Shown piece by piece: positions 1 to 23,048 of a DNA stretch of 23,048 nucleotides. The stretch comes from a virus (Duplodnaviria; Heunggongvirae; Uroviricota; Caudoviricetes). The notes under the pieces were generated by a model, which saw only the letters and a program-made list of their open reading frames with translations, made no database searches and was not told the DNA's origin. The stretch is taken from the IMG/VR virus record IMGVR_UViG_2651869692_000002; one strand, written 5' to 3'. Numbering within the stretch: position 1 is the stretch's first letter; the number at the start of each line of letters is the position of its first letter. Both the position numbers and the translations under genes were made by a program.

Positions 1-1116
1 ATCTGGCATTGCAGCGGACGGCCAGAAGAACGGAACGCCAATAGCTGGAGCTCCTTCTCCCAAACCAAGGTATGTGAGAAGACCAGCGACATCCTTTCCA
101 CTCAAATTAGTCAGCGTATTGTCCAGCGGTTGTTTACCTGCCAGCGCATTAAGCATTGTCGTGGCAAAGTTCGGGTCATTCCCCAGCGCCGCCGCCAGTT
201 CGTTCAGTGTATCCAGTGCCGCAGGTGCAGAACCCACCATTGCCGCAATCGCCGATTTCACAAAAGCCGTGGTGGCAATCTGTGTATTGTTAACCGACTG
301 TGCGGCAGTGGGGGCTGTTGGCGTTCCGGTGAGTTCCGGACTTGACAGCGGCGCTTTCAGTGCCAGCGCATTGTTAATGGTGGTACTGAATTTCGGATCA
401 TTGTTAATGGCTGCGGCTAATTCTTTCAGCGTGTCCAGCGTGGCTGGCGCACCATTAATCAGGGCCGTCAGTGCCGCCTGAACAAACGCGGTGGTCGCAA
501 CCTGCGTGGTGTTATTCCCTGCCGCTGGCGTTGGCGCTTTTGGTGTCCCGGTAAACGTCGGACTTTCTTTGGGTGCATACTGTGAATGCGGGTCCGGTGC
601 GGCAAGATGTTTTGCCATCTGATCATCCACGTACACCTTCAGCTCCAGTACCTTGTCATCCACATACTTGCGGGTTGCCAGCACTACGGCAGGGTCGATT
701 TTCAGGGTGATATTGTCCGTGCTGCTGGTAATCAGCACCATGCGCACGGTCTGGGTACGCCCGCTGCCTTCAGCCAGTTGCGGTTTATAGCTTTCCGGGC
801 AGTTCCCCACGGCAATCAATGCCCCTGACTCATCAAACAGGCCCACTTCACGTATCCACCAACCGCCCTCGTTTTCAGGGATCACCTGTTCAGCAATAAT
901 CTGGCTGCTGTTCTGCGGGTCGATATAGAGCATATTCAGCGCAGCCCGGCGTTTCTCATTTACCAGTGCCGTCTGCTTTGCGTCCGGCGTCGGCAATGCT
1001 CCGCCGCCATCGCCCACCGCCATATGGGTAATTTTTAGCGGCACACCGAGCGCGGCGGCGCTGGCAAGTTTCGCCGCGCCAATATCCGTCAGCAGGGTAT
1101 AAAATTTTGTGCTCAT
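1..1116 (-). CDS. H: Tail fibre protein, N-terminal 372 codons (P2 gpH-like); C-terminal part lies outside the window
   Basis: Minus-strand ATG at 1116-1114 overlaps the upstream stop (ATGA); frame open to position 1; translation starts MSTKFYTLLTDIGAAKLASAAALGVPLKITHMAVGDGGG, like P2-family tail fibre N-termini; not in the ORF track because it has no stop in the window. Confidence 0.8.
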   Translation of the reverse strand, partial: MSTKFYTLLTDIGAAKLASAAALGVPLKITHMAVGDGGGALPTPDAKQTALVNEKRRAALNMLYIDPQNSSQIIAEQVIPENEGGWWIREVGLFDESGALIAVGNCPESYKPQLAEGSGRTQTVRMVLITSSTDNITLKIDPAVVLATRKYVDDKVLELKVYVDDQMAKHLAAPDPHSQYAPKESPTFTGTPKAPTPAAGNNTTQVATTAFVQAALTALINGAPATLDTLKELAAAINNDPKFSTTINNALALKAPLSSPELTGTPTAPTAAQSVNNTQIATTAFVKSAIAAMVGSAPAALDTLNELAAALGNDPNFATTMLNALAGKQPLDNTLTNLSGKDVAGLLTYLGLGEGAPAIGVPFFWPSAAMPD

Positions 1117-1718
1117 GGATTCACTCTCATTGTGTCAATAACATGGACCGCCCCGCCTTCATGCGCGGTGCCACCGGAAATAATCGTTTCGTTGATATAC
1201 GGATAGATCGTGATTTCTTCGCCAAGATAGCTGGCGGCTCCCACCCAATGCGGGCCGCTGGTCTGCAGATTGATGGACATGCCGATCATGTGGCGGCTAC
1301 ATGGTTTGGCATCGCTTATCAGTCGCTCAAGTTCCAGATAGGTATCTTCAGTGATGCCCTGGTCCTGCACGCCGATATCCAGGCGAAACGTGCCCGGTGC
1401 CTCTCCGGTTTGCCACCACTCAATAATGCGGATCAGAAAGCCGAACGGCTCCACCACCCGCCGCACGGCACTGGTGGTCCCTTTATGCTGATGAATATAA
1501 AAAGCATCCTTCACCACCTGGCGCTTGACGCTTTCTGTCCAGCCCTCGTCCCAGCGATCCACAGAGAACGCCCAGGCGAGATAAGGCAGGAAACTGACCG
1601 GACAGGTTGCCGGATTCCACAAGTCACGAAGCGGCACCTGCAGATCAGAAATCCCGCTGCAGGTTTGCGCCAGTCGGCGCTCCAGTGGTGTTGAACCCGG
1701 TGGCAGCAGACTATTCAT
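1113..1718 (-). CDS. I: Baseplate assembly protein (P2 gpI-like)
   Basis: 201-aa ORF with WNP.TCP...LP.LAWAFSVDRWDE.W motif typical of gpI; GGAGG RBS upstream of ATG at 1718; overlaps J stop. Confidence 0.85.
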   Translation of the reverse strand: MNSLLPPGSTPLERRLAQTCSGISDLQVPLRDLWNPATCPVSFLPYLAWAFSVDRWDEGWTESVKRQVVKDAFYIHQHKGTTSAVRRVVEPFGFLIRIIEWWQTGEAPGTFRLDIGVQDQGITEDTYLELERLISDAKPCSRHMIGMSINLQTSGPHWVGAASYLGEEITIYPYINETIISGGTAHEGGAVHVIDTMRVNP

Positions 1719-2619
1719 CCGTTCCTCCGTTGGTTACGCTCCACTGCGTACATGATGCCGCCTGTGTTTTGTTCAGGACCACATCCGCCAGAGGAGAAGC
1801 CAGCTCCACACGCTGCACACCCTCAACATGCAGGGCGGCAAAGATGGCGCTACGGCGAATATCCCGACCAAGACGCGTCTGACTGGCGATGTACTTCTGC
1901 AGGCTGGCTTTTGCCGCTGCCATTACCGGCTCTGCTTCCGGTCCCGGATAGAGAAAAATGGTGGCTTCCACGCGATACGGGATGATTTCTGCGCTGCGAA
2001 CCGTCAGACGGTCAGCCACCGGGCGGACGTTCTCACTGTTCAGAGCTTTTTCCACCACGTCCAGCAGGTCTTTTTCTGCAGTTCCATCGCCTTCGCGGCT
2101 AAGGACAGTCAGCACCACCTCTGCAGGTGCCGGGCTGGTTGCACTGGCATCCGCCACCCGACCGTCGGCGCTTCGGGCATGAAATTCATAAGCTGCAGTT
2201 GGCCCCGCAACAGAAAGCCCTTCAAAGGCTGCAGGCACACGCAGGCGTAACGCTTCATCGCTTTCCATCACAGCCGCAACGGGTGGCACAGCGTCATTAT
2301 CAGCAGGCGTCACCGTCAGGCGTTTCACGTTGTAGTTGGCAGCGAGCTGGTCAAGATCGCCGCCCATCGCGTAAGCCACCATCACAGCATGCGCGGCTTC
2401 GTTAATGCGCTGGCGCAGAAGCAACTCACGGTAAGCGTTCTCCTGAAGCAATTTGGTGACGGGTTCAGATTCCAGTTCCAGCGTGCGGATCACTGCTTCC
2501 TGCTCATCTTTCGGATGAAGCGCAACAAATTCGGCCTTGCGTTCGGCAAGCAGCGTCTCAAAGTCCGGCACATCCACAATCTGCGGCGCAGGCAACTGCG
2601 AAAGGTCAATCACTGCCAT
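1711..2619 (-). CDS. J: Baseplate assembly protein (P2 gpJ-like)
   Basis: Track ORF 1711..2658 begins at a GTG; the ATG at 2619 (MAVIDLSQLPAP...) with an AGGAG RBS matches the gpJ N-terminus; C-terminal HVEGVQRVELA..PLADV motif conserved. Confidence 0.85.
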   Translation of the reverse strand: MAVIDLSQLPAPQIVDVPDFETLLAERKAEFVALHPKDEQEAVIRTLELESEPVTKLLQENAYRELLLRQRINEAAHAVMVAYAMGGDLDQLAANYNVKRLTVTPADNDAVPPVAAVMESDEALRLRVPAAFEGLSVAGPTAAYEFHARSADGRVADASATSPAPAEVVLTVLSREGDGTAEKDLLDVVEKALNSENVRPVADRLTVRSAEIIPYRVEATIFLYPGPEAEPVMAAAKASLQKYIASQTRLGRDIRRSAIFAALHVEGVQRVELASPLADVVLNKTQAASCTQWSVTNGGTDE

Positions 2620-2965
2620 TCTCTGCTCCTGTTGATACGGAAAGGGAAACAGGCACACCGTTATTACGCCGCCCGGTCAGCTCCACCACCATTGAACCGT
2701 CAAAATTGCTGTTAATGGTGATGGAATCCAGCGTCAGCCGTGGCTCCCAGCGACTCAGCGCCACATACACTGCCGACATGACCTGCAGGCGTAATGCCGG
2801 ATTTTGTGGCTGGTCTATCAGTGCCGACAGCAGGGAACCATATTCCCGACGGGCAATGCGGCTACCCTGCGGCGTCAGCAAAATGTCCCGCACCGACTGG
2901 CGCAGATGGTCAATATCAGTAATGGCTTTACCGCTGGTATTGTTCATCCCGCTATAAAGCGTCAT
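2606..2965 (-). CDS. W: Baseplate wedge protein (P2 gpW-like, gp25/lysozyme-like fold family)
   Basis: 119-aa ORF, GGAGG RBS, ATGA overlap with V stop; position and size match gpW. Confidence 0.8.
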   Translation of the reverse strand: MTLYSGMNNTSGKAITDIDHLRQSVRDILLTPQGSRIARREYGSLLSALIDQPQNPALRLQVMSAVYVALSRWEPRLTLDSITINSNFDGSMVVELTGRRNNGVPVSLSVSTGAENGSD

Positions 2966-3540
2966 ACCGGGCCTCCGGTTGTATCGCCGCCTTTCAGGAC
3001 GCCAGTATGCTGATGCGCATCAACCACGATCCCGTTAGAACTCATCGCTCCGCCGCCCTGAGTAACGCCACCATTGATCACCACTTCGCTGTTAATACGC
3101 GTGCACTCAGCCTCCAGCACAAACTCACTGGTTTTCAGGGTGATGTTATCGGCAGCCTCAATGACCATGGATTTGATGCCCCTGACATACCAGCGCCCGG
3201 TGGCAGGTTCGTATTCAAACCAGCCACCGTCAGGATGTTCTGTCACGCAGGCGTCCGCCGACGTCGACGGTGGTGTGAACTGATTCGAATAGATGGCGGG
3301 CAGCGCAAAAGCTGTTTCCAGATTACCGCCCATACTCAGCAGCACCACCTGCTCACCTTCCGATGGTCGCCACCATGTCCGGGCATTCCCGGCACGCAGC
3401 GTCAGCCAGCTGATCCAGTTGGTTTCAAGGTCGCCCGTTTTCACCCGGCAAAGCCAGTTTGTCCTGTCCACTTCGGTGACTACCCCAGTGCGGATCAGGT
3501 TGGTGATAAGGCGCATGATTTCGGTTAATTGTGCGTTCAT
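2962..3540 (-). CDS. V: Baseplate central spike / assembly protein (P2 gpV-like)
   Basis: 192-aa ORF; position between S and W; similarity pattern to gpV (TNW..W...RAG..RTWW.PS.GEQV). Confidence 0.8.
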   Translation of the reverse strand: MNAQLTEIMRLITNLIRTGVVTEVDRTNWLCRVKTGDLETNWISWLTLRAGNARTWWRPSEGEQVVLLSMGGNLETAFALPAIYSNQFTPPSTSADACVTEHPDGGWFEYEPATGRWYVRGIKSMVIEAADNITLKTSEFVLEAECTRINSEVVINGGVTQGGGAMSSNGIVVDAHQHTGVLKGGDTTGGPV

Positions 3541-3586
3541 AGGGAAAGGTTGCCATCAGGGGAAGAAAGGCGGCAGTGCTGCAACT

Positions 3587-3604
3587 TGTATCAGTGCTGA
3601 TACA
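3587..3604. promoter_or_regulatory. Candidate late-promoter activator site (Ogr/B-type dyad TGT-N12-ACA) upstream of V
   Basis: Near-perfect palindrome TTGTATCAGTGCTGATACAA in the S-V intergenic gap, where P2 carries the PV late promoter. Confidence 0.45.
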
Positions 3605-3608
3605 AAAA

Positions 3609-4055
3609 TCACCCCGCCAGCCATTGCAGAATCATGTCGCGGGTCATTGCCTCAACATCATCATTTACACCCAGAAGGCGACGCTCTGCGTAACGGACCT
3701 CCGGTCCTTTGCGGCTGACGCGATCACGTAAGCCGTAGTGATGAACACGGGCAATGCGCTGTACCTTGCCTTCAAACTGCACGCTGGCAGAGTCGGCGCT
3801 GGCGGAAGTTTTCAGGTATTTTGTGGTGCGCAGCTTTGCAAACATCTGACGTTTGATACGGCCTTTTTTACTGCGTGCTGTTACCCGTCGCGGTTCATAA
3901 CTGCTGCCATCTGGATTGCGCTGCATTCTGATATTTTGCTGCTGTGTCCGGCGTAGTTCCTGCGCCAGCTGGCGCATCATGCGGCTTCTTGCGGCTGGCT
4001 CCAGATTCGCCAGCAAGGCACTCAGCCAGTCGTCCACTTTCTGCAGTTCAGCCAC
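3609..4055 (-). CDS. S: Tail completion protein (P2 gpS-like)
   Basis: 148-aa ORF starting at a GTG that overlaps the R stop; size and position match gpS. Confidence 0.7.
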   Translation of the reverse strand: MAELQKVDDWLSALLANLEPAARSRMMRQLAQELRRTQQQNIRMQRNPDGSSYEPRRVTARSKKGRIKRQMFAKLRTTKYLKTSASADSASVQFEGKVQRIARVHHYGLRDRVSRKGPEVRYAERRLLGVNDDVEAMTRDMILQWLAG

Positions 4056-4479
4056 GTTTCACCGTCCACATTTCTTCAGGTTCATCAGGTTCCGCTATAG
4101 CTTCAACGCTCGACACACTGCCGTCAGTGCTGACCAGCACACGCTCCGTCAGTTGCAGGTTGAGGCTGATATCACAGACATCGTTGCGCAGAATATCCAC
4201 CTCAAAGGTGAATAGCTTTTCCCGTAACGCCGGGTTATTGATGGCATCGGGCTGGTTATCACGCAGCCACAGCAAAACCGGGGCCATCAGCAGATTCTGG
4301 TCGCCGCTGAAATCCTCAATCACCACGTTCAGGGTGTAGCGGTACTCCCATGACATGGAGCTGGCCCCCGTGGCAACCAGCGAACCGTTATCCACAAACA
4401 GATGCAGTTTGTCCGGGTTATTTCGGACATAAGGCACCGCTTTATTGAGGGCGTGGCGCAGGGATTGTGGTTTGTTCAC
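4048..4479 (-). CDS. R: Tail completion protein (P2 gpR-like)
   Basis: Track start at 4500 is a TTG; the GTG at 4479 preceded by AGGAG gives an N-terminus (V/M)NKPQSLRHAL that aligns with gpR; FVDNGS motif conserved. Confidence 0.7.
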   Translation of the reverse strand: MNKPQSLRHALNKAVPYVRNNPDKLHLFVDNGSLVATGASSMSWEYRYTLNVVIEDFSGDQNLLMAPVLLWLRDNQPDAINNPALREKLFTFEVDILRNDVCDISLNLQLTERVLVSTDGSVSSVEAIAEPDEPEEMWTVKRG

Positions 4480-4732
4480 TGTTTCGCTCCTGACACGCAA
4501 TAATCATGTCCACTTTGTCTGCACAGATCGCCCAGGCGGCCTCCGTTTCATCCAGCAACGCATTCAGATCACCGTTAGTGCGCGGTGCTGCCTGCTCCAG
4601 CCGACACGGCGTCACTCTCGAACAACCACTGACGGTAAGCTGCACCTCCGGTGAGTACCGGACGTTCCCGCAGCCGGATAATGTCAGCAGGCAAAGGAGT
4701 ATCAGCCCAGTGGCGTAAATCCTCGTTCTCAC
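4442..4732 (-). CDS. lysC: Outer-membrane spanin lipoprotein (LysC/Rz1-like), overlapping the 3' end of lysB and the 5' end of R
   Basis: GTG start with GAGGAA RBS; N-terminal lipoprotein signal with lipobox LTLSGC; out-of-frame overlap with the i-spanin gene as in P2 lysB/lysC. Confidence 0.6.
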   Translation of the reverse strand: MRTRIYATGLILLCLLTLSGCGNVRYSPEVQLTVSGCSRVTPCRLEQAAPRTNGDLNALLDETEAAWAICADKVDMIIACQERNSEQTTIPAPRPQ

Positions 4733-5003
4733 GTTTCAGTTCCTCGATCCGGCGTTGTCGTTGTCTCAGCTGTGCGCTGGTCTGTTCTGCTTCGGCATAG
4801 AGCCGCGCCTGCTCCCGGTTATTGGTTTCATTCAGAATGGACAGGCTGATAAGCTGGCTGTTGCTCTTTGCCAGTGCCTGGCTTTTGCTCTGCAGCTCGT
4901 TTGCCTGCGTGCTGATGGTCTGGCTGGCATCAGCCAGCCGCCACGTCTGCCAGCCCAGCGCCGCCAGTAATAACGCCAGCACAACCAGCAGCAACCGGTT
5001 CAT
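4575..5003 (-). CDS. lysB: Inner-membrane spanin (LysB/Rz-like)
   Basis: 142-aa ORF with N-terminal transmembrane segment followed by a charged, coiled-coil-like region; ATGA overlap with the lysA stop. Confidence 0.7.
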   Translation of the reverse strand: MNRLLLVVLALLLAALGWQTWRLADASQTISTQANELQSKSQALAKSNSQLISLSILNETNNREQARLYAEAEQTSAQLRQRQRRIEELKRENEDLRHWADTPLPADIIRLRERPVLTGGAAYRQWLFESDAVSAGAGSTAH

Positions 5004-5377
5004 GCTGCTACCTGTTGCGCCATCTGATTACGGGTGATCCAGAAGGCAATAACGGTCAGTAGATAAAAGACCAGGGTAATAGCCCACCCCGTCCATGCGA
5101 GACTTACAACAATCAGCAATCGCATCACCCAACTGATAAATACGTTTTCTTTTCGGGTAATTGTCTTCAGCAAAGATGCCCTTAACTCCTGCCAGAGCGG
5201 GCCATTCTGAATTAACGCAGCCAGTGCTACCGGAATTACCGCCCATGTCAGCAAACAGGCTACCCAAACGCCGGACGCTGCCAGTACCGGAAAGATCCCC
5301 TGCGGATACACCATTGCTGCGATTAACAGCGCCATCCATAACATCAGAAACAGTCCGCTGATTAATTTCTTTTTCAT
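5000..5377 (-). CDS. lysA: LysA-like lysis-timing membrane protein
   Basis: Multi-pass hydrophobic protein; track ORF starts at GTG 5449; the ATG at 5377 (MKKKLISG...) sits immediately after the endolysin stop. Confidence 0.6.
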   Translation of the reverse strand: MKKKLISGLFLMLWMALLIAAMVYPQGIFPVLAASGVWVACLLTWAVIPVALAALIQNGPLWQELRASLLKTITRKENVFISWVMRLLIVVSLAWTGWAITLVFYLLTVIAFWITRNQMAQQVAA

Positions 5378-5378
5378 T

Positions 5379-5891
5379 TCAGTTTGCTCCCTGTAAACAC
5401 CAGGCCATCTCCCGCGCACGGCGGTTATCCAGCCCCTGATTAAACACACCTTTTACATAAACCCAGCGCGGCAACTGTCGGCACGCATCCGCCCAGCGCC
5501 GCTGATTGAGCAATTTCACCAGCGTGGAACTACAGGCATTGCCCGTCCCCACGTTGAAGGCAAACGACACCGTAGCGTCATACACCTTCTGTGGTGGCTG
5601 TTGCTTCACACACCTTTCCAGTGCCCGCTCCACACGCAGCACGTTGGAGATCAGCCCTTCTGCTGCCTGTCGTTCCGTGATTGTTTTGCCGGGAATGACG
5701 CCCGATGTATTACCAATGCCGTCGGTCCAGACACCCGCGCTGCACTGATACGGCTGCAGACGACAGCCTTCGTAATCGGCAATCAGTTTCAGTCCCTCCA
5801 CGGAGGTGTGAAGCTGCTGAAAACCCGGCAGCGTGGCAGCAATAGCCAGCACGACCCCGACAAGGCAGCGTTTAACGACTGATGGATTCAT
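5379..5891 (-). CDS. K: Endolysin (P2 gpK-like lysozyme) with N-terminal hydrophobic signal-anchor-release-type segment
   Basis: 170-aa ORF; GGGAGG RBS; N-terminal RCLVGVVLAIAATLPG hydrophobic stretch followed by a lysozyme-like domain (EG..L.AY....G.WT.G.G motif region). Confidence 0.8.
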   Translation of the reverse strand: MNPSVVKRCLVGVVLAIAATLPGFQQLHTSVEGLKLIADYEGCRLQPYQCSAGVWTDGIGNTSGVIPGKTITERQAAEGLISNVLRVERALERCVKQQPPQKVYDATVSFAFNVGTGNACSSTLVKLLNQRRWADACRQLPRWVYVKGVFNQGLDNRRAREMAWCLQGAN

Positions 5892-6087
5892 AGTCCTCCC
5901 GCGAGATCTGCCCGTCGCGCAGAAGCTGGTAGGCTTTGTGTTTGTAGTACCAGTTGATAGCCAGCATCAGCACACCAATCATCAGGCCGCCCAGCGTTGA
6001 GGCATCCTTGATGGACAAATCGCCCAGCCAAGCCAGCACGACGGCGATGCAATACGTGATAAAGGCGCTGATTCGCTCAAGCGTCAT
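5872..6087 (-). CDS. Holin (small two-TMD membrane protein at the P2 gene Y position)
   Basis: 71-aa ORF with two hydrophobic segments and a charged C-terminus, immediately upstream of and overlapping the endolysin gene. Confidence 0.6.
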   Translation of the reverse strand: MTLERISAFITYCIAVVLAWLGDLSIKDASTLGGLMIGVLMLAINWYYKHKAYQLLRDGQISREDYESISR

Positions 6088-6090
6088 AAT

Positions 6091-6294
6091 TCAGTCCCAT
6101 AGCTGAACGGTCTGCACGGTGGTGGTTGTCGGAATGTCCGGCAGCTCCACCTGCAGCCCGTGAGGTAAAAAGGGGCCGTATTCGGCAAGCCCCGGATTTG
6201 CCTTCAGTACCTGCTCCGTGACACCCTGCGTGCGCCCGTAATGACGCCAGCAAAGCGCGTCCACCGTGTCATACTGATGCGCACGCACTTTCAT
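6091..6294 (-). CDS. X: Tail protein X (P2 gpX-like)
   Basis: 67-aa ORF with D.LC.RYYGRT.GV.E.VL.ANPGLAE.G..LP.G..V.LPD motif matching gpX. Confidence 0.8.
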   Translation of the reverse strand: MKVRAHQYDTVDALCWRHYGRTQGVTEQVLKANPGLAEYGPFLPHGLQVELPDIPTTTTVQTVQLWD

Positions 6295-6758
6295 CAGATA
6301 AGCTCCACTGTGCAGTGCGGCGCATCCTGTACCCGGCTGATGGCCCAGCGGGCGTCACGCCACAAATCACCGCTTGCTTCCGCCTGTTCCTCGCCCCGCT
6401 TCACACCGGACGCCGTGGCGTCATAGTCCTGATAACGCTCATTGAGCATGGCGCGTGCCCAGCAGTAAACCGCGTTGAAATAGTGATGAATGCGCTCACT
6501 TTTGCCGTCCAGCTGTTCCGCCGGAACCTCAGCCAGCGACGCATACCCCAGCATCTGCTGACGTCTGCGAAACTCATACAGCTCTGCGTTGACCTCCGAA
6601 ATTGCCGACAGCGCAACCTGCTTTAAACGCGGCTGCGTCACCGTGCCGTCAGTGCGCATGACACTGCGAAACTCCGACAAGTCCACATCAGGCCAGAACG
6701 GCGTATTTCTGATGATTTCCGCCTGTTCCGGTGCCTGTTCTGGCGCAACAAACTTCAT
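6294..6758 (-). CDS. L: Head completion/stabilisation protein (P2 gpL-like)
   Basis: ATG at 6758 with AGGAG RBS (track ORF extends to a GTG at 6821); NAELYE..R motif and ELWRD.RWA..R.Q C-terminal motif as in gpL. Confidence 0.75.
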   Translation of the reverse strand: MKFVAPEQAPEQAEIIRNTPFWPDVDLSEFRSVMRTDGTVTQPRLKQVALSAISEVNAELYEFRRRQQMLGYASLAEVPAEQLDGKSERIHHYFNAVYCWARAMLNERYQDYDATASGVKRGEEQAEASGDLWRDARWAISRVQDAPHCTVELI

Positions 6759-6853
6759 GCTGCTTTCTCCTGAAATAAAGGGCGGTGGACGGGGTTTTGA
6801 TGTGGCTGTGCCTTTCGCCACCCCGTGCCGCCCGTGCGCGGGGGCACGTTCTG

Positions 6854-7504
6854 TCAGCGGCTGTCATTGCGCAGTCTGCGCTCCAGCTGCTGTTTGTCTT
6901 TTTTCACGCCACAGCGGGGATCGAGCTGTAACGCATGGTTGAGATGATTAAGGGCGGAAGCCGGATTGCTTTCACTCAGGACAGCGCCAATCGCTTTATG
7001 CAGACGCGCCCGTGACTGGTCCGGCATATCCAGACCGTCTGTCAGCTCCAGCGTCTGCAGCAACAGATCGGCATCAAAGCCGGTGGCGGCAAGCATTGCG
7101 CTCTGCGCTGCATCTGCCATTTCCTCTGCCAGCACGGTCTGCACGTTGCGGTTACCCAGCGGCATCACCCAGCCATGACGCAGGGCATGACGCCCAATCT
7201 CCAGCGCCCCGGCATAATCTCCGGCATCAATGCGCCACAGCATCACGTACATCAGCACGTCATCCTGTTGAGCGCCTCCGGCAGCCAGGACGCCCTCCGC
7301 CCAGGCGGCATATTTCGGCAGCAGCTCCACCTTGATTTCCGCTTTTTTCACCGTGGACTGAACGCCCTTGAGACGGCGGCGGTCTTCCGCCAGTTGCAGC
7401 AGCATCAGGTCATAGCCCGACGCGTGGCGAACACTGCCGCCCTCACGGGCGGCCTGTTCAGCCTGAACGCGCAGGCGATGCTGCCGTGCGGGACTCAGGC
7501 TCAT
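6854..7504 (-). CDS. M: Terminase small/endonuclease subunit (P2 gpM-like)
   Basis: 216-aa ORF; N-terminal ..RH..RV.A motif and central AQDD.LM.VMLWR.D.GD.AGALEI motif matching gpM. Confidence 0.8.
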   Translation of the reverse strand: MSLSPARQHRLRVQAEQAAREGGSVRHASGYDLMLLQLAEDRRRLKGVQSTVKKAEIKVELLPKYAAWAEGVLAAGGAQQDDVLMYVMLWRIDAGDYAGALEIGRHALRHGWVMPLGNRNVQTVLAEEMADAAQSAMLAATGFDADLLLQTLELTDGLDMPDQSRARLHKAIGAVLSESNPASALNHLNHALQLDPRCGVKKDKQQLERRLRNDSR

Positions 7505-7507
7505 GGT

Positions 7508-8563
7508 TTATGCTCCGGCTTCTACGGCGACGCTGAAGTCGCCAATCTGGATGTTTTCCACCAGTGCTGCGCAGCGGTAGTCCTCAACCACATAGGCTTC
7601 GTTAACGGATTCAAAGTTTTCAATCCGGTCACGTTTCGGGTTGTCGATAACTGAACGGCGGCGGGTGTCTTCCTGCCAGTAGATGGACAGGTTATCCAGA
7701 CGGGTGATCAGCAGCGCATTCGGCGGGAAGAACGGCGCACGCACGGCCTGCAGGCCACCCATGCGTTTCTGGCTGATGATCATATCGGCAGCCAGTTTTT
7801 CACTGTTTTCCTGCTCTTTGTTGACCAGCGGGAAATACTTATCAGACAACAGTTCACGACCGCAAATCACCACCAGATCGTCATCGTCCTGGTAGACCAC
7901 GTCGATAAGCTCATTGACCGCATCCATCACCACGGCGTCCAGGTTGGCATATTCGCCACCTTTACCGACTTTCACCGCGCCCGGTGTGGTTTCACCGCCC
8001 GTGGTGGTGCTGCCCATGACGTGATCCGGTGCATCCTCACGGATTTTCTGTAGCCAGCCTTTATTCACATCCTGCAGCAGCGGGTTTTCGCTGCGGTTGG
8101 AGGTTTTCGCACGCTTCACGCCGTTAAAGCCGATCATGATGCGGTCCAGTGCCTGACGTTTCACGATGGCGTCACGGATACGCACCTGGAAATCCTGAAA
8201 CTTCGCCCACAGGTCCAGCTTCGCGTAGGTCAGCACCGTGTCAAAGTTGGTCTGCTCGCATTTATATTCCACATCGACCATCAGCGTCGGATCGACAGGC
8301 TCACGCTCTTTTGCGGTGGTATCAGTGGTTCCTGCAATGGTGCTGCCAACACCCAGCCCCAGCAACTGACCAGACTGCTCAGTCACTGGCGTGACGTTAA
8401 TCAGCGTCAGGAATGCGGCGGACTGCTGGATCTGGTCTTCCAGCGTCTGCTGCACAGACGGCTCTACAGTAAACTTGCTGGACAGTTCTTCAACTGCCAC
8501 ACCGTTCAGACGCGCCAGCTGCTGCAGGTAAGCGTTAAAAGCAAAGCGGGTATTCTTCTTCAT
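7508..8563 (-). CDS. N: Major capsid protein (P2 gpN-like)
   Basis: 351-aa ORF with extended similarity to gpN (TRF.FNAYL, KFTVEPSV.QTL, GFNGVKRA.TS.RS.NP.LQDV, GKGG.YA.LDA.VMDA). Confidence 0.9.
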   Translation of the reverse strand: MKKNTRFAFNAYLQQLARLNGVAVEELSSKFTVEPSVQQTLEDQIQQSAAFLTLINVTPVTEQSGQLLGLGVGSTIAGTTDTTAKEREPVDPTLMVDVEYKCEQTNFDTVLTYAKLDLWAKFQDFQVRIRDAIVKRQALDRIMIGFNGVKRAKTSNRSENPLLQDVNKGWLQKIREDAPDHVMGSTTTGGETTPGAVKVGKGGEYANLDAVVMDAVNELIDVVYQDDDDLVVICGRELLSDKYFPLVNKEQENSEKLAADMIISQKRMGGLQAVRAPFFPPNALLITRLDNLSIYWQEDTRRRSVIDNPKRDRIENFESVNEAYVVEDYRCAALVENIQIGDFSVAVEAGA

Positions 8564-8579
8564 CAGGTTTTGTGCTCCA

Positions 8580-9413
8580 TCAGCAATTGGTCAGAGTGTC
8601 AGCGGGGGCGTTACCGCCTGTTGCACGCTGGCGGTAGTCCTGGCGGCTGTCTTCATGGCTCAGCTTGTCCACCAGTTCGTTAAAGGCGGTCTGCTGTGCC
8701 TGCAGAGCAATCTCCAGCTCAGACAGGCGTTCTTCCTGCTCAGACAGGGATTTTTCGGTGCGTGCGCTCAGGTTCTGCTGCTCAGTGGCGACCAGCTCCA
8801 CGGCCTTATGCACATCAGAGAATCGGGCGTCATCGGACTGCTCTTTTTTGGTGAACAGCGCCGTGACACGGGCAAACAGGGACGGTTTGTCATCCTGGAT
8901 TTCTTCCAGTTCGATCACCGTTTCCTCTGCAGCGGTAAAGAGATTGGCAGGATTCTGCTTGCGGTTTGCCAGCGGGTTATGGGCCGCACTGGCGCTGAAT
9001 GTCAGCATTTCAGTGCCCAGACTGGCAGGGTCATCAGTGGCAGCCAGGCCGACCAGGTAGGCTTTGCCCGTATCAGCAAACTTCGGGCTGACTTCCATAG
9101 AGGTGAATAATTTCTGGCCTTTTTTCACCAGCTCCACCAGGGATTCCGTTGGCTCAACGTCGGCATACAGCGCCATCTTGCCCGCCAGCGGACCTTCCGT
9201 GATTTCTTCAGCAAACAGCGCCGTCACCTTGCCGTAGCGGTTAAAGGTGCTGTCCGGCAGATAAGACTTGATGTGCTCAAGGTTAATCAGAGCGGTATAC
9301 ACCGCCGGGTTGTAGCTGGCTGCCATCTGTTCCAGCCATTCACGCTGGATTTCGCGTCCGTCGGTGGTGGCACCTTCCACCCCGATGCGAAAACGCTTTG
9401 CTTTCACTGTCAT
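8580..9413 (-). CDS. O: Capsid scaffolding protein (P2 gpO-like)
   Basis: 277-aa ORF; FRIGVEG...DGR, YLVGLA.TDDPASLGTE and C-terminal ATGG......TNC motifs as in gpO. Confidence 0.85.
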   Translation of the reverse strand: MTVKAKRFRIGVEGATTDGREIQREWLEQMAASYNPAVYTALINLEHIKSYLPDSTFNRYGKVTALFAEEITEGPLAGKMALYADVEPTESLVELVKKGQKLFTSMEVSPKFADTGKAYLVGLAATDDPASLGTEMLTFSASAAHNPLANRKQNPANLFTAAEETVIELEEIQDDKPSLFARVTALFTKKEQSDDARFSDVHKAVELVATEQQNLSARTEKSLSEQEERLSELEIALQAQQTAFNELVDKLSHEDSRQDYRQRATGGNAPADTLTNC

Positions 9414-9491
9414 GAGCCGTGCTCCGTTAGAAAAAACTTACTGGAGCCTTATGGTTGCGGTGATGGGGGCAGTGAAACAATGCGCGGTATT

Positions 9492-9509
9492 TGTACCGAC
9501 AACCACACA
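9492..9509. promoter_or_regulatory. Candidate late-activator dyad (TGT-N12-ACA) in the divergent O/P promoter region
   Basis: TTTGTACCGACAACCACACAAA in the 142-bp gap between the O and P start codons; which of the two divergent promoters it serves cannot be decided from sequence. Confidence 0.4.
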
Positions 9510-9555
9510 AACCGCAGGCGGGGAAAGCCTTCATTCAAGGCTGTAGGTTTGTGCC

Positions 9556-11322
9556 ATGAACACCACACTGACACCCGCAGATCTCGATCCCCGTCGGCAG
9601 GCCATGCTGCTGTACTTTCAGGGATACCGTGTAGCCCGCATTGCTGAAATGCTGGGCGAGAAAGTTGCAACCGTTCACAGCTGGAAAAAACGCGACAAGT
9701 GGGGTGACTATGGGCCGCTGGATCAGATGCAGCTCACCACCGCCGCACGCTACTGCCAGCTCATTATGAAGGAGCACAAAGAAGGGAAAGATTTCAAAGA
9801 GATTGACCTGCTGGCGCGCCAGTCGGAGCGCCATGCGCGGATCGGCAAGTTTAACAATGGCGGCAACGAAGCCGACTTAAACCCTAACGTCGCCAACCGC
9901 AACAAAGGCCCGCGCCGTCAGCCGGAAAAGAACGTTTTCACCGATGAACAGATTGAGAAGCTGGAAGAAATCTTCCATTCCTCCATGTTCAACTACCAGC
10001 GCCACTGGTGGGAAGCCGGAAAAACCAACCGCATCCGCAACCTGCTGAAGTCACGCCAGATCGGCGCGACCTTCTATTTTGCCCGTGAAGCCCTGATTGA
10101 CGCCCTGCTAACCAGGCGTAACCAGATTTTCCTTTCCGCCAGCAAGGCTCAGGCCCACGTCTTCAAGCAGTACATCATCGACTTCGCCAAAGAAGTGGAG
10201 GTGGAGCTGAAAGGCGATCCGATGGTGCTTCCTAACGGGGCCACGCTGTACTTCCTCGGCACCAATGCCCGCACGGCCCAGAGTTACCACGGCAACCTGT
10301 ATCTGGATGAATATTTCTGGATACCGAAATTCCAGGAGCTGCGCAAAGTGGCTTCCGGTATGGCTATTCACAAAAAATGGCGACAAACCTATTTTTCCAC
10401 GCCATCCAGCCTGACACACAGTGCTTATCCGTTCTGGTCCGGTGCGCTGTTCAACCGAGGGCGCAACAAAGCCGATAAGGTGGACATCGACCTGTCCCAC
10501 AGCAATCTGGCCCCCGGCCTGCTGTGCGCAGACGGGCAGTACCGCCAGATAGTCACTGTGGAAGATGCGGTGCGCGGCGGCTGTAACCTGTTCGACCTCG
10601 ACCAGTTGCGCATGGAGTACAGCCCGGACGAATACCAGAACCTGCTGATGTGTGAGTTCGTGGACGATCTCGCGTCCGTGTTCCCGCTCAGCGAGCTGCA
10701 GGCGTGCATGGTGGACAGCTGGGAAGTCTGGACCGACTTTCATGCACTGGCGCTGCGCCCGTTTGGCTGGCGCGAAGTGTGGATCGGTTATGACCCGGCA
10801 AAAGGTACGCAAAACGGCGACAGCGCCGGATGCGTGGTGGTGGCTCCGCCAGCCGTGCCGGGCGGCAAGTTCCGCATTCTTGAGCGTCACCAGTGGCGCG
10901 GAATGGACTTTCGCGCCCAGGCTGACGCCATCAAAAAACTGACCGAACAGTATAACGTGACCTATATCGGCATCGACTCGACCGGCGTCGGTCACGGGGT
11001 TTACGAGAACGTGAAAGCGTTTTTTCCTGCCGTCCGGGAGTTTGTCTACAACCCCAACGTTAAAAACGCCCTGGTACTCAAGGCCTACGACATTATCAGC
11101 CACCGCCGCCTGGAGTTTGACGCCGGGCACACCGACATTGCGCAGTCATTTATGGCAATCCGTCGCGCTACCACTGCCAGTGGCAACCGCCCGACCTATG
11201 AAGCCAGCCGCAGCGAAGAAGCCAGCCATGCCGATCTGGCCTGGGCAACAATGCACGCACTGTTTAACGAACCGCTGCAGGGCGAGTCCGCCAATACCAG
11301 CAATATTGTGGAGATTTTTTGA
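9556..11322 (+). CDS. P: Terminase large/ATPase subunit (P2 gpP-like)
   Basis: 588-aa ORF, ATG at 9556, full-length resemblance to P2-family terminase large subunits; stop overlaps the Q start (TGATG). Confidence 0.9.
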   Translation: MNTTLTPADLDPRRQAMLLYFQGYRVARIAEMLGEKVATVHSWKKRDKWGDYGPLDQMQLTTAARYCQLIMKEHKEGKDFKEIDLLARQSERHARIGKFNNGGNEADLNPNVANRNKGPRRQPEKNVFTDEQIEKLEEIFHSSMFNYQRHWWEAGKTNRIRNLLKSRQIGATFYFAREALIDALLTRRNQIFLSASKAQAHVFKQYIIDFAKEVEVELKGDPMVLPNGATLYFLGTNARTAQSYHGNLYLDEYFWIPKFQELRKVASGMAIHKKWRQTYFSTPSSLTHSAYPFWSGALFNRGRNKADKVDIDLSHSNLAPGLLCADGQYRQIVTVEDAVRGGCNLFDLDQLRMEYSPDEYQNLLMCEFVDDLASVFPLSELQACMVDSWEVWTDFHALALRPFGWREVWIGYDPAKGTQNGDSAGCVVVAPPAVPGGKFRILERHQWRGMDFRAQADAIKKLTEQYNVTYIGIDSTGVGHGVYENVKAFFPAVREFVYNPNVKNALVLKAYDIISHRRLEFDAGHTDIAQSFMAIRRATTASGNRPTYEASRSEEASHADLAWATMHALFNEPLQGESANTSNIVEIF

Positions 11323-12356
11323 TGGGAAAGAGTAAGAAGAACCGCGCTGCGTCGACGAAACAGATCCAGCATAAAAGCCAGACTTCAGCCGAAGCATTCA
11401 GCTTCGGTGATCCCGTTCCTGTTCTGGACCGCCGCGAACTGCTGGACTATGTGGAATGCGTACAGATGGATCGCTGGTATGAGCCACCAGTGAGTTTCGA
11501 CGGACTGGCGCGAACCTTCCGCGCCGCCATACATCATAGCTCACCGATTGCAGTGAAGTGCAACATTCTGACCAGCACCTACATCCCTCACCCGCTGCTC
11601 AGCCAGCAGGCTTTTTCGCGTTTTGTACAGGACTTTCTGGTTTTTGGTAACGCCTACCTGGAGAAACGCACGAACCGCTTCGGTGAAGTTATAGCCCTTG
11701 AGCCTGCTCTGGCAAAATACACCCGACGCGGGTTAGACCTGGATACCTACTGGTTTGTGCAATACGGTATGACAACCCAGCCGTATCAGTTCACGAAAGG
11801 CAGCATTTTTCATCTGATGGAGCCGGACATCAACCAGGAGATCTACGGCCTGCCCGGTTATCTTTCTGCCATTCCGTCAGCCCTGCTCAACGAGTCCGCC
11901 ACGCTGTTCCGCCGGAAGTATTACATTAACGGCAGCCATGCGGGCTTCATCATGTACATGACCGACGCCGCGCAGAACCAGGAGGATGTGAACAACCTCC
12001 GCAACGCAATGAAAAGTGCCAAAGGTCCTGGTAACTTCCGTAACCTGTTTATGTACTCGCCTAACGGCAAAAAGGACGGGCTTCAGATTATCCCGTTGTC
12101 AGAAGTGGCGGCGAAGGATGAGTTCCTGAATATCAAGAACGTGAGCCGGGACGACATGATGGCGGCGCATCGTGTGCCGCCGCAAATGATGGGTATCATT
12201 CCCAACAATACCGGCGGTTTTGGGGATGTGGAAAAGGCCAGTCGCGTCTTCACAAGAAACGAAATAGTACCGTTACAAAAGCGATTGCTGGAGCTAAATG
12301 AATGGCTTGGTGAAGAGGTAGTCCGATTCAATCCATATGAGCTTAATACTGACTAG
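11322..12356 (+). CDS. Q: Portal (capsid portal vertex) protein (P2 gpQ-like)
   Basis: Track ORF starts at a TTG at 11319; the ATG at 11322 gives 344 aa, the length I recall for gpQ; the last ~80 nt are visibly AT-richer than the rest. Confidence 0.9.
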   Translation: MGKSKKNRAASTKQIQHKSQTSAEAFSFGDPVPVLDRRELLDYVECVQMDRWYEPPVSFDGLARTFRAAIHHSSPIAVKCNILTSTYIPHPLLSQQAFSRFVQDFLVFGNAYLEKRTNRFGEVIALEPALAKYTRRGLDLDTYWFVQYGMTTQPYQFTKGSIFHLMEPDINQEIYGLPGYLSAIPSALLNESATLFRRKYYINGSHAGFIMYMTDAAQNQEDVNNLRNAMKSAKGPGNFRNLFMYSPNGKKDGLQIIPLSEVAAKDEFLNIKNVSRDDMMAAHRVPPQMMGIIPNNTGGFGDVEKASRVFTRNEIVPLQKRLLELNEWLGEEVVRFNPYELNTD

Positions 12357-12363
12357 CAAGCAT

Positions 12364-12388
12364 AAAAAAGCCCGGTATTACCGGGCTT
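12364..12388 (-). terminator. Rho-independent terminator (hairpin plus T-tract on the minus strand), possibly bidirectional
   Basis: AAAAA-AGCCCGG-TATTA-CCGGGCT: GC stem followed by a T-run when read on the minus strand; sits between the Q stop and the 3' end of the minus-strand small ORF. Confidence 0.55.
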
Positions 12389-12411
12389 CATGCAAAACGC
12401 ATTTCATGGAA

Positions 12412-12591
12412 TTAAGCAGCTTTCTGCTTTTCTTTGAGCTTACCATGCAGCTCATTTCCTTCAAATTTGCAGTCCTGCATCATATGTGGGGCCGCTTGAA
12501 GTAGTTCTTCCATCGCGACGCCCATACGGCTGAAAACATCAGATACTGAGTAATGCTTCTGAGCTTTCTTGTCACTATGCGTCATAGTCAT
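12412..12591 (-). CDS. Small hypothetical protein (59 aa), second gene of a two-gene minus-strand module
   Basis: Not in the ORF track (under 60 aa); ATG at 12591 preceded by AGAGGA at good spacing; reads MTMTHSDKKAQKHYSVSDVFSRMGVAMEELLQAAPHMMQDCKFEGNELHGKLKEKQKAA; followed by the terminator at 12364-12388. Confidence 0.4.
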   Translation of the reverse strand: MTMTHSDKKAQKHYSVSDVFSRMGVAMEELLQAAPHMMQDCKFEGNELHGKLKEKQKAA

Positions 12592-12670
12592 GATTTCCTC
12601 TTAGAGGTCAAGCCTCATCATCCGGTGGTGGATGTTTGGCGCAGCATTGTAGCACTGCGCAAAAATTTAT

Positions 12671-13270
12671 CTACTGTTTCTTAGAAGTAATGTAGCGTCT
12701 TACTACATCAGTTATTGTAGCAAAAGGTGCCGAAAGCAAGCTTATATCACCTTTAAAACCAAATTTTTTATAGTGGTCAGCAACTTTTTGATTCAGGGCT
12801 TCAGGGATCCGAATCTCTTGACACCCAACCGCGCTACCAAAAAGATATACCGCCCACAATGTAACCATGAACATGTTGCCGTAAAGAGGGTGCTCTACGT
12901 CATCATCTTTCACAAAAGATTCCACAAAATGGATCTCTATGACTCCAGCGTCCTCGTCAAAGGTGCACATAGCTGCGCCAGAAGGGATATGCCTAAGTGG
13001 CCCCGCAAGGAGCTTCAAACAAAATTCAAACTTATCACTTCGATTGCCAAACCGAGAAAAACCATAATCCCATTCTAGCTGAGCGTATCCTGTGGTCAGG
13101 ATCACATAGTCTTCATCACTGATTGGACCAACAGCCAACGGCATCTTCAAAGTATCGAGGAGAAACTGAAGGTTACTTATACTTTGACTGGCAATCTGCT
13201 CTAAGTTCAATTCTCTGTCCTTCATGCTTACGACATTAAAGGCGACTACTTTAATGTCATTTTCGGACAA
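12671..13270 (-). CDS. Hypothetical protein (199 aa), AT-rich accessory gene between the portal gene and the putative cos
   Basis: 600-nt ORF in an AT-rich region; start uncertain (TTG at 13270 or ATG at 13225, neither with a strong RBS); no family recognised. Confidence 0.5.
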   Translation of the reverse strand: MSENDIKVVAFNVVSMKDRELNLEQIASQSISNLQFLLDTLKMPLAVGPISDEDYVILTTGYAQLEWDYGFSRFGNRSDKFEFCLKLLAGPLRHIPSGAAMCTFDEDAGVIEIHFVESFVKDDDVEHPLYGNMFMVTLWAVYLFGSAVGCQEIRIPEALNQKVADHYKKFGFKGDISLLSAPFATITDVVRRYITSKKQ

Positions 13271-13496
13271 AGACTATAAATCTTTAATGAAACAATAGCA
13301 GAACCTTTTAAAGGTTTGCTACCTATCACTGCAACTTGTGACAGAACACTAAATCTACAGCCAACTCCGGAACACATTCAACATTTATTTAAATCCCTTC
13401 AAACAAGATTGCACAAAAACGCGCCCTCCCTTTCAGAAGAAAACCATCAGCGGGCCTGAGGCTAAGTGAATTTTACTATTTCAACCCGCGGCGCGC

Positions 13497-13515
13497 GCTC
13501 GTATCCCCGCCACGC
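13497..13515 (-). other. Putative cos site (cohesive-end region) of the P2/186 family
   Basis: Minus strand reads GGCGTGGCGGGGATACGAG; the first 13 nt match my recollection of the P2/186 cohesive-end consensus (GGCG(A/T)GGCGGGGAAAGCA.), in the orientation expected for the Q-proximal genome end; GC-rich island inside AT-rich DNA. Confidence 0.4.
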
Positions 13516-13560
13516 CTGCCCGCTTTGTGTAGTGGTTTTCATGCACCTGCATGACATAAG

Positions 13561-13584
13561 CAAAAGCCCGCCAGCTCTGGCGGG
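13561..13584 (-). terminator. Rho-independent terminator downstream of the HNH gene
   Basis: 9-bp GC stem GCCCGCCAG / CTGGCGGGC followed on the minus strand by TTTTGCTT. Confidence 0.55.
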
Positions 13585-13698
13585 CATCAGCAAAAACGAT
13601 CCTCAAACGATCATGCGATTTCATGCGGCATAGACATGCGTTGGCAAAAATGCACGAAATACTCAGCTTATAGGAAATGGTCTTTTTCCAACCTCCAG

Positions 13699-14418
13699 TT
13701 AGCCAAAGCAGAAACCAATATTGCAATTTGAAACTCCACAGTTGTGAAATTGATGTGGACCTACTCTTAGCTTGTGTTCGTCTCCTACAATCCGAGTCCC
13801 CTTAACCAACATATCTAATCTTTCCACAATCAATCTTTCAGGCGCATCAACTTTAATAATTAAACGAGGACCTTTCCTTTTTTCTATAATAGTTATTCTA
13901 GGACCGACAACCTGAACATCCCAATGCCTTGCACTACAAACCCACTCATTCTTAATTAATTCAAGATTAACAATACCTTGACTATCGTAAAATTTACCCG
14001 AAATAAGAAAAGCATTATTTTCTTTTTCAATGGTTAACAATGGCTCATTTTGAAACATTATTGGTACAGTACAGGATTCAAACGTCGCACCACCAAATAT
14101 TATTGTTGGATGCCTATCAGAAAAGTCCAATATATCGGCCACATTCCCTTTTTGTAAGGCTGCAGGAGATTCCATTGCTTTAATTATTTTCTCTTTAGAG
14201 TAAAGACGTTTCGTTACTTTCGCATGGCACGTAGGACAAAGTAGTGCTATTGCATTTGGAGAGTGCTCCTTTGCATCAGCGTATGTGGGAATTACATGCT
14301 CATACTCAACAATGGGAGAAGCACAAACAACGCAACCGAAGCCACAGCGCTGCCTTACCTCCAGTTTTACAGGTTCAGGAATTGTTCTAGATAACCCATG
14401 CTTGTTAATAGTTGTCAT
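13699..14418 (-). CDS. HNH-family endonuclease domain protein with uncharacterised ~160-aa C-terminal domain
   Basis: 239-aa ORF, ATG at 14418; N-terminal CGFGCVVC...EYEHVIP...NAIALLCPTCH matches the HNH fold (paired Cys plus H-N-H residues); AT-rich composition; own terminator. Confidence 0.7.
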   Translation of the reverse strand: MTTINKHGLSRTIPEPVKLEVRQRCGFGCVVCASPIVEYEHVIPTYADAKEHSPNAIALLCPTCHAKVTKRLYSKEKIIKAMESPAALQKGNVADILDFSDRHPTIIFGGATFESCTVPIMFQNEPLLTIEKENNAFLISGKFYDSQGIVNLELIKNEWVCSARHWDVQVVGPRITIIEKRKGPRLIIKVDAPERLIVERLDMLVKGTRIVGDEHKLRVGPHQFHNCGVSNCNIGFCFG

Positions 14419-14540
14419 AACCTTACCTTAAAACTTCGAGAAACCTTTTATATATTGATACTATATCAACTAACGCCTCGCACAGCTCGTTGTTCAACCT
14501 TGCTGACGCCAGAAGCAAGTTCAGACGCCAGCAACGTTTC

Positions 14541-14774
14541 TTAATGCAGCCAGCTGTCGTCTTCCCACACCTTCTGCATAATTTTCATCACTTGTTTTCT
14601 TTCTTCGTCCAGTTGAAGTCCGGTCAGTTCCACACCGTTAGAGCTACCTTTGCGGATACGAATTACCGTTTTGGGATACAGGGGGCGCAGATTGCGGTAA
14701 AGCTCGGATTCAAGGGCGTCCAGGGTAGACTGGCTAATCTTCTGCTCTTTATCGATCATTATTTCAATGCGCAT
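14541..14774 (-). CDS. dinI: DinI-family protein
   Basis: ATG at 14774 with GAGGTGA RBS; MRIEIMIDK...L.ELYRNLRPLYPKTVIRIRKGSSNGVELTGL...KQVMKIMQKVWEDDSWL resembles DinI (MRIEVTI..., C-terminal ...WE..D.W); the track ORF's longer N-terminus is a frame artefact. Confidence 0.75.
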   Translation of the reverse strand: MRIEIMIDKEQKISQSTLDALESELYRNLRPLYPKTVIRIRKGSSNGVELTGLQLDEERKQVMKIMQKVWEDDSWLH

Positions 14775-14784
14775 AAAAGTCACC

Positions 14785-14973
14785 TCAACTGATGACATCC
14801 ATTGAGCGGTTGTATTCGTGGGTTCTGATTTTTGCCATGAGTTCATCTGTCAGTTCAGAAACCCACTGCAGGGCCAGCCCCTTCTCTTCATCACTACACT
14901 CACTAGCCGCTACAAGCTTAAGAAAAAAATCAATGCGCTGGAGCTTCAAAGACTCCAAAAAATAGTCCTGCAT
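14785..14973 (-). CDS. Small SOS-controlled protein (62 aa), first gene downstream of a LexA box; possible Tum-like antirepressor component
   Basis: ATG at 14973 with AGGAGG RBS, 41 nt downstream of a consensus LexA box; stop overlaps the RBS of the DinI-like gene; functional assignment is by position only. Confidence 0.5.
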   Translation of the reverse strand: MQDYFLESLKLQRIDFFLKLVAASECSDEEKGLALQWVSELTDELMAKIRTHEYNRSMDVIS

Positions 14974-15014
14974 CTTTCCTCCTATGACACCACAAGAAAT
15001 ACTGTAAATATAAC

Positions 15015-15034
15015 CACTGTTTATATTTACAGTA
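15015..15034 (-). promoter_or_regulatory. LexA operator (SOS box) at the promoter of the small-ORF / dinI module
   Basis: Minus strand TACTGTAAATATAAACAGTG fits CTGT-N8-ACAG with AT-rich spacer; an adjacent half-site (CTGT at 15002-15005) is also present. Confidence 0.7.
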
Positions 15035-15125
15035 TATAATAATCTTACTGATGTAAAACGTTTTTTACGTTCATCAGCCTGATATGCCTGGTATTATTAA
15101 GAGCACGAATTGTTAACCCGCGTGA

Positions 15126-17540
15126 TTAATACAGGTTCCGCCACTTATCATCTTCCTGCAAACGCTGGTTCCGATAGAAGATACGCAGGCCTGCTCCTGA
15201 CGGAATACTGCCGCCGCGAAGGAGTAAATCGACCTCTTTCTCGCTGCCATCAAATCCTCTGGACTTCAGTTCATAGACGAGCTGCTGTCGCTGATGGTCT
15301 GTAATTCGCTGTTTGTAGTCTTTACGCCGTTTCGGTTTCACCAGGCGTAACCTTGCTGCCAGTTCCCGGCGCTCTTTTTTGCTCATACTGTGCAGGTAAT
15401 CGTGCAACTCCTTGTCATCCATGCGGGTAATGTCCGTTCTGGTATCCCCATCAGCTGATTTGTCTTTCCCTTGTTGGTTCAAATTTTCAGCAAGGGGACA
15501 GTTATTGCCACGAGTCCAAGGGGCGCAAGCGCCCTGGTCGGCTGCCGCCTCCTGAACGTCAACGGCCTTACGAACCATTTTCCACTTCACGGCATGAGTG
15601 CAGATCTTGCCCTCTGCAATAGGTGACCAGATGCCATAAATACGAATGCCGTGATCGCCATAGGCGGTCGGCTCTTCGTTGATTTCATAAGCAGTTCTGA
15701 TGAGGTGATATTTACGGGGAACCAGTACGCCGCCCTGCTTCATGATGTAGGTGGCAAAACAACCAGCATCAGCAGCAGCCAGGATTGCATCAAGCCGCGG
15801 GTTATCCAGTACCGGCGCACCTGCTTTTTTGTCACCCTGTTGCCTTGCCGCCTGACCAGCCAGCAATCGCAGTTCACGGTAAGCCTGACGCCCCGGAATG
15901 CCAAAGAAGCGGAATTGCTGAACACGATGCAGAGACGCCCAGGCATTCACGTATTCAGCGTTATCACGCAGGGATTTACCCGTTTCCTTGCTGATCTCGC
16001 CAGCCAGACCACGCCCGTCAATGTTCTTACTGATATATTTCGCGATGTAGCTTGTCGGCGTTCCTTTGCGCGGGTTAATCAACTCAGACTTAAAGCGTGG
16101 TCCCGTGTTATTCCCCAGCTCCTCGCGGTCTTCACGAATGGCAAACTTACGCAACAAAGCAGTAATGGCGCGGCGATCTTTTTTGCGCATAAAACACAAC
16201 AGGTGCCAGTGAACTGTACCGTCATGATGCGGCTCAGCCACCCGCACGCCATACCAGCGCAATCCGGCTTTGTGCATCGCCTTACGAAATGCAGCAAACA
16301 TGCCAACCAGATAATCACTGCTTTGTCTTACCGTCGCATTTGTCCAGGTCGGGTTGGGCCTGCCGTTATTTAGCGTGGAATGGAAACGTGACGGACAGGT
16401 GATGGTGTAGAAAACGGCGCAGTCACCGCGCATTTCCGCGATAAGCTCCAGGCCTTTAACACAGGCCATCATCTCATTGCGGCGATGCGCAGGGTTGCTG
16501 CTGCTGGCGTTTACCACATCCTCCATGTCCAGCGTGTCGCCGTCTTCGTTCACCAGTTCATGAGAACGGAAAAACTCCAGCGACTTACGGCGCTGCTCAC
16601 GTTTATGCATCACGGCTTCATAGCTGACATAGGGAGATGCTTTTTTGCTGACCAGACAGACAGCACGCAACTGCTCTTCCCGCCATTCGCAACGCATCTT
16701 CCATAATTTCCGATACCACCAGTCGGCGCACAGCATACGCGCCAGCGAACCCGGAATGAGTTCATAGGGCACAGGTTTGCGGCGGTTTCTTTTTCGGCGG
16801 AGTTGCTCAAACGCAGGCGGTATGACATCCAGTCGCAGGGTTTCTGCTGCCACCTTTTCCCATGTCTTGCGGATTTCTTCCGGCTTAACATCATCGGAGG
16901 CGTACAAATCACCACAAGCGGCATCAAGACACATGCTCATATGCGCAGCGACAAGGGTGGACAGGCGTTTCACCTGATCCTGACTCATTTCAGGCAGGAT
17001 CAGCAGACCGTCCAGCCCTTCATGGCTTGCCATAAAACGAAAAGATGCAGATAGCTGGCTGTCGCGTACATGCTCCAGTCGTTCCAGGCATGGCTTAATC
17101 GTCTCACGCAAATAGCGGGAATAAGCCTTTGGCCTGCCCAGGTTGCTGAAGTATTTAATACGTTGCATCAGCGGCTTGCTGATATGGGAAGGCTGGGCGT
17201 TGACATCCGCCAGAATGACCATGTCTGGATTAAAACGCTGCTGCTCATGCGCCAGCTTTGCCCGGCTAATTAGCTTATCCTGCTCCATTTCGCGCTGGAC
17301 AGGATCACGGGATTCATTAAAGAAATAACGCTCCCAGACCTGATCACTCAGTGCCTCGCGGCGCAGTTGTTCCTGCTCGTTATCGGCAGCGTACAGAGTG
17401 ATCAGGTTTGAAAGTGCAGAAACCGGCGCAACTTCCGCCGGGTCCAGATAAGGGTTAATGGCCTTTTTCGGGCTGTTCCATGAGAATGCTGCGGCAGCCT
17501 CGTTAAAGCCGCAGCAGTTGTTCATATCGGCATGACTCAT
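15126..17540 (-). CDS. A: Rolling-circle replication initiation protein (P2 gpA-like)
   Basis: 804-aa ORF with HWHLL metal-binding motif and YIAKYISK tyrosine motif typical of gpA/phiX174-type Rep proteins; canonical position after the early operon. Confidence 0.85.
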
Positions 17541-18394
17541 GCACGTACTCCGTACACGGCAGAACTGTCCACGCCACGCGAATAATCAAATCCCACCCAG
17601 CAGCGCGGCCCGGAAACAGCAATGATTTCTGTTGCTGATTTACCCTCGCCAGCTGCCACACCGATGTTGCGTTTTGCCTTGATGTAGTGGTGAGTAAAAT
17701 TGCGATACAGCGAACGGATCAGGGATGTGTCACTGTTAGAAACAATGACCGGATGTCCTTCTGATGACCGATGTTCAAGAACGGATGCCAGGTGATACTG
17801 GTCATCTTCAGTGAAGCCGTCAGTGTGATAACCGGAAAACGTGCCGTCATACGGCGGATCGCAATACACCACATCCCCCGCCTTCAACATCGCCAGCGTT
17901 TCATCAAAGCTGGCGCAGATAAACGTTGCCCGCTGGGCTTTTTCTGCAAATGCGCGAATTTCTTTTTCAGGGAAATACGGATTTTTATAATTACCGTAGG
18001 GAATGTTGAAATGCCCGCTCTTGTTATAGCGACATAAACCACGGTAACCGTGACGATTGAGATACAGGAAATATACCGCTTTCATGAAATCAGTAATTTC
18101 AGTGGAGTAATTAAACTCCTGCCTTATGTTGTAATAAGCCACCTCCCTGTTTGCGATCTCAAATAAAACTCTGGCGCGAGATATAAACGATTCACAATCA
18201 GCGGCAACCTTTTTATAGAGGTTGATTAAATCAGGATTAATATCCGCAACCAGATAGCTGGGGTAATCCGTCTCCATCATCACAGCACAGGAACCCGCGA
18301 AAGGTTCAACCAGTCGCGGGCCAGCAGGAAGGTGTTTTTTCAGTTCGGACATAATGGCGGTTTTATTTCCCGCCCATTTCAGGATGGTGCTCAT
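17537..18394 (-). CDS. dam: DNA adenine (N6) methyltransferase, Dam-like
   Basis: ATG at 18394 ([11 protein letters not shown]...) with GGAGGTG RBS and ATGA overlap with the upstream gene; DPPY catalytic motif ([10 protein letters not shown]); the track ORF's 20 extra N-terminal residues are probably not translated. Confidence 0.85.
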
Positions 18395-18618
18395 ACAGCA
18401 CCTCCGTTGTAATGTTTGCCTTTCAGCTCTGCGATTTCCTGACAGGTAATGCAAAGCTGCACACCTGGAATGGCGCGGCGGCGTGCTGGCGGAATTGGCG
18501 CTTCACACTCAATGCAAAGCACGCGGGACACGCCCGGCGTTTTGGCACGGGCAGCACGGATATGGCGCTGGCGTTCTTCTTCAACGCGCTGCTGTACAAG
18601 ATCCATTGCATCAGCCAT
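18391..18618 (-). CDS. TraR/DksA-family C4 zinc-finger protein
   Basis: 75-aa ORF with C-x2-C ... C-x2-C (CIECEAPIPPARRRAIPGVQLCITCQ). Confidence 0.7.
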   Translation of the reverse strand: MADAMDLVQQRVEEERQRHIRAARAKTPGVSRVLCIECEAPIPPARRRAIPGVQLCITCQEIAELKGKHYNGGAV

Positions 18619-18851
18619 TAGTGGATCTCCTGCGCTTCGTTCTGGATTGCTTCAGCAGTTACACGCAGTAGTTCTGCTGCTTCGACGTGGTTTAGCTGGC
18701 GGGATGTGATATGACACGCCAGGCTATCAAGGCGAGCTGCCATTGCTTCAGCCCTTGCCCGGCGTTCTTCCAGACGAGCCTCTGTCAGTAAAATATTAAG
18801 CCCTGCATCATCCGGTCCGGTTTTAGTCGTGAGGGTTTCAATATTACGCAT
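18618..18851 (-). CDS. Hypothetical early-operon protein (77 aa)
   Basis: ATG at 18851 with AGGAG RBS; translationally coupled (TAATG) to the TraR-like gene. Confidence 0.5.
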   Translation of the reverse strand: MRNIETLTTKTGPDDAGLNILLTEARLEERRARAEAMAARLDSLACHITSRQLNHVEAAELLRVTAEAIQNEAQEIH

Positions 18852-18918
18852 AATCAATTCTCCTGAATTTAGATAAAGGGATACCCGGCGGGTTTACGCC
18901 ATTAATTTCATTAGTTGG

Positions 18919-19260
18919 TTAATTCGGCATGGTTAGCCGTCTTGGAAATAAGCTCACCACTGCACGAAAATGATTCATTGCTTTAATCAACTCCCGCTTT
19001 TCGTCAGTGGTCAGCTCATTAATGCTGATGCTATGACGTTCAGCTGGAATTTTTGCCATAAAGAATATAGCAGCCAGTGCCCGTTTATTTTGTTCGTTAT
19101 TGATATCCCGTGGTTCACGCATATCTTTAATAAACCGCTCAAGCTCTGACTCAATATTCAGGCCAAATACTTTCGCCCTTAACTCCGCAATATGGTTAAG
19201 TCCATTCAGGCGTTCACCGGGGCTTAATGGAACAGTCGCCGCAGCGCCTTCAATAGCCAT
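18919..19260 (-). CDS. Hypothetical early-operon protein (113 aa)
   Basis: ATG at 19260 with purine-rich RBS; embedded in a co-oriented, overlapping gene series. Confidence 0.5.
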   Translation of the reverse strand: MAIEGAAATVPLSPGERLNGLNHIAELRAKVFGLNIESELERFIKDMREPRDINNEQNKRALAAIFFMAKIPAERHSISINELTTDEKRELIKAMNHFRAVVSLFPRRLTMPN

Positions 19261-19424
19261 TTGTTCCCCCGTTTTTTCGTAGATAGTTCTGCCAGCAATT
19301 CATCTTGTGAACGGCACGGATGCCAGCGTTTACCATCCTCCCCCATGATCCAGCCGTGACCGTAGTGCATTGCCGGGCTTTGTTTTACCAGCAGCGATGC
19401 AAATGATGGTTCTTTCGTCAGCAT
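19224..19424 (-). CDS. Hypothetical small early protein (66 aa)
   Basis: ATG at 19424 (MLTKEPSF...) immediately after the cII stop, with GAGGTG overlapping that stop; track ORF extends 10 codons further. Confidence 0.4.
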   Translation of the reverse strand: MLTKEPSFASLLVKQSPAMHYGHGWIMGEDGKRWHPCRSQDELLAELSTKKRGNKWLLKALRRLFH

Positions 19425-19431
19425 AAGCACC

Positions 19432-19941
19432 TCACAGCAAACCGAATGACGCACCGAGGCCAGTTACAGTATCAACTGCACTTGCCATCGCAGGATTAGC
19501 CTGTAAACGGGCCTGCAATGAAACAGCCGCCAGCGCCATCAGTCGTGTTACAGAGTTAATGCTGCTGATGGCATCACGACGACCGGCACAGGTTTTTACA
19601 TCGCCAGATACCGCACCTGCAGCAACACGCCCGATCTCTGCGGTTGCACTCATGACGTAATGTGGCAGTTTCTCTTTTGCCACCTCATTAATCGGTACAC
19701 ATGGCAGACAATGAATCTGTGCCAGAAAACCATCTACCAGCGTTGAATCTTCAGTCAGATCGGTAAGCAGCCAGATTTCTGGTGCGGTTAATAAATGAGG
19801 CTGCGCTGGGTTCAGCTTGTTCCGCAGAATCTGCACATTCATGCCTGCACGTTCTGCCAGTTGCACCAGATTGTGGCGCAGTGCAAATGCACGACAGGCT
19901 TCATCAAAATGTGGATGTTTGGAAACTTGGTAATCAAACAT
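19432..19941 (-). CDS. cII: CII-like lysogeny-establishment transcription activator (phage 186 type)
   Basis: ATG at 19941 gives 169 aa, the length I recall for 186 CII; N-terminus [20 protein letters not shown]... resembles it; second gene of the rightward early operon. Confidence 0.65.
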
Positions 19942-19973
19942 GGTCAATACCTCTGATGTATTTCAGAATCGAA

Positions 19974-20195
19974 CTAATTAAGGTTTAGATTGCATTCTGA
20001 GAGCGCATCAACGGTCATGGCTGCTATGTTGATCATCACTTTTTCGCGTTTTTTATCTTTGCGCAAACGGTGACGGATAAGGCGTCCATCAGCCAACATG
20101 TCATTGATGGTATCGATGGACAGTCCTGTCAGCTCGCTATAGCGTTCAATAGTCACATGAGGCGTGGTAAGAGTGATTGAAATGTTAGGTCTCAT
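19974..20195 (-). CDS. apl: Apl/Cox-family excisionase and early-operon regulator
   Basis: 73-aa ORF, first gene divergent from the repressor; small HTH-like protein ([21 protein letters not shown]). Confidence 0.6.
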
Positions 20196-20320
20196 GATGC
20201 AACATTCCTCGTTTAATGATGATTAATCAGGACGAATACGGATCGTTTGTATTTTGTGAACACCATAAACATACGATCGCACGATGAAATCGTCAAGATA
20301 AAAGTTCACTTGGAGTGACC
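20196..20320. promoter_or_regulatory. Lysis-lysogeny switch region (face-to-face/divergent promoters and operators between apl and cI)
   Basis: 125-bp AT-rich intergenic region between divergent apl and cI; contains short inverted repeats (TTAAT-GATG-ATTAA; GTGAAC ... GTTCAC) that could be operators. Confidence 0.5.
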
Positions 20321-20890
20321 ATGAATTTGGAGAAAGGCGGACGAGGCGCTATAGAGCGCATGGTAGAAGCTTATGGATTCAAAACTCGACAGGCGTTGTG
20401 CGATCATTTAGGAATCTCTAAAAGTACACTCGCTACACGCTACATGCGTGACTCATTCCCAGCAGAATGGGTAATCCAGTGCGCCCTTGAAACGGGCACC
20501 TCGCTTAATTGGCTCACAACTGGACATGGTTCAAAGCAAACTTCAGGTAATACAAATACGATGGAAGTTGCGAAATATGTATTATCTGATGGTGCCTTGC
20601 GTGAAGACGGTTTTTATATTTTTGATAAGGGATTTCTACCCTCTACGTTTAAAAAACCTTTTGTCATCACAGATAACAATTCTGAATTTATTTGTGATAA
20701 AGAATTTGATGATATACGTGATGGTAAATGGGTAATAAGTATTGATGGCGAAATAACAATCCGCGACATTACTCGTTTACCCGGTGGAAGAATCTTCGTT
20801 GAAGGTGGAAACAGAGCCTTCGAGTGCAAGATAGAAGATGTTGAAATAATTGGAAAAATTATAAGTTTAACAATTAAGTACGTTAGGTAA
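20321..20890 (+). CDS. cI: CI immunity repressor (phage 186 type)
   Basis: ATG at 20321 with GGAG RBS (track ORF starts at an upstream GTG); EAYGF...CALETG..L.WLTTG and ITIRDITRLPG...FECKI.D motifs resemble 186 CI. Confidence 0.8.
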   Translation: MNLEKGGRGAIERMVEAYGFKTRQALCDHLGISKSTLATRYMRDSFPAEWVIQCALETGTSLNWLTTGHGSKQTSGNTNTMEVAKYVLSDGALREDGFYIFDKGFLPSTFKKPFVITDNNSEFICDKEFDDIRDGKWVISIDGEITIRDITRLPGGRIFVEGGNRAFECKIEDVEIIGKIISLTIKYVR

Positions 20891-20905
20891 TACCGGGAGG
20901 AAACT

Positions 20906-21097
20906 ATGCTTGGTAAGGTATTTTTTGTGGTTTTATCATGCTCTTTGTTATTAAACCCACTAACTACCTATGCTAAAAATTATCCTTGTTCTGGGAAAAA
21001 GGGAGGTGTCTCTCACTGTACCTCCGATGGAAAGTTCGTTTGCAATGATGGAACTATTAGTAAATCAAAAAAAATCTGTACTAAAAACTCGCGATAA
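20906..21097 (+). CDS. Small secreted cysteine-rich protein (63 aa), moron between cI and int
   Basis: Strong GGGAGG RBS; N-terminal signal peptide (hydrophobic core, probable cleavage after TYA); mature part has 4 Cys; AT-rich. Confidence 0.5.
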
Positions 21098-21283
21098 TTT
21101 TTGCTTTTATATCTGCGCCTAATATAACAATGAGCCGCAGGCTAACCGCAAAAGTCACATACTCACATAGCAAAAAATAGCCAACTTCATTATGGCTTCA
21201 GTGAGATGTATGGTCGCAAGATTTCATACATTGACACTGGTTATACATACAGTAAAAATGCTCTCTATTGGAGGGCATTTTTT

Positions 21284-22315
21284 ATGGCAGTACGAAAACT
21301 CACCACAGGAAAATGGCTTTGCGAATGTTACCCCGCCGGACGTAGTGGGCGTCGTGTGCGTAAACAATTCGCCACCAAAGGCGAAGCACTGGCTTTTGAG
21401 CGTCACACGATGGAAGAAACCGAAGCAAAGCCCTGGCTGGGCGAATCAGTAGATCGTCGAACCCTGAAAGACGTGGTTGAGCTATGGTTCAAACTACATG
21501 GTAAATCTCTGACTGCTGGGCAGCATGTCTATGACAAATTGCTGCTGATGGTTGACGCTCTGGGCAATCCCCTTGCAACCGATCTCACATCTAAAATGTT
21601 TGCCCATTATCGAGATAAACGACTGACAGGTGAGATCTACTTCAGCGAGAAATGGAAGAAAGGGGCCAGCCCGGTCACCATTAACCTGGAGCAAAGCTAT
21701 CTAAGTAGTGTTTTTAGCGAACTATCCCGCCTGGGCGAATGGTCGTATCCAAACCCACTGGAGAACATGCGAAAATTCACCATCGCAGAAAAAGAGATGG
21801 CATGGCTTACCCATGAGCAGATTGTTGAACTGCTGGATGATTGCAAACGTCAGGACCCAATTCTGGCACTGGTAGTCAAGATATGCTTAAGCACAGGCGC
21901 ACGCTGGCGAGAAGCAATAAACCTTACCCGATCACAGGTGACCAAATACCGAATTACCTTTGTAAGAACGAAGGGGAAGAAAAACAGAAGCATCCCTATC
22001 AGTAAAGAGCTTTATGAAGAGATCATGGCGCTTGATGGGTTCAATTTCTTCACAGACTGCTATTTTCAATTTTTATCCGTGATGGAAAAAACGTCTATCG
22101 TGCTCCCTCGCGGTCAACTTACACACGTTCTGCGTCATACGTTTGCGGCGCATTTCATGATGTCGGGTGGAAACATCCTTGCTTTGCAAAAAATCCTCGG
22201 ACATCACGACATAAAAATGACTATGCGTTATGCTCATCTATCACCTGATCACTTAGAGACAGCTCTTCGTTTCAATCCACTGGCAACTTTGGATGTTACT
22301 AAATCAGATTCTTAA
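21284..22315 (+). CDS. int: Tyrosine integrase (P2/186 family)
   Basis: ATG at 21284 with GGAGGG RBS (track ORF has a 26-codon upstream extension); catalytic region VLRHTFAAHFMMSGGNILALQKILGHHDIKMTMRYAHL contains the H-x-x-R and Y motifs. Confidence 0.9.
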   Translation: MAVRKLTTGKWLCECYPAGRSGRRVRKQFATKGEALAFERHTMEETEAKPWLGESVDRRTLKDVVELWFKLHGKSLTAGQHVYDKLLLMVDALGNPLATDLTSKMFAHYRDKRLTGEIYFSEKWKKGASPVTINLEQSYLSSVFSELSRLGEWSYPNPLENMRKFTIAEKEMAWLTHEQIVELLDDCKRQDPILALVVKICLSTGARWREAINLTRSQVTKYRITFVRTKGKKNRSIPISKELYEEIMALDGFNFFTDCYFQFLSVMEKTSIVLPRGQLTHVLRHTFAAHFMMSGGNILALQKILGHHDIKMTMRYAHLSPDHLETALRFNPLATLDVTKSDS

Positions 22316-22325
22316 AGGTTCAAGC

Positions 22326-23048
22326 ATGGTTAAGTTTTTGTTTCAATTCCCAATATTCGACTTCTCCTTAACATTTGATATTATCGAGACGTTAATCACT
22401 CATAGCGAATCATCAATCGCTAAGGGCATAGCAGAATATAAAGACAAAGGACCTGAAGAATATATAATTGAAATATCTCCGGAAGATGGTGTATATCAGT
22501 CAATTGATCATTACATGGGACTCACCAGCTCATCGCTAGATCTCGATGAAATGTTTTTAGAATACTACCCAAGTATTATCCGCAGGTCAGTATTCTTAAC
22601 TATATTCGGAATTTTTGAGCACGAAATAGAAAAATTCTGTAACAACTTTGCTAATAGACATCATTCTCCTATAAATGTTTCAGATCTCAAAGGAAGTGGA
22701 TTTGAGAGGAGCCATCTATTTATCAAAAAAATGATAGGGATGAAGTCAACATCCCACTATTCGAATATCAAAAAAATAACAAAATTAAGAAACAGTTGTG
22801 CGCATAATGATGCAAAATACTTAGAAAACGATGGGCAAAATATTAAAAGCATTATTGAACTTATAGAAAAATATCCTGATTTTTTTAAAAAAGATGGAAA
22901 ACAGGTCCTATTTATGGGGGGCTCGTTAAGCATGATCTTGAACTCATTCAAAGAGTATCTTTCTGATGTTGAAAGAGCCTTAGATGAATTCGAAAAACAA
23001 AGCACTAGTGGCGACAAAGTGGCGGCAGCGGTTGGCATTACCCCGTAA
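22326..23048 (+). CDS. HEPN-motif protein (candidate RNase/abortive-infection-type effector); may alternatively start at 22293
   Basis: Very AT-rich ORF directly after int; canonical HEPN R-x4-H motif (RNSCAH at 22788-22805); final ~45 nt are abruptly GC-rich. Confidence 0.5.
   Translation: MVKFLFQFPIFDFSLTFDIIETLITHSESSIAKGIAEYKDKGPEEYIIEISPEDGVYQSIDHYMGLTSSSLDLDEMFLEYYPSIIRRSVFLTIFGIFEHEIEKFCNNFANRHHSPINVSDLKGSGFERSHLFIKKMIGMKSTSHYSNIKKITKLRNSCAHNDAKYLENDGQNIKSIIELIEKYPDFFKKDGKQVLFMGGSLSMILNSFKEYLSDVERALDEFEKQSTSGDKVAAAVGITP

What the first reader, a model, noticed from the sequence alone, without database searches (positions are those of the whole stretch)
12357..15125. AT-rich accessory island in the portal-to-replicase gap, the known P2 defence hotspot
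Between the portal stop (12356) and the replication gene (15126) lie ~2.8 kb of visibly AT-richer DNA with five minus-strand genes that are not part of the conserved P2/186 core. They are a 199-aa unknown, a 59-aa unknown, an HNH nuclease, a small SOS-controlled ORF and a DinI-like gene. In P2 this interval carries tin/old and is a documented hotspot for swapped-in anti-phage cargo. None of the cargo here resembles tin, old or any system I can name.
Basis: partly seen in the sequence, partly recalled or inferred. Interest (0 to 1): 0.75.

Follow-up and report, generated by a model that had tools for sequence, protein, structure and literature searches.

The report
Two cargo slots flanking prophage cos
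The AT-rich gap between the portal and replication genes of this P2/186-like prophage is the already-published defence hotspot, and here it holds the phage's own SOS switch, its packaging (cos) site, and two rare, independently swapped, untested cargo cassettes: a stand-alone HNH nuclease and an acetyltransferase-fold protein with a tiny obligate partner.

Summary
The five minus-strand ORFs and the low GC are real. The interval is not one island. Two of the five genes (62 aa and 77-aa DinI-like, behind a LexA box at 15017-15032) are the split Tum SOS-induction operon, which is core to 186/Fels-2/PSP3-type phages. A conserved 150-bp cos block (13491-13641) splits the remainder into two slots.

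Right slot (13642-14469): a 239-aa HNH nuclease with an acidic all-beta C-terminal domain. It is already listed, untested, as system 159 in Rousset 2022.

Left slot (about 12390-13490): a GNAT-fold protein plus a 59-aa partner.

The slots assort independently. Among 5426 complete E. coli genomes, the HNH is in 21, the GNAT pair in 11, and both in 1. Sister prophages carry Lamassu, AbiU or PDC-M03 at the same positions.

Neither cargo hits PADLOC, and no publication found here reports a test of either. The HNH family also occurs alone on plasmids, in lambdoid nin regions and as an integron cassette. In 84 of 84 loci the GNAT gene is followed by its partner, which always ends in -[K/Q]AA.

Most likely both are accessory immunity or addiction genes: a single-protein nuclease and a toxin-antitoxin-like pair. 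That function is inferred, not shown. The hotspot is known; the cargo is new candidate members.

The parts
12367..12389 (.). Hairpin plus T-run between the convergent portal gene (stop at 12356) and the 59-aa gene. Probably a bidirectional terminator and the outer edge of the left cargo slot.
   Evidence: Terminator-like site, 10-bp stem with a T-run; sequence.
12412..12591 (-). 59-aa small partner of the GNAT-fold protein (phrog_2741). It has a conserved helical core and a basic C-terminal tail ending in -KAA. A promoter-like site with an extended -10 (12673-12646) and a strong ribosome-binding site lie just upstream.
   Evidence: It follows the GNAT gene on the same strand in 84 of 84 loci, and all 31 distinct sequences end in KAA or QAA. 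It is 55% identical to the Serratia prophage partner and 34% to the mEp460 partner.
12671..13270 (-). GNAT-fold (acetyltransferase-fold) protein, 199-aa ORF. The real start is probably M16 at 13225, giving 184 aa. It belongs to phrog_4350 and has no Pfam or NCBIfam hit.
13491..13641 (-). Conserved cos (packaging) region. The P2/186-type cohesive-end core GGCGTGGCGGGGATACGAG lies on the minus strand at 13498-13516. It separates the left (portal-side) slot from the right (tum-side) slot.
   Evidence: Sequence. The block is conserved against Fels-2 and an ETEC prophage while both flanks diverge. It equals the right end plus the left end of the linear phage Cartapus record, where the depositors annotate a cos site. 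Edwardsiella has the same layout. An exact P2 cos query with up to 3 mismatches found nothing, so the match is to the first 13 nt only.
13642..14469 (-). HNH cassette, 829 bp. It is absent from the empty-site allele of phage vB_EcoM-813R9, where the cos block abuts the tum hairpin region. It includes a 51-nt leader with the palindrome TTGATACTATATCAA (14455-14469). No promoter-like site was found on the minus strand upstream of the gene.
   Evidence: Junction alignments; promoter scan.
13699..14418 (-). 239-aa protein. Residues 1-90 form a basic HNH (His-Me finger) nuclease domain with a CxxC...CxxC zinc site. Residues 92-238 form an acidic all-beta domain with an invariant NEW...WD motif and no fold match.
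14500..14534 (-). 11-bp stem hairpin immediately after the DinI stop codon, with no U-tract. It belongs to the conserved tum module, not to the cargo.
   Evidence: Fold. It is shared with ETEC and 813R9 prophages that carry different or no cargo.
14541..14774 (-). 77-aa DinI-like protein, the downstream (TumB-type) half of the split tum gene. Core, not cargo.
   Evidence: PF06183 E 1.3e-22. PGAP aa. Fels-2 annotation points to PsP3 TumB. Literature.
14785..14973 (-). 62-aa protein (phrog_698), the upstream half of the split tum gene and the predicted antirepressor. Core, not cargo.
   Evidence: Found in 66 phage records at 41-100% identity. PMC3121763 states that tum is split in Fels-2 and PSP3 and that the upstream half carries the antirepressor activity.
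15017..15032 (.). LexA (SOS) box CTGTTTATATTTACAG in the promoter region of the tum operon.
   Evidence: The only CTGT-N8-ACAG match in the 23-kb window. Its position matches the LexA-repressed tum promoter of phage 186 (the promoter name p95 is from my own knowledge).

Best explanation
SHOWN:
- The portal-to-replicase gap of this 186/Fels-2-type P2-like prophage is a composite.
- From the replication gene outward it holds: (i) the phage's LexA-boxed, split tum operon (62-aa antirepressor half plus 77-aa DinI half); (ii) a right-end cargo slot; (iii) the cos site; (iv) a left-end cargo slot next to the portal gene.
- The two slots are bounded by conserved sequence (tum hairpin, cos block, portal terminator) and are filled independently in related prophages.

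INFERRED:
- Exchange probably happens by homologous recombination through those conserved flanks.
- The right-slot cargo is a self-contained single-protein nuclease. A basic HNH domain would cut DNA. The attached acidic beta domain would not bind DNA; it would gate or sense. The gene appears to have no promoter of its own, so it is probably transcribed by read-through from upstream, which here means the SOS-controlled tum operon.
- The left-slot cargo is a two-gene, toxin-antitoxin-like unit. The GNAT-fold enzyme (motif B catalytic Tyr intact) is the effector. The 59-aa partner, with its own promoter-like site, a lysine-rich tail and an invariant C-terminal Ala-Ala, is a labile inhibitor or pseudo-substrate.
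- Loss of the partner, for example when an infecting phage shuts off host expression, would free the acetyltransferase to block growth.
- Both cassettes most likely serve the lysogen as anti-phage or addiction functions, as the known systems in the same slots do.
For: Anatomy:
- ORFs and GC; cos core and conserved block; cassette junctions and an empty-site allele.
- LexA box; tum identity.

Independent assortment:
- HNH in 21, GNAT pair in 11, both in 1 of 5426 complete E. coli genomes.
- Strain L73 has Lamassu in the left slot and the HNH in the right. Strain SF-173 has the GNAT pair in the left and PDC-M03 in the right. Fels-2 has AbiU in the left.
- The hotspot is published.

HNH protein:
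- PF01844, conserved catalytic and zinc residues, confident model.
- Fixed HNH-plus-beta-domain architecture in 443 clusters.
- It occurs as a solitary gene in a Hafnia 186-like prophage (same slot), lambdoid nin regions, a Pseudomonas prophage, Acinetobacter plasmids and a 27-repeat integron cassette array.
- It is almost absent from sequenced phage genomes: 2 of 50,697 records.

GNAT pair:
- GNAT fold; motif B conserved.
- Partner always adjacent (84 of 84 loci) and always ending in [K/Q]AA.
- Found at positions typical of accessory ('moron') genes: between cos and portal, beside int in mEp460, and directly downstream of a cI-like S24 repressor in a Serratia prophage.
Against: - No experiment and no homology to any validated defence or toxin-antitoxin protein. 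PADLOC gives nothing. Pfam, NCBIfam and PDB sequence searches give nothing for the GNAT protein or its partner.
- Rousset listed the HNH protein but did not test it. Only about a third of the hotspot systems they cloned scored as active.
- GNAT motif A is divergent.
- The gene order (enzyme first, partner second, 79-nt gap) and the lack of an RHH/DUF1778 domain differ from the known GNAT toxin-antitoxin pairs.
- The HNH gene lies on the same strand as, and downstream of, an induction or lytic transcription unit in both P2-like and lambdoid contexts. That fits an induction-phase function as well as a defence function.
- The reading of the C-terminal -AA as a degron rests on general knowledge of ClpXP, not on a test.
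Confidence: 0.5

Rival explanations
1. The HNH gene is a selfish free-standing homing endonuclease. It cuts the empty cos/tum junction of sister phages and copies itself in. It gives the lysogen no benefit.
For: - Presence/absence polymorphism at one precisely conserved site, with an intact empty allele.
- It is an HNH nuclease.
- Its occurrence in lambdoid nin regions, where, to my knowledge, HNH homing genes are common.
Against: - Only 2 of 50,697 phage records carry a relative, and no hit in a phage known to be virulent.
- Family members sit in an integron cassette array and on plasmids.
- The C-terminal domain is acidic and matches no DNA-binding module of homing enzymes.
- The full-length architecture is conserved over 443 clusters.
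- Every other cargo type in this slot shows the same polymorphism.
Confidence: 0.12
2. The HNH nuclease serves the phage itself during SOS induction or lytic growth. It would be co-transcribed with tum and act as a Ref/Rap-like recombination nuclease, a host or competitor DNA degrader, or an accessory to cos cutting like HK97 gp74.
For: - No promoter-like site in its 51-nt leader, and only a U-less hairpin between DinI and the HNH gene.
- It is co-oriented behind lytic or induction operons in both P2-like and lambdoid phages.
- It lies next to cos.
- It neighbours a DinI-like protein, which binds RecA filaments.
Against: - Present in only 21 of 5426 E. coli genomes, while phages with an empty slot are viable and are the commonest allele among sequenced relatives. 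It is therefore not needed for packaging or growth.
- Integron-cassette and plasmid members have no phage cycle to serve.
- gp74-type proteins are about 100-120 aa and lack this C-terminal domain (my own knowledge).
Confidence: 0.2
3. The GNAT pair is not a toxin-antitoxin or abortive-infection unit. It is a counter-defence or host-modifying acetyltransferase (as AcrVA5 acetylates Cas12a), and the small protein is its adaptor, regulator or substrate.
For: - GNAT fold without toxin-specific features.
- Partner gene downstream rather than upstream, and no antitoxin-type DNA-binding domain detected.
- A 38-aa core of the partner is 61% identical to part of an early protein of virulent Klebsiella Jedunavirus phages. 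The motif may therefore bind a host target.
Against: - It sits in slots that hold Lamassu or AbiU in sister phages.
- It lies directly behind a cI-type repressor gene in a Serratia prophage, a position where lysogen-expressed exclusion genes such as lambda rexAB lie (the rexAB comparison is my own knowledge).
- The strict two-gene linkage and the invariant C-terminal -AA fit a labile inhibitor.
Confidence: 0.2
4. The cargo genes are decaying hitch-hikers with no current function.
For: They are rare, AT-rich and unannotated.
Against: - The ORFs are intact.
- Copies in unrelated E. coli strains are at least 99% identical.
- Both families are conserved over full length with invariant motifs down to about 35-45% identity.
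- The structure models are confident.
Confidence: 0.05

Closest known systems
P2-like phage gpA-gpQ (tin/old) cos-proximal defence hotspot (Rousset et al. 2022; Vassallo et al. 2022; Odegrip et al. 2006)
   Same: - Same genomic position: between the replication endonuclease and the portal, next to cos.
- The same cargo swapping between related prophages.
- The identical HNH protein appears in their Table S5B as system 159, with 11 occurrences.
   Different: - Here the interval resolves into two slots on either side of cos that assort independently.
- In this 186/Fels-2 lineage part of the interval is the core tum operon.
- Neither cargo cassette has been tested.
Phage 186 Tum SOS operon (LexA-repressed antirepressor; split tum of Fels-2 and PSP3)
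   Same: - A LexA box, a 62-aa upstream half and a DinI-like downstream half.
- The same position after the replication gene.
   Different: - Two ORFs rather than the 146-aa fusion of phage 186.
- Antirepressor activity is not tested here.
GNAT toxin-antitoxin pairs (TacAT, AtaRT, KacAT, ItaRT)
   Same: - A GNAT-fold enzyme of about 180 aa, strictly paired with a small protein and carried on mobile elements.
   Different: - No sequence similarity.
- The partner is downstream, only 57-60 aa, and has no RHH/DUF1778 domain.
- Motif A is divergent.
- Toxicity and tRNA acetylation are untested.
Single-protein or effector HNH nucleases of immunity systems (CBASS Cap5, EcoKMcrA-type type IV enzymes, Septu PtuB, integron-borne Sirona/Nemetona)
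   Same: - An HNH catalytic core joined to a non-catalytic domain.
- Best structural matches are Cap5 and McrA.
- Integron cassettes with single HNH-like genes have been shown to defend.
   Different: - The C-terminal domain matches no SAVED, SRA or other reader domain, and it is acidic.
- No Pfam NinG match, which the source paper reports for Sirona/Nemetona.
- No PADLOC match above noise.
- Sequences of Sirona and Nemetona were not available for comparison.

Membership tests
P2-like gpA-gpQ cos-proximal hotspot | Lies between the replication endonuclease gpA and the portal gpQ, adjacent to cos. | tested here: met
   gpA-like gene at 15126-17540, portal at 11319-12356 (annotation); cos at 13491-13641.
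P2-like gpA-gpQ cos-proximal hotspot | Gene content varies between otherwise similar prophages. | tested here: met
P2-like gpA-gpQ cos-proximal hotspot | The cargo confers anti-phage defence. | not testable with these tools
   Needs cloning and phage challenge. Sister-slot cargo matches Lamassu, AbiU and PDC-M03.
Any system in PADLOC-DB 2.0 | Significant match to a defence-protein model. | tested here: not met
   Only marginal HNH-core hits (E 0.0095 and 0.035). Nothing for the GNAT protein or the small partner.
HNH / His-Me finger nuclease superfamily | HNH profile match and conserved catalytic His, Asn/His and zinc cysteines. | tested here: met
   PF01844 scores 24.8 bits against a cut-off of 21.4. 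C29, C32, H41 and C61 are invariant; C64 is nearly invariant; position 65 is H or N. Alignment to the IscB HNH.
Type IV modification-dependent restriction enzyme (McrA-like) | An HNH domain joined to a modified-DNA reader domain (SRA, NEco, SBD or PUA-like). | tested here: not met
HK97 gp74-type packaging HNH | Conserved in all related cos phages and required together with the terminase. | tested here: not met
   Present in 21 of 5426 genomes. Sequenced phages with an empty slot are common.
HNH homing endonuclease | Presence/absence at a conserved target site, plus a sequence-specific DNA-binding module. | tested here: inconclusive
   The polymorphism is present. No DNA-binding module was detected, and the family is rare in phages and occurs in integrons and plasmids.
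GNAT (GCN5-related N-acetyltransferase) fold | GNAT fold with motif A (Q/RxxGxG/A) and motif B (catalytic Tyr). | tested here: inconclusive
GNAT/RHH type II toxin-antitoxin (TacAT/AtaRT) | An upstream RHH/DUF1778 antitoxin gene overlapping or abutting the toxin gene. | tested here: not met
   The partner lies downstream across a 79-nt gap and has no Pfam domain.
GNAT/RHH type II toxin-antitoxin (TacAT/AtaRT) | The toxin arrests growth by acetylating aminoacyl-tRNA, and the partner neutralises it. | not testable with these tools
   Needs expression and biochemistry.
Phage 186-type Tum SOS operon | A LexA box upstream, an antirepressor half followed by a DinI-like half, located downstream of the replication gene. 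| tested here: met

The most novel reading that the evidence does not exclude
Both cassettes are new immune systems.

(a) The HNH-plus-acidic-beta-domain family has 443 clusters at 50% identity. It is spread over prophages, plasmids and integron cassettes. It would be a widespread single-protein nuclease defence whose C-terminal domain is a new kind of sensor. In this prophage it would be kept safe by LexA-gated read-through expression.

(b) The GNAT-plus-[K/Q]AA-tailed micro-protein pair would be a new reverse-order GNAT toxin-antitoxin/abortive-infection module. The copy of the partner's 38-aa core inside an early protein of virulent Klebsiella Jedunavirus phages would be a phage-borne antitoxin mimic that disarms it.
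Probability: 0.3. Interest if true: 0.65.

Novelty: new member of a known kind. Interest (0 to 1): 0.42.

Why it matters
The hotspot itself is established, so its value lies in what it nominates.

This locus yields two compact candidates (0.8 kb and 1.1 kb) with clean boundaries that are ready to clone. Neither has similarity to any catalogued defence protein.

The HNH family is broad and recurs as a lone gene on very different mobile elements, including an integron cassette.

The GNAT pair has unusually strict synteny and a conserved C-terminal signature. A possible counterpart exists in virulent phages.

Seeing that cos divides the hotspot into two independently exchanging slots, and that the tum operon is core, also sharpens how such loci should be parsed in surveys. 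Counting tum/DinI as cargo inflates the number of 'arrangements'.

Tried and rejected
- An exact P2 cos query with up to 3 mismatches found nothing. The site was found by eye and then confirmed by alignment.
- My first LexA pattern had the wrong spacing and gave irrelevant hits. It was corrected.
- Pfam, NCBIfam and PDB sequence searches gave nothing for the GNAT protein or the small partner.
- The PDB profile search for the HNH family found only HNH cores.
- The afdb50 fold library was unavailable, so the HNH C-terminal domain was compared only with PDB structures.
- The 239-aa gene at the same slot in a Pantoea prophage turned out to be unrelated to the HNH protein.
- The roughly 165-aa 'C-domain only' hits look like truncated gene calls. 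They were not treated as evidence for domain shuffling.
- Literature checks for a validated name found nothing. Vassallo 2022 does not mention HNH or GNAT. The DefensePredictor supplements lack these accessions. The supplements of the 2026 NAR P2/P4 paper are not held. Sirona and Nemetona sequences are not in the held supplement.
- Rejected: the 81-aa ORF at 13481-13726 (phrog_28685) as a gene. It spans the conserved cos block and is best read as a spurious call.
- Rejected: a type IV restriction reading as the lead hypothesis, because the C-terminal domain is acidic and matches no reader fold.


Full report
**1. Observation**

- All five minus-strand ORFs are present at the stated coordinates.
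- GC falls to 0.34-0.48 between about 12200 and 15400, against 0.52-0.62 on either side.
- Pfam confirms the HNH domain (PF01844, above its gathering score) and the DinI domain (PF06183, E 1.3e-22).
- A canonical LexA box, CTGTTTATATTTACAG, lies at 15017-15032, 44 nt upstream of the 62-aa ORF. It is the only such match in the window.
- PADLOC-DB 2.0 gives only marginal HNH-core hits and nothing for the other proteins.
- All five proteins fall into PHROG families, four of which carry no known function; the fifth (phrog_189) is the DinI family.

**2. The interval is a composite, not one island**

Reading the sequence shows, on the minus strand at 13498-13516, GGCGTGGCGGGGATACGAG. Its first 13 nt match my recollection of the phage 186 cohesive end.

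The surrounding 150 bp (13491-13641) is conserved in Fels-2 and in an ETEC prophage, while the sequence on both sides diverges. This block equals the right terminus joined to the left terminus of the linear Escherichia phage Cartapus record. The depositors of that record annotate a cos site homologous to that of P2. An Edwardsiella P2-like prophage has the same layout.

So cos splits the gap into two slots:
- a left-end slot, from cos to the portal gene;
- a right-end slot, from tum to cos.

**3. Two of the five genes are core**

- The 62-aa ORF occurs in 66 phage records.
- DNA matching the interval, mostly its tum/replication-gene end, is found in about 1260 of 5426 complete E. coli genomes.
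- The Fels-2 annotation links the DinI-like gene to PsP3 TumB.
- PMC3121763 states that phage 186 Tum (146 aa) is an antirepressor fused to a DinI-like half. It also states that Fels-2 and PSP3 have this gene split by a stop codon, with the upstream half carrying the antirepressor activity.
- The 62-aa and 77-aa genes behind the LexA box are therefore the phage's SOS induction switch.
- Their low GC shows that AT-richness alone does not mark cargo here.

**4. Cargo boundaries and assortment**

Phage vB_EcoM-813R9 has an empty right slot. Its cos block ends at the equivalent of window 13641 and joins, through about 9 nt, to the sequence that begins at window 14470. The HNH cassette is therefore 13642-14469 (829 bp). 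The hairpin after the DinI stop (14500-14534) belongs to the conserved tum module.

| Feature | Complete E. coli genomes (of 5426) |
|---|---|
| HNH cassette | 21 |
| GNAT pair | 11 |
| Both together | 1 (CP172871) |

Sister prophages combine these cassettes with other cargo:

| Prophage | Left slot (cos to portal) | Right slot (tum to cos) |
|---|---|---|
| E. coli L73 | Lamassu (LmuB E 1e-253; LmuA split in two) | HNH |
| E. coli SF-173 | GNAT pair | HIRAN/HipA-type PDC-M03 candidate |
| Fels-2 | AbiU (E 5e-112) | 242-aa protein, unknown (no PADLOC hit) |
| Phage 813R9 | Hypoth_Ymh protein | empty |
| Phage Cartapus | DUF4145 protein | two hypothetical proteins |

Both slots behave as the published hotspot does.

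**5. The HNH protein**

*Structure and conservation*
- The AF2 model is confident (pLDDT 93). It shows an N-terminal HNH domain (residues 1-90) and an all-beta domain (residues 92-238).
- Across 51 homologues the zinc cysteines and H41 are invariant or nearly so. The last motif position is H or N. The C-terminal domain has an invariant NEW...WD signature.
- The N-domain is basic (median pI 9.2) and the C-domain acidic (median pI 5.3). This argues against a DNA-reader role and for a regulatory or sensing role.
- An exhaustive HMMER search with the C-domain alone found 443 clusters. The domain almost always follows an HNH at residues about 93-110. A few members carry C-terminal extensions such as TPR.

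*Genomic contexts.* The gene is always solitary:
- the same right slot in a Hafnia 186-like prophage;
- the nin region of E. coli and Enterobacter lambdoid prophages;
- a Pseudomonas prophage;
- Acinetobacter plasmids beside BrnTA and an AAA_15/21 gene;
- nine PLSDB plasmids;
- one cassette in a Rhizobacter array of 27 attC-like 146-nt repeats, which is an integron.

Only 2 of 50,697 sequenced phage records carry a relative.

*Published status.* The exact protein is Rousset's Table S5B system 159 ('HNH, 11 occurrences, likely a nuclease'). It was not among the eight systems they cloned.

*Expression.* The 51-nt cassette leader has no promoter-like site on the coding strand. Only a U-less hairpin separates it from the LexA-controlled tum operon. 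In lambdoid phages it is likewise co-oriented behind O/P. Expression by read-through is therefore likely, but this is inference.

**6. The GNAT pair**

*The enzyme*
- The 199-aa ORF probably starts at M16, giving 184 aa.
- It models as a GNAT fold (pLDDT 84.8).
- Motif B (NxxAxxxYxxxGF; N160, Y167, G171, F172) is conserved. Motif A is only partly retained.
- The family is small: 29 clusters; all named sources are Enterobacterales.

*The partner*
- In 80 of 80 IMG/VR loci, plus four others, the GNAT gene is followed on the same strand, 81-276 nt later, by a 57-60-aa homologue of the 59-aa ORF.
- All 31 distinct partner sequences end in KAA or QAA after a basic stretch.

*Positions.* The pair occupies three different positions typical of accessory ('moron') genes:
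- between cos and portal in P2-like prophages of E. coli, Pantoea and Edwardsiella;
- beside int in lambdoid mEp460;
- immediately downstream of an S24 cI-type repressor in a Serratia symbiotica prophage.

*Other features*
- The partner gene has a promoter-like site with an extended -10 and a good ribosome-binding site (sequence).
- Its 38-aa core is 61% identical to residues 57-94 of a 327-aa early protein (phrog_11133) of virulent Klebsiella Jedunavirus phages.

**7. Mechanism, with status of each step**

*Shown:* the anatomy; independent assortment; the folds; conservation; synteny; the contexts.

*Inferred:*
- (a) Cassettes move by recombination through the conserved flanks.
- (b) The HNH protein is a self-sufficient DNA nuclease gated by its acidic domain and by promoter-less, here SOS-coupled, expression.
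- (c) The GNAT enzyme is held in check by a labile, Lys-rich, AA-tailed partner and is released on infection. The degron reading rests on established ClpXP recognition of C-terminal Ala-Ala, not on a test here.

*Rivals* (each scored separately in the rival section):
- a homing endonuclease;
- an induction-phase, Ref/Rap-like nuclease;
- a counter-defence or host-modifying acetyltransferase;
- inert hitch-hikers.

**8. Comparison and novelty**

- The hotspot is already known.
- The tum operon is already known.
- The HNH protein is catalogued but uncharacterised.
- No published description of the GNAT pair was found, and it fails the defining gene-order and antitoxin-domain features of the TacAT/AtaRT families.
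- I therefore file the finding as new candidate members of a known kind of locus, with moderate interest.
- The refinement that cos splits the hotspot into two independently exchanging slots is useful but incremental.

Noticed in passing
window 22293-23048 (+): A complete 251-aa ORF, very AT-rich (GC 31-36%), overlaps the stop of the integrase gene (21206-22315). It contains an Rx4H HEPN-type motif (KLRNSCAHND). It gives only sub-threshold hits to HEPN_RiboL-PSP (E 0.005) and Abi_2 (E 0.046), and no PADLOC hit. In the otherwise near-identical prophage of E. coli CP172871 this position holds an unrelated 418-aa protein. This is therefore a third cargo-swapping slot (int-att), probably carrying an Abi-like HEPN gene.
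   Followed up: partly
window 12412-12591; L013 2333-3316 (Klebsiella phage KpV52 gp59): The 38-aa core of the 59-aa partner protein is 61% identical to residues 57-94 of a 327-aa early protein (phrog_11133). That protein heads an exonuclease/ssDNA-annealing operon in virulent Jedunavirus phages. A similar match exists in Acinetobacter phage LAPP1. It could be a shared host-binding motif or an antitoxin mimic.
   Followed up: partly
L024 1-16738 (Rhizobacter sp. AJA081-3 chromosome): 27 copies of a roughly 146-nt repeat, spaced 512-881 bp apart, each separating one small gene. This is a sedentary chromosomal integron array. One cassette (8001-8738) is an HNH-family member. Another is a GNAT (Acetyltransf_1) unrelated to the window's.
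   Followed up: partly
window 13481-13726 (-): An 81-aa ORF matching phrog_28685 runs straight across the conserved cos block. The PHROG family is probably built from spurious gene calls over cos sites of P2-like phages.
   Followed up: no
window 14455-14469: The perfect palindrome TTGATA-CTA-TATCAA lies in the 51-nt cassette-specific leader of the HNH gene. It could be an operator or a recombination scar. No function is assigned.
   Followed up: no
window 15002-15017: A second, half-matching LexA-like element (CTGTAAATATAACCAC) sits immediately beside the full SOS box at 15017-15032. This may be a tandem operator arrangement.
   Followed up: no
L015 3840-4920 (E. coli L73 prophage, left slot): The Lamassu LmuA gene is annotated as two overlapping ORFs (191 aa and 173 aa) that cover profile positions 3-190 and 191-360. 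This is either a frameshifted, possibly inactivated system or a sequencing error.
   Followed up: no
L017 5176-6842 (Serratia symbiotica prophage): The GNAT pair lies directly downstream of, and co-oriented with, an S24-peptidase cI-type repressor gene. This is the position that rexAB occupies in lambda, which suggests lysogen-time expression.
   Followed up: partly

What the first reader, a model, noticed from the sequence alone, without database searches (positions are those of the whole stretch)
12412..13270. Two-gene module of unknown function inserted between portal gene and cos
A 199-aa ORF and a 59-aa ORF (missing from the ORF track, with a good RBS) are co-oriented and end at a strong hairpin/T-tract terminator. 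In P2 the portal gene is almost adjacent to cos; here ~1.1 kb of AT-rich DNA sits between them. The large-plus-small layout would fit a toxin-antitoxin or small defence operon, but I recognise neither protein.
Basis: inference. Interest (0 to 1): 0.6.

Follow-up and report, generated by a model that had tools for sequence, protein, structure and literature searches.

The report
Uncharacterised GNAT-fold two-gene prophage cassette
A small self-contained two-gene cassette sits between the portal gene and the packaging site of a P2-like prophage; it encodes a very divergent acetyltransferase-fold protein that looks most like known tRNA-acetylating toxins, plus a tiny, mostly disordered partner protein, so it is a good but untested candidate for a new toxin-antitoxin or anti-phage module.

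Summary
Two minus-strand genes lie between the P2-type portal gene and cos: a large one of 179-184 aa (the 199-aa TTG ORF is the mechanical maximum) and a small one of 59 aa. They end at an intrinsic terminator, in about 1.14 kb of low-GC DNA that phage P2 lacks.

Both genes are under purifying selection. All 112 fetched loci with a relative of the large gene (34-100% identity, over 40 small-protein variants) also carry the small gene downstream on the same strand. The cassette has its own terminator and a conserved promoter for the small gene. It occupies several accessory slots of temperate phages of Enterobacterales. A 39%-identical version is in about 358 of 5426 complete E. coli genomes, including O157:H7.

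The large protein has no Pfam, NCBIfam or PADLOC hit, but its confident model is a GNAT fold. Its best solved matches by two methods are the toxins TacT, AtaT, KacT and GmvT. The small protein is one helix with disordered tails and nearly always ends in basic residues plus Ala-Ala, like ClpX degrons. The small gene occurs alone in about 200 genomes; the large gene was never seen alone.

Best reading, about 45%: a toxin-antitoxin-like or abortive-infection module. It is not a member of the canonical GNAT/DUF1778 family. Function is untested.

The parts
12367..12389 (-). Intrinsic terminator closing the cassette (GAAGCCCGGTAATACCGGGCTTT + TTTATGC). It lies 10 nt after the portal stop on the other strand.
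   Evidence: An equivalent GC hairpin plus T-run follows the small ORF in every clade examined.
12412..12591 (-). Small gene, 59 aa (alternative ATG at 12585 gives 57 aa). The protein is one amphipathic helix (residues 16-33/39) with disordered tails. It has the conserved core F..MG.A.E.L..AAP and the C-terminal tail K-E-K-Q-K-A-A.
   Evidence: (phrog_2741, unknown function); pN/pS 0.08-0.28.
12592..12602 (-). Shine-Dalgarno region of the small gene (AAGAGGAAATC before the ATG), preceded by a short hairpin GAGGC-TTGA-CCTC.
   Evidence: Read from the sequence. AGAGGAA is invariant in the five-sequence alignment.
12646..12673 (-). Sigma-70-type promoter-like site for the small gene: TAGATA-16 nt-TACAAT with an upstream TG. 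The -35 hexamer overlaps the TAG stop of the large gene.
   Evidence: This stretch is among the best-conserved DNA of the cassette. An analogous TAGACA/TAGACG-N16-18-TAnAAT/TAGGAT element sits just after the large-gene stop in most of the other clades.
12671..13225 (-). Large gene. It is 184 aa from ATG 13225 (the PGAP start), 179 aa from the conserved TTG 13210, and the ORF extends at most to TTG 13270 (199 aa). The protein is an acidic (pI 5.1), highly divergent GNAT fold. Invariant in the close family: E102, F104, P113-L114, G116, M118, G156-F157. W52 and Y152 are conserved across the wider family.
   Evidence: (phrog_4350).
13226..13468 (-). Upstream non-coding part of the cassette (5'UTR and presumed promoter of the large gene). 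It contains the conserved element TCCGAAAATGACATTAAAGTAG (plus-strand 13246-13267) and a -10-like TATAGT. The scan found no strong promoter.
   Evidence: Homology to other P2-like prophages resumes at about 13469-13491.
13495..13516 (.). cos core (cohesive-end region). This is the right-hand boundary of the insertion slot, not part of the cassette.
   Evidence: Alignment to the P2 cos site. The flanking about 150 nt is conserved in 1255 of 5426 E. coli genomes.
11319..12356 (+). Portal gene (gpQ homologue). This is the left-hand boundary of the slot.
   Evidence: annotated 'phage portal protein' in the 99.8%-identical record.

Best explanation
The region is a self-contained prophage 'moron' cassette of about 1.1 kb: weak promoter, large gene, strong internal promoter, small gene, terminator. 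I propose that it works as a two-protein toxin-antitoxin-like module.

The large protein is a very divergent GNAT-fold acyltransferase. It is the effector or toxin, and its target is unknown; aminoacyl-tRNA is the precedent set by its closest structural relatives.

The small protein is held in excess because it has its own promoter and a strong ribosome-binding site, whereas the large gene has a weak or TTG start. It binds and blocks the enzyme through its single amphipathic helix. It is short-lived because its exposed basic ...K-A-A tail is read by ClpXP.

When supply of the small protein stops, the enzyme is freed and arrests the cell. Supply could stop through host shut-off by an infecting phage or through loss of the prophage. 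The outcome would be abortive infection or prophage addiction.

Shown here: gene integrity, purifying selection, obligate pairing, cassette anatomy, mobility between phage accessory slots, the GNAT fold and its closest solved relatives, the one-helix disordered nature of the partner, and the orphan-small / no-orphan-large asymmetry.

Inferred only: catalysis, toxicity, neutralisation, ClpXP lability, the trigger and any anti-phage effect.
For: (1) Obligate pair. All 109 loci fetched by homology to the large protein, plus 3 more distant ones, carry a small-protein homologue on the same strand 80-210 nt downstream. These span 34-100% identity and more than 40 distinct small proteins.

(2) Both genes are under purifying selection.

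(4) Catalytic-type positions are conserved. E102 at the end of beta4 is invariant in the close family. Y152 in the alpha4 'YxxFGF' motif is nearly invariant across 54 diverse members.

(5) Expression logic. A conserved promoter overlaps the large-gene stop and drives the small gene, which has a strong SD. The large gene has a weak or TTG start and no strong promoter.

(6) The small protein is one helix plus disordered tails. Its C-terminus is basic residues followed by Ala-Ala in nearly all variants. Listed ClpX C-terminal degrons are ssrA ...ALAA, RseA ...GVAA and MuA RRKKAI (PMC8138137).

(7) Asymmetry. In about 204 E. coli genomes the small gene is present without the large one. No large gene without the small one was seen (0/112 loci, and none among the sampled partial hits).

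(8) In those genomes the large gene is replaced by a Panacea-domain (SocA-like antitoxin domain) cassette, so the slot hosts toxin-antitoxin-type cargo.

(9) The pair stays intact in prophages that are otherwise decaying: an IS66-type element in the portal gene and multiple pseudogenes in the O157:H7 locus.

(10) Locations are classic lysogen-expressed accessory slots. These are the P2 gpA-gpQ defence hotspot; directly downstream of an S24 CI-type repressor, which is the rexAB position; between putative late-regulator genes and holin-like or lysis genes (read by eye from translations); and the prophage edge next to dusA.
Against: - There is no functional evidence of any kind.
- Neither protein matches PADLOC v2, Pfam or NCBIfam.
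- The acetyl-CoA pyrophosphate loop is not canonical. It reads HPLYGNM instead of Q/R-x-x-G-x-G/A, after an extra stretch of about 8 residues following beta4. Cofactor binding is therefore unproven.
- The large protein is acidic (pI 5.1; family median 4.9). That does not suggest tRNA binding.
- Gene order and partner type differ from all characterised GNAT toxin systems, which use an upstream DUF1778 or a DUF4065 antitoxin (PMC9177977).
- The 80-200 nt spacer with its own promoter is unusual for a type II operon.
- Orphan small genes could be mere remnants of a recent swap.
- The Ala-Ala tail could serve another purpose.
Confidence: 0.45

Rival explanations
1. Non-toxic lysogenic-conversion enzyme. 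The GNAT-fold protein acylates a specific protein or small molecule to benefit the lysogen or exclude competitors without killing the cell. The target could be of host or incoming-phage origin, or the small partner's own lysine-rich tails or N-terminus. The small protein would be its substrate, adaptor or regulator rather than an antidote.
For: Many of the next-best structural matches are protein N-terminal or lysine acetyltransferases and peptide-modifying enzymes: NatB, RimI, NatD, Gcn5 and a lasso-peptide acetyltransferase. The enzyme is acidic while the partner in most clades is basic and lysine/arginine-rich (pI up to 10.5), which fits an enzyme-substrate or adaptor pair. The cassette is a moron in lysogen-expressed slots. 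The known acetyltransferase toxin TacT is reported to acetylate its own antitoxin (own knowledge), so the two readings overlap.
Against: It does not explain why the large gene is never found without the small one while the small one survives alone. It also does not explain why the small gene has a dedicated stronger promoter, or why the top structural matches in two methods are toxins.
Confidence: 0.27
2. A phage-benefit function used during lytic growth or induction, for example counter-defence by acylating a host immune component or a competing satellite's factor. The small protein would act as a timing switch.
For: In a number of lambdoid relatives the pair lies between putative late-regulator genes and the holin or lysis genes, where late read-through transcription is expected. 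In the window it abuts the late packaging operon and cos. Hotspots of phages also carry anti-defence genes (general knowledge).
Against: Cassette orientation is opposite to the neighbouring late genes in the P2 context. The cassette carries its own promoter-like signals and terminator. It persists intact in defective prophages that can no longer grow lytically. In other phages it sits behind the CI repressor, a lysogen-expressed position.
Confidence: 0.1
3. The two ORFs are decaying or spurious remnants of an old insertion with no present function.
For: No database annotation exists. The large gene has a weak start context in the window. One relative (L029) has a disrupted large gene.
Against: pN/pS is 0.07-0.28 for both ORFs. 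There are full-length homologues down to about 17-20% identity, 75 cluster representatives in all. The AF2 fold is confident. Signals are conserved. Identity is 99.9% and both genes are intact across about 358 E. coli genomes.
Confidence: 0.02

Closest known systems
GNAT-type type II toxin-antitoxin systems (TacAT, AtaRT, KacAT, ItaRT, GmvAT)
   Different: There is no detectable sequence homology. The partner is not a DUF1778/RHH or DUF4065 protein and is encoded downstream, not upstream. It has a separate promoter and an 80-200 nt spacer. The enzyme is acidic and its P-loop is non-canonical, with an insertion after beta4. The target is unknown.
Cargo of the P2-like cos-proximal (gpA-gpQ) hotspot, e.g. 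old/tin of P2 and the systems of Rousset et al. 2022
   Same: Same genomic slot class. It is variable between otherwise syntenic prophages: 11 of about 1255 E. coli genomes that carry the conserved cos region. It is small and AT-rich. The pair is listed in that study's locus table.
   Different: It lies on the Q side of cos, whereas old and tin lie on the A side. It is not among the cloned or validated systems described, and PADLOC does not recognise it.
Lambda rexAB-type and other prophage morons
   Same: It has its own promoter-like signals and terminator, and a base composition that differs from the flanks. In several lambdoid relatives the pair sits immediately downstream of the CI-type repressor, in the same orientation.
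   Different: The proteins are unrelated. There are no membrane components.
Reverse-order type II modules with an extra antitoxin promoter (higBA, hicAB, mqsRA)
   Same: The larger gene comes first and the small partner second. An additional promoter feeds the second gene (own knowledge for these families; for this cassette).
   Different: Those antitoxins carry DNA-binding domains, and their genes are closely spaced or overlapping. Here the partner is a 57-60 aa single-helix protein behind a long, partly structured leader.

Membership tests
GNAT (Gcn5-related N-acetyltransferase) fold superfamily | Mixed alpha/beta core in the order beta1-alpha1-alpha2-beta2-beta3-beta4-alpha3-beta5-alpha4-beta6 | tested here: met
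GNAT (Gcn5-related N-acetyltransferase) fold superfamily | Sequence match to a curated GNAT family model | tested here: not met
   No Pfam or NCBIfam hit for the window protein. Only 1 of 54 family members touches Acetyltransf_1, at E=0.0058. Profile-against-PDB sequence hits are all above E=0.07.
GNAT (Gcn5-related N-acetyltransferase) fold superfamily | Acetyl-CoA pyrophosphate-binding loop Q/R-x-x-G-x-G/A between beta4 and alpha3 | tested here: inconclusive
   The loop before alpha3 reads H112-P-L-Y-G116-N-M118. P113, L114, G116 and M118 are invariant, but positions 1 and 6 of the motif are not Q/R or G/A. About 8 extra residues follow beta4. Model coordinates could not be inspected for a cofactor pocket.
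GNAT (Gcn5-related N-acetyltransferase) fold superfamily | Catalytic general acid/base residues (Tyr in alpha4, Glu/Asp in or after beta4) | tested here: inconclusive
   Y152 is nearly invariant across 54 diverse members, and E102 is invariant in the close family. Equivalence to catalytic residues is inferred from secondary-structure position only.
GNAT/DUF1778 type II toxin-antitoxin family (TacT, AtaT, KacT, ItaT) | Toxin belongs by sequence to the acetyltransferase-toxin clade ('true TA clade' of PMC9177977) | tested here: not met
   No sequence hit to any solved AtaT, TacT or KacT chain, with a single sequence or the close-family profile, at E<=10. With the wider profile the only toxin chain reached is GmvT 9ilr_A, at E=0.78, which is not significant.
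GNAT/DUF1778 type II toxin-antitoxin family (TacT, AtaT, KacT, ItaT) | Adjacent antitoxin with a DUF1778 ribbon-helix-helix domain (or DUF4065/Panacea in one clade) | tested here: not met
   The small partner has no Pfam hit. It is predicted as a single helix and lies downstream.
GNAT/DUF1778 type II toxin-antitoxin family (TacT, AtaT, KacT, ItaT) | Closest three-dimensional similarity to these toxins | tested here: met
GNAT/DUF1778 type II toxin-antitoxin family (TacT, AtaT, KacT, ItaT) | Acetylates aminoacyl-tRNA and arrests translation | not testable with these tools
   This needs expression and LC/MS of acetyl-aminoacyl-tRNA. The acidic pI argues weakly against tRNA binding.
Type II toxin-antitoxin modules in general | Two adjacent co-oriented genes that are inherited together | tested here: met
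   112/112 loci.
Type II toxin-antitoxin modules in general | The antitoxin can exist alone; the toxin cannot | tested here: met
   Small-only loci occur in about 204 E. coli genomes. Large-only loci were never seen. The orphans come from one recent replacement event type, so the weight of this evidence is moderate.
Type II toxin-antitoxin modules in general | Toxicity of one protein, neutralised by direct binding of a proteolytically labile partner | not testable with these tools
   Only indirect evidence is available: disordered tails and a basic Ala-Ala C-terminus resembling ClpX degrons.
P2-like cos-proximal defence hotspot cargo (Rousset et al. 2022) | Located between gpQ and gpA next to cos, and variable among related prophages | tested here: met
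P2-like cos-proximal defence hotspot cargo (Rousset et al. 2022) | Confers resistance to phage infection | not testable with these tools
   It is not among the systems cloned in that paper, and PADLOC has no model for it.
Prophage moron | Autonomous transcription unit (own promoter and terminator) with atypical composition, found at different positions in different phages | tested here: met
   The terminator and internal promoter are conserved in the clades examined. GC is 0.40-0.46 against 0.54-0.62 in the flanks. At least four different slot types were found. The promoter of the large gene is only weakly supported.

The most novel reading that the evidence does not exclude
This is the founding member of an undescribed prophage-borne immunity or addiction system. 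A GNAT-fold effector that has diverged beyond sequence recognition, and may act on something other than aminoacyl-tRNA, is kept in check by a micro-protein of about 58 aa. That partner would work through one helix and a ClpX-type basic Ala-Ala degron, and would be fed by its own promoter through a structured leader. The system is spread across temperate phages of Enterobacterales and is carried by about 7% of complete E. coli genomes, including the O157:H7 lineage.
Probability: 0.35. Interest if true: 0.7.

Novelty: new variant of a known kind. Interest (0 to 1): 0.6.

Why it matters
If the model holds, three things follow.
- It adds a new partner class and a new gene architecture to acetyltransferase-type toxin systems.
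- It adds a compact cargo of about 1.1 kb to the catalogue of P2-hotspot and lambdoid-moron immune genes.
- It assigns a function to two 'hypothetical' genes present in hundreds of E. coli genomes, including O157:H7.

The cassette is small enough to clone and test directly. The conserved Tyr/Glu and the Ala-Ala tail give immediate mutational handles.

If it proves non-toxic, it would still define a new phage-borne acyltransferase family with an obligate micro-protein partner.

Tried and rejected
- Pfam, NCBIfam, PADLOC and PDB sequence searches with single sequences and with the close-family profile gave nothing for either protein. PHROGs only confirmed two families of unknown function.
- Rfam found no known RNA in the cassette; the sub-threshold hits are terminator look-alikes.
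- I first read the GCGCAG/CTGCGC inverted repeat in the spacer as an RNA hairpin. The 69%-identity relative L005 breaks it at two positions without compensation, while the overlapping -10 element is kept. I therefore read it as a promoter, possibly with an operator.
- I looked for a P2 Ogr-type late-promoter motif (TGT-N12-ACA) upstream of the large gene by eye and saw none.
- The AFDB50 fold library was unavailable.
- Searches for loci of the most distant family members failed. Alignments A3 and A4 were too diverse, and P0075 and P0058 have no relatives in the viral collection. Whether members below about 30% identity keep the small partner is therefore unknown.
- A complex prediction of the two proteins was not possible with the tools.
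- Literature searches by accession, by PHROG id and by GNAT plus phage-defence terms found no description of this pair.
Full report
**Setting**

The window is a P2-like prophage. The terminase gene (9556-11322, +) and the portal gene (11319-12356, +) are followed by the region in question. After it come a cos-like site, an HNH-like gene, and the replication gene A region. A 99.8%-identical stretch in E. coli 23-AB02114 is annotated in exactly this order.

**Checking the observation**

Both ORFs exist on the minus strand: 13270..12671 (199 aa from a TTG) and 12591..12412 (59 aa). The 199-aa figure is a mechanical maximum, for three reasons.
- The PHROG profile and the homologues start at residue 16-21.
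- PGAP aa from ATG 13225 in near-identical genomes.
- All five aligned sequences share a TTGAAC start codon context preceded by an AGGGA/AAGGA-like Shine-Dalgarno. In the window this places the start at 13210.

The gene is therefore intact whichever start is used.

The small ORF has a strong ribosome-binding site (AAGAGGAAATC-ATG). A 10-bp hairpin plus T-run at 12389..12367 terminates the pair.

In phage P2 the portal stop is 167 nt from cosL, with only terminator tQ between them. In the window the cos core aligns at about 13495-13516, 1.14 kb from the portal stop. GC drops to 0.40-0.46 from 0.54-0.62.

**Are these real genes, and a real pair?**

Proportions of non-synonymous to synonymous differences are 0.07-0.28 for both ORFs across six relatives.

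The large protein has 29 clusters at 90% identity in 5.8 billion proteins. An exhaustive profile search of 1.84 billion representatives finds only 75 cluster representatives. It is a rare family, and every named source is Enterobacterales. The small-protein family reaches a few outsiders, such as Shewanella.

I fetched 19 genomic and 80 viral loci by homology to the large protein, then three more distant ones. In all 112 fetched loci that encode a relative of the large protein, a profile of the small protein finds a homologue on the same strand 80-210 nt downstream. These span 34-100% identity of the large protein and more than 40 distinct small proteins.

**Anatomy of the cassette**

- Every clade examined has an intrinsic terminator right after the small gene, often with a similar AACCCGGC...GCCGGGTTTTTT sequence.
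- In the window and most of the other clades examined, a sigma-70-type promoter-like element lies directly after, or overlapping, the stop codon of the large gene. In the window it is TAGATA-16-TACAAT with an upstream TG, at 12673..12646. Elsewhere it is TAGACA/TAGACG-N16-18-TAnAAT/TAGGAT.
- In the five-sequence DNA alignment this spacer is conserved at least as well as the coding sequence.
- The small gene therefore has its own promoter. It also has a leader of about 45 nt in the window clade and up to about 170 nt in the E. coli O157-type clade. There the leader forms hairpins, with some compensatory changes.
- The large gene has only weak promoter candidates and a weak or TTG start.

The unit is thus an autonomous 'moron': weak promoter, large gene, strong promoter, small gene, terminator.

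**Where the cassette is found**

- P2-like prophages of E. coli, Pectobacterium and Mixta, always between the portal gene and cos.
- Lambdoid prophages of Serratia symbiotica, Brenneria and others, immediately downstream of an S24 CI-type repressor in the same orientation. This is the rexAB position.
- Several lambdoid prophages, between putative late-regulator genes and holin-like or lysis genes. These neighbour assignments were read by eye from the translations and were not scanned against a family library.
- A dusA-integrated lambdoid prophage of E. coli, at the very edge of the element.

The last version is 39% identical in the large protein. It is in about 358 of 5426 complete E. coli genomes at 99% identity or more, including O157:H7. 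The window's own version is in 11.

In E. coli 504239 the portal gene is split by an IS66-family element. In the O157:H7 locus several neighbouring phage genes are pseudogenes. The pair is intact in both.

The P2 location is the cos-proximal gpA-gpQ hotspot described by Rousset et al. 2022 (PMC9122126). Their locus table lists the small protein WP_021523861 with a neighbour as 'hypothetical + hypothetical'. They did not annotate or test it.

**What the proteins are**

Neither protein has a Pfam, NCBIfam or PADLOC match. PHROGs 4350 and 2741 are both 'unknown function'.

The large protein:
- With the 30-sequence alignment, AlphaFold2 gives a confident model (pLDDT 89, pTM 0.85). Its strand and helix order is that of a GNAT fold, plus an N-terminal and a C-terminal helix.
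- Foldseek independently puts AtaT (6ajm_B, 6gtq, 6gtr, 7chd) and KacT (5zgn_C, 5xun) at the top, with GmvT and TacT3 lower.
- The margins over ordinary acetyltransferases are small and the TM-scores are 0.5-0.64. The safe statement is 'GNAT fold, nearest solved relatives are the acetyltransferase toxins'.
- A profile of 54 diverse family members gives only sub-threshold PDB sequence hits, but most of the 16 (12) are named acetyltransferases, aligned through the alpha4 'Y..FGF' motif.
- Across the wider family W52 is invariant and Y152 nearly so. In the close family E102, F104, P113, L114, G116, M118, G156 and F157 are invariant.
- E102 sits at the end of beta4 and Y152 in alpha4. These are the places where GNAT enzymes usually carry their general base and acid. 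This is inferred from secondary-structure position, not from a superposition.
- The cofactor loop is atypical: HPLYGNM after an insertion of about 8 residues.
- The protein is acidic (pI 5.1; family median 4.9).

The small protein:
- It is predicted as one helix (residues 16-33/39, pLDDT 80-90) between disordered tails.
- Its conserved features are the helix core F..MG.A.E.L..AAP, an E..G motif, and a basic tail ending in Ala-Ala in nearly all variants: KQKAA, RRRKAA, HRQAA, KAKAA.
- A review table lists the C-terminal ClpX degrons as ssrA ...YALAA, RseA ...MGVAA and MuA RRKKAI (PMC8138137).
- The resemblance is suggestive, not a test.

**An informative asymmetry**

A DNA search with only the O157-type pair found two classes of hits in E. 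coli: full-length (361 records) and small-gene-only (about 205 records, 95-99% identity).

In the small-only loci, one segment has been replaced. It runs from about 85 nt upstream of the large gene to about 14 nt upstream of the small gene's ATG. The replacement is a Panacea-domain protein (PF13274, 67.9 bits) plus a 128-aa protein. The small ORF, its Shine-Dalgarno and its terminator are kept.

So the large gene is never seen without the small one, while the small one tolerates being alone. This is the pattern expected if the large protein is harmful and the small one is its antidote. The Panacea domain is a known antitoxin domain, and PMC9177977 reports it (as DUF4065) as an alternative partner of GNAT toxins. 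The slot therefore evidently hosts toxin-antitoxin-type cargo. The caveat is that these orphans stem from one kind of recent event and could be passive remnants.

**Mechanistic proposal**

The small protein is made in excess from its own promoter and strong ribosome-binding site. It uses its amphipathic helix to block the GNAT-fold enzyme, and it turns over quickly through its exposed tail. When its synthesis stops, the enzyme is released and modifies an essential target. Synthesis could stop because of phage-induced shut-off or loss of the prophage. The target could be aminoacyl-tRNA by analogy, or a protein. Growth is arrested as a result.

I put this at about 45%. Every functional step is inferred.

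Rivals:
- A non-toxic conversion enzyme whose small partner is substrate, adaptor or regulator (about 27%).
- A lytic-cycle or counter-defence role (about 10%).
- Non-functional remnants (about 2%, essentially excluded by selection and conservation).

The remainder is 'something else'.

**Comparison with known systems**

The cassette works most like a GNAT-type toxin-antitoxin pair, but it fails that family's membership tests.
- There is no significant sequence match to the toxin clade.
- There is no DUF1778 or DUF4065 partner.
- The gene order is reversed.
- There is a long spacer with a dedicated promoter.

It does meet the definition of a prophage moron and of P2-hotspot cargo. I rate it a new variant of a known kind: real, conserved and widespread, catalogued only as 'hypothetical', and directly testable.

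Noticed in passing
L126 1986-3187 and L127 (E. coli AR_0085, CFS3273), compared with L080 5911-6714: In about 204 complete E. coli genomes the large gene, its upstream region and the spacer are precisely replaced. The replacement is a Panacea (SocA-like antitoxin) domain protein (WP_000458583.1) plus a 128-aa hypothetical protein (WP_014640052.1). The small ORF (WP_000390072.1), its SD and its terminator are retained as a third gene.
   Followed up: partly
L080 6532-6727 and the equivalent spacer in L017-L074 (alignment A6): The 150-200 nt leader of the small gene in the O157-type clade contains conserved hairpins: TTACC-N5-GGTAA, ACCAATCG...CGATTGGT, GGTAGC...GCTACC and GAGAC...GTCTC just before the SD. 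Two of the helices have compensatory changes. There is no Rfam match. Its role (stability, translational control or an RNA regulator) is unknown.
   Followed up: partly
window 12412-13225, compared with L011, L047, L003, L005: Synonymous divergence of the large gene is saturated (pS 0.74 between the window and L011 at 86% protein identity). The small gene is much more alike at the DNA level (pS 0.22 between the window and L011), and the spacer and terminator also look better conserved in the DNA alignment. This suggests a different recombination history or extra nucleotide-level constraint on that half.
   Followed up: no
window 13246-13267 (minus strand TCCGAAAATGACATTAAAGTAG): A conserved element lies in the presumed 5'UTR of the large gene, shared by the window, the Mixta, Pectobacterium and viral loci, and partly by L005. 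It contains a mini-ORF ATG-ACA-TTA-AAG-TAG. Its function is unknown.
   Followed up: no
window 13699-14418 (-): A 239-aa HNH-motif protein (PF01844, 24.8 bits; phrog_6544, unknown function) is the cargo on the other (gpA) side of cos. In E. coli 504239 the same position holds an unrelated 141-aa hypothetical gene. The two sides of cos therefore vary independently.
   Followed up: partly
window 13566-13585 (-): A strong terminator-like hairpin (GCCCGCCAGAGCTGGCGGGC plus a T-run) lies inside the conserved cos-flanking DNA, downstream of the HNH gene. It belongs to the block shared by about 1255 E. coli genomes.
   Followed up: no
L002 2316-6057; L110 8524-13881: Related prophages are visibly decaying. 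There is an ISCro1/IS66 insertion in the portal gene, and in the O157:H7 dusA prophage several truncated genes plus ISEc8. The two-gene cassette stays intact in both.
   Followed up: partly
window 12646-12673 and the equivalents in other clades: Short palindromes overlap the small-gene promoter in several clades: GCGCAG...CTGCGC around the -10 in the window, GGGATCCC in the spacer of the O157-type clade, and CTAGTA..TACTAG in L051. They could be operators for autoregulation.
   Followed up: no

Follow-up and report, generated by a model that had tools for sequence, protein, structure and literature searches.

The DNA analysed here (the window, 23,048 nt in total) is part of a 186/Fels-2-type prophage of the P2 family (Peduoviridae) in E. 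coli, and one E. coli chromosome (NZ_CP172871) carries its positions 12300-14500 at 99.7% identity. The first part of the plus-strand layout is occupied by baseplate, tail and lysis genes, and the gene order around the locus of interest is A-(62 aa, DinI)-HNH-cos-cargo-Q-P. The genes concerned and the first feature downstream of the portal gene are as follows:

6854-7504, minus strand: small terminase gene (P2 gpM homologue; Pfam Phage_term_smal, E 2e-40)
minus strand: genes of the head, namely L, M (the small terminase), N and O
9556-11322, plus strand: large terminase gene (P2 gpP homologue; Pfam Terminase_5, Terminase_6N and Terminase_6C)
11319-12356, plus strand: portal gene (homologue of P2 Q and 186 W; Pfam Phage_portal)
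12367-12389, minus strand: hairpin with T-run, 10 nt after the Q stop, in terminator orientation for the minus-strand cargo and not for Q
12412-12591, minus strand: 59-aa protein (PHROG match, phrog_2741)
12671-13225, minus strand: 184-aa protein with a predicted GNAT fold (phrog_4350, E 3e-77)
13699-14418, minus strand: HNH-domain protein of 239 aa (phrog_6544; Pfam HNH), cargo of the right slot
15126-17540, minus strand: replication gene A
minus strand: Dam methylase and CII genes
plus strand: 186-type CI repressor and integrase genes

The genes M, P, Q, O, N and L are all full-length with strong Pfam matches, and the gpP-type large and gpM-type small terminase genes are thus both intact on the same element as the putative cos site. 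Genes for the capsid, CI, CII, A, Dam and integrase are present in the window as well. A perfect LexA-box-like site (CTGT-N8-ACAG, CTGTTTATATTTACAG) was also observed at 15017-15032, just upstream of a minus-strand operon for the 62-aa protein (phrog_698) and DinI (14541-14973). The p95/tum operon of 186 is SOS-controlled, and the LexA-box-like site with the 62-aa/DinI operon resembles it; the site suggests that derepression of the prophage may be SOS-inducible.

Between the cargo genes and the HNH gene lies a GC-rich 19-mer, GGCGTGGCGGGGATACGAG, which reads ...AAAGCGGGCA GGCGTGGCGGGGATACGAG CGCGCGCC... with its surroundings on the minus strand. The initial annotation had put this sequence at 13497-13515; it is indeed present, but shifted by 1 nt, running from 13516 to 13498 on the minus strand. 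It does not recur anywhere else in the 23 kb: a search tolerating up to 3 mismatches gave a single match, where 100 shuffles led to an expectation of 0.00. As in P2 and 186, it is read in the direction of Q, which is on the opposite strand, so its orientation relative to Q had been correctly described.

Both P2 and 186 have 19-nt 5' cohesive ends that were determined experimentally. These ends occupy positions 1-19 of the GenBank records (GGCGAGGCGGGGAAAGCAC in P2, AF063097; GGCGTGGCGGGGAAAGCAT in 186, U32222), and alignment of the window with the two cos regions, which the annotation had proposed as a check, revealed a genuine match of 15/19 bases to 186 and 14/19 to P2. The first 13 nt (GGCGTGGCGGGGA) had been described as a match to the P2/186 cohesive end; they are identical to 186 (13/13) and agree with P2 at 12 of the 13 positions. 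The difference from the two phages is concentrated in positions 14-19 of the overhang, which are TACGAG in the window and AAGCAC or AAGCAT in P2/186.

The likeness extends well beyond the 19-mer. Upstream GCAT boxes together with AAGCGGGCA, and a downstream GCGCGC, flank the 19-mer in the window, P2 and 186 alike; the upstream box (-33 to -1) is identical at 24 of 33 positions to P2 and likewise to 186, and at 32 of 33 to Salmonella phage SEN8, and the GCGCGC box matches at 6/7 positions in the P2/186 alignment. When this junction is aligned among the window, SEN8, 186 and P2, the four sequences run collinearly for about 160 bp, with a GGTGCAT(G/T)AAAACC box, AAG(C/T)GGGC(A/G), the 19-mer and GCGCGC as common elements and with GCAT columns invariant at four places. 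P4 is a satellite that is packaged by the P2 terminase. Its cos has the same architecture as that of the window: GCAT repeats, GCAT(T/G)AAAACC, AAGCGGGC(A/G), the 19-mer and YGCGCGC occur in the same register in the window, 186, P2 and P4.

The closest correspondence was found in SEN8 (Felsduovirus, KT630647), in which all 19 bases are identical and are followed by an identical CGCGCGC, while 51 of 55 upstream bases match. The SEN8 record annotates a 'putative cos site' at its positions 1-19, and its last base is the base directly before the 19-mer. SEN8 forms plaques, and the 19-mer of the window is printed as cos in the paper describing it, assigned by annotation without end mapping (PMC5427200). 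The same 19-mer and CGCGCGC box are found in Fels-2, RE-2010 and Escherichia phage Cartapus, in the last of which the 19-mer lies inside an annotated 'putative cos' feature. These four phages differ from the window in the cargo genes of the slot, which in the window encode the GNAT-fold and 59-aa proteins. The identification of the 19-mer as a cos site is therefore borne out by identity with the SEN8 annotation (19/19) and by collinearity, flanks included, with the cos regions of P2, 186 and P4.

An nhmmer profile of the element was run on 80 loci that had been collected by way of the portal protein, each from the genome of a different species. The element was detected downstream of Q in 79 of the 80 loci, always in the same orientation and with its place relative to Q and A kept. 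Flanking homology of about 150 bp to phage cos regions was found in 98 phage records and in about 1255 E. coli genomes. A fortuitous GC-rich match with no packaging role would have only the general GC-richness of the motif in its favour, and it is rejected as practically nil in probability by the shuffles (no match in 100 at 3 mismatches), the junction alignment with its ~150 bp of flanking homology, the constant place and orientation in 79/80 loci, and the conservation footprint described below.

In 49 distinct loci from different species, the alignment columns are highly conserved between about -125 and +26, counted from base 1 of the 19-mer, and conservation falls abruptly to background on the portal side. 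The conserved block thus spans 13491-13639 (149 bp) and is asymmetric, with about 125 bp on the side of the replication gene, the 19-mer, and 7 bp on the portal side. Its elements are:

13491-13497, minus strand: CGCGCGC box (+20 to +26), where conservation toward the portal gene (left arm) ends and the left slot is bounded (conservation about 0.9 up to +26)
13498-13516, minus strand: 19-nt cohesive-end sequence, the predicted site of staggered nicking (cosN equivalent) by homology to the cos of P2, 186 and SEN8
13517-13553, minus strand: proximal box CATGCAGGTGCATGAAAACC...AAGCGGGCA, about -37 to -1 (most columns from -33 to -1 conserved at 90% or more in the 49 loci)
13566-13585, minus strand: perfect 9-bp hairpin GCCCGCCAG/CTGGCGGGC followed by TTTTGC, inside the cos block
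13612-13639, minus strand: distal GCATG repeats, three copies 10-13 bp apart, forming the right boundary of the block (GCAT columns invariant across the window, SEN8, 186 and P2)

The CGCGCGC box also occurs in P2, 186 and P4, and breakpoints of E. coli mosaics fall at 13491. A 55-bp cos core is common to P2 and P4 (PMC9594776), and the stretch from about -29 through +26 in the window would fit this core, a placement that we infer. The GCATG repeats are candidate terminase-binding repeats, a role suggested by their conservation alone. The number of TGCAT/ATGCA words in the cos block is not distinctive, as three per 144 bp is the maximum of the window and is attained at more than one position; the case for the repeats therefore lies in column conservation across phages and not in over-representation. 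The hairpin at 13566-13585 appears terminator-like for right-arm (minus-strand) transcripts. A hairpin was observed at the same position of the cos block in the window, SEN8, 186 (with a similar sequence, CGCCAGAGCTGGCG) and P4 (with a different stem sequence), and P2 has no obvious equivalent. This suggests that the hairpin may be a conserved structural or terminator element insulating cos from right-arm transcription. A scan of the whole window against Rfam found no RNA family, and the conserved block is thus not accounted for by any known RNA element.

The cohesive end itself varies among species. The 19-mer of the window is the commonest variant (32 of the 49 species loci), position 13 is free to be A, C, G or T, and the consensus is GGCGTGGCGGGGNTACGAG. 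A second class of species ends finishes in ...ATAGCAT, and variation of this kind could define packaging-specificity groups for P4-like satellites. The free position 13 and the unlikeness of the 3' third of the 19-mer to P2 and 186 would also be expected if the cos region were real and the cuts fell at other positions, or left an overhang of another length, than the predicted 19 nt, and the SEN8 cos for the same 19-mer rests on annotation (PMC5427200). We consider such different cuts very improbable, as the invariant flanks (AAGCGGGCA, 19 nt, YGCGCGC) stand in the exact register of P2, 186 and P4.

Comparison with other E. coli genomes supported the claim that cargo genes lie on both sides of cos, as relatives are about 99% identical to the window over either 12300-13639 or 13491-14500. 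About 10 genomes match 12300-13639 at this level and then diverge, with the breakpoint at 13639/13640, and many others match 13491-14500 and differ leftward of 13491. Only one E. coli genome has both flanks, which leaves the 149-bp cos block as the sole common piece. Since conservation extends for just 7 bp from the 19-mer toward the portal gene and for about 125 bp toward the replication gene, the DNA outside is replaceable and both flanks are slots for accessory genes. In the right slot, the region of the HNH gene is about 99% identical in E. coli prophages whose left slot differs, and the gene adjoins the SOS-type 62-aa/DinI operon; PADLOC gave only a sub-threshold mREase_IV match for its product.

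The left slot separates the 19-mer from the portal gene. As described initially, a two-gene module stands between them, and the distance from the Q stop (12356) to 13498 is 1141 nt. In P2 and 186, cos lies 167-176 bp from the portal stop with only a terminator between, and the initial annotation had remarked that cos in the window stands apart from the portal gene 'instead of adjacent' to it. This is no anomaly: among 79 related loci from different species the distance varies between 138 and 4244 bp, and its median, 1548 bp, exceeds the value in the window. P2-like adjacency (less than 250 bp) was found in only 14 of the 79 loci, and the distance is 500 bp or more in 62. Several known phages carry genes in this position: a single gene of 565 aa in Fels-2, SEN8 has two genes in the slot, Cartapus a DUF4145 gene and E. 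coli a7 an 89-aa gene. The left junction of the variable slot reaches into the 3' end of Q, because the last portal codons and the hairpin that follows them vary with the cassette; comparison of 12330-12392 with related loci showed such variation in what follows the Q stop, terminator included, and even in the last codons of Q.

The slot has been described before. Extra ORFs between cosL and the gpQ homologue were reported, and the region between cos and Q was recognized as a hotspot, with ORF1-4 of Ralstonia phage phiRSY1 as an example (PMC5694545); further examples given there are the retrons Ec67 and Ec86 in 186-related prophages (Dodd & Egan 1996, as cited in PMC5694545) and ctx of phiCTX (Nakayama 1999, as cited in PMC5694545). 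The window shares with these cases a left-arm moron slot, in which foreign genes stand between cos and the portal/terminator region and phage functions are left undisturbed (PMC5694545), while its cargo differs from theirs. According to Rousset et al. 2022, the cos-proximal gpA-gpQ region is a defence hotspot with 1,650 gene arrangements (PMC9122126), and this hotspot of E. coli P2-like phages is the same locus as that of the window. The 59-aa protein (WP_021523861) and the HNH protein (WP_000207842) of the window appear as 'hypothetical' in the supplementary locus listing of that study (file 6; PMC9122126). In the available text of Rousset et al. 2022 and of the 2026 NAR follow-up, the interval from A to Q is treated as one hotspot and cos is not placed inside it, whereas in the window there are two slots split by the 149-bp cos block. 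The accessory genes of P4 (gop/beta/cII) were observed to start on the left-arm side of cos, just past the CGCGCGC box. They are thus on the same side of cos as the cos-Q slot of the window, and the left slot of P2-like phages is therefore the positional homologue of the P4 hotspot.

The module in the left slot had been described as encoding proteins of 199 and 59 aa. Two minus-strand ORFs are present, but the longer one more likely starts at ATG 13225 (184 aa) than at TTG 13270 (199 aa), since PGAP calls the ATG start in a relative that is 100% identical. Neither the 184-aa nor the 59-aa protein has a match in Pfam, NCBIfam or PADLOC, and a phmmer search of the cassette proteins against PDB sequences returned only noise. 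An AlphaFold (AF2) model of the 184-aa protein was built from a 26-sequence alignment (pLDDT 81.7, pTM 0.80), and a Foldseek search of the PDB with it gave 143 matches at E<=0.001; among the matches listed (50), all are GNAT-family acetyltransferases, including SpeG, KacT, AtaT and Rv0998 with TM scores of about 0.5-0.56. By its model, the protein is predicted to have the GNAT alpha/beta fold. The family conserves HPLxGxM and N..A...Y...GF, the latter resembling GNAT motif B, while its P-loop-like motif is atypical in comparison with the canonical acetyl-CoA motif Q/RxxGxG/A; neither Pfam nor NCBIfam gave a GNAT match.

The cassette travels beyond E. coli. Among loci fetched by protein identity, it occupies the same cos-Q slot in P2-like prophages of Pectobacterium and Edwardsiella, and in Serratia symbiotica it stands beside an S24-type repressor in a lambdoid prophage. 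The 59-aa gene lies directly downstream of the GNAT-fold gene in 6/6 loci from these three groups. None of the 80 species-representative loci has the 184/59 module adjoining Q, and the module is thus a rare cassette. Since the pair occurs in the cos-Q slots of several genera and in a lambdoid prophage, it is a mobile cassette of two genes, and the view that these genes belong to the conserved phage backbone was rejected. In E. coli 504239 (NZ_CP025859), an identical 184/59-aa module and the cos block are kept, and an IS66-family element lies in the portal gene, which makes this prophage a defective one.

GNAT-RHH type II toxin-antitoxin systems (AtaT/TacT/KacT) have the gene for an RHH-type antitoxin immediately upstream of the toxin gene. 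A canonical system of this kind was ruled out for the cassette, whose small partner is encoded downstream and has no match to RHH or to any other Pfam family. The model of the 184-aa protein is no closer to KacT or AtaT than to SpeG. The cassette is a candidate acetyltransferase-based defence or toxin-antitoxin module, one without the AtaT/TacT layout.

Taken together, these observations argue that the element is the cos site of a Fels-2/186-type prophage, cut by the phage terminase and flanked by two cargo slots, and we put the probability of this reading at about 0.9. The terminase of P2 and 186 (gpM and gpP) recognizes cos and makes staggered nicks 19 nt apart, which gives 5' cohesive ends. 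By homology, the gpM-like and gpP-like terminase of this prophage would recognize the asymmetric element of about 150 bp at 13491-13639, which on the minus strand consists of the GCATG repeats, the hairpin, the GGTGCATGAAAACC...AAGCGGGCA box, the 19-mer and CGCGCGC, and would nick the 19-mer in a staggered manner to produce 19-nt 5' cohesive ends. Judged from the conservation footprint, nearly all recognition determinants would lie on the right-end (A-gene) side, together with the 19-mer and 7 further bases; if recognition ends at +26, the DNA from +27 onward is free to vary. The nick positions, the binding of terminase to the GCAT repeats and the activity of the site in this prophage are what we infer from homology, and the nick positions in particular are extrapolated, since the 3' part of the overhang differs from that of P2/186 (TACGAG versus AAGCAT/C).

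The element could instead be a homologous cos that is no longer used, in a defective prophage whose site is never cut, and such prophages do decay, as the IS66 insertion in the portal gene of E. coli 504239 beside the same module illustrates. For the prophage in the window we consider this improbable: M, P, Q, O, N and L, its packaging and head genes, are full-length, CI, CII, A, Dam and integrase are present, and the block is identical to that of the plaque-forming SEN8 at 51/55 and 19/19 positions.

If the site is cut as proposed, the virion DNA would carry the 184/59-aa cassette at its extreme left end and the HNH gene at its extreme right end. In lambda, the end bearing cosB enters first. 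By analogy, the left end with the 184/59 module would be packaged last, as the initial annotation had supposed. Among papers citing Chattoraj & Inman 1974, Christie & Calendar 2016 and Ziermann & Calendar 1990, those consulted contain no statement on which end of P2 DNA is packaged last or is adjacent to the tail. In the window and in P2-like prophages of dozens of species, the left slot starts 7 bp past the cohesive end. As this start is so exact and P4 has its accessory genes likewise on the same side, cleavage at cos could seed the exchange of cassettes. That the free end formed at packaging or injection does so, and that the GNAT-fold and 59-aa pair is an uncharacterised anti-phage or toxin-antitoxin module at the end of the virion DNA, is a speculative proposal that we regard as rather unlikely.

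The cos site of the window is thus an ordinary one, and for this phage lineage it is normal, and already on record, that cargo flanks cos on both sides and that some of it stands before the portal gene. A cos site away from the portal gene looks odd beside P2 and 186, but most of the Fels-2/186-like lineage has this arrangement, which can be found both in the literature and in GenBank annotations. For annotation, the block at 13491-13639 marks the ends of the virion genome as predicted by homology. It also divides the 'gpA-gpQ hotspot' of the literature in two, each part an independent and sharply bounded slot, which helps in setting the limits of cassettes to be screened for defence or toxin-antitoxin activity, the GNAT-fold/59-aa pair among them.

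Follow-up and report, generated by a model that had tools for sequence, protein, structure and literature searches.

A module on the minus strand of a 23,048-nucleotide stretch of viral DNA (the window) is, with high probability, the SOS operon of a Fels-2-like prophage, in which LexA represses a 62-amino acid antirepressor that acts on the CI repressor and a DinI-like protein has an accessory function. In a lysogen, host LexA would sit on an operator at 15015-15034, over the -10 element of the promoter, and the operon would be silent. Upon DNA damage, RecA would be activated, LexA would cleave itself, the promoter would fire, and the 62-aa protein, a predicted helical hairpin, would be made. 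This protein would be the split-gene equivalent of the N-terminal half of Tum from phage 186, that is, a TumA, and it is proposed to bind the 186-type CI encoded at 20321-20890 non-covalently, such that the lytic promoter is freed and lytic growth can begin. The co-transcribed 77-aa DinI-like protein, of the TumB type, would act as an accessory, most likely by binding RecA filaments and tuning the strength or duration of the SOS response.

The original prediction, made from the DNA letters, had proposed a LexA-controlled SOS circuit of the 186 type, and this holds: the module occupies the same slot as tum of phage 186, the LexA box is conserved, and the genetics of a close relative agree. It had also suggested that the arrangement of the antirepressor might be novel, which does not hold, given that split tum genes are in print for Fels-2 and PSP3 and that the PSP3 record names tumA and tumB. 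[quoted passage not shown] In PSP3, the antirepressor activity was assigned to the upstream gene on the basis of a personal communication from E. Christie, reported through Bunny 2002 in Lemire 2011 (PMC3121763). The module is ordinary, widespread and already characterized, and the claim of novelty is unsupported.

Functional evidence comes from DuoHS, a P2-like prophage of E. coli HS. In the Phollow paper (Nat Microbiol 2025, PMC12055606), the gene called tum (ECHS_RS04495) was deleted in frame. Neither lysis nor viral foci were seen after treatment with mitomycin C, either in the delta-tum strain or in a strain with the lexA(Ind-) allele G85D (PMC12055606, Extended Data Fig. 1). ECHS_RS04495 is an ORF of 189 nt, flanked by gene A on one side and by ECHS_RS04500, the DinI-like gene, on the other. 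The deletion primers match the window exactly, NHR24 at 14971-14993, which includes the ribosome binding site (RBS) and ATG, and NHR28 at 14765-14787, which includes the TGA as well as the beginning of the DinI-like gene. By its design, the deletion keeps an ATG-TGA and leaves the GAGGTG RBS of the DinI-like gene intact. The LexA box of DuoHS is identical to that of the window, the DinI-like protein is identical at 77 of 77 residues, the small protein at 61 of 62 and the CI at 95%. Published genetics on this orthologue thus show that both the small gene and a cleavable LexA are needed for induction. Experiments of the kind that could have overturned the original prediction have largely been done on DuoHS, where delta-tum and lexA(Ind-) each abolish mitomycin-induced lysis. 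DuoHS differs from the window by one residue (T51S), a few synonymous changes, two positions in a second box described below and a different cargo gene downstream.

The 62-aa ORF, the DinI-like gene and their control elements were located at the coordinates given below, all on the minus strand of a P2/186-like genome. The replicase gene A (15126-17540, with its stop side at 15126; Pfam Phage_GPA, E 2e-127) lies directly upstream of the 62-aa ORF on the same strand, and the order of gene A followed by the small ORF is the same in 186, PSP3, Fels-2 and DuoHS. The 62-aa antirepressor gene, of the tum or tumA type, extends over 14785-14973 and starts with an ATG at 14973. Its RBS, AGGAGG, at 14978-14983, is separated from the start codon by 4 nt (AGGAGG-AAAG-ATG). 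The 77-aa DinI-like gene, of the tumB type, extends over 14541-14774, and 10 nt lie between the TGA of the 62-aa ORF and its own ATG at 14774, with a GAGGTG RBS preceding at 14781-14786. The original prediction had described a LexA box 41 nt upstream of a 62-aa ORF with a strong RBS, followed by a separately initiated DinI-like gene near a replicase gene in a 186-type context. Each of these points was confirmed: exactly 41 nt separate the box from the ATG at 14973, and the replicase and the CI are identified by Pfam. A 101-aa ORF from 14846 was also considered as the DinI-like gene and was rejected in favor of the 77-aa form, whose alignment to DinI models, as to the RefSeq annotations for Fels-2 and E. 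coli HS, begins at its residue 1.

The LexA operator, or SOS box, TACTGTAAATATAAACAGTG (15015-15034, read from 15034 to 15015 on the minus strand), has three mismatches to the consensus TACTGTATATATATACAGTA. The full 20-mer is the sole such site in the 23-kb window, and it was generated in none of 100 dinucleotide shuffles. The looser pattern CTGT-N8-ACAG appeared by chance in 26 of 100 shuffles; therefore, the weight of the assignment rests on the match to the full box and on its conservation. The box is invariant among the window, Fels-2 and DuoHS. More broadly, a CTG-N10-CAG box is found upstream of the small ORF at all 15 loci compared, which comprise 186, PSP3, Fels-2, DuoHS, the window and ten loci from relatives. 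The latter are the carriers of six divergent homologues that are 31-48% identical to the 62-aa protein of the window. At these ten loci the box has two to four mismatches to the consensus, and at nine of them it is 15-21 nt from the start codon. In the remaining locus, L012, box and called GTG start overlap, and the true start is therefore probably a downstream codon.

The site could in principle be a chance palindrome in AT-rich DNA, with the genes under some other control, such as read-through from gene A. The frequency of the loose pattern in shuffled DNA would allow for this, as would the weak hairpin past gene A, which makes some read-through plausible. Nevertheless, this explanation is extremely improbable, given that the full 20-mer never arose in the shuffles, that the box persists at every locus despite deeply diverged flanks and that lexA(Ind-) blocks the induction of DuoHS (PMC12055606). 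It is also at odds with the title of Bunny 2002, which attributes the lethality of a lexA null mutation in Salmonella to the Fels-2 prophage, a carrier of the same box. LexA control of the operon is thus the reading carried forward.

A putative SOS promoter lies at 15029-15057 on the minus strand, with TTTACA as the -35 element (15057-15052), a spacer of 17 nt and TACTGT as the -10 element (15034-15029). The exact hexamers were chosen by eye from the sequence and are to be taken as candidates. The LexA box begins with this same TACTGT, such that operator and -10 element overlap. A TTCACA or TTTACA followed after 17-18 nt by TACTGT was found in most of the relatives' loci. The SOS promoter was not called in a consensus promoter scan of the window; it was missed by this simple scan because TACTGT agrees with TATAAT at just three of six positions. 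The arrangement closely resembles p95 of phage 186, which is LexA-repressed with the box over its -10 element and reads TTCACA, 18 nt, TACTGT. A LexA operator that appears to overlap the -10 element in this way is in keeping with a Tum/TumA-type module. The distance from box to start codon differs between the two phages, being 18 nt in 186 and 41 nt in the window.

The first box was also found to supply one arm of a 14-nt inverted repeat without mismatches (15000-15013 and 15021-15034), a feature absent from the original prediction. The repeat gives rise to a second, degenerate LexA-like box, CAGTGGTTATATTTACAGTA, at 15000-15019 on the minus strand, which has five mismatches to the consensus. 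The second box overlaps the first by 5 nt, and one of its CTG/CAG half-sites is spoiled, with GTG in place of CTG. Two of its AT-rich positions differ among the window, DuoHS and Fels-2, and it is missing from the relatives in which 15-21 nt separate the first box from the ATG. The second box is probably not an independent operator. The 41-nt spacing is seen in the lineage of Fels-2, DuoHS and the window, versus 15-21 nt elsewhere, and the added DNA is what holds the second box.

Two hairpins flank the module on the same strand. The first, AT-rich, is at 15042-15083, just past the stop codon of gene A at 15126; the RNA fold of 15030-15130 on the minus strand has an energy of -18.7 kcal/mol (z -2.1), and the 3' arm holds the -35 element of the SOS promoter. 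This hairpin may have a terminator-like role. Similar palindromes have been described ahead of LexA boxes in the Gifsy prophages (Lemire 2011, PMC3121763). The second hairpin, GC-rich and without a U-tract, is at 14496-14538, directly past the stop codon of the DinI-like gene. The fold of 14415-14545 on the minus strand includes a GC-rich stem of 11 bp and has a total energy of -34.7 kcal/mol (z -2.1). A consensus terminator scan of the window flagged neither 15042-15083 nor 14496-14538. The second hairpin is likely the end or an attenuation point of the SOS transcript, and its position corresponds to that of t95a, a partial terminator in phage 186.

The identity of the 62-aa protein is less apparent from direct comparison. 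BLASTP against 186 Tum and PSP3 TumA returned no alignments, and tblastn against 50,697 phage records returned only the protein's own family, together with a non-significant match to a Yersinia "tum protein" (E = 4). Searches of the protein with Pfam, NCBIfam and PADLOC found nothing, and it is labeled "hypothetical protein" in the source databases and RefSeq and "unknown function" in PHROGs. Through an exhaustive search with phmmer, which covered 1.84 billion representatives, 66 family members were gathered, down to 36% identity. An HMM built from the family gives 186 Tum a score of 25.9 bits and gives homologues that are standalone "Tum proteins" 30-36 bits; PSP3 TumA obtained no score with this HMM. 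Since pairwise BLASTP and tblastn, as well as HMM scoring of TumA, gave nothing, the case for kinship to Tum rests on profile methods. The failure of pairwise methods to find similarity to Tum also explains why the protein was missed by the databases and by the original prediction, which had called it unrecognized. Its near-identical orthologue in DuoHS has in fact been published as tum.

The profile methods agree with one another. In an hhalign comparison of the 62-aa family with the family of the N-terminal half of 186 Tum, residues 3-44 align with residues 3-44 (probability 95.5%, E 1.6e-8). The 186 Tum protein matches phrog_698, the PHROG of the 62-aa family, over positions 7-44 (E 2.4e-5), and both the 62-aa protein and 186 Tum match phrog_8554 and phrog_1993, the latter being the PHROG to which PSP3 TumA belongs. 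A motif, [QE]R[IV](D/E)..(A)[RK]L....C....[KR].[LI]A[LI], is common to both families and is visible in intermediate members. Many homologues of the N-terminal half of 186 Tum are standalone proteins of 63-78 aa. By these profile comparisons, the 62-aa protein and the N-terminal half of 186 Tum are remotely homologous. The alignment to 186 Tum that had been suggested as a check therefore gave a divided answer, with no pairwise match for the 62-aa protein on the one hand and, on the other, the profile-profile match and a DinI-like product with 41% identity to the C-terminal half of Tum.

The AF2 model of the 62-aa protein is a two-helix hairpin (helices 2-23 and 28-61; pLDDT 85.5), with a nearly invariant Cys26 in the turn. 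Trp37, in the second helix, is the only column that is invariant across the aligned 62-aa family. A Foldseek search of the PDB with the model found generic helical hairpins only, with a best E of 0.7, and was set aside as uninformative. The ORF is under purifying selection; the genes from the window and DuoHS differ at four synonymous codons and one non-synonymous codon.

The lack of any BLASTP match to 186 Tum or PSP3 TumA, of any Pfam or NCBIfam family and of any functional label in the databases or PHROGs could be read to mean that the 62-aa protein has no relation to Tum and is an antirepressor of a new kind that just happens to sit in the same slot. This reading is given very little credence. 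The two families align in register over residues 3-44, the PHROG cross-hits are reciprocal, and intermediate members carry the common motif. Moreover, the module agrees with 186 in position, operator and promoter layout, and both the name tum and the division into two genes are already in print. Homology to the Tum antirepressor is the preferred account.

The 77-aa product is readily recognized as DinI-like. It matches Pfam DinI (PF06183) over profile positions 1-63 of 63 with an E of 7e-23 and a score of 81.3 bits against a cut-off of 24.2, and it matches phrog_189, "RecA filament binding protein DinI", with an E of 1.5e-29. On the NCBIfam DinI equivalog NF007893 it scores 42.7 bits, below the cut-off of 111. 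By these scores the protein is a phage paralogue of the TumB type, with the equivalog score excluding an orthologue of host dinI. Its identity is 100% with its counterparts in Fels-2 and DuoHS, 78% with PSP3 TumB and 41% with the C-terminal half of 186 Tum, in keeping with the view, put forward with the original prediction, that this half of Tum is DinI-like. Binding to RecA filaments, with modulation of co-protease activity, is the function suggested by these matches, and its role in the operon would be an accessory one. The exact role of DinI has been called elusive, and non-polar deletions of dinI in the Gifsy prophages produced no measurable change in induction (Lemire 2011, PMC3121763).

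Only in some lineages is the small ORF followed by a DinI gene, which is often missing from the ten relatives' loci. At six of these loci, ogr and the portal gene come immediately after the box and the small ORF, with no DinI gene, and the small ORF lies directly after gene A wherever the upstream DNA of the relatives is available. Comparison of these loci indicates that the small ORF and the LexA box are the conserved core of the module, to which the DinI-like part is optional. Because the relatives that are without DinI still keep the box and the small ORF, the essential function is placed in the small ORF; an optional DinI-like part fits the small ORF as the antirepressor.

The roles of the two genes could be reversed, with the DinI-like protein as the real inducer, alone or together with the small protein, and the 62-aa ORF as a mere leader or translational-coupling element. 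The 10-nt gap between the genes means that deletion of the upstream ORF could reduce translation of the DinI-like gene, and the text of PMC12055606 reports no complementation of DuoHS delta-tum, such that a polar or coupling effect on the DinI-like gene is conceivable. In phage 186 the antirepressor and DinI-like parts share a single polypeptide, and the 186 record describes shorter, DinI-only Tum products that "modulate SOS induction". Still, the reversed assignment is improbable. The DuoHS deletion preserved an ATG-TGA and the RBS of the DinI-like gene, six loci do without that gene, and the small ORF, under purifying selection, is homologous to the half of Tum that is not DinI. The placement of antirepressor activity in the upstream gene of PSP3 and the lack of effect of the Gifsy dinI deletions point the same way (Lemire 2011, PMC3121763). 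The 62-aa protein therefore remains the candidate inducer.

The presumed target of the antirepressor is the CI immunity repressor, encoded on the plus strand at 20321-20890, where the original prediction had also placed it. The protein matches Pfam Phage_CI_repr (PF07022; E 3e-33) and Phage_CI_C (PF16452; E 2e-28), and its score on Peptidase_S24 is sub-threshold, at 16.7 bits against a cut-off of 23.3. These domain matches assign it to the 186 type, as opposed to the self-cleaving type of LexA and lambda CI. It is 95% identical to the CI of DuoHS and 32% identical to the CI of 186, with which it aligns over its whole length. In phage 186, the LexA-regulated promoter p95 drives expression of Tum, which sequesters CI reversibly (PMC7708051). 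Tum blocks the binding of CI to its operators without cleavage, according to Shearwin et al. 1998, as cited in PMC3121763 and PMC7708051. By analogy to 186, the 62-aa protein would be expected to bind CI directly.

A further observation concerns the specificity of this interaction. Phages whose CIs are only 37-54% identical to the window CI overall share the 62-aa protein at 98-100% identity. The CIs of Fels-2, vB_EcoM-813R9, Kp4860-7 and Kp4846-2 show 35-59% identity among themselves. The CIs paired with this shared protein are 67-78% identical to the window CI in the N-terminal DNA-binding domain and 25-41% identical in the C-terminal domain; for Fels-2, the values are about 39% overall, 67% and 25%. 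Across 13 phages, which are phylogenetically non-independent points, the identity of the antirepressor correlates with the identity of the CI N-terminal domain (Spearman 0.92) and does not follow that of the C-terminal domain (0.07). One tentative interpretation of these identities, which we put forward as a possibility that is less than even, is that the Fels-2-type 62-aa Tum is a broad-specificity antirepressor that recognizes the conserved N-terminal domain of 186-type CIs. The identity of the N-terminal domain may simply track overall relatedness, and recent shuffling of modules is an alternative explanation for an identical antirepressor alongside divergent CIs. If the broad-specificity interpretation is true, a single SOS module could act for several P2-like prophages with differing CIs and also cross-induce them. 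The combination of an identical antirepressor and divergent CIs therefore raises a testable question, that of cross-induction between co-resident P2-like prophages.

The module can also be compared to other known systems. In phage 186, tum also sits between gene A and cos, but the antirepressor half and the DinI-like half are in one polypeptide of 146 aa, whereas the window has two genes. PSP3 has the same split two-gene layout past gene A, with a LexA box 20 nt upstream, and its record annotates tumA as "similar to 5' end 186 tum; UV induction of prophage" and also names tumB. There is no significant pairwise or HMM similarity between PSP3 TumA and the 62-aa protein, which are linked only through phrog_1993 and 186 Tum, and the N-terminal domain of the PSP3 CI is 47% identical to that of the window. 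Fels-2 is much closer. Its small protein (STM2728) is identical at 61 of 62 residues (S62N), and its DinI-like protein (STM2726.1) and LexA box are the same. In the Fels-2 record, STM2728 is hypothetical and STM2726.1 is of the DinI family and "similar to TumB of PSP3". Lemire 2011 (PMC3121763), citing Bunny 2002, describes the Fels-2 locus as a tum gene split by a stop codon. More distantly, the dinI-gfoA/gftA operons of the Gifsy prophages place a LexA box over genes for an antirepressor of about 60-70 aa and a DinI homologue, and the repressor is not cleaved (Lemire 2011, PMC3121763). The Gifsy antirepressors can act in trans on other prophages (Lemire 2011, PMC3121763). The Gifsy operons differ from the module in that dinI comes first, in that the phages are lambdoid and in that the repressors are unrelated.

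The module is common. Its DNA is about 97% identical to the modules of Fels-2 and DuoHS, and 731 bp around it are 99.2% identical to several E. coli chromosomes. A match was found in 1125 of 5426 complete E. coli genomes. Among phage records, identity is 98.6% over 588 bp to Fels-2 and 91-97% to many Peduoviridae of Klebsiella and Escherichia. The rest of the window is of the P2 type, with a pair of ORFs of the size of portal and terminase genes and further ORFs to the left, a Dam methylase, a CII, the 186-type CI and an integrase. The source element is a Fels-2-like prophage of E. coli (Felsduovirus type, of the P2/186 family).

Given that the circuit, the split layout and the genetic requirement have all been published, the module has little value as a discovery. 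What it does expose is a gap in annotation, in that the antirepressor is unlabeled yet present in roughly one in five complete E. coli genomes and in many prophages of Klebsiella and Salmonella. The SOS-inducibility of prophages that carry the 62-aa antirepressor can thus be read from sequence.

The similarity of the window to Fels-2 ends at the hairpin at 14496-14538, downstream of which the sequences diverge. The cargo gene that follows in Fels-2 is unlike that in the window, and orf97, the gene downstream in phage 186, is unrelated to it. In the window, the module is followed by an ORF with an HNH domain, ahead of which lies a small inverted repeat. This ORF was considered as a counterpart of 186 orf97 or Fels-2 STM2726, to neither of which it has similarity, and it was instead taken as variable cargo that lies outside the module.

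A single antirepressor sequence (window 14785-14973, minus strand) is found together with many types of the CI immunity repressor (window CI, 20321-20890, plus strand; loci L016-L026). Copies of the 62-aa antirepressor with 98-100% identity occur in Fels-2, vB_EcoM-813R9 and the Klebsiella phages Kp4860-7, Kp4846-2 and Kp4865-2, and the CI proteins of these five phages have just 37-54% identity to the CI of the window. Antirepressor identity correlates with the identity of the CI N-terminal domain, with a Spearman coefficient of 0.92 over 13 non-independent points. The identity of the CI C-terminal domain does not track that of the antirepressor (Spearman 0.07, n=13, the points again non-independent).

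Small Tum-like proteins also occur apart from DinI. Many homologues of the N-terminal half of 186 Tum exist as standalone proteins of 63-78 aa. In the distant P2-like relatives L006, L010, L011, L013, L014 and L015, a LexA box and a small Tum-like ORF are present without a DinI-like gene, and this ORF is adjoined by ogr and the portal gene. In some source databases, members of the 62-aa family (window 14785-14973) carry the name "Levan regulatory protein" or "levan regulatory domain protein". No analysis run here supports that label for the family; it seems to be an annotation error that has been propagated.

Upstream of the 62-aa ORF, two 14-nt arms, TACTGTAAATATAA and TTATATTTACAGTA, form a perfect inverted repeat around a 7-nt spacer (window 15000-15034). 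The repeat gives rise to a second, degenerate LexA-like box, which shares 5 nt with the real LexA box (15015-15034, minus strand) and differs at 2 positions among the window, Fels-2 and DuoHS (the E. coli HS prophage) sequences. Both the repeat and the second box are confined to the Fels-2/DuoHS/window lineage, in which the distance from box to ATG is 41 nt, compared with 15-21 nt elsewhere.

Downstream of the module, in the place taken by orf97 in 186 and by unrelated genes in Fels-2 and DuoHS, the window has a 239-aa HNH-domain ORF (13699-14418, minus strand; Pfam HNH, E 2e-5; phrog_6544, labelled as of unknown function). Among defence-system models this ORF matches just one, for type IV restriction, and that marginally (E 0.0095), and a small inverted repeat, TTGATA-CTA-TATCAA (14455-14469), lies just upstream of it. 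Between the HNH ORF and the portal-side genes is a 199-aa ORF (12671-13270, minus strand; phrog_4350, also labelled as of unknown function), for which searches against Pfam and PADLOC returned no match.

Directly 3' of the tum/dinI module, the cargo differs between three relatives with divergent homologues of the 62-aa protein. L007 carries GAPS4-like defence genes (PF26110, PF26115; 3530-6189 of that locus), L008 a DUF6575 protein (3792-5521) and L012 a DNA methylase paired with a NotI-like endonuclease (626-2705). The position after the module appears to be a hotspot for variable cargo or defence genes.

Follow-up and report, generated by a model that had tools for sequence, protein, structure and literature searches.

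A YdcA-family mini-protein gene between cI and int of a 186-like Escherichia coli prophage

The cI–int junction of the prophage analyzed here contains a 63-codon gene, ORF63, whose product belongs to the YdcA family. The window, i.e., the whole stretch of DNA that was analyzed, is 23,048 nt long and is a P2/186-like prophage, more narrowly a 186-like E. coli prophage that carries ORF63. Sequence comparisons make it very probable that ORF63 encodes an exported, cleaved, and disulfide-bonded mini-protein, and that the gene is a moron located behind cI. As a gene, ORF63 is not new, being catalogued, annotated, and common. What may be new is the homology between YdcA and a lobe of the Legionella protein Dis2, the conserved placement of YdcA genes next to cI, as far as the HP2 and S2 phages of Haemophilus, the hairpin conserved ahead of int, and the fusions that join the YdcA module to nucleases or a type VI secretion domain. 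The relevant features of the window are as follows.

19432–19947, minus strand: gene for a CII (CP76) regulator
19974–20195, minus strand: divergent gene at the apl/cox position, 73 aa (ORF list, 186 synteny)
20196–20320: pR/pL switch region, delimited by the divergent apl/cox-position gene
20321–20890, plus strand: cI repressor gene, 189 aa from the RefSeq start (Phage_CI_repr, E = 2.8e-33; Phage_CI_C, E = 2e-28)
20895–20900, plus strand: Shine–Dalgarno sequence GGGAGG, 4 nt past the cI stop and 5 nt before the ORF63 ATG (read directly from the sequence)
20906–21097, plus strand: ORF63, 63 codons (read from the sequence and the ORF list)
20906–20974, plus strand: ORF63 codons 1–23, predicted Sec-type signal peptide ending in NPLTTYA (hydropathy, −3/−1 rule, homologue layout)
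20975–21097, plus strand: mature 40-aa YdcA module of ORF63 and stop codon (NF007463, PHROG 6000, PF27300, invariant columns)
21098–21225, plus strand: spacer that travels with ORF63, 37% GC
21231–21259, plus strand: promoter-like TTGACA-17-AAAAAT (consensus scan, 10/12 matches)
21254–21283, plus strand: hairpin AAAAATGCTCTC-TATTG-GAGGGCATTTTT, with a T-run end directly before the int ATG (−15.9 kcal/mol)
21284–22315, plus strand: tyrosine integrase gene int, 343 aa (Int_N, E = 2.7e-32; Phage_integrase, E = 4e-22; PHROG 1)
22326–23048, plus strand: 240-aa ORF after int, at the prophage end; the window ends exactly on its stop codon

The window was ~96% identical, over 82–83% of its length, to Peduoviridae of Klebsiella and Escherichia (KP12 and 4LV2017-like phages). 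The 2.2-kb cI–int stretch was 99.9% identical to a prophage located beside rcdA in E. coli SHP24, where the RefSeq names of the genes are “phage repressor protein CI”, “YdcA family protein” (WP_001321204.1, identical to the ORF63 product), and “phage integrase”. The cI frame opens at 20315, and its stop codon occupies 20888–20890. No family match was obtained for the 73-aa apl/cox-position gene in a Pfam scan. In phage 186, cI runs into int, the two genes overlapping at coordinate 22433; in phage P2, the C–int gap is 115 bp long and contains no annotated gene. Because of the overlap in 186 and the empty gap in P2, ORF63 is a genuine insertion relative to both phages, which bears out the original prediction that they have nothing at this place. 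Its absence from the corresponding position of 186 and P2 and its atypical GC content (35%, versus 51% for the whole window; 40% for cI) are the marks of a moron. The 240-aa ORF that follows int has 35% GC and adjoins rcdA in E. coli SHP24. Its weak matches (HEPN_RiboL-PSP, E = 0.004; Abi_2, E = 0.04; PHROG 21382, E = 3e-9; PADLOC HEC-01A, E = 0.005) make it a candidate moron of the abortive-infection type.

The original prediction ascribed to ORF63 a strong ribosome-binding site, a signal peptide, and four cysteines in the mature part, and all three descriptions agree with what was found. The strong site, GGGAGG, lies 5 nt before the ATG. The leader consists of an n-region, MLGK, with one basic residue, followed by a 12-residue hydrophobic core (Kyte–Doolittle maximum of 2.7). 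The only site in range that is compatible with the −3/−1 rule of signal peptidase I lies between TYA and KN, after residue 23. The signal-peptide call was made by heuristic analysis of the n-, h-, and c-regions combined with the −3/−1 rule and a comparison of homologues. Among 25 aligned homologues, the first ~23 residues varied freely in sequence but not in layout, and a small-x-small site immediately preceded the invariant mature domain. The predicted mature peptide of 40 residues contains 8 Lys, 1 Arg, and 2 Asp, resulting in a net charge of +7 and a pI of 9.6. The four mature-part cysteines, C28, C38, C46, and C58, are all invariant across the family; a fifth, C12, lies within the leader. 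In an AlphaFold2 model built with the 25-sequence alignment (mean pLDDT of 75; 84–92 for residues 31–60), a leader helix is followed by a small β-hairpin core. A lipoprotein of the Llp/Cor type was considered and rejected: when the lipobox pattern [LVI][ASTVI][GAS]C was tested at the leader end, the lipobox-like VLSC (residues 9–12) was found to lie only 12 residues from the N-terminus and to be unconserved, being replaced by LLIC, LFVC, or a sequence with no cysteine in homologues.

Family membership was supported by several profile collections. NCBIfam model NF007463 (PRK10040.1-2) matched ORF63 with 116.1 bits (curated cut-off of 93; E = 4.2e-34) over model positions 1–58 of 58. NCBIfam PRK10040 comprises models NF007462, NF007463, and NF007464; the K-12 model, NF007462, gave 68 bits, below its cut-off of 118, and ORF63 is thus assigned to the NF007463 subfamily instead. 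PHROG 6000, labeled “unknown function”, matched with E = 4.6e-34. Pfam PF27300 (“YdcA”) is precomputed for the representative of the protein cluster to which ORF63 belongs in a large protein collection; the 355 members of this cluster come from at least 1,000 contigs. A Pfam scan of ORF63 itself returned just a sub-threshold GULLO2-like match (E = 0.07), because PF27300 is missing from the Pfam release used. Two other candidate relationships were discarded, namely NCBIfam lpg1681, with an insignificant E-value of 0.11, and potato type-II proteinase inhibitors and lectins, whose PDB sequence matches (E-values of 0.2–2) are cysteine-pattern noise.

The family as a whole comprises 451 clusters at 50% identity (family profile, E ≤ 1e-3), and more than 500 relatives of ORF63 were found in IMG/VR. 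Fifteen columns are invariant in the 25 aligned sequences, and ORF63 has all of them (P27, C28, S29, K32, G33, G34, C38, F44, C46, D48, G49, S52, S54, K55, and C58). The family motif PCSGxKGG..HC..GKFxCxDG..S.SKK.C is found in both ORF63 and K-12 YdcA. When the mature part of ORF63 (PCSG onward) was compared with an E. coli copy that has a diverged leader, 16 codons were identical, 17 differed synonymously, and 2 differed non-synonymously. In the comparison with the homologue from Haemophilus phage HP2, the corresponding numbers were 10, 16, and 7. The 17 synonymous versus 2 non-synonymous codons indicate that strong purifying selection acts on the exported part of ORF63. With a frame on the plus strand at 20906–21097, a score above the NF007463 cut-off, and this codon pattern, the 63-aa reading frame proposed originally can be regarded as a real gene. 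By the same evidence, the chance that it is an accidental frame in an AT-rich spacer, which its shortness and 35% GC would otherwise allow, is practically nil; the score above the curated cut-off, the 451 clusters, the 17:2 ratio, and the fifteen invariant columns refute that explanation.

Homologues had been expected to be worth looking for in other prophages, and they were found there, in E. coli, Klebsiella, and Yersinia, and in HP2 and S2; any status of ORF63 as an orphan, on the other hand, had to be abandoned. It is a member of a catalogued family with a protein named in RefSeq, and E. coli has a chromosomal paralogue, ydcA. ORF63 and its spacer occur as one unit in 632 of the 5,426 complete E. 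coli genomes (~12%), including BL21 and C43(DE3). The literature describes K-12 YdcA as 57 aa long and without an assigned function, with a signal sequence and a predicted periplasmic location (PMC11340327). K-12 YdcA (b1419) and ORF63 share a Sec leader and one ~35-aa four-cysteine module; they differ in that ydcA adjoins cybB/rydC whereas ORF63 is part of the immunity operon of a 186-like prophage, and in that ORF63 is more cationic. No functional study of the YdcA family, PF27300, PRK10040, or WP_001321204 was found in the literature, nor were expression, localization, or phenotype data for ORF63.

Several genomes contain informative variants of the locus. An identical ORF63 protein is encoded by E. 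coli C43(DE3) (NZ_CP011938.1, 871926–874563; locus L016) and BL21 (NZ_CP060121.1, 842739–843073). The prophage of these E. coli B derivatives is decayed, with a truncated replication endonuclease and cII pseudogenes, while cI, ORF63, and int are intact, and for this reason, B derivatives are a ready experimental system. Insertion sequences (IS5-like ISKpn26, ISL3-like ISKox3, and IS30-like ISApl1) interrupt the cI–ORF63–int stretch in several genomes, the IS-bearing E. coli genomes being NZ_CP061764.1, NZ_CP031134.1, and NZ_CP051158.1 (hits H49, H56, H67, and H169). In strain 730V1, a break occurs inside the ORF63 module, at approximately base 170 of the query (20891–21225).

Comparison of related prophages revealed different genes between cI and int. 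The order cI–YdcA–int was found in Yersinia prophages, and the order cI–YdcA–KAP NTPase–int in further prophages of Escherichia and Klebsiella, with a cI that shares 71% identity with the window cI. Cargo other than YdcA was seen in E2348/69, EC6563, and Klebsiella 4LV2017; in rcdA-integrated relatives, it consists of a second CI-like protein and a KAP NTPase (E2348/69) or of hypothetical proteins of 324 and 349 aa. The KAP P-loop NTPase of the slot, which sometimes comes right after YdcA, matches the PADLOC candidate defence family PDC-S20 with E = 1e-171. Judging by these gene orders, rcdA-integrated 186-like prophages use the cI–int interval as a slot for variable cargo. Examples of variable cargo are seen in loci L006 (510–2976), L007 (2003–2977), L008 (1313–2362), and L009 and L013 (both 6198–7529). 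Haemophilus phages HP2 and S2 encode a YdcA homologue of 60 aa that lacks annotation; its reading frame shares one base with the end of the cI stop codon (1-nt overlap) and is followed by a secreted OB-fold protein (a tRNA_anti-like family in HP2, E = 3e-13) and then by int. HP2 cI is only 32% identical to the window cI.

A position next to the repressor is not a general property of the family. Among 75 species-representative YdcA-family loci, CI was found upstream at 5, and Int was found downstream at 5 of 72; the others had varied chromosomal neighborhoods, and no recurrent partner gene was revealed among the upstream and downstream neighbors of the 75 loci. One candidate for a shared partner was dismissed, since HP2 orf1(S) and the downstream gene of Moraxella bovoculi are unrelated (E = 1.0). 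Even among phages, placement in the lysogeny module is not universal, because the copies of Moraxella phage Mcat17 and Acinetobacter phage Ab11510-phi are located away from the repressor. The Mcat17 gene (L002, 2938–3117) lies between coat and tail genes, and that of Ab11510-phi (L003, ~3001–3099) is unannotated and precedes a DUF4236 gene. Morons of the P2/186 group include P2 old, tin, and fun(Z), and their hotspots were described by Rousset et al. 2022 (PMC9122126). Like ORF63, these morons are accessory genes that have an atypical GC content and occupy variable slots, and variants of the ORF63 slot carry candidate defence genes; the two P2 hotspots of the hotspot papers examined do not, however, include the cI–int slot. 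Neither YdcA nor this slot is mentioned in a further P2 hotspot paper (PMC13586616).

The proposal that ORF63 belongs to the repressor transcript is supported by the anatomy of the region, as a positional argument. The gap between cI and ORF63 is 15 bp, with no terminator-like site in it, and no convincing plus-strand terminator was detected by a terminator scan of the spacer (21098–21225). The first plus-strand terminator-like site past cI is at 21254, in the hairpin before int, and thus only after ORF63; the 1-nt overlap in HP2 points in the same direction. Since ORF63 starts 15 bp past cI, the chances are somewhat better than even that the two genes share a transcript and that lysogens make the ORF63 protein. 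The int module that is common to Klebsiella phages starts only at ~21226. The cargo slot would appear to belong to the repressor transcription unit and to precede a conserved pre-int element.

That element has several notable parts. The putative promoter-like TTGACA-17-AAAAAT lies upstream of int within a conserved ACATTGAC..ACTG..ACAGT element, which is kept in all relatives of the int module; both the promoter-like sequence and the ACTG..CAGT palindrome overlap the 5′ arm side of the hairpin. The int Shine–Dalgarno sequence sits in the 3′ arm. The RNA fold of positions 21090–21290 had a z-score of −3.9, and the stem is preserved by compensatory changes in relatives with different cargo (GCTCTC/GGAGGGC, GCCCTC/GAGGGC, and GTCCTC/GAGGAC). 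An Rfam scan of the whole window returned no family. The hairpin looks like a terminator or attenuator that would sequester the int ribosome-binding site, and it is probably an attenuator or a translational gate for int.

A possible structural relative of the module was revealed by searches against known structures. In a phmmer search of the PDB, Legionella Dis2 (Lpg0823) was the sole relative (E = 3.1e-5), with both of its lobes aligning (residues 29–72 and 89–111), and the YdcA family profile matched Dis2 with E = 1.1e-3. Foldseek with the ORF63 model ranked Dis2 first (probability of 0.98, 38% identity over 40 columns), the other matches being noise, while a search of BFVD viral structures with ORF63 returned nothing at E ≤ 0.001. 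The structures of Dis2 are PDB 7MUC and 7MUD; chain AN of 7MUC was compared with window positions 20975–21094, and the ORF63 module agrees with a Dis2 lobe in fold and homology. Dis2 is a periplasmic protein pinned by five disulfides and located near the outer membrane (PMC8486379), and 13 copies of it form a stoichiometric part of the Dot/Icm outer-membrane cap. Published work has viewed it as Legionellales-specific and without structural relatives. Judged by the sequence matches, Dis2 looks like a tandemly duplicated YdcA module, and the module itself is found widely among Proteobacteria; no mention of a YdcA–Dis2 link was found in the searchable literature. The two proteins differ in that Dis2 has two tandem lobes and five disulfides, whereas ORF63 has a single module with four cysteines, and in that Dis2 belongs to a type IVB secretion system, whereas the ORF63 locus encodes no type IV secretion genes. 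Deletion of Dis2 has only subtle effects (PMC12716638), and Dis2 therefore gives no mechanism for ORF63.

The module was found in other protein contexts as well. Only about 6 of the 150 best family representatives are fusions, in which the leader and the YdcA module are joined to a staphylococcal-type nuclease, SNase (P0109), a Serratia-type non-specific endonuclease, Endonuclease_NS (P0184, P0185, and P0192), a PLD/Nuc-type domain, PLDc_2 (P0173), or a type VI secretion VasL domain (P0110). Some longer representatives contain two to three tandem repeats of the module. On a Citrobacter plasmid (L185, 3426–3827), a YdcA-module gene comes right after tssE in a type VI secretion cluster, by a T5orf172/GIY-YIG protein. 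Since the three unrelated nuclease folds, the type VI domain, and the type IV cap subunit have in common that they work in the periplasm against anionic partners or at the envelope, we infer that the YdcA module, lysine-rich and stapled by disulfides, may serve to dock on something anionic in the periplasm, either nucleic acid or an envelope component or machine.

Our best explanation, to which we give an even chance, is that ORF63 is a periplasmic mini-protein docking to a polyanion or the envelope, which is made together with cI and acts as a free module altering the lysogen envelope. ORF63 would be a prophage-borne YdcA copy, an accessory moron gene of 35% GC in a window of 51% GC. It would be translated from its strong ribosome-binding site, and cleavage of the Sec leader would leave a lysine-rich peptide of 40 residues (net charge of +7), with its four invariant cysteines fitting the fold of one Dis2 lobe. 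The cI and ORF63 genes would share a transcript from the lysogenic promoter, the first terminator-like structure being the hairpin before int. As this hairpin lies only before int, a lysogen would produce the ORF63 protein continuously while int is attenuated. The free module in the lysogen periplasm would then occupy an anionic partner and change the envelope, and the phenotype that we regard as most likely is interference with the entry of DNA or tail machinery of a superinfecting phage at a periplasmic step.

Lysogenic conversion or superinfection exclusion by ORF63, as originally suggested, would be a putative role, and exclusion is plausible. The specific version, in which the docking module occupies an anionic periplasmic or envelope partner and thereby hinders entry of superinfecting phage, is tentative and would have to be considered rather unlikely at present. 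A PADLOC scan of ORF63 matched 0 defence families. Known envelope exclusion systems and blocks of DNA entry include T4 Sp and Imm and the lipoproteins Llp of T5 and Cor of phi80. In the HXS defence system, the effector HxsA is periplasmic and likely engages incoming DNA electrostatically (PMC13128918). All these are small exported envelope-acting proteins of a resident phage or defence locus, and ORF63 is likewise small and predicted to be exported; they have, however, no sequence relationship with ORF63, which lacks a conserved lipobox, maturation enzymes, a peptidoglycan-binding domain, and HxS repeats. Against the best reading stands the fact that most members of the YdcA family are chromosomal rather than phage-borne. 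Because most loci are chromosomal and have no recurrent partner, a general envelope role is favored over a phage-specific one, and with ydcA on the E. coli chromosome, ORF63 could be superfluous. The small number of fusions and the location of the Moraxella and Acinetobacter phage copies away from the lysogeny module also count against the best reading.

The chromosomal distribution of the family agrees with a role in which the prophage adds to the host's YdcA dose, allowing the envelope to tolerate acid or organic-acid stress to the benefit of the lysogen. E. coli W without ydcA is severely sensitive to 300 mM 3-hydroxypropionate, and induction of ydcA by acid (pH 5) under YdcI is cited in the same work (PMC7642389); the whole invariant motif is common to phage and host copies. 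However, the deletion phenotype is lost once yieP is deleted as well (PMC7642389), and a fitness benefit leaves the repeated placement behind cI, in a slot with candidate defence genes, unexplained. We consider this conversion to host fitness unlikely, if worth keeping in mind.

The net charge of +7 and the fusions to SNase, Endonuclease_NS, and PLD/Nuc-type nucleases raise the question of whether the partner is DNA, i.e., whether the cationic module could bind DNA in the periplasm and arrest incoming phage, transforming, or conjugative DNA. The secreted OB-fold protein encoded next to the HP2 homologue, the occurrence of phage-borne copies in the naturally transformable genera Haemophilus, Moraxella, and Acinetobacter, and the precedent of the HXS effector (PMC13128918) are in line with such a role. 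Yet modules on secreted nucleases could equally be envelope anchors, the links to Dis2 and type VI secretion favor protein or membrane partners, and the charge of the module across the family is modest (median of +3, range of −1 to +7). Arrest of DNA by ORF63 is improbable. The most far-reaching form of this idea is that the YdcA module/Dis2 lobe is a hitherto unrecognized periplasmic DNA- or polyanion-binding mini-domain, and that copies in the immunity operons of P2/186/HP2-type prophages form a one-gene system of superinfection exclusion (or of anti-transformation or anti-conjugation) that captures incoming DNA or plugs its conduit in the periplasm; we give it a similarly small chance.

Alternatively, ORF63 might be an accessory or decoy of an envelope-spanning machine, docking in the manner of Dis2 on secretion, conjugation, or pilus parts close to the outer membrane, with the phage copy altering the machine, e.g., a receptor or conduit used by competitors. 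The 13 copies of Dis2 in the Dot/Icm cap, the VasL fusion, and the gene that follows tssE in the Citrobacter type VI cluster are consistent with it, as is the label “Conjugal transfer protein” of the UniRef cluster, the origin of which could not be traced. A role in conjugation based on that label was rejected, however, as the Acinetobacter plasmid copy lies outside any transfer operon, as do the plasmid-borne copies inspected. In addition, no machine of this kind is encoded in the window, and Dis2 is only weakly similar (E-values of 3e-5 to 1e-3) and two-lobed. The machine-accessory explanation is quite improbable. It is very improbable that the product, small, cationic, and cysteine-stabilized as it is, serves as a secreted antimicrobial peptide or bacteriocin against non-lysogens: the Sec leader alone reaches only the periplasm in E. 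coli, no export, lysis, or immunity gene is adjacent, and the same species has a chromosomal paralogue.

The interest of ORF63 lies in the combination of a family with no assigned function, strong purifying selection, adjacency to repressors that are as little as 32% identical, and presence in ~12% of E. coli genomes; BL21 and its derivatives provide an immediate test bed. Should the free module block entry of DNA or the phage tail, ORF63 would be among the smallest exclusion factors known, and the occurrence of the module on secreted nucleases and in secretion machines would be explained. If a one-gene YdcA exclusion system exists, it would be the minimal counterpart of the multi-gene HXS system, and the mini-domain reading, if true, would say what E. 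coli ydcA and Legionella Dis2 do.

Follow-up and report, generated by a model that had tools for sequence, protein, structure and literature searches.

A solo HEPN-domain gene carried as cargo between int and attP of a P2/186-like prophage

Background

HEPN domains that retain the Rx4-6H motif cleave RNA as dimers and without a metal ion (PMC3710099). HepS, from the Gifsy-1 prophage, is a solo HEPN protein of 218 amino acids that is constitutively made as an inactive tetramer and has no partner gene; it is opened by a siphovirus tail-tip protein, after which it cleaves tRNA anticodon loops and aborts the infection (PMC13043305). The Abi2/Swt1 assemblage, to which the families RiboL-PSP-HEPN (PF18735) and Abi_2/AbiD/AbiF (PF07751) belong, consists of predicted metal-independent RNases tied to abortive infection (PMC3710099). 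As to genomic location, the interval between int and att in P2 and that between primase and att in P4 have been described as minor defence hotspots (PMC13586616).

The gene described here is the last ORF in a stretch of 23,048 nucleotides of viral DNA (hereafter, the window). It is, like hepS (PDB 9oik), a single prophage gene without a conserved partner, but the two differ in the type of phage (a P2/186-like myovirus and the lambdoid Gifsy-1, respectively), in the slot occupied (int-att and the replication-antirepressor region, respectively) and in the position of the motif in the protein (residues 155-160 and 100-105, respectively). There was also no detectable sequence relationship between HepS and the window protein when both of our family profiles were compared with PDB chains at E ≤ 10, and the best reading is that the window ORF would be analogous, not homologous, to HepS. 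The best Pfam matches of the protein and its relatives, which fall on the motif region, are to the Abi2/Swt1 assemblage; however, the window ORF has neither an L-PSP fusion nor a ParB neighbour, and its own family is set apart by conserved E28, P82, R86, E98 and C105 and by two beta-hairpin inserts. Relative to HepT/MntA (HEPN-MNT, a type VII toxin-antitoxin system), the window ORF lacks an MNT partner, is approximately 100 residues longer and gives no sequence-level match. In PADLOC, the model RTasHEPN (PDLC03820) is grouped with the defence-associated reverse transcriptases (DRT) and is matched by 55 of 95 family members; yet this model has 148 positions, covers only the C-terminal half of the protein, and there is no reverse transcriptase by the window ORF. 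The likeness to the known hotspots is in location, the window ORF lying in a P2-like int-att interval and homologues in the P4-like primase-att interval; published screens did not include the gene family, and current defence annotation models miss it.

Results and discussion

An AT-rich ORF with a conserved HEPN motif

The ORF (22326..23048, plus strand), identified from the ORF listing and full-length homologues as a solo HEPN-domain gene of 240 codons, is complete, running from an ATG at 22326 to a TAA at 23046-23048, the final three bases of the window. The initial annotation, made from the sequence of the window, had placed it immediately downstream of the integrase gene, and the distance to the int stop codon (22313-22315) is indeed a 10-nt spacer, with AAGG within it. 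The same annotation had described the ORF as far more AT-rich than the phage core, which agrees with a GC content of 0.346 over the full ORF, or 0.331 when only the cargo part is counted (minus the last 40 nt), relative to 0.564 for positions 1-12000 of the window (0.33-0.35 versus 0.56) and 0.466 for int. GC content of the gene was 0.32-0.40 in each host examined.

Within the ORF, KLRNSCAHND contains an Rx4H HEPN catalytic motif, R155-N-S-C-A-H160 (22788..22805, plus strand; codons of R155 and H160 at 22788-22790 and 22803-22805, respectively), identified by its conservation and by its place at the end of a predicted helix (residues 143-161). Shuffled versions of the 240-residue protein contained R[NHQD]xxxH in 2.7% of cases and Rx4-6H in 46%; because such motifs are not rare in shuffles, the case for a HEPN protein was built on conservation and fold, not on the motif. 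The canonical R-N-x-x-x-H noted in the initial annotation is therefore present as claimed, with its significance deriving from conservation across relatives.

A search of 5.8 billion proteins gave 40 homologues, mostly full length and with 41-96% identity, from Escherichia, Enterobacter, Citrobacter, Raoultella, Cronobacter, Serratia and Pantoea. Conservation was assessed in a close alignment (A1) of 24 homologues from across Enterobacterales with 39-79% identity to the window protein and in a distant alignment (A3) of 95 relatives with 18-43% identity. R155, N156, H160 and D162 were invariant in all 24 close homologues, as was a second block upstream of the motif, P82-S-x2-R86-R-S...E98. Across the 95 distant relatives R155 was the sole invariant column, while N156, H160, E28, P82, R86, E98, C105 and L201 were conserved in at least 90%. 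A profile search of 1.84 billion cluster representatives produced 2071 matches at E ≤ 1e-3 (534 at E ≤ 1e-10), nearly all of them 200-250 amino acids long and aligned end to end.

In public annotation these proteins appear as 'hypothetical protein', the label carried by an exact copy of the window protein on more than 500 contigs, or, in places, under a generic HEPN label, as for a near-identical E. coli protein and a Pantoea homologue named 'Cthe-2314-like HEPN domain-containing protein' in UniRef. A search of the searchable literature with two protein accessions found no papers, and no experimental study of any family member was found.

Profile matches and predicted fold support HEPN membership

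Matches of the window protein to curated models were all below threshold. RiboL-PSP-HEPN (PF18735) was matched with 17.4 bits (E 0.004; gathering cut-off 28.4) and Abi_2 (PF07751) with 14.7 bits (gathering threshold 25.6), and the sub-threshold PADLOC matches were to HEC-01A, Cas13a HEPN and RTasHEPN (the last with E 0.023, over residues 137-219). Every one of the weak curated matches was to a HEPN family and was centred on the motif. A scan of the window protein against NCBIfam gave zero matches, and none of the validated defence-system models matched it. Among the PHROGs, the protein matched phrog_21382 (unknown function; 2.9e-9) in addition to a weak match to an 'abortive infection resistance' family.

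Relatives gave stronger matches. RiboL-PSP-HEPN was matched by 14 of the 24 close homologues (best 2.7e-5), while others of the close homologues matched pEK499_p136, MAE_28990, Apea, AbiU2 and Cthe_2314 HEPN. For the 95 distant members, RiboL-PSP-HEPN was matched by six (best 4.2e-8), and the 55 matches to RTasHEPN were at E ≤ 1e-3 (best 7.5e-10). The relatives that reach these best HEPN E-values are linked to the window protein at E < 1e-18. The search of HEPN subfamily models that the initial annotation had proposed as a check was thus positive in part: relatives match more strongly, but the window protein's own matches all fall below the curated thresholds.

In HEPN domains the Rx4-6H motif has a polar residue (N, D or H) after the arginine and lies at the end of helix 3, while helix 2 carries an acidic residue and is separated from helix 3 by an insert (Anantharaman et al. 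2013; PMC3710099). An AlphaFold2 model built with the 24-sequence alignment (pLDDT 85.9, pTM 0.81) predicts long helices at residues 14-41, 73-111, 143-161 and 200-235, the second and third of which are separated by a short helix (126-137), as well as two beta-hairpins (44-63 and 187-196), while the C-terminal 11 residues are disordered (pLDDT below 50 over residues 230-240). In this model the R-N-x3-H motif is at the C-terminal end of helix 3 and the conserved acidic E98 is in helix 2; a family-conserved motif is thus found together with a predicted four-helix up-down bundle in which an insert separates helix 2 from helix 3 and helix 3 ends in the motif. Since the fold agrees with the published description, the whole protein is read as a single HEPN domain with two beta inserts. 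Residues 1-70 had been considered as a separate N-terminal sensor domain and were re-read as HEPN helix 1 and a beta-hairpin insert.

In the PDB sequence searches nothing relevant was found, both profiles at E ≤ 10 returning only two unrelated proteins, and a Foldseek search of viral structures returned only uncharacterised proteins. Taken over motif conservation, convergent sub-threshold profiles and predicted fold, membership of the window protein in the HEPN superfamily is well supported, as the initial annotation had proposed, and the protein is very probably a catalytic HEPN-fold protein. Its placement in any curated HEPN family is not supported; with 17.4 bits against a cut-off of 28.4, it is not classed in PF18735, which is simply the nearest curated family.

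The ORF is cargo of a P2/186-like prophage

The window belongs to a P2/186-like prophage, in which the genes for CII, replication, capsid and tail lie upstream of cI and int. The lysogenic cI-int unit is marked by a 186-type CI repressor (20315..20890, plus strand; Pfam Phage_CI_repr 2.8e-33, Phage_CI_C 2e-28), and int encodes a tyrosine integrase of 343 amino acids (21284..22315, plus strand; WP_024174454.1; Pfam Int_N 2.7e-32, Phage_integrase 4.1e-22). The sequence beyond the window end was taken from strains with matching DNA. Over 799 nt of the int-ORF region, E. coli DSM 103246 differs by 1 mismatch, and its prophage is arranged in the order fhuE 5' part, ogr, ..., cI, small ORF, int, HEPN ORF, fhuE 3' part. 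Strains CFSAN064035 and CRE10 carry the same integrase (WP_024174454.1) and a near-identical ORF, adjoining rcdA. In strains with an identical cassette, the stop codon is followed by approximately 80 nt of attP arm, then the crossover site, and then the fhuE 3' fragment or rcdA.

Because of the prophage bounds in these three strains, the ORF is phage cargo and not a host gene. The initial annotation had suggested that a partner gene, for example an MNT-type nucleotidyltransferase, would lie past the window end; that expectation failed, and an MNT or any other downstream partner was rejected, as the attP arm and host DNA directly follow the ORF. Its proposed check for an att site downstream, in turn, located the att core followed by host DNA, and its alternative of an unrelated host gene was ruled out by the position of the ORF inside a prophage cargo slot.

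Nor was a partner found at other loci. No conserved neighbour was present across approximately 20 homologous loci in phages, satellites, plasmids and islands, and in an all-against-all BLAST of neighbours from 8 genomes of eight species only int (two loci) and one host gene recurred. None of the neighbours with Pfam calls at homologous loci was a nucleotidyltransferase, and no reverse transcriptase was present beside the ORF or any homologue examined. Scans for promoters and terminators gave nothing over background, the former performing no better than with shuffled sequence and the latter finding none between int and the ORF.

The cassette is inserted in the last codons of int

The anatomy of the slot was resolved by alignment of four prophage variants (L003, L004, L005 and the HEPN type, represented by the window and L001). 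A 117-nt stretch, from TGGCGACAAAGTGGCGGCAGCG... to ...CATAAATGG, is identical in the four variants and ends at the junction with host DNA. Upstream of this arm, the slot is empty in L003, holds an 89-aa ORF in L004, a Panacea-domain gene and a gene for a 251-aa protein in L005, and the HEPN ORF in the window and L001. In related P2-like prophages, int and the attP arm are thus conserved while the content between them varies, and the view in the initial annotation that the interval between int and the prophage boundary is a cargo site is supported by the variable slot contents of the sister prophages.

In the window the cargo is an AT-rich cassette of 715 bp (22292..23006, plus strand; GC 0.33) that interrupts the 3' end of int. 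From the cassette come seven new tail codons and a stop for int, the 10-nt AAGG spacer, and the HEPN ORF, which lacks its own stop codon. In the cargo-less L003, int ends in ...ATLPSGDKVAAAVGITP and the Int protein in ...RFNPLATLPSGDKVAAAVGITP, read through the arm doublet to a TAA, while int of the window ends in ...ATLDVTKSDS (the Int end being also given as ...RFNPLATLDVTKSDS) and the HEPN ORF in ...EKQSTSGDKVAAAVGITP, each followed by the stop. The last 13 codons and stop of the ORF (23007..23048, plus strand; GC 0.60), encoding SGDKVAAAVGITP, correspond to what was once the C-terminus of Int: in L003 this sequence closes int in the same frame, and the segment is encoded by the conserved P arm of attP. 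The HEPN ORF carries this 13-residue tail and stop because insertion of the cargo severed those codons from int. Insertion of the cassette inside the last codons of int thus accounts for the GC-rich end of the ORF (0.60), and the inherited tail accounts both for the disordered C-terminus and for the confinement of the tail to the closest homologues. In a 229-aa homologue from a Serratia prophage, the gene has its own stop, 12 nt ahead of the same arm motif. In L003, int can be followed through the attP arm doublet to ...PSGDKVAAAVGITP and its stop at L003:1840-1888, the counterparts in the window being 22292-22315 and 23007-23048. An origin of the GC-rich ORF end from host fhuE sequence was considered and rejected, the segment being attP arm and old Int tail.

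Within this segment lies a doublet, TGGCGACAaagTGGCGGCA (23009..23027, plus strand), consisting of two direct 8-mers spaced 11 bp apart. The window has a single occurrence of the doublet, relative to 0.01 occurrences expected by chance; a second copy is at the other prophage end (L002:689-707), and the doublet is also found at or just past the HEPN gene in Serratia and Enterobacter prophages. Since a pair of direct 8-mers one helical turn apart, present on both attP arms, is what would be expected of arm-type sites, the doublet is probably an arm-type binding site for Int. In the attP arm past the window end (L001:8818-8854) there are, in addition, two direct 18-nt repeats, AAYCTAACTTATTGTTTT, 19 nt apart, which could be candidate sites for an accessory factor such as IHF or excisionase.

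In the int-att slot of L005 (L005:1272-2500), a gene for a 155-aa Panacea-domain protein is followed by one for the 251-aa protein, the latter without family match; the two are possibly a PanA-type toxin-antitoxin pair.

Homologues occupy att-proximal slots in phages and satellites

The cassette was present in 25 of 5426 complete E. coli genomes, with one copy in each and at least 99.3% identity over the whole of the 671-bp cassette probe used for the count, while the arm or the int 3' end was matched by approximately 1100 genomes. A tblastn search of 50,697 sequenced phage records gave no copy, and 113 plasmids carry relatives with less than 60% identity. Homologues lie directly after int in 186-like prophages of Enterobacter (P0012, P0020) and Serratia (P0028) and in metagenome contigs (P0026), and Salmonella and Rouxiella homologues detected by tblastn adjoin int fragments. 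In P4-like satellites (P0036, P0038) they lie directly after the primase gene. A homologue on a conjugative plasmid (P0022) is in the leading region near psiB and ssb, and homologues in islands adjoin a type I R-M-like operon, an LA2681-type HEPN gene, a resolvase gene or DUF3800. The cargo gene is thus solitary and sits in a swappable int-attP slot and in equivalent att-proximal slots of P4-like satellites.

In a Raoultella P4-like satellite (L009:4869-5876, L010:263-1270) the HEPN homologue is preceded by a gene for a DUF4238 protein with a weak match to the PADLOC model DUF4238-Pers; it is probably separate cargo, as the Pantoea satellite copy (L022) is without DUF4238.

Proposed function and alternative explanations

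The reading that we favour, with modest confidence, is that the ORF encodes a single-gene anti-phage HEPN RNase acting by abortive infection, carried as exchangeable cargo of a P2/186-like temperate phage. In phage 186, int is co-transcribed with cI from the lysogenic promoter. As the ORF is on the same strand as int, 10 nt from it and without a terminator-like site between the two, the cI-int unit expressed in the lysogen would include it as its final gene. The protein would be held inactive as an auto-inhibited oligomer, for which a component of a superinfecting phage may be the activating trigger, and the two beta-hairpin inserts may, speculatively, be surfaces for sensing or oligomerisation. 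In HEPN enzymes two Rx4H motifs must meet across the dimer. Once activated, the protein would cut tRNA or other RNA in a metal-independent manner through R155, N156 and H160, and this cleavage would halt translation before the invading phage matures.

An offensive role for the mobile element, which we regard as unlikely, would make the protein a counter-defence or competition factor that cuts host or rival-element RNA (defence-system RNA or tRNA) during establishment or induction, or a weapon between P2 helper and P4 satellite. The homologue beside psiB and ssb in a plasmid leading region is compatible with such a role, as is the occurrence of homologues in both P2-like helpers and P4-like satellites. 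Anti-defence genes are also common in the leading regions of conjugative plasmids. However, the ORF points the same way as the lysogenic cI-int unit, which suggests that lysogens express it, the other occupants of this slot and of neighbouring slots are defence-like (KAP NTPase, TIR-like protein, Panacea pair), and HEPN proteins of known role on mobile elements are mostly defence effectors (PMC3710099, PMC13043305).

Slightly less likely still, in our estimate, is a toxin that stabilises the prophage as part of a toxin-antitoxin or addiction module, whose unrecognised antitoxin would be a small RNA, the product of an overlapping ORF or a protein from another part of the phage genome. HepT-type HEPN toxins are the top structural matches of the protein, and the slot of a sister prophage holds a gene pair with an antitoxin-type Panacea domain, but the 715-bp cassette has no room for anything else, no MNT or other neighbour is common to the loci, and the gene moves alone among phages, satellites and plasmids. 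Candidate antitoxins in the locus fared no better: an antisense ORF of 93 codons (22757-23038) was dismissed, as homologues do not preserve it as an open frame, and an RNA antitoxin of the tandem-repeat kind was not supported, the sole tandem repeat being a weak 1.9-copy array of 11 nt inside the ORF.

That the protein is a non-catalytic HEPN, either a binding or regulatory protein or, given the overlap of its 3' end with the attP arm, an accessory factor for integration and excision, appears very unlikely. The gene does abut attP and has inherited the Int tail, and some HEPN domains only bind ligand, but such domains typically lose Rx4-6H (PMC3710099), which is here the most conserved feature. 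As for the accessory factor, the gene is absent from sister phages with an identical arm and with int DNA approximately 93% identical over the last ~380 nt, homologues in satellites, plasmids and islands are not beside any att site, and the shared tail is missing from 229-aa homologues. A decaying passenger without a selected function in the phage, as might be suspected from the rarity of the cassette in E. coli and from the loss of its own stop codon with read-through into int-derived sequence, is scarcely credible given 25 of 25 near-identical copies and a family of 2071 clusters of nearly uniform protein length with conserved catalytic residues.

The favoured reading, a single-gene abortive-infection RNase, is of a kind already known, namely a prophage-borne solo HEPN effector located in an acknowledged cargo hotspot; the family itself is without a curated model, a solved structure or a sequence relationship to HepS. 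If active, the protein would represent a compact one-gene defence candidate of 240 amino acids missed by PADLOC 2023, NCBIfam and Pfam. It would also be a second, unrelated case of a HEPN nuclease that keeps itself in check with no antitoxin, and would thereby help to extend the HepS model of an oligomer opened by a trigger beyond HepS. Tentatively, and with less confidence, we suggest that it may be the first representative of a large family of solo HEPN nucleases (at least 2,000 clusters at 50% identity) that have no antitoxin and have so far escaped curation. This family, distinct from HepS, would move as a minimal one-gene cassette among att-proximal slots of P2-like helpers, P4-like satellites and plasmids; a particular protein of a phage or satellite would activate it, possibly in helper-satellite conflict in addition to defence against foreign phages. 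The exact cassette boundaries also reveal the way in which P2/186-like phages exchange cargo at the int-attP junction, with the new gene placed within the last codons of int and ending in the former int tail and stop.

Integration sites and other variable regions of the prophage

The same phage, with an identical integrase (WP_024174454.1), was found integrated at two sites, beside rcdA and inside fhuE (L001:8860-8880, L002:600-640, L025/L026 around 3300-3400). At the rcdA site the host flank resembles the P' arm over approximately 25 nt, while at the fhuE site only about AATGG is shared. Integration splits fhuE, which is therefore inactivated, and fhuE looks like a secondary integration site.

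Two further intervals of the prophage hold AT-rich or variable genes. Between cI and int, the window has an AT-rich ORF of 63 codons (20906-21097, plus strand; GC 0.35), the product of which has a signal-peptide-like N-terminus, several cysteines and no family match; in related prophages (L011, L012, L016, L019) the cI-int interval holds genes for a KAP NTPase, a TIR-like protein of 289 amino acids or a 526-aa protein of unknown function. The region at 12000-15100 (minus strand; GC 0.43), between replication and portal genes, corresponds to the classic P2 old/tin hotspot and encodes a 239-aa HNH-domain protein (13702-14418), a 199-aa protein without family match (12674-13270) and a DinI-like protein (14544-14846). 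At the same old/tin site, E. coli DSM 103246 instead carries a DUF262 gene, IS2 and an LA2681-type HEPN gene.

What the first reader, a model, noticed from the sequence alone, without database searches (positions are those of the whole stretch)
23002..23048. Abrupt GC-rich tail at the end of the AT-rich ORF, a possible attachment-site or host junction
The last ~45 nt (GTGGCGACAAAGTGGCGGCAGCGGTTGGCATTACCCCGTAA) switch sharply from ~30% GC to GC-rich while staying in frame. This pattern is expected where a prophage end or att core abuts or regenerates the 3' end of a host gene. The window ends here, so it cannot be resolved.
Basis: seen in the sequence. Interest (0 to 1): 0.4.

Follow-up and report, generated by a model that had tools for sequence, protein, structure and literature searches.

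The report
Integrase-binding arm of phage attachment site
The GC-rich last 43 bases are not a host junction: they are the integrase-side arm of a 186-like prophage's attachment site, normally the end of the integrase gene, and an inserted AT-rich cargo gene now reads through them, which is a tidy but ordinary piece of phage anatomy.

Summary
Window 23006-23048 is 58-60 % GC, the ORF body is 33 %, and the stretch stays in frame to TAA.

The stretch is phage DNA, not host DNA and not the att core. In about 1100 E. coli genomes and in isolated Klebsiella and E. coli phages, the same bases are the last 13 codons of the integrase gene (…PSGDKVAAAVGITP*). In this window a 0.77-kb AT-rich block (about 22240-23005) carrying a HEPN-like gene sits just upstream of them. 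Integrase therefore stops early, and the cargo ORF runs through the old integrase end to its stop codon.

The retained DNA holds two 11-bp-spaced copies of the phage-186-type integrase arm-site consensus: TAGTGGCGACA and AAGTGGCGGCA, the reverse complement of tgccGCCActt. A near-identical pair lies near ogr at the other prophage end. The first site starts exactly 119 nt from the core in 9 of 9 loci from several genera. Its synonymous positions are 93-100 % conserved, against about 49 % in the ORF body. It persists as non-coding DNA where the cargo has its own stop.

The true phage/host junction lies 78 nt beyond the window end. It is usually at the rybB 3' end and once inside fhuE.

This is a known kind of element, and integrase–att is a published minor cargo hotspot. 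Interest is low.

The parts
21284..22315 (+). Integrase gene of the 186 type (an upstream ATG at 21206 is also open). Here it ends ...RFNPLATLDVTKSDS* instead of ...LATLPSGDKVAAAVGITP*.
   Evidence: Pfam Int_N 2.7e-32 and Phage_integrase 4.1e-22. 55 % identity to phage 186 Int, with the N-terminal W..E.Y pattern. Translations.
22240..23005 (+). Imported AT-rich mosaic block. It carries a foreign version of the last ~25 integrase codons, a 10-nt spacer and the body of the cargo ORF.
   Evidence: Integrase DNA is 96-98 % identical to cargo-free alleles up to 22239, then 67-72 % in 22240-22293 (alignment). Homology resumes at 23006. GC is 33-38 %.
22326..23048 (+). Cargo ORF of 240 aa, HEPN-like (RNSCAH = Rx4H). 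Its last 14 codons (23007-23048) are the former integrase 3' end.
23006..23016 (+). Arm-type integrase-binding site 1 (TAGTGGCGACA). It matches 9 of 11 positions of the 186-type consensus, reverse complement of tgccGCCActt.
   Evidence: Consensus from PMC3448106 and the phage 186 record annotation YAYCGCCAYTY. Conserved in 9 of 9 loci.
23017..23027 (+). Arm-type integrase-binding site 2 (AAGTGGCGGCA). It matches 11 of 11 consensus positions and lies 11 bp from site 1.
   Evidence: The paired motif occurs only once in the window.
23028..23048 (+). Remainder of the former integrase 3' end (GCGGTTGGCATTACCCCGTAA). It is conserved as DNA even where it is non-coding. It may hold an excisionase (Apl-like, GTTGGCA) site, and an inverted third arm site follows just past the window.
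   Evidence: Conserved in non-coding context in Serratia, Enterobacter and metagenome loci. The resemblance to the 186 Apl repeats ATTGGCA/AATGGCA is inference only.

Best explanation
The window is part of a phage-186-like (Peduoviridae) prophage. Its last 43 nt are the integrase-proximal arm of attP. They hold two tandem arm-type binding sites for the N-terminal domain of the phage's tyrosine integrase, followed by about 20 further conserved bases.

In the common cargo-free form of this phage, the integrase ORF runs through these sites and ends at the same TAA. Here a ~0.77-kb AT-rich block has been recombined in. Its left crossover lies inside the integrase 3' end at about 22240, and its right edge is 1-2 nt before the first arm site. 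The block carries a HEPN-like, probably anti-phage or abortive-infection, cargo gene.

Any cargo must stay outside the arm-to-core segment, where geometry matters for integration and excision, so the arm sites were kept untouched. In this lineage the cargo ORF has no stop of its own before them. It therefore reads through in the old integrase frame and acquires a 13-residue, probably unstructured, C-terminal extension (SGDKVAAAVGITP).

Shown: the homology, the position, the repeat at the other end, the fixed spacing and the DNA-level conservation. Inferred: that integrase binds these sites, that the extension has no function, and that the cargo acts in defence.
For: 1. The same DNA is the integrase 3' end elsewhere. 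Klebsiella phage 4LV2017 and E. coli NC19 integrase end ...LATLPSGDKVAAAVGITP* on an identical sequence. Of 5426 E. coli genomes, 1134 carry this integrase plus arm. In the 60 sampled rows most have the cargo-free span of 516 nt, and only 25 genomes carry the HEPN block.

2. The site match is good. AAGTGGCGGCA is the exact reverse complement of the published 186-type arm consensus tgccGCCActt (PMC3448106). The phage 186 record annotates arm-type sites YAYCGCCAYTY, 3 to the left and 2 to the right of attP. It shows the same layout right after a small cargo ORF, orf69: GAATGGCGATAAAGTGGCGGTAG. This integrase also has the 186-type N-terminal W..E.Y pattern.

3. There is a second pair on the other arm. 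ATGGCGACAAAATGGCGGCA plus an inverted CGCCACC lies between the core and ogr in E. coli DSM 103246 and in phage 4LV2017.

4. The geometry is fixed. Site 1 starts exactly 119 nt from the end of the core ATGG, with no indels, in 9 of 9 loci from E. coli, Klebsiella, Enterobacter, Serratia, Cronobacter and metagenomes. The 40 nt upstream cannot be aligned.

5. At least three different cargo genes plus the cargo-free state share the same right edge: an 89-aa ORF, a 110-aa ORF in BL21/BLR(DE3), and the HEPN gene.

6. The constraint acts on the DNA. Among fused homologues, third codon positions are 48-50 % identical in the body but 93-100 % in the tail, while amino acids change (A/T, V/I, I/T). Distant homologues have their own stop and keep the arm DNA as non-coding sequence. 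In L015 the stop TAG is the first three bases of site 1, and the same TAG is out of frame in the window.

7. The tail residues are modelled as disordered: pLDDT is below 50 for residues 230-240.

8. Integrase–att is a reported minor defence hotspot of P2-like phages (PMC13586616).
Against: - No binding or recombination data exist for this phage. Even the 186 sites are labelled 'predicted' in its record.
- Site 1 matches only 9 of 11 consensus positions.
- The motif RTGGCGRCA also occurs three times elsewhere in the window (5 observed, 1.5 expected), although never as a pair.
- The arm model does not by itself explain conservation of 23028-23048.
- The direction of evolution is not established: integrase reading through the arm could be ancestral, or it could be secondary after cargo loss.
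- The far-arm repeat and the junction were read in near-identical relatives, not in the window. Over the last 4799 nt the window differs from the E. coli relative at 7 positions.
- The HEPN assignment is below Pfam's threshold, and Foldseek found nothing significant.
Confidence: 0.8

Rival explanations
1. One reading: the tail is the att core or the host side of the junction, where integration regenerates the 3' end of a host gene that the AT-rich ORF has been fused to.
For: The composition shift is sharp, stays in frame, and sits at the integrase end of a prophage. A related sequence does recur at the other prophage end.
Against: - The junction lies 78 nt further on. In DSM 103246, fhuE homology begins at the AATGG, and in the other 24 HEPN-carrying genomes homology ends there.
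- The tail lies inside phage genomes, as part of the integrase gene.
- Host targets rybB and fhuE share only 5-14 nt with the phage, and none of it is the tail.
- The far-end repeat is internal to the phage and imperfect.
Confidence: 0.02
2. The tail is a neutral relic. It is simply the leftover end of the integrase gene after cargo insertion, with no function in cis, and has not yet decayed.
For: It is clearly homologous to the integrase 3' end. 186 Int lacks the equivalent C-terminal residues, so the peptide is dispensable.
Against: - It is retained with zero indels and about 90 % identity across genera in which the adjacent cargo has diverged to 45-75 % protein identity, including lineages where it is non-coding.
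- It matches a published protein-binding consensus and is duplicated on the other arm.
- Every cargo allele stops within 1-2 nt of it.
Confidence: 0.07
3. The tail is kept for its peptide. SGDKVAAAVGITP would be a functional C-terminal module (a regulatory tail, tag or interaction motif) shared by integrase and the HEPN-like protein.
For: The fused form is stable across at least six genera at a constant 240 aa. C-terminal tails of tyrosine recombinases can modulate activity; this rests on general knowledge of lambda Int and was not tested here.
Against: - Substitutions in the tail are non-synonymous while synonymous sites are frozen, the reverse of what protein-level selection gives.
- Family members at 60 % identity or less, and other cargo genes at the same position, lack the tail.
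- The integrase in this window has lost it.
- It is predicted to be disordered.
Confidence: 0.04
4. The conserved block serves mainly a different cis function: excisionase (Apl/Cox) or IHF binding, or termination of the cI-int lysogenic transcript, rather than integrase arm binding.
For: - GTTGGCA at 23032-23038 resembles the 186 Apl repeats ATTGGCA/AATGGCA, which directly follow the arm sites in 186.
- Bases 23028-23048 are conserved but not explained by the arm consensus.
Against: - The best-conserved bases are the two consensus 11-mers themselves, and they recur on the ogr arm, where 186 has no Apl sites.
- No terminator-like hairpin was found at or after the tail.
- This reading complements the main explanation for 23028-23048 rather than replacing it.
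Confidence: 0.07

Closest known systems
Coliphage 186 attP: arm-type integrase recognition sequences flanking the core, with orf69 between int and the int-side arm
   Same: - The site consensus, YAYCGCCAYTY or tgccGCCActt, is the same.
- There are two tandem direct copies 11 bp apart on the integrase side, about 100-120 nt from the crossover.
- There are two direct copies plus one inverted copy on the B/ogr side.
- A small cargo ORF ends right before the integrase-side sites.
- The integrase is 55 % identical and has the same N-terminal W..E.Y pattern.
   Different: - The core and host target differ: the rybB sRNA 3' end, or fhuE in one strain, instead of tRNA-Ile ileY.
- In the cargo-free form of this lineage, the integrase ORF overlaps the arm sites.
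- Here the cargo ORF, a HEPN-like gene of 240 aa rather than orf69 of 83 aa, is translated across them.
Klebsiella phage 4LV2017 (Elveevirus) and the rybB-integrating 186-like prophages of E. coli, including the BL21/BLR(DE3) prophage
   Same: Integrase is 96-98 % identical up to 22239. The arm-to-core segment is identical, the core is the same (ATGGGTTTTTTGTT...), and so is the ogr-side arm.
   Different: They carry no cargo, or a different one (89-aa or 110-aa ORFs), at the integrase/arm junction. In the cargo-free forms the tail is translated as the integrase C-terminus.
Integrase–att defence hotspot of P2-like phages (PMC13586616) and P2/P4 hotspots in general (PMC9122126)
   Same: Interchangeable, AT-rich cargo genes sit between conserved flanks at the integrase end of the prophage and are carried as part of the phage. 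A family member also occurs in a P4-like satellite.
   Different: The cargo here matches no PADLOC or NCBIfam model above threshold, so a defence role is inferred and not shown. The papers as read do not describe the right edge as being the arm-type site.
Single-protein HEPN toxins and abortive-infection proteins (HepT/HI0074-type, AbiD/F-like Abi_2, RiboL-PSP HEPN, Gifsy-1 HepS)
   Same: It has the Rx4H motif with invariant R, N and H, a helical HEPN-like core, and a prophage cargo location.
   Different: All sequence matches are below family cut-offs. The protein has an extra N-terminal helix and beta-hairpin region. No partner antitoxin gene is evident. The C-terminal 13 residues are borrowed from integrase.

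Membership tests
186-type attP arm (arm-type integrase-binding sites) | Sequence matches the arm consensus tgccGCCActt / YAYCGCCAYTY | tested here: met
   23017-23027 matches 11 of 11 positions and 23006-23016 matches 9 of 11, on the reverse complement.
186-type attP arm (arm-type integrase-binding sites) | [quoted passage not shown] | tested here: met
   There is a pair in the tail and a pair (plus an inverted copy) between the core and ogr. This was read in a near-identical E. coli prophage and in phage 4LV2017. The ogr arm lies outside the window.
186-type attP arm (arm-type integrase-binding sites) | Fixed position relative to the core, helically phased | tested here: met
   The sites are 11 bp apart. 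Site 1 starts 119 nt from the core ATGG in 9 of 9 loci without indels. This is comparable with the 186 layout.
186-type attP arm (arm-type integrase-binding sites) | Cognate integrase has the 186-type N-terminal arm-binding domain | tested here: met
   GKWLCECYP aligns with 186 GGWICELYP, and both carry W, E and Y at the discriminating positions named in PMC3448106. Pfam Int_N scores 2.7e-32.
186-type attP arm (arm-type integrase-binding sites) | Integrase physically binds the sites, and they are needed for recombination | not testable with these tools
   This needs EMSA or footprinting and integration/excision assays.
att core / host-gene 3' end regenerated at a prophage junction | The segment lies at the phage/host boundary and is shared with the unoccupied host site | tested here: not met
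   The boundary is 78 nt downstream. Host fhuE shares only AATGG, and the rybB site shares only ATGGGTTTTTTGTT. The tail lies inside phage genomes.
att core / host-gene 3' end regenerated at a prophage junction | The repeat at the other end abuts host DNA | tested here: not met
   The other copy lies 66-87 nt inside the phage, next to ogr, and has 1 mismatch.
HEPN superfamily (the cargo ORF) | Rx4-6H catalytic motif conserved in the family | tested here: met
   RNSCAH is present. R155, N156 and H160 are invariant in 24 homologues.
HEPN superfamily (the cargo ORF) | Significant match to a curated HEPN family model | tested here: not met
   The best hit is HEPN_RiboL-PSP at 17.4 bits against a cut-off of 28.4. 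PADLOC HEPN-containing models give E of 0.005-0.02, and NCBIfam gives nothing.
HEPN superfamily (the cargo ORF) | HEPN helical fold | tested here: inconclusive
Integrase–att cargo/defence hotspot of P2-like phages | Interchangeable gene content between conserved flanks at the same position | tested here: met
   E. coli has the cargo-free state plus three different cargo genes, 186 has orf69, and the HEPN family sits in the same slot in Serratia, Enterobacter, Cronobacter and metagenome loci.
Integrase–att cargo/defence hotspot of P2-like phages | Cargo has anti-phage activity | not testable with these tools
   There is only indirect support: HEPN-like features and a homologue in a P4-like satellite hotspot.

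The most novel reading that the evidence does not exclude
Translating the cargo ORF across the two integrase arm sites might be functional rather than incidental. Integrase bound at the attL arm in a lysogen could block or pause transcription or translation of the HEPN gene's 3' end. Expression of a complete toxin/defence protein would then be coupled to the recombination state of the prophage. Alternatively, the 13-residue peptide shared by integrase and the HEPN protein could be a common regulatory tail. More broadly, the arm-type site could act as the defined right-hand recombination boundary at which cargo cassettes are exchanged between 186-like phages.
Probability: 0.07. Interest if true: 0.55.

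Novelty: new member of a known kind. Interest (0 to 1): 0.2.

Why it matters
The main value is for annotation. A sharp in-frame composition switch at a prophage end can mark a cis-acting recombination site that cargo insertions must respect, rather than a host junction.

Practical consequences:
- The true prophage boundary lies 78 nt past the last called gene. Prophage callers that cut at gene ends lose the att core and part of attP.
- The C-terminal 13 residues of the HEPN-like protein (WP_000238244.1) and its 73-96 % identical relatives are borrowed integrase codons and should not be read as part of the domain.
- The integrase/arm junction of rybB-integrating 186-like phages, present in about 21 % of complete E. 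coli genomes including BL21(DE3) derivatives, is a precisely bounded cargo slot that could be mined for untested defence genes.

None of this changes current understanding of P2/186 biology.

Tried and rejected
- Repeat search inside the window. The 41-nt tail has no second copy at up to 3 mismatches, and no direct-repeat family involves it. The window simply does not reach the other prophage end.
- Host-gene fusion. I looked for a host gene ending in GDKVAAAVGITP. The only genes ending this way are phage integrases and the fused cargo ORFs.
- Terminator at the tail. The pattern scan found nothing at or after it.
- Curated families for the cargo. NCBIfam gave nothing. Pfam and PADLOC gave only sub-threshold hits. 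The one solid PHROG hit is a family of unknown function.
- A literature search for rybB as a P2-like integration site returned no papers.
- Four family-search calls failed on a one-base frame error in my coordinates, and one paper search failed on a term that was too short.
- MAFFT misplaced the short tail of the cargo-free allele in alignment A1. I re-did that comparison with anchored, ungapped alignments.
- I considered whether the fhuE location meant the tail came from fhuE. It does not: only one of the 25 HEPN-carrying genomes is in fhuE, and fhuE homology starts after the core.

Full report
**1. The observation**

They lie in frame at the end of the ORF 22293/22326..23048 (+), which ends ...EFEKQSTSGDKVAAAVGITP*.

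GC content is 58-60 % in the last 43-47 nt and 32.8 % in the ORF body. No other 43-nt window in the ORF exceeds 48.8 %. GC3 is 0.62 in the tail and 0.33 in the body. So the switch is real.

Its direction is misleading, though. The tail has the ordinary composition of this phage, whose structural genes are 55-60 % GC, and the AT-rich ORF is the foreign-looking part.

**2. What the window is**

The window is part of a P2/186-like prophage of the Peduoviridae. From the integrase end backwards it holds:
- a 186-type CI repressor (20315-20890; Pfam Phage_CI_repr and Phage_CI_C);
- a tyrosine integrase (21284-22315; Int_N and Phage_integrase; 55 % identical to 186 Int);
- the AT-rich ORF.

A near-identical prophage in E. 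coli DSM 103246 differs at 7 positions over the last 4799 nt. Its annotation shows the CII, Fil, DUF2732 and TraR/DksA genes typical of 186, with ogr, D and the tail genes at the far end.

**3. Where the tail comes from**

In Klebsiella phage 4LV2017 the integrase gene ends ...RFNPLATLPSGDKVAAAVGITP*. Its final 42 nt are identical to the window's tail, and the same sequence follows.

The same is true of E. coli NC19, of 14 Klebsiella phage records and of Escherichia phage vB_EcoM-813R9. In all of these, integrase and the tail are contiguous inside the phage genome.

Among 5426 complete E. coli genomes, 1134 carry this integrase plus tail. In the 60 sampled rows most have the cargo-free span of 516 nt, and only 25 genomes carry the AT-rich ORF.

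In the window, integrase instead ends ...LATLDVTKSDS*. Integrase DNA is 96-98 % identical to the cargo-free alleles up to 22239, but only 67-72 % identical in 22240-22293. Homology returns at 23006.

So a block of about 766 bp (22240-23005) has been recombined in. It carries a foreign, AT-richer version of the last integrase codons together with the cargo ORF. The 14 codons from 23007 onward are the old integrase end.

**4. Why the tail is not the junction**

Reading on in the near-identical E. coli prophage, the sequence continues for 78 nt to ...TTTACATAAATGG and then becomes host DNA. In DSM 103246 the host DNA is the 3' part of fhuE, and the 5' part of fhuE abuts ogr at the other end. fhuE shares only AATGG with the phage.

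That strain is the exception. The other 24 HEPN-carrying prophages diverge from fhuE at the same point. One of them that I examined, and three relatives (a cargo-free allele and two with other cargo genes), lie beside rcdA.

In phage 4LV2017 the attR-side sequence is a complete RybB sRNA (Rfam, 103 bits). The core ATGGGTTTTTTGTTGCCT is the rybB terminator end. The att core and the host junction are therefore outside the window, and the tail is phage DNA.

**5. What the tail does**

The tail contains TAGTGGCGACA (23006-23016) and AAGTGGCGGCA (23017-23027), 11 bp apart. Two independent published descriptions point to integrase arm-type sites:
- Nilsson et al. [quoted passage not shown] The second site is its exact reverse complement and the first matches 9 of 11 positions.
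- The phage 186 record annotates predicted Int arm-type sequences YAYCGCCAYTY, three to the left and two to the right of attP. In 186 the integrase-side pair (GAATGGCGATAAAGTGGCGGTAG) directly follows a small cargo ORF, orf69, which sits between int and attP.

The integrase in this window also has the W..E.Y N-terminal pattern that the same paper assigns to 186-type arm recognition.

At the other prophage end, between the core and ogr, both the E. coli relative and phage 4LV2017 carry ATGGCGACAAAATGGCGGCA. That is a 22-nt repeat of the tail with one mismatch. It is followed by an inverted CGCCACC, which mirrors the 186 left arm.

In nine loci from E. coli, Klebsiella, Enterobacter, Serratia, Cronobacter and metagenomes, the first site starts exactly 119 nt from the end of the core ATGG, with no indels. 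The 40 nt upstream share nothing. The paired motif occurs once in the window.

**6. The constraint is on DNA, not protein**

Close homologues of the cargo protein (73-96 % identity; Raoultella, Cronobacter, Phytobacter, Citrobacter, Enterobacter) all end SGDKVA[AT][AV][VI]Gxx P. Homologues at 60 % identity or less are 224-229 aa long and lack the tail.

Those shorter homologues occupy the same slot after a 186-type integrase, in Serratia marcescens, Enterobacter ludwigii and a metagenome. They stop at their own stop codon and are followed by the same arm DNA, now non-coding.

In L015 the stop TAG is the first three bases of TAGTGGCGACA. In the window the same TAG is out of frame, so the ORF reads on.

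Among three fused homologues, third codon positions are 48-50 % identical in the body but 93-100 % identical in the tail. The few tail changes alter amino acids. The AlphaFold model is confident overall (pLDDT 85.5) but falls below 50 for residues 230-240. The extension therefore looks like a by-product of reading through a cis element.

**7. The cargo slot**

E. coli shows at least four states at this junction:
- cargo-free;
- an 89-aa ORF (UPEC_U013);
- a 110-aa ORF (B strains, including BLR(DE3) and BL21-AI);
- the HEPN-like ORF.

All four keep RTGGCGACAAAGTGGCGGCAGCGGTTGGCATTACCCCGTAA, and their cargo ends within 1-2 nt to a few tens of nt before it. A 2026 survey lists integrase–att as a minor defence hotspot of P2-like phages, holding 3 % of their defence systems (PMC13586616).

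**8. Verdict**

The tail is part of the attachment site, specifically an arm, and it does have a repeat at the other end. It is not the core, not host DNA and not a regenerated host gene.

The best explanation, with confidence of about 0.8, is this: the tail is an integrase arm-type site pair that doubles as the former integrase 3' end, preserved because cargo must stay outside the arm-to-core segment.

Integrase binding itself remains untested. The role of 23028-23048 is open, and it may hold an Apl-type site. Whether integrase reading through the arm is ancestral or secondary is also unresolved.

This is a new member of a known kind, and interest is low.

Noticed in passing
L003 4600-4625 and L001 4870-4880 (E. 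coli DSM 103246; outside the window, 78 nt past its end): In this one strain the prophage is inserted inside fhuE (ferric-coprogen receptor), splitting it into two pseudogene halves. Only AATGG is shared between attP and the target. About 1100 related prophages use the rybB 3' end beside rcdA instead. This looks like a secondary-site integration that inactivates a TonB-dependent receptor.
   Followed up: partly
L004 728-806 (-), Klebsiella phage 4LV2017 attR side: The usual attB of this integrase type is the terminator end of the sRNA gene rybB (Rfam RybB, 103 bits), and the phage core regenerates it. A full-text search found no paper naming rybB as a P2-like integration site.
   Followed up: partly
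window 20906-21097 (+); L005 1281-2861; L008 1966-2835; L015 397-1848: There is a second variable slot between the CI repressor gene and int. It holds a 63-aa ORF with no family here, but 526-aa, 289-aa and KAP-NTPase (483 aa) genes in relatives.
   Followed up: no
window 12000-15500: A second AT-rich stretch (GC 39-46 %) lies between the capsid/terminase genes and the replication gene. It holds a DinI/Tum-like gene (14544-14846, -), an HNH-domain protein (13702-14418, -) and two ORFs with no family. It corresponds to the known gpA-portal hotspot of P2-like phages.
   Followed up: partly
L013 1869-3687 (Raoultella ornithinolytica CP010557): A 41 % identical member of the HEPN-like family lies next to a DUF4238 gene and a P4-type primase. 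It may therefore form a two-gene system in a P4-like satellite hotspot.
   Followed up: no
just past the window end: L001 4800-4815; L005 4741-4753; L008 4741-4753: Right after the old integrase stop codon there is an inverted copy of the arm consensus. It is clear in the Enterobacter, Serratia and Cronobacter loci (TAATCGCCACT) and degenerate in the E. coli and Klebsiella type (TAACCACCACT). Two copies of CTAACTTATTG(T/A)TT follow, possibly IHF or excisionase sites.
   Followed up: no
L021 1-627 (E. coli N18-04097): The integrase upstream of an identical HEPN cargo gene is annotated as frameshifted, so that prophage copy may be unable to excise.
   Followed up: no
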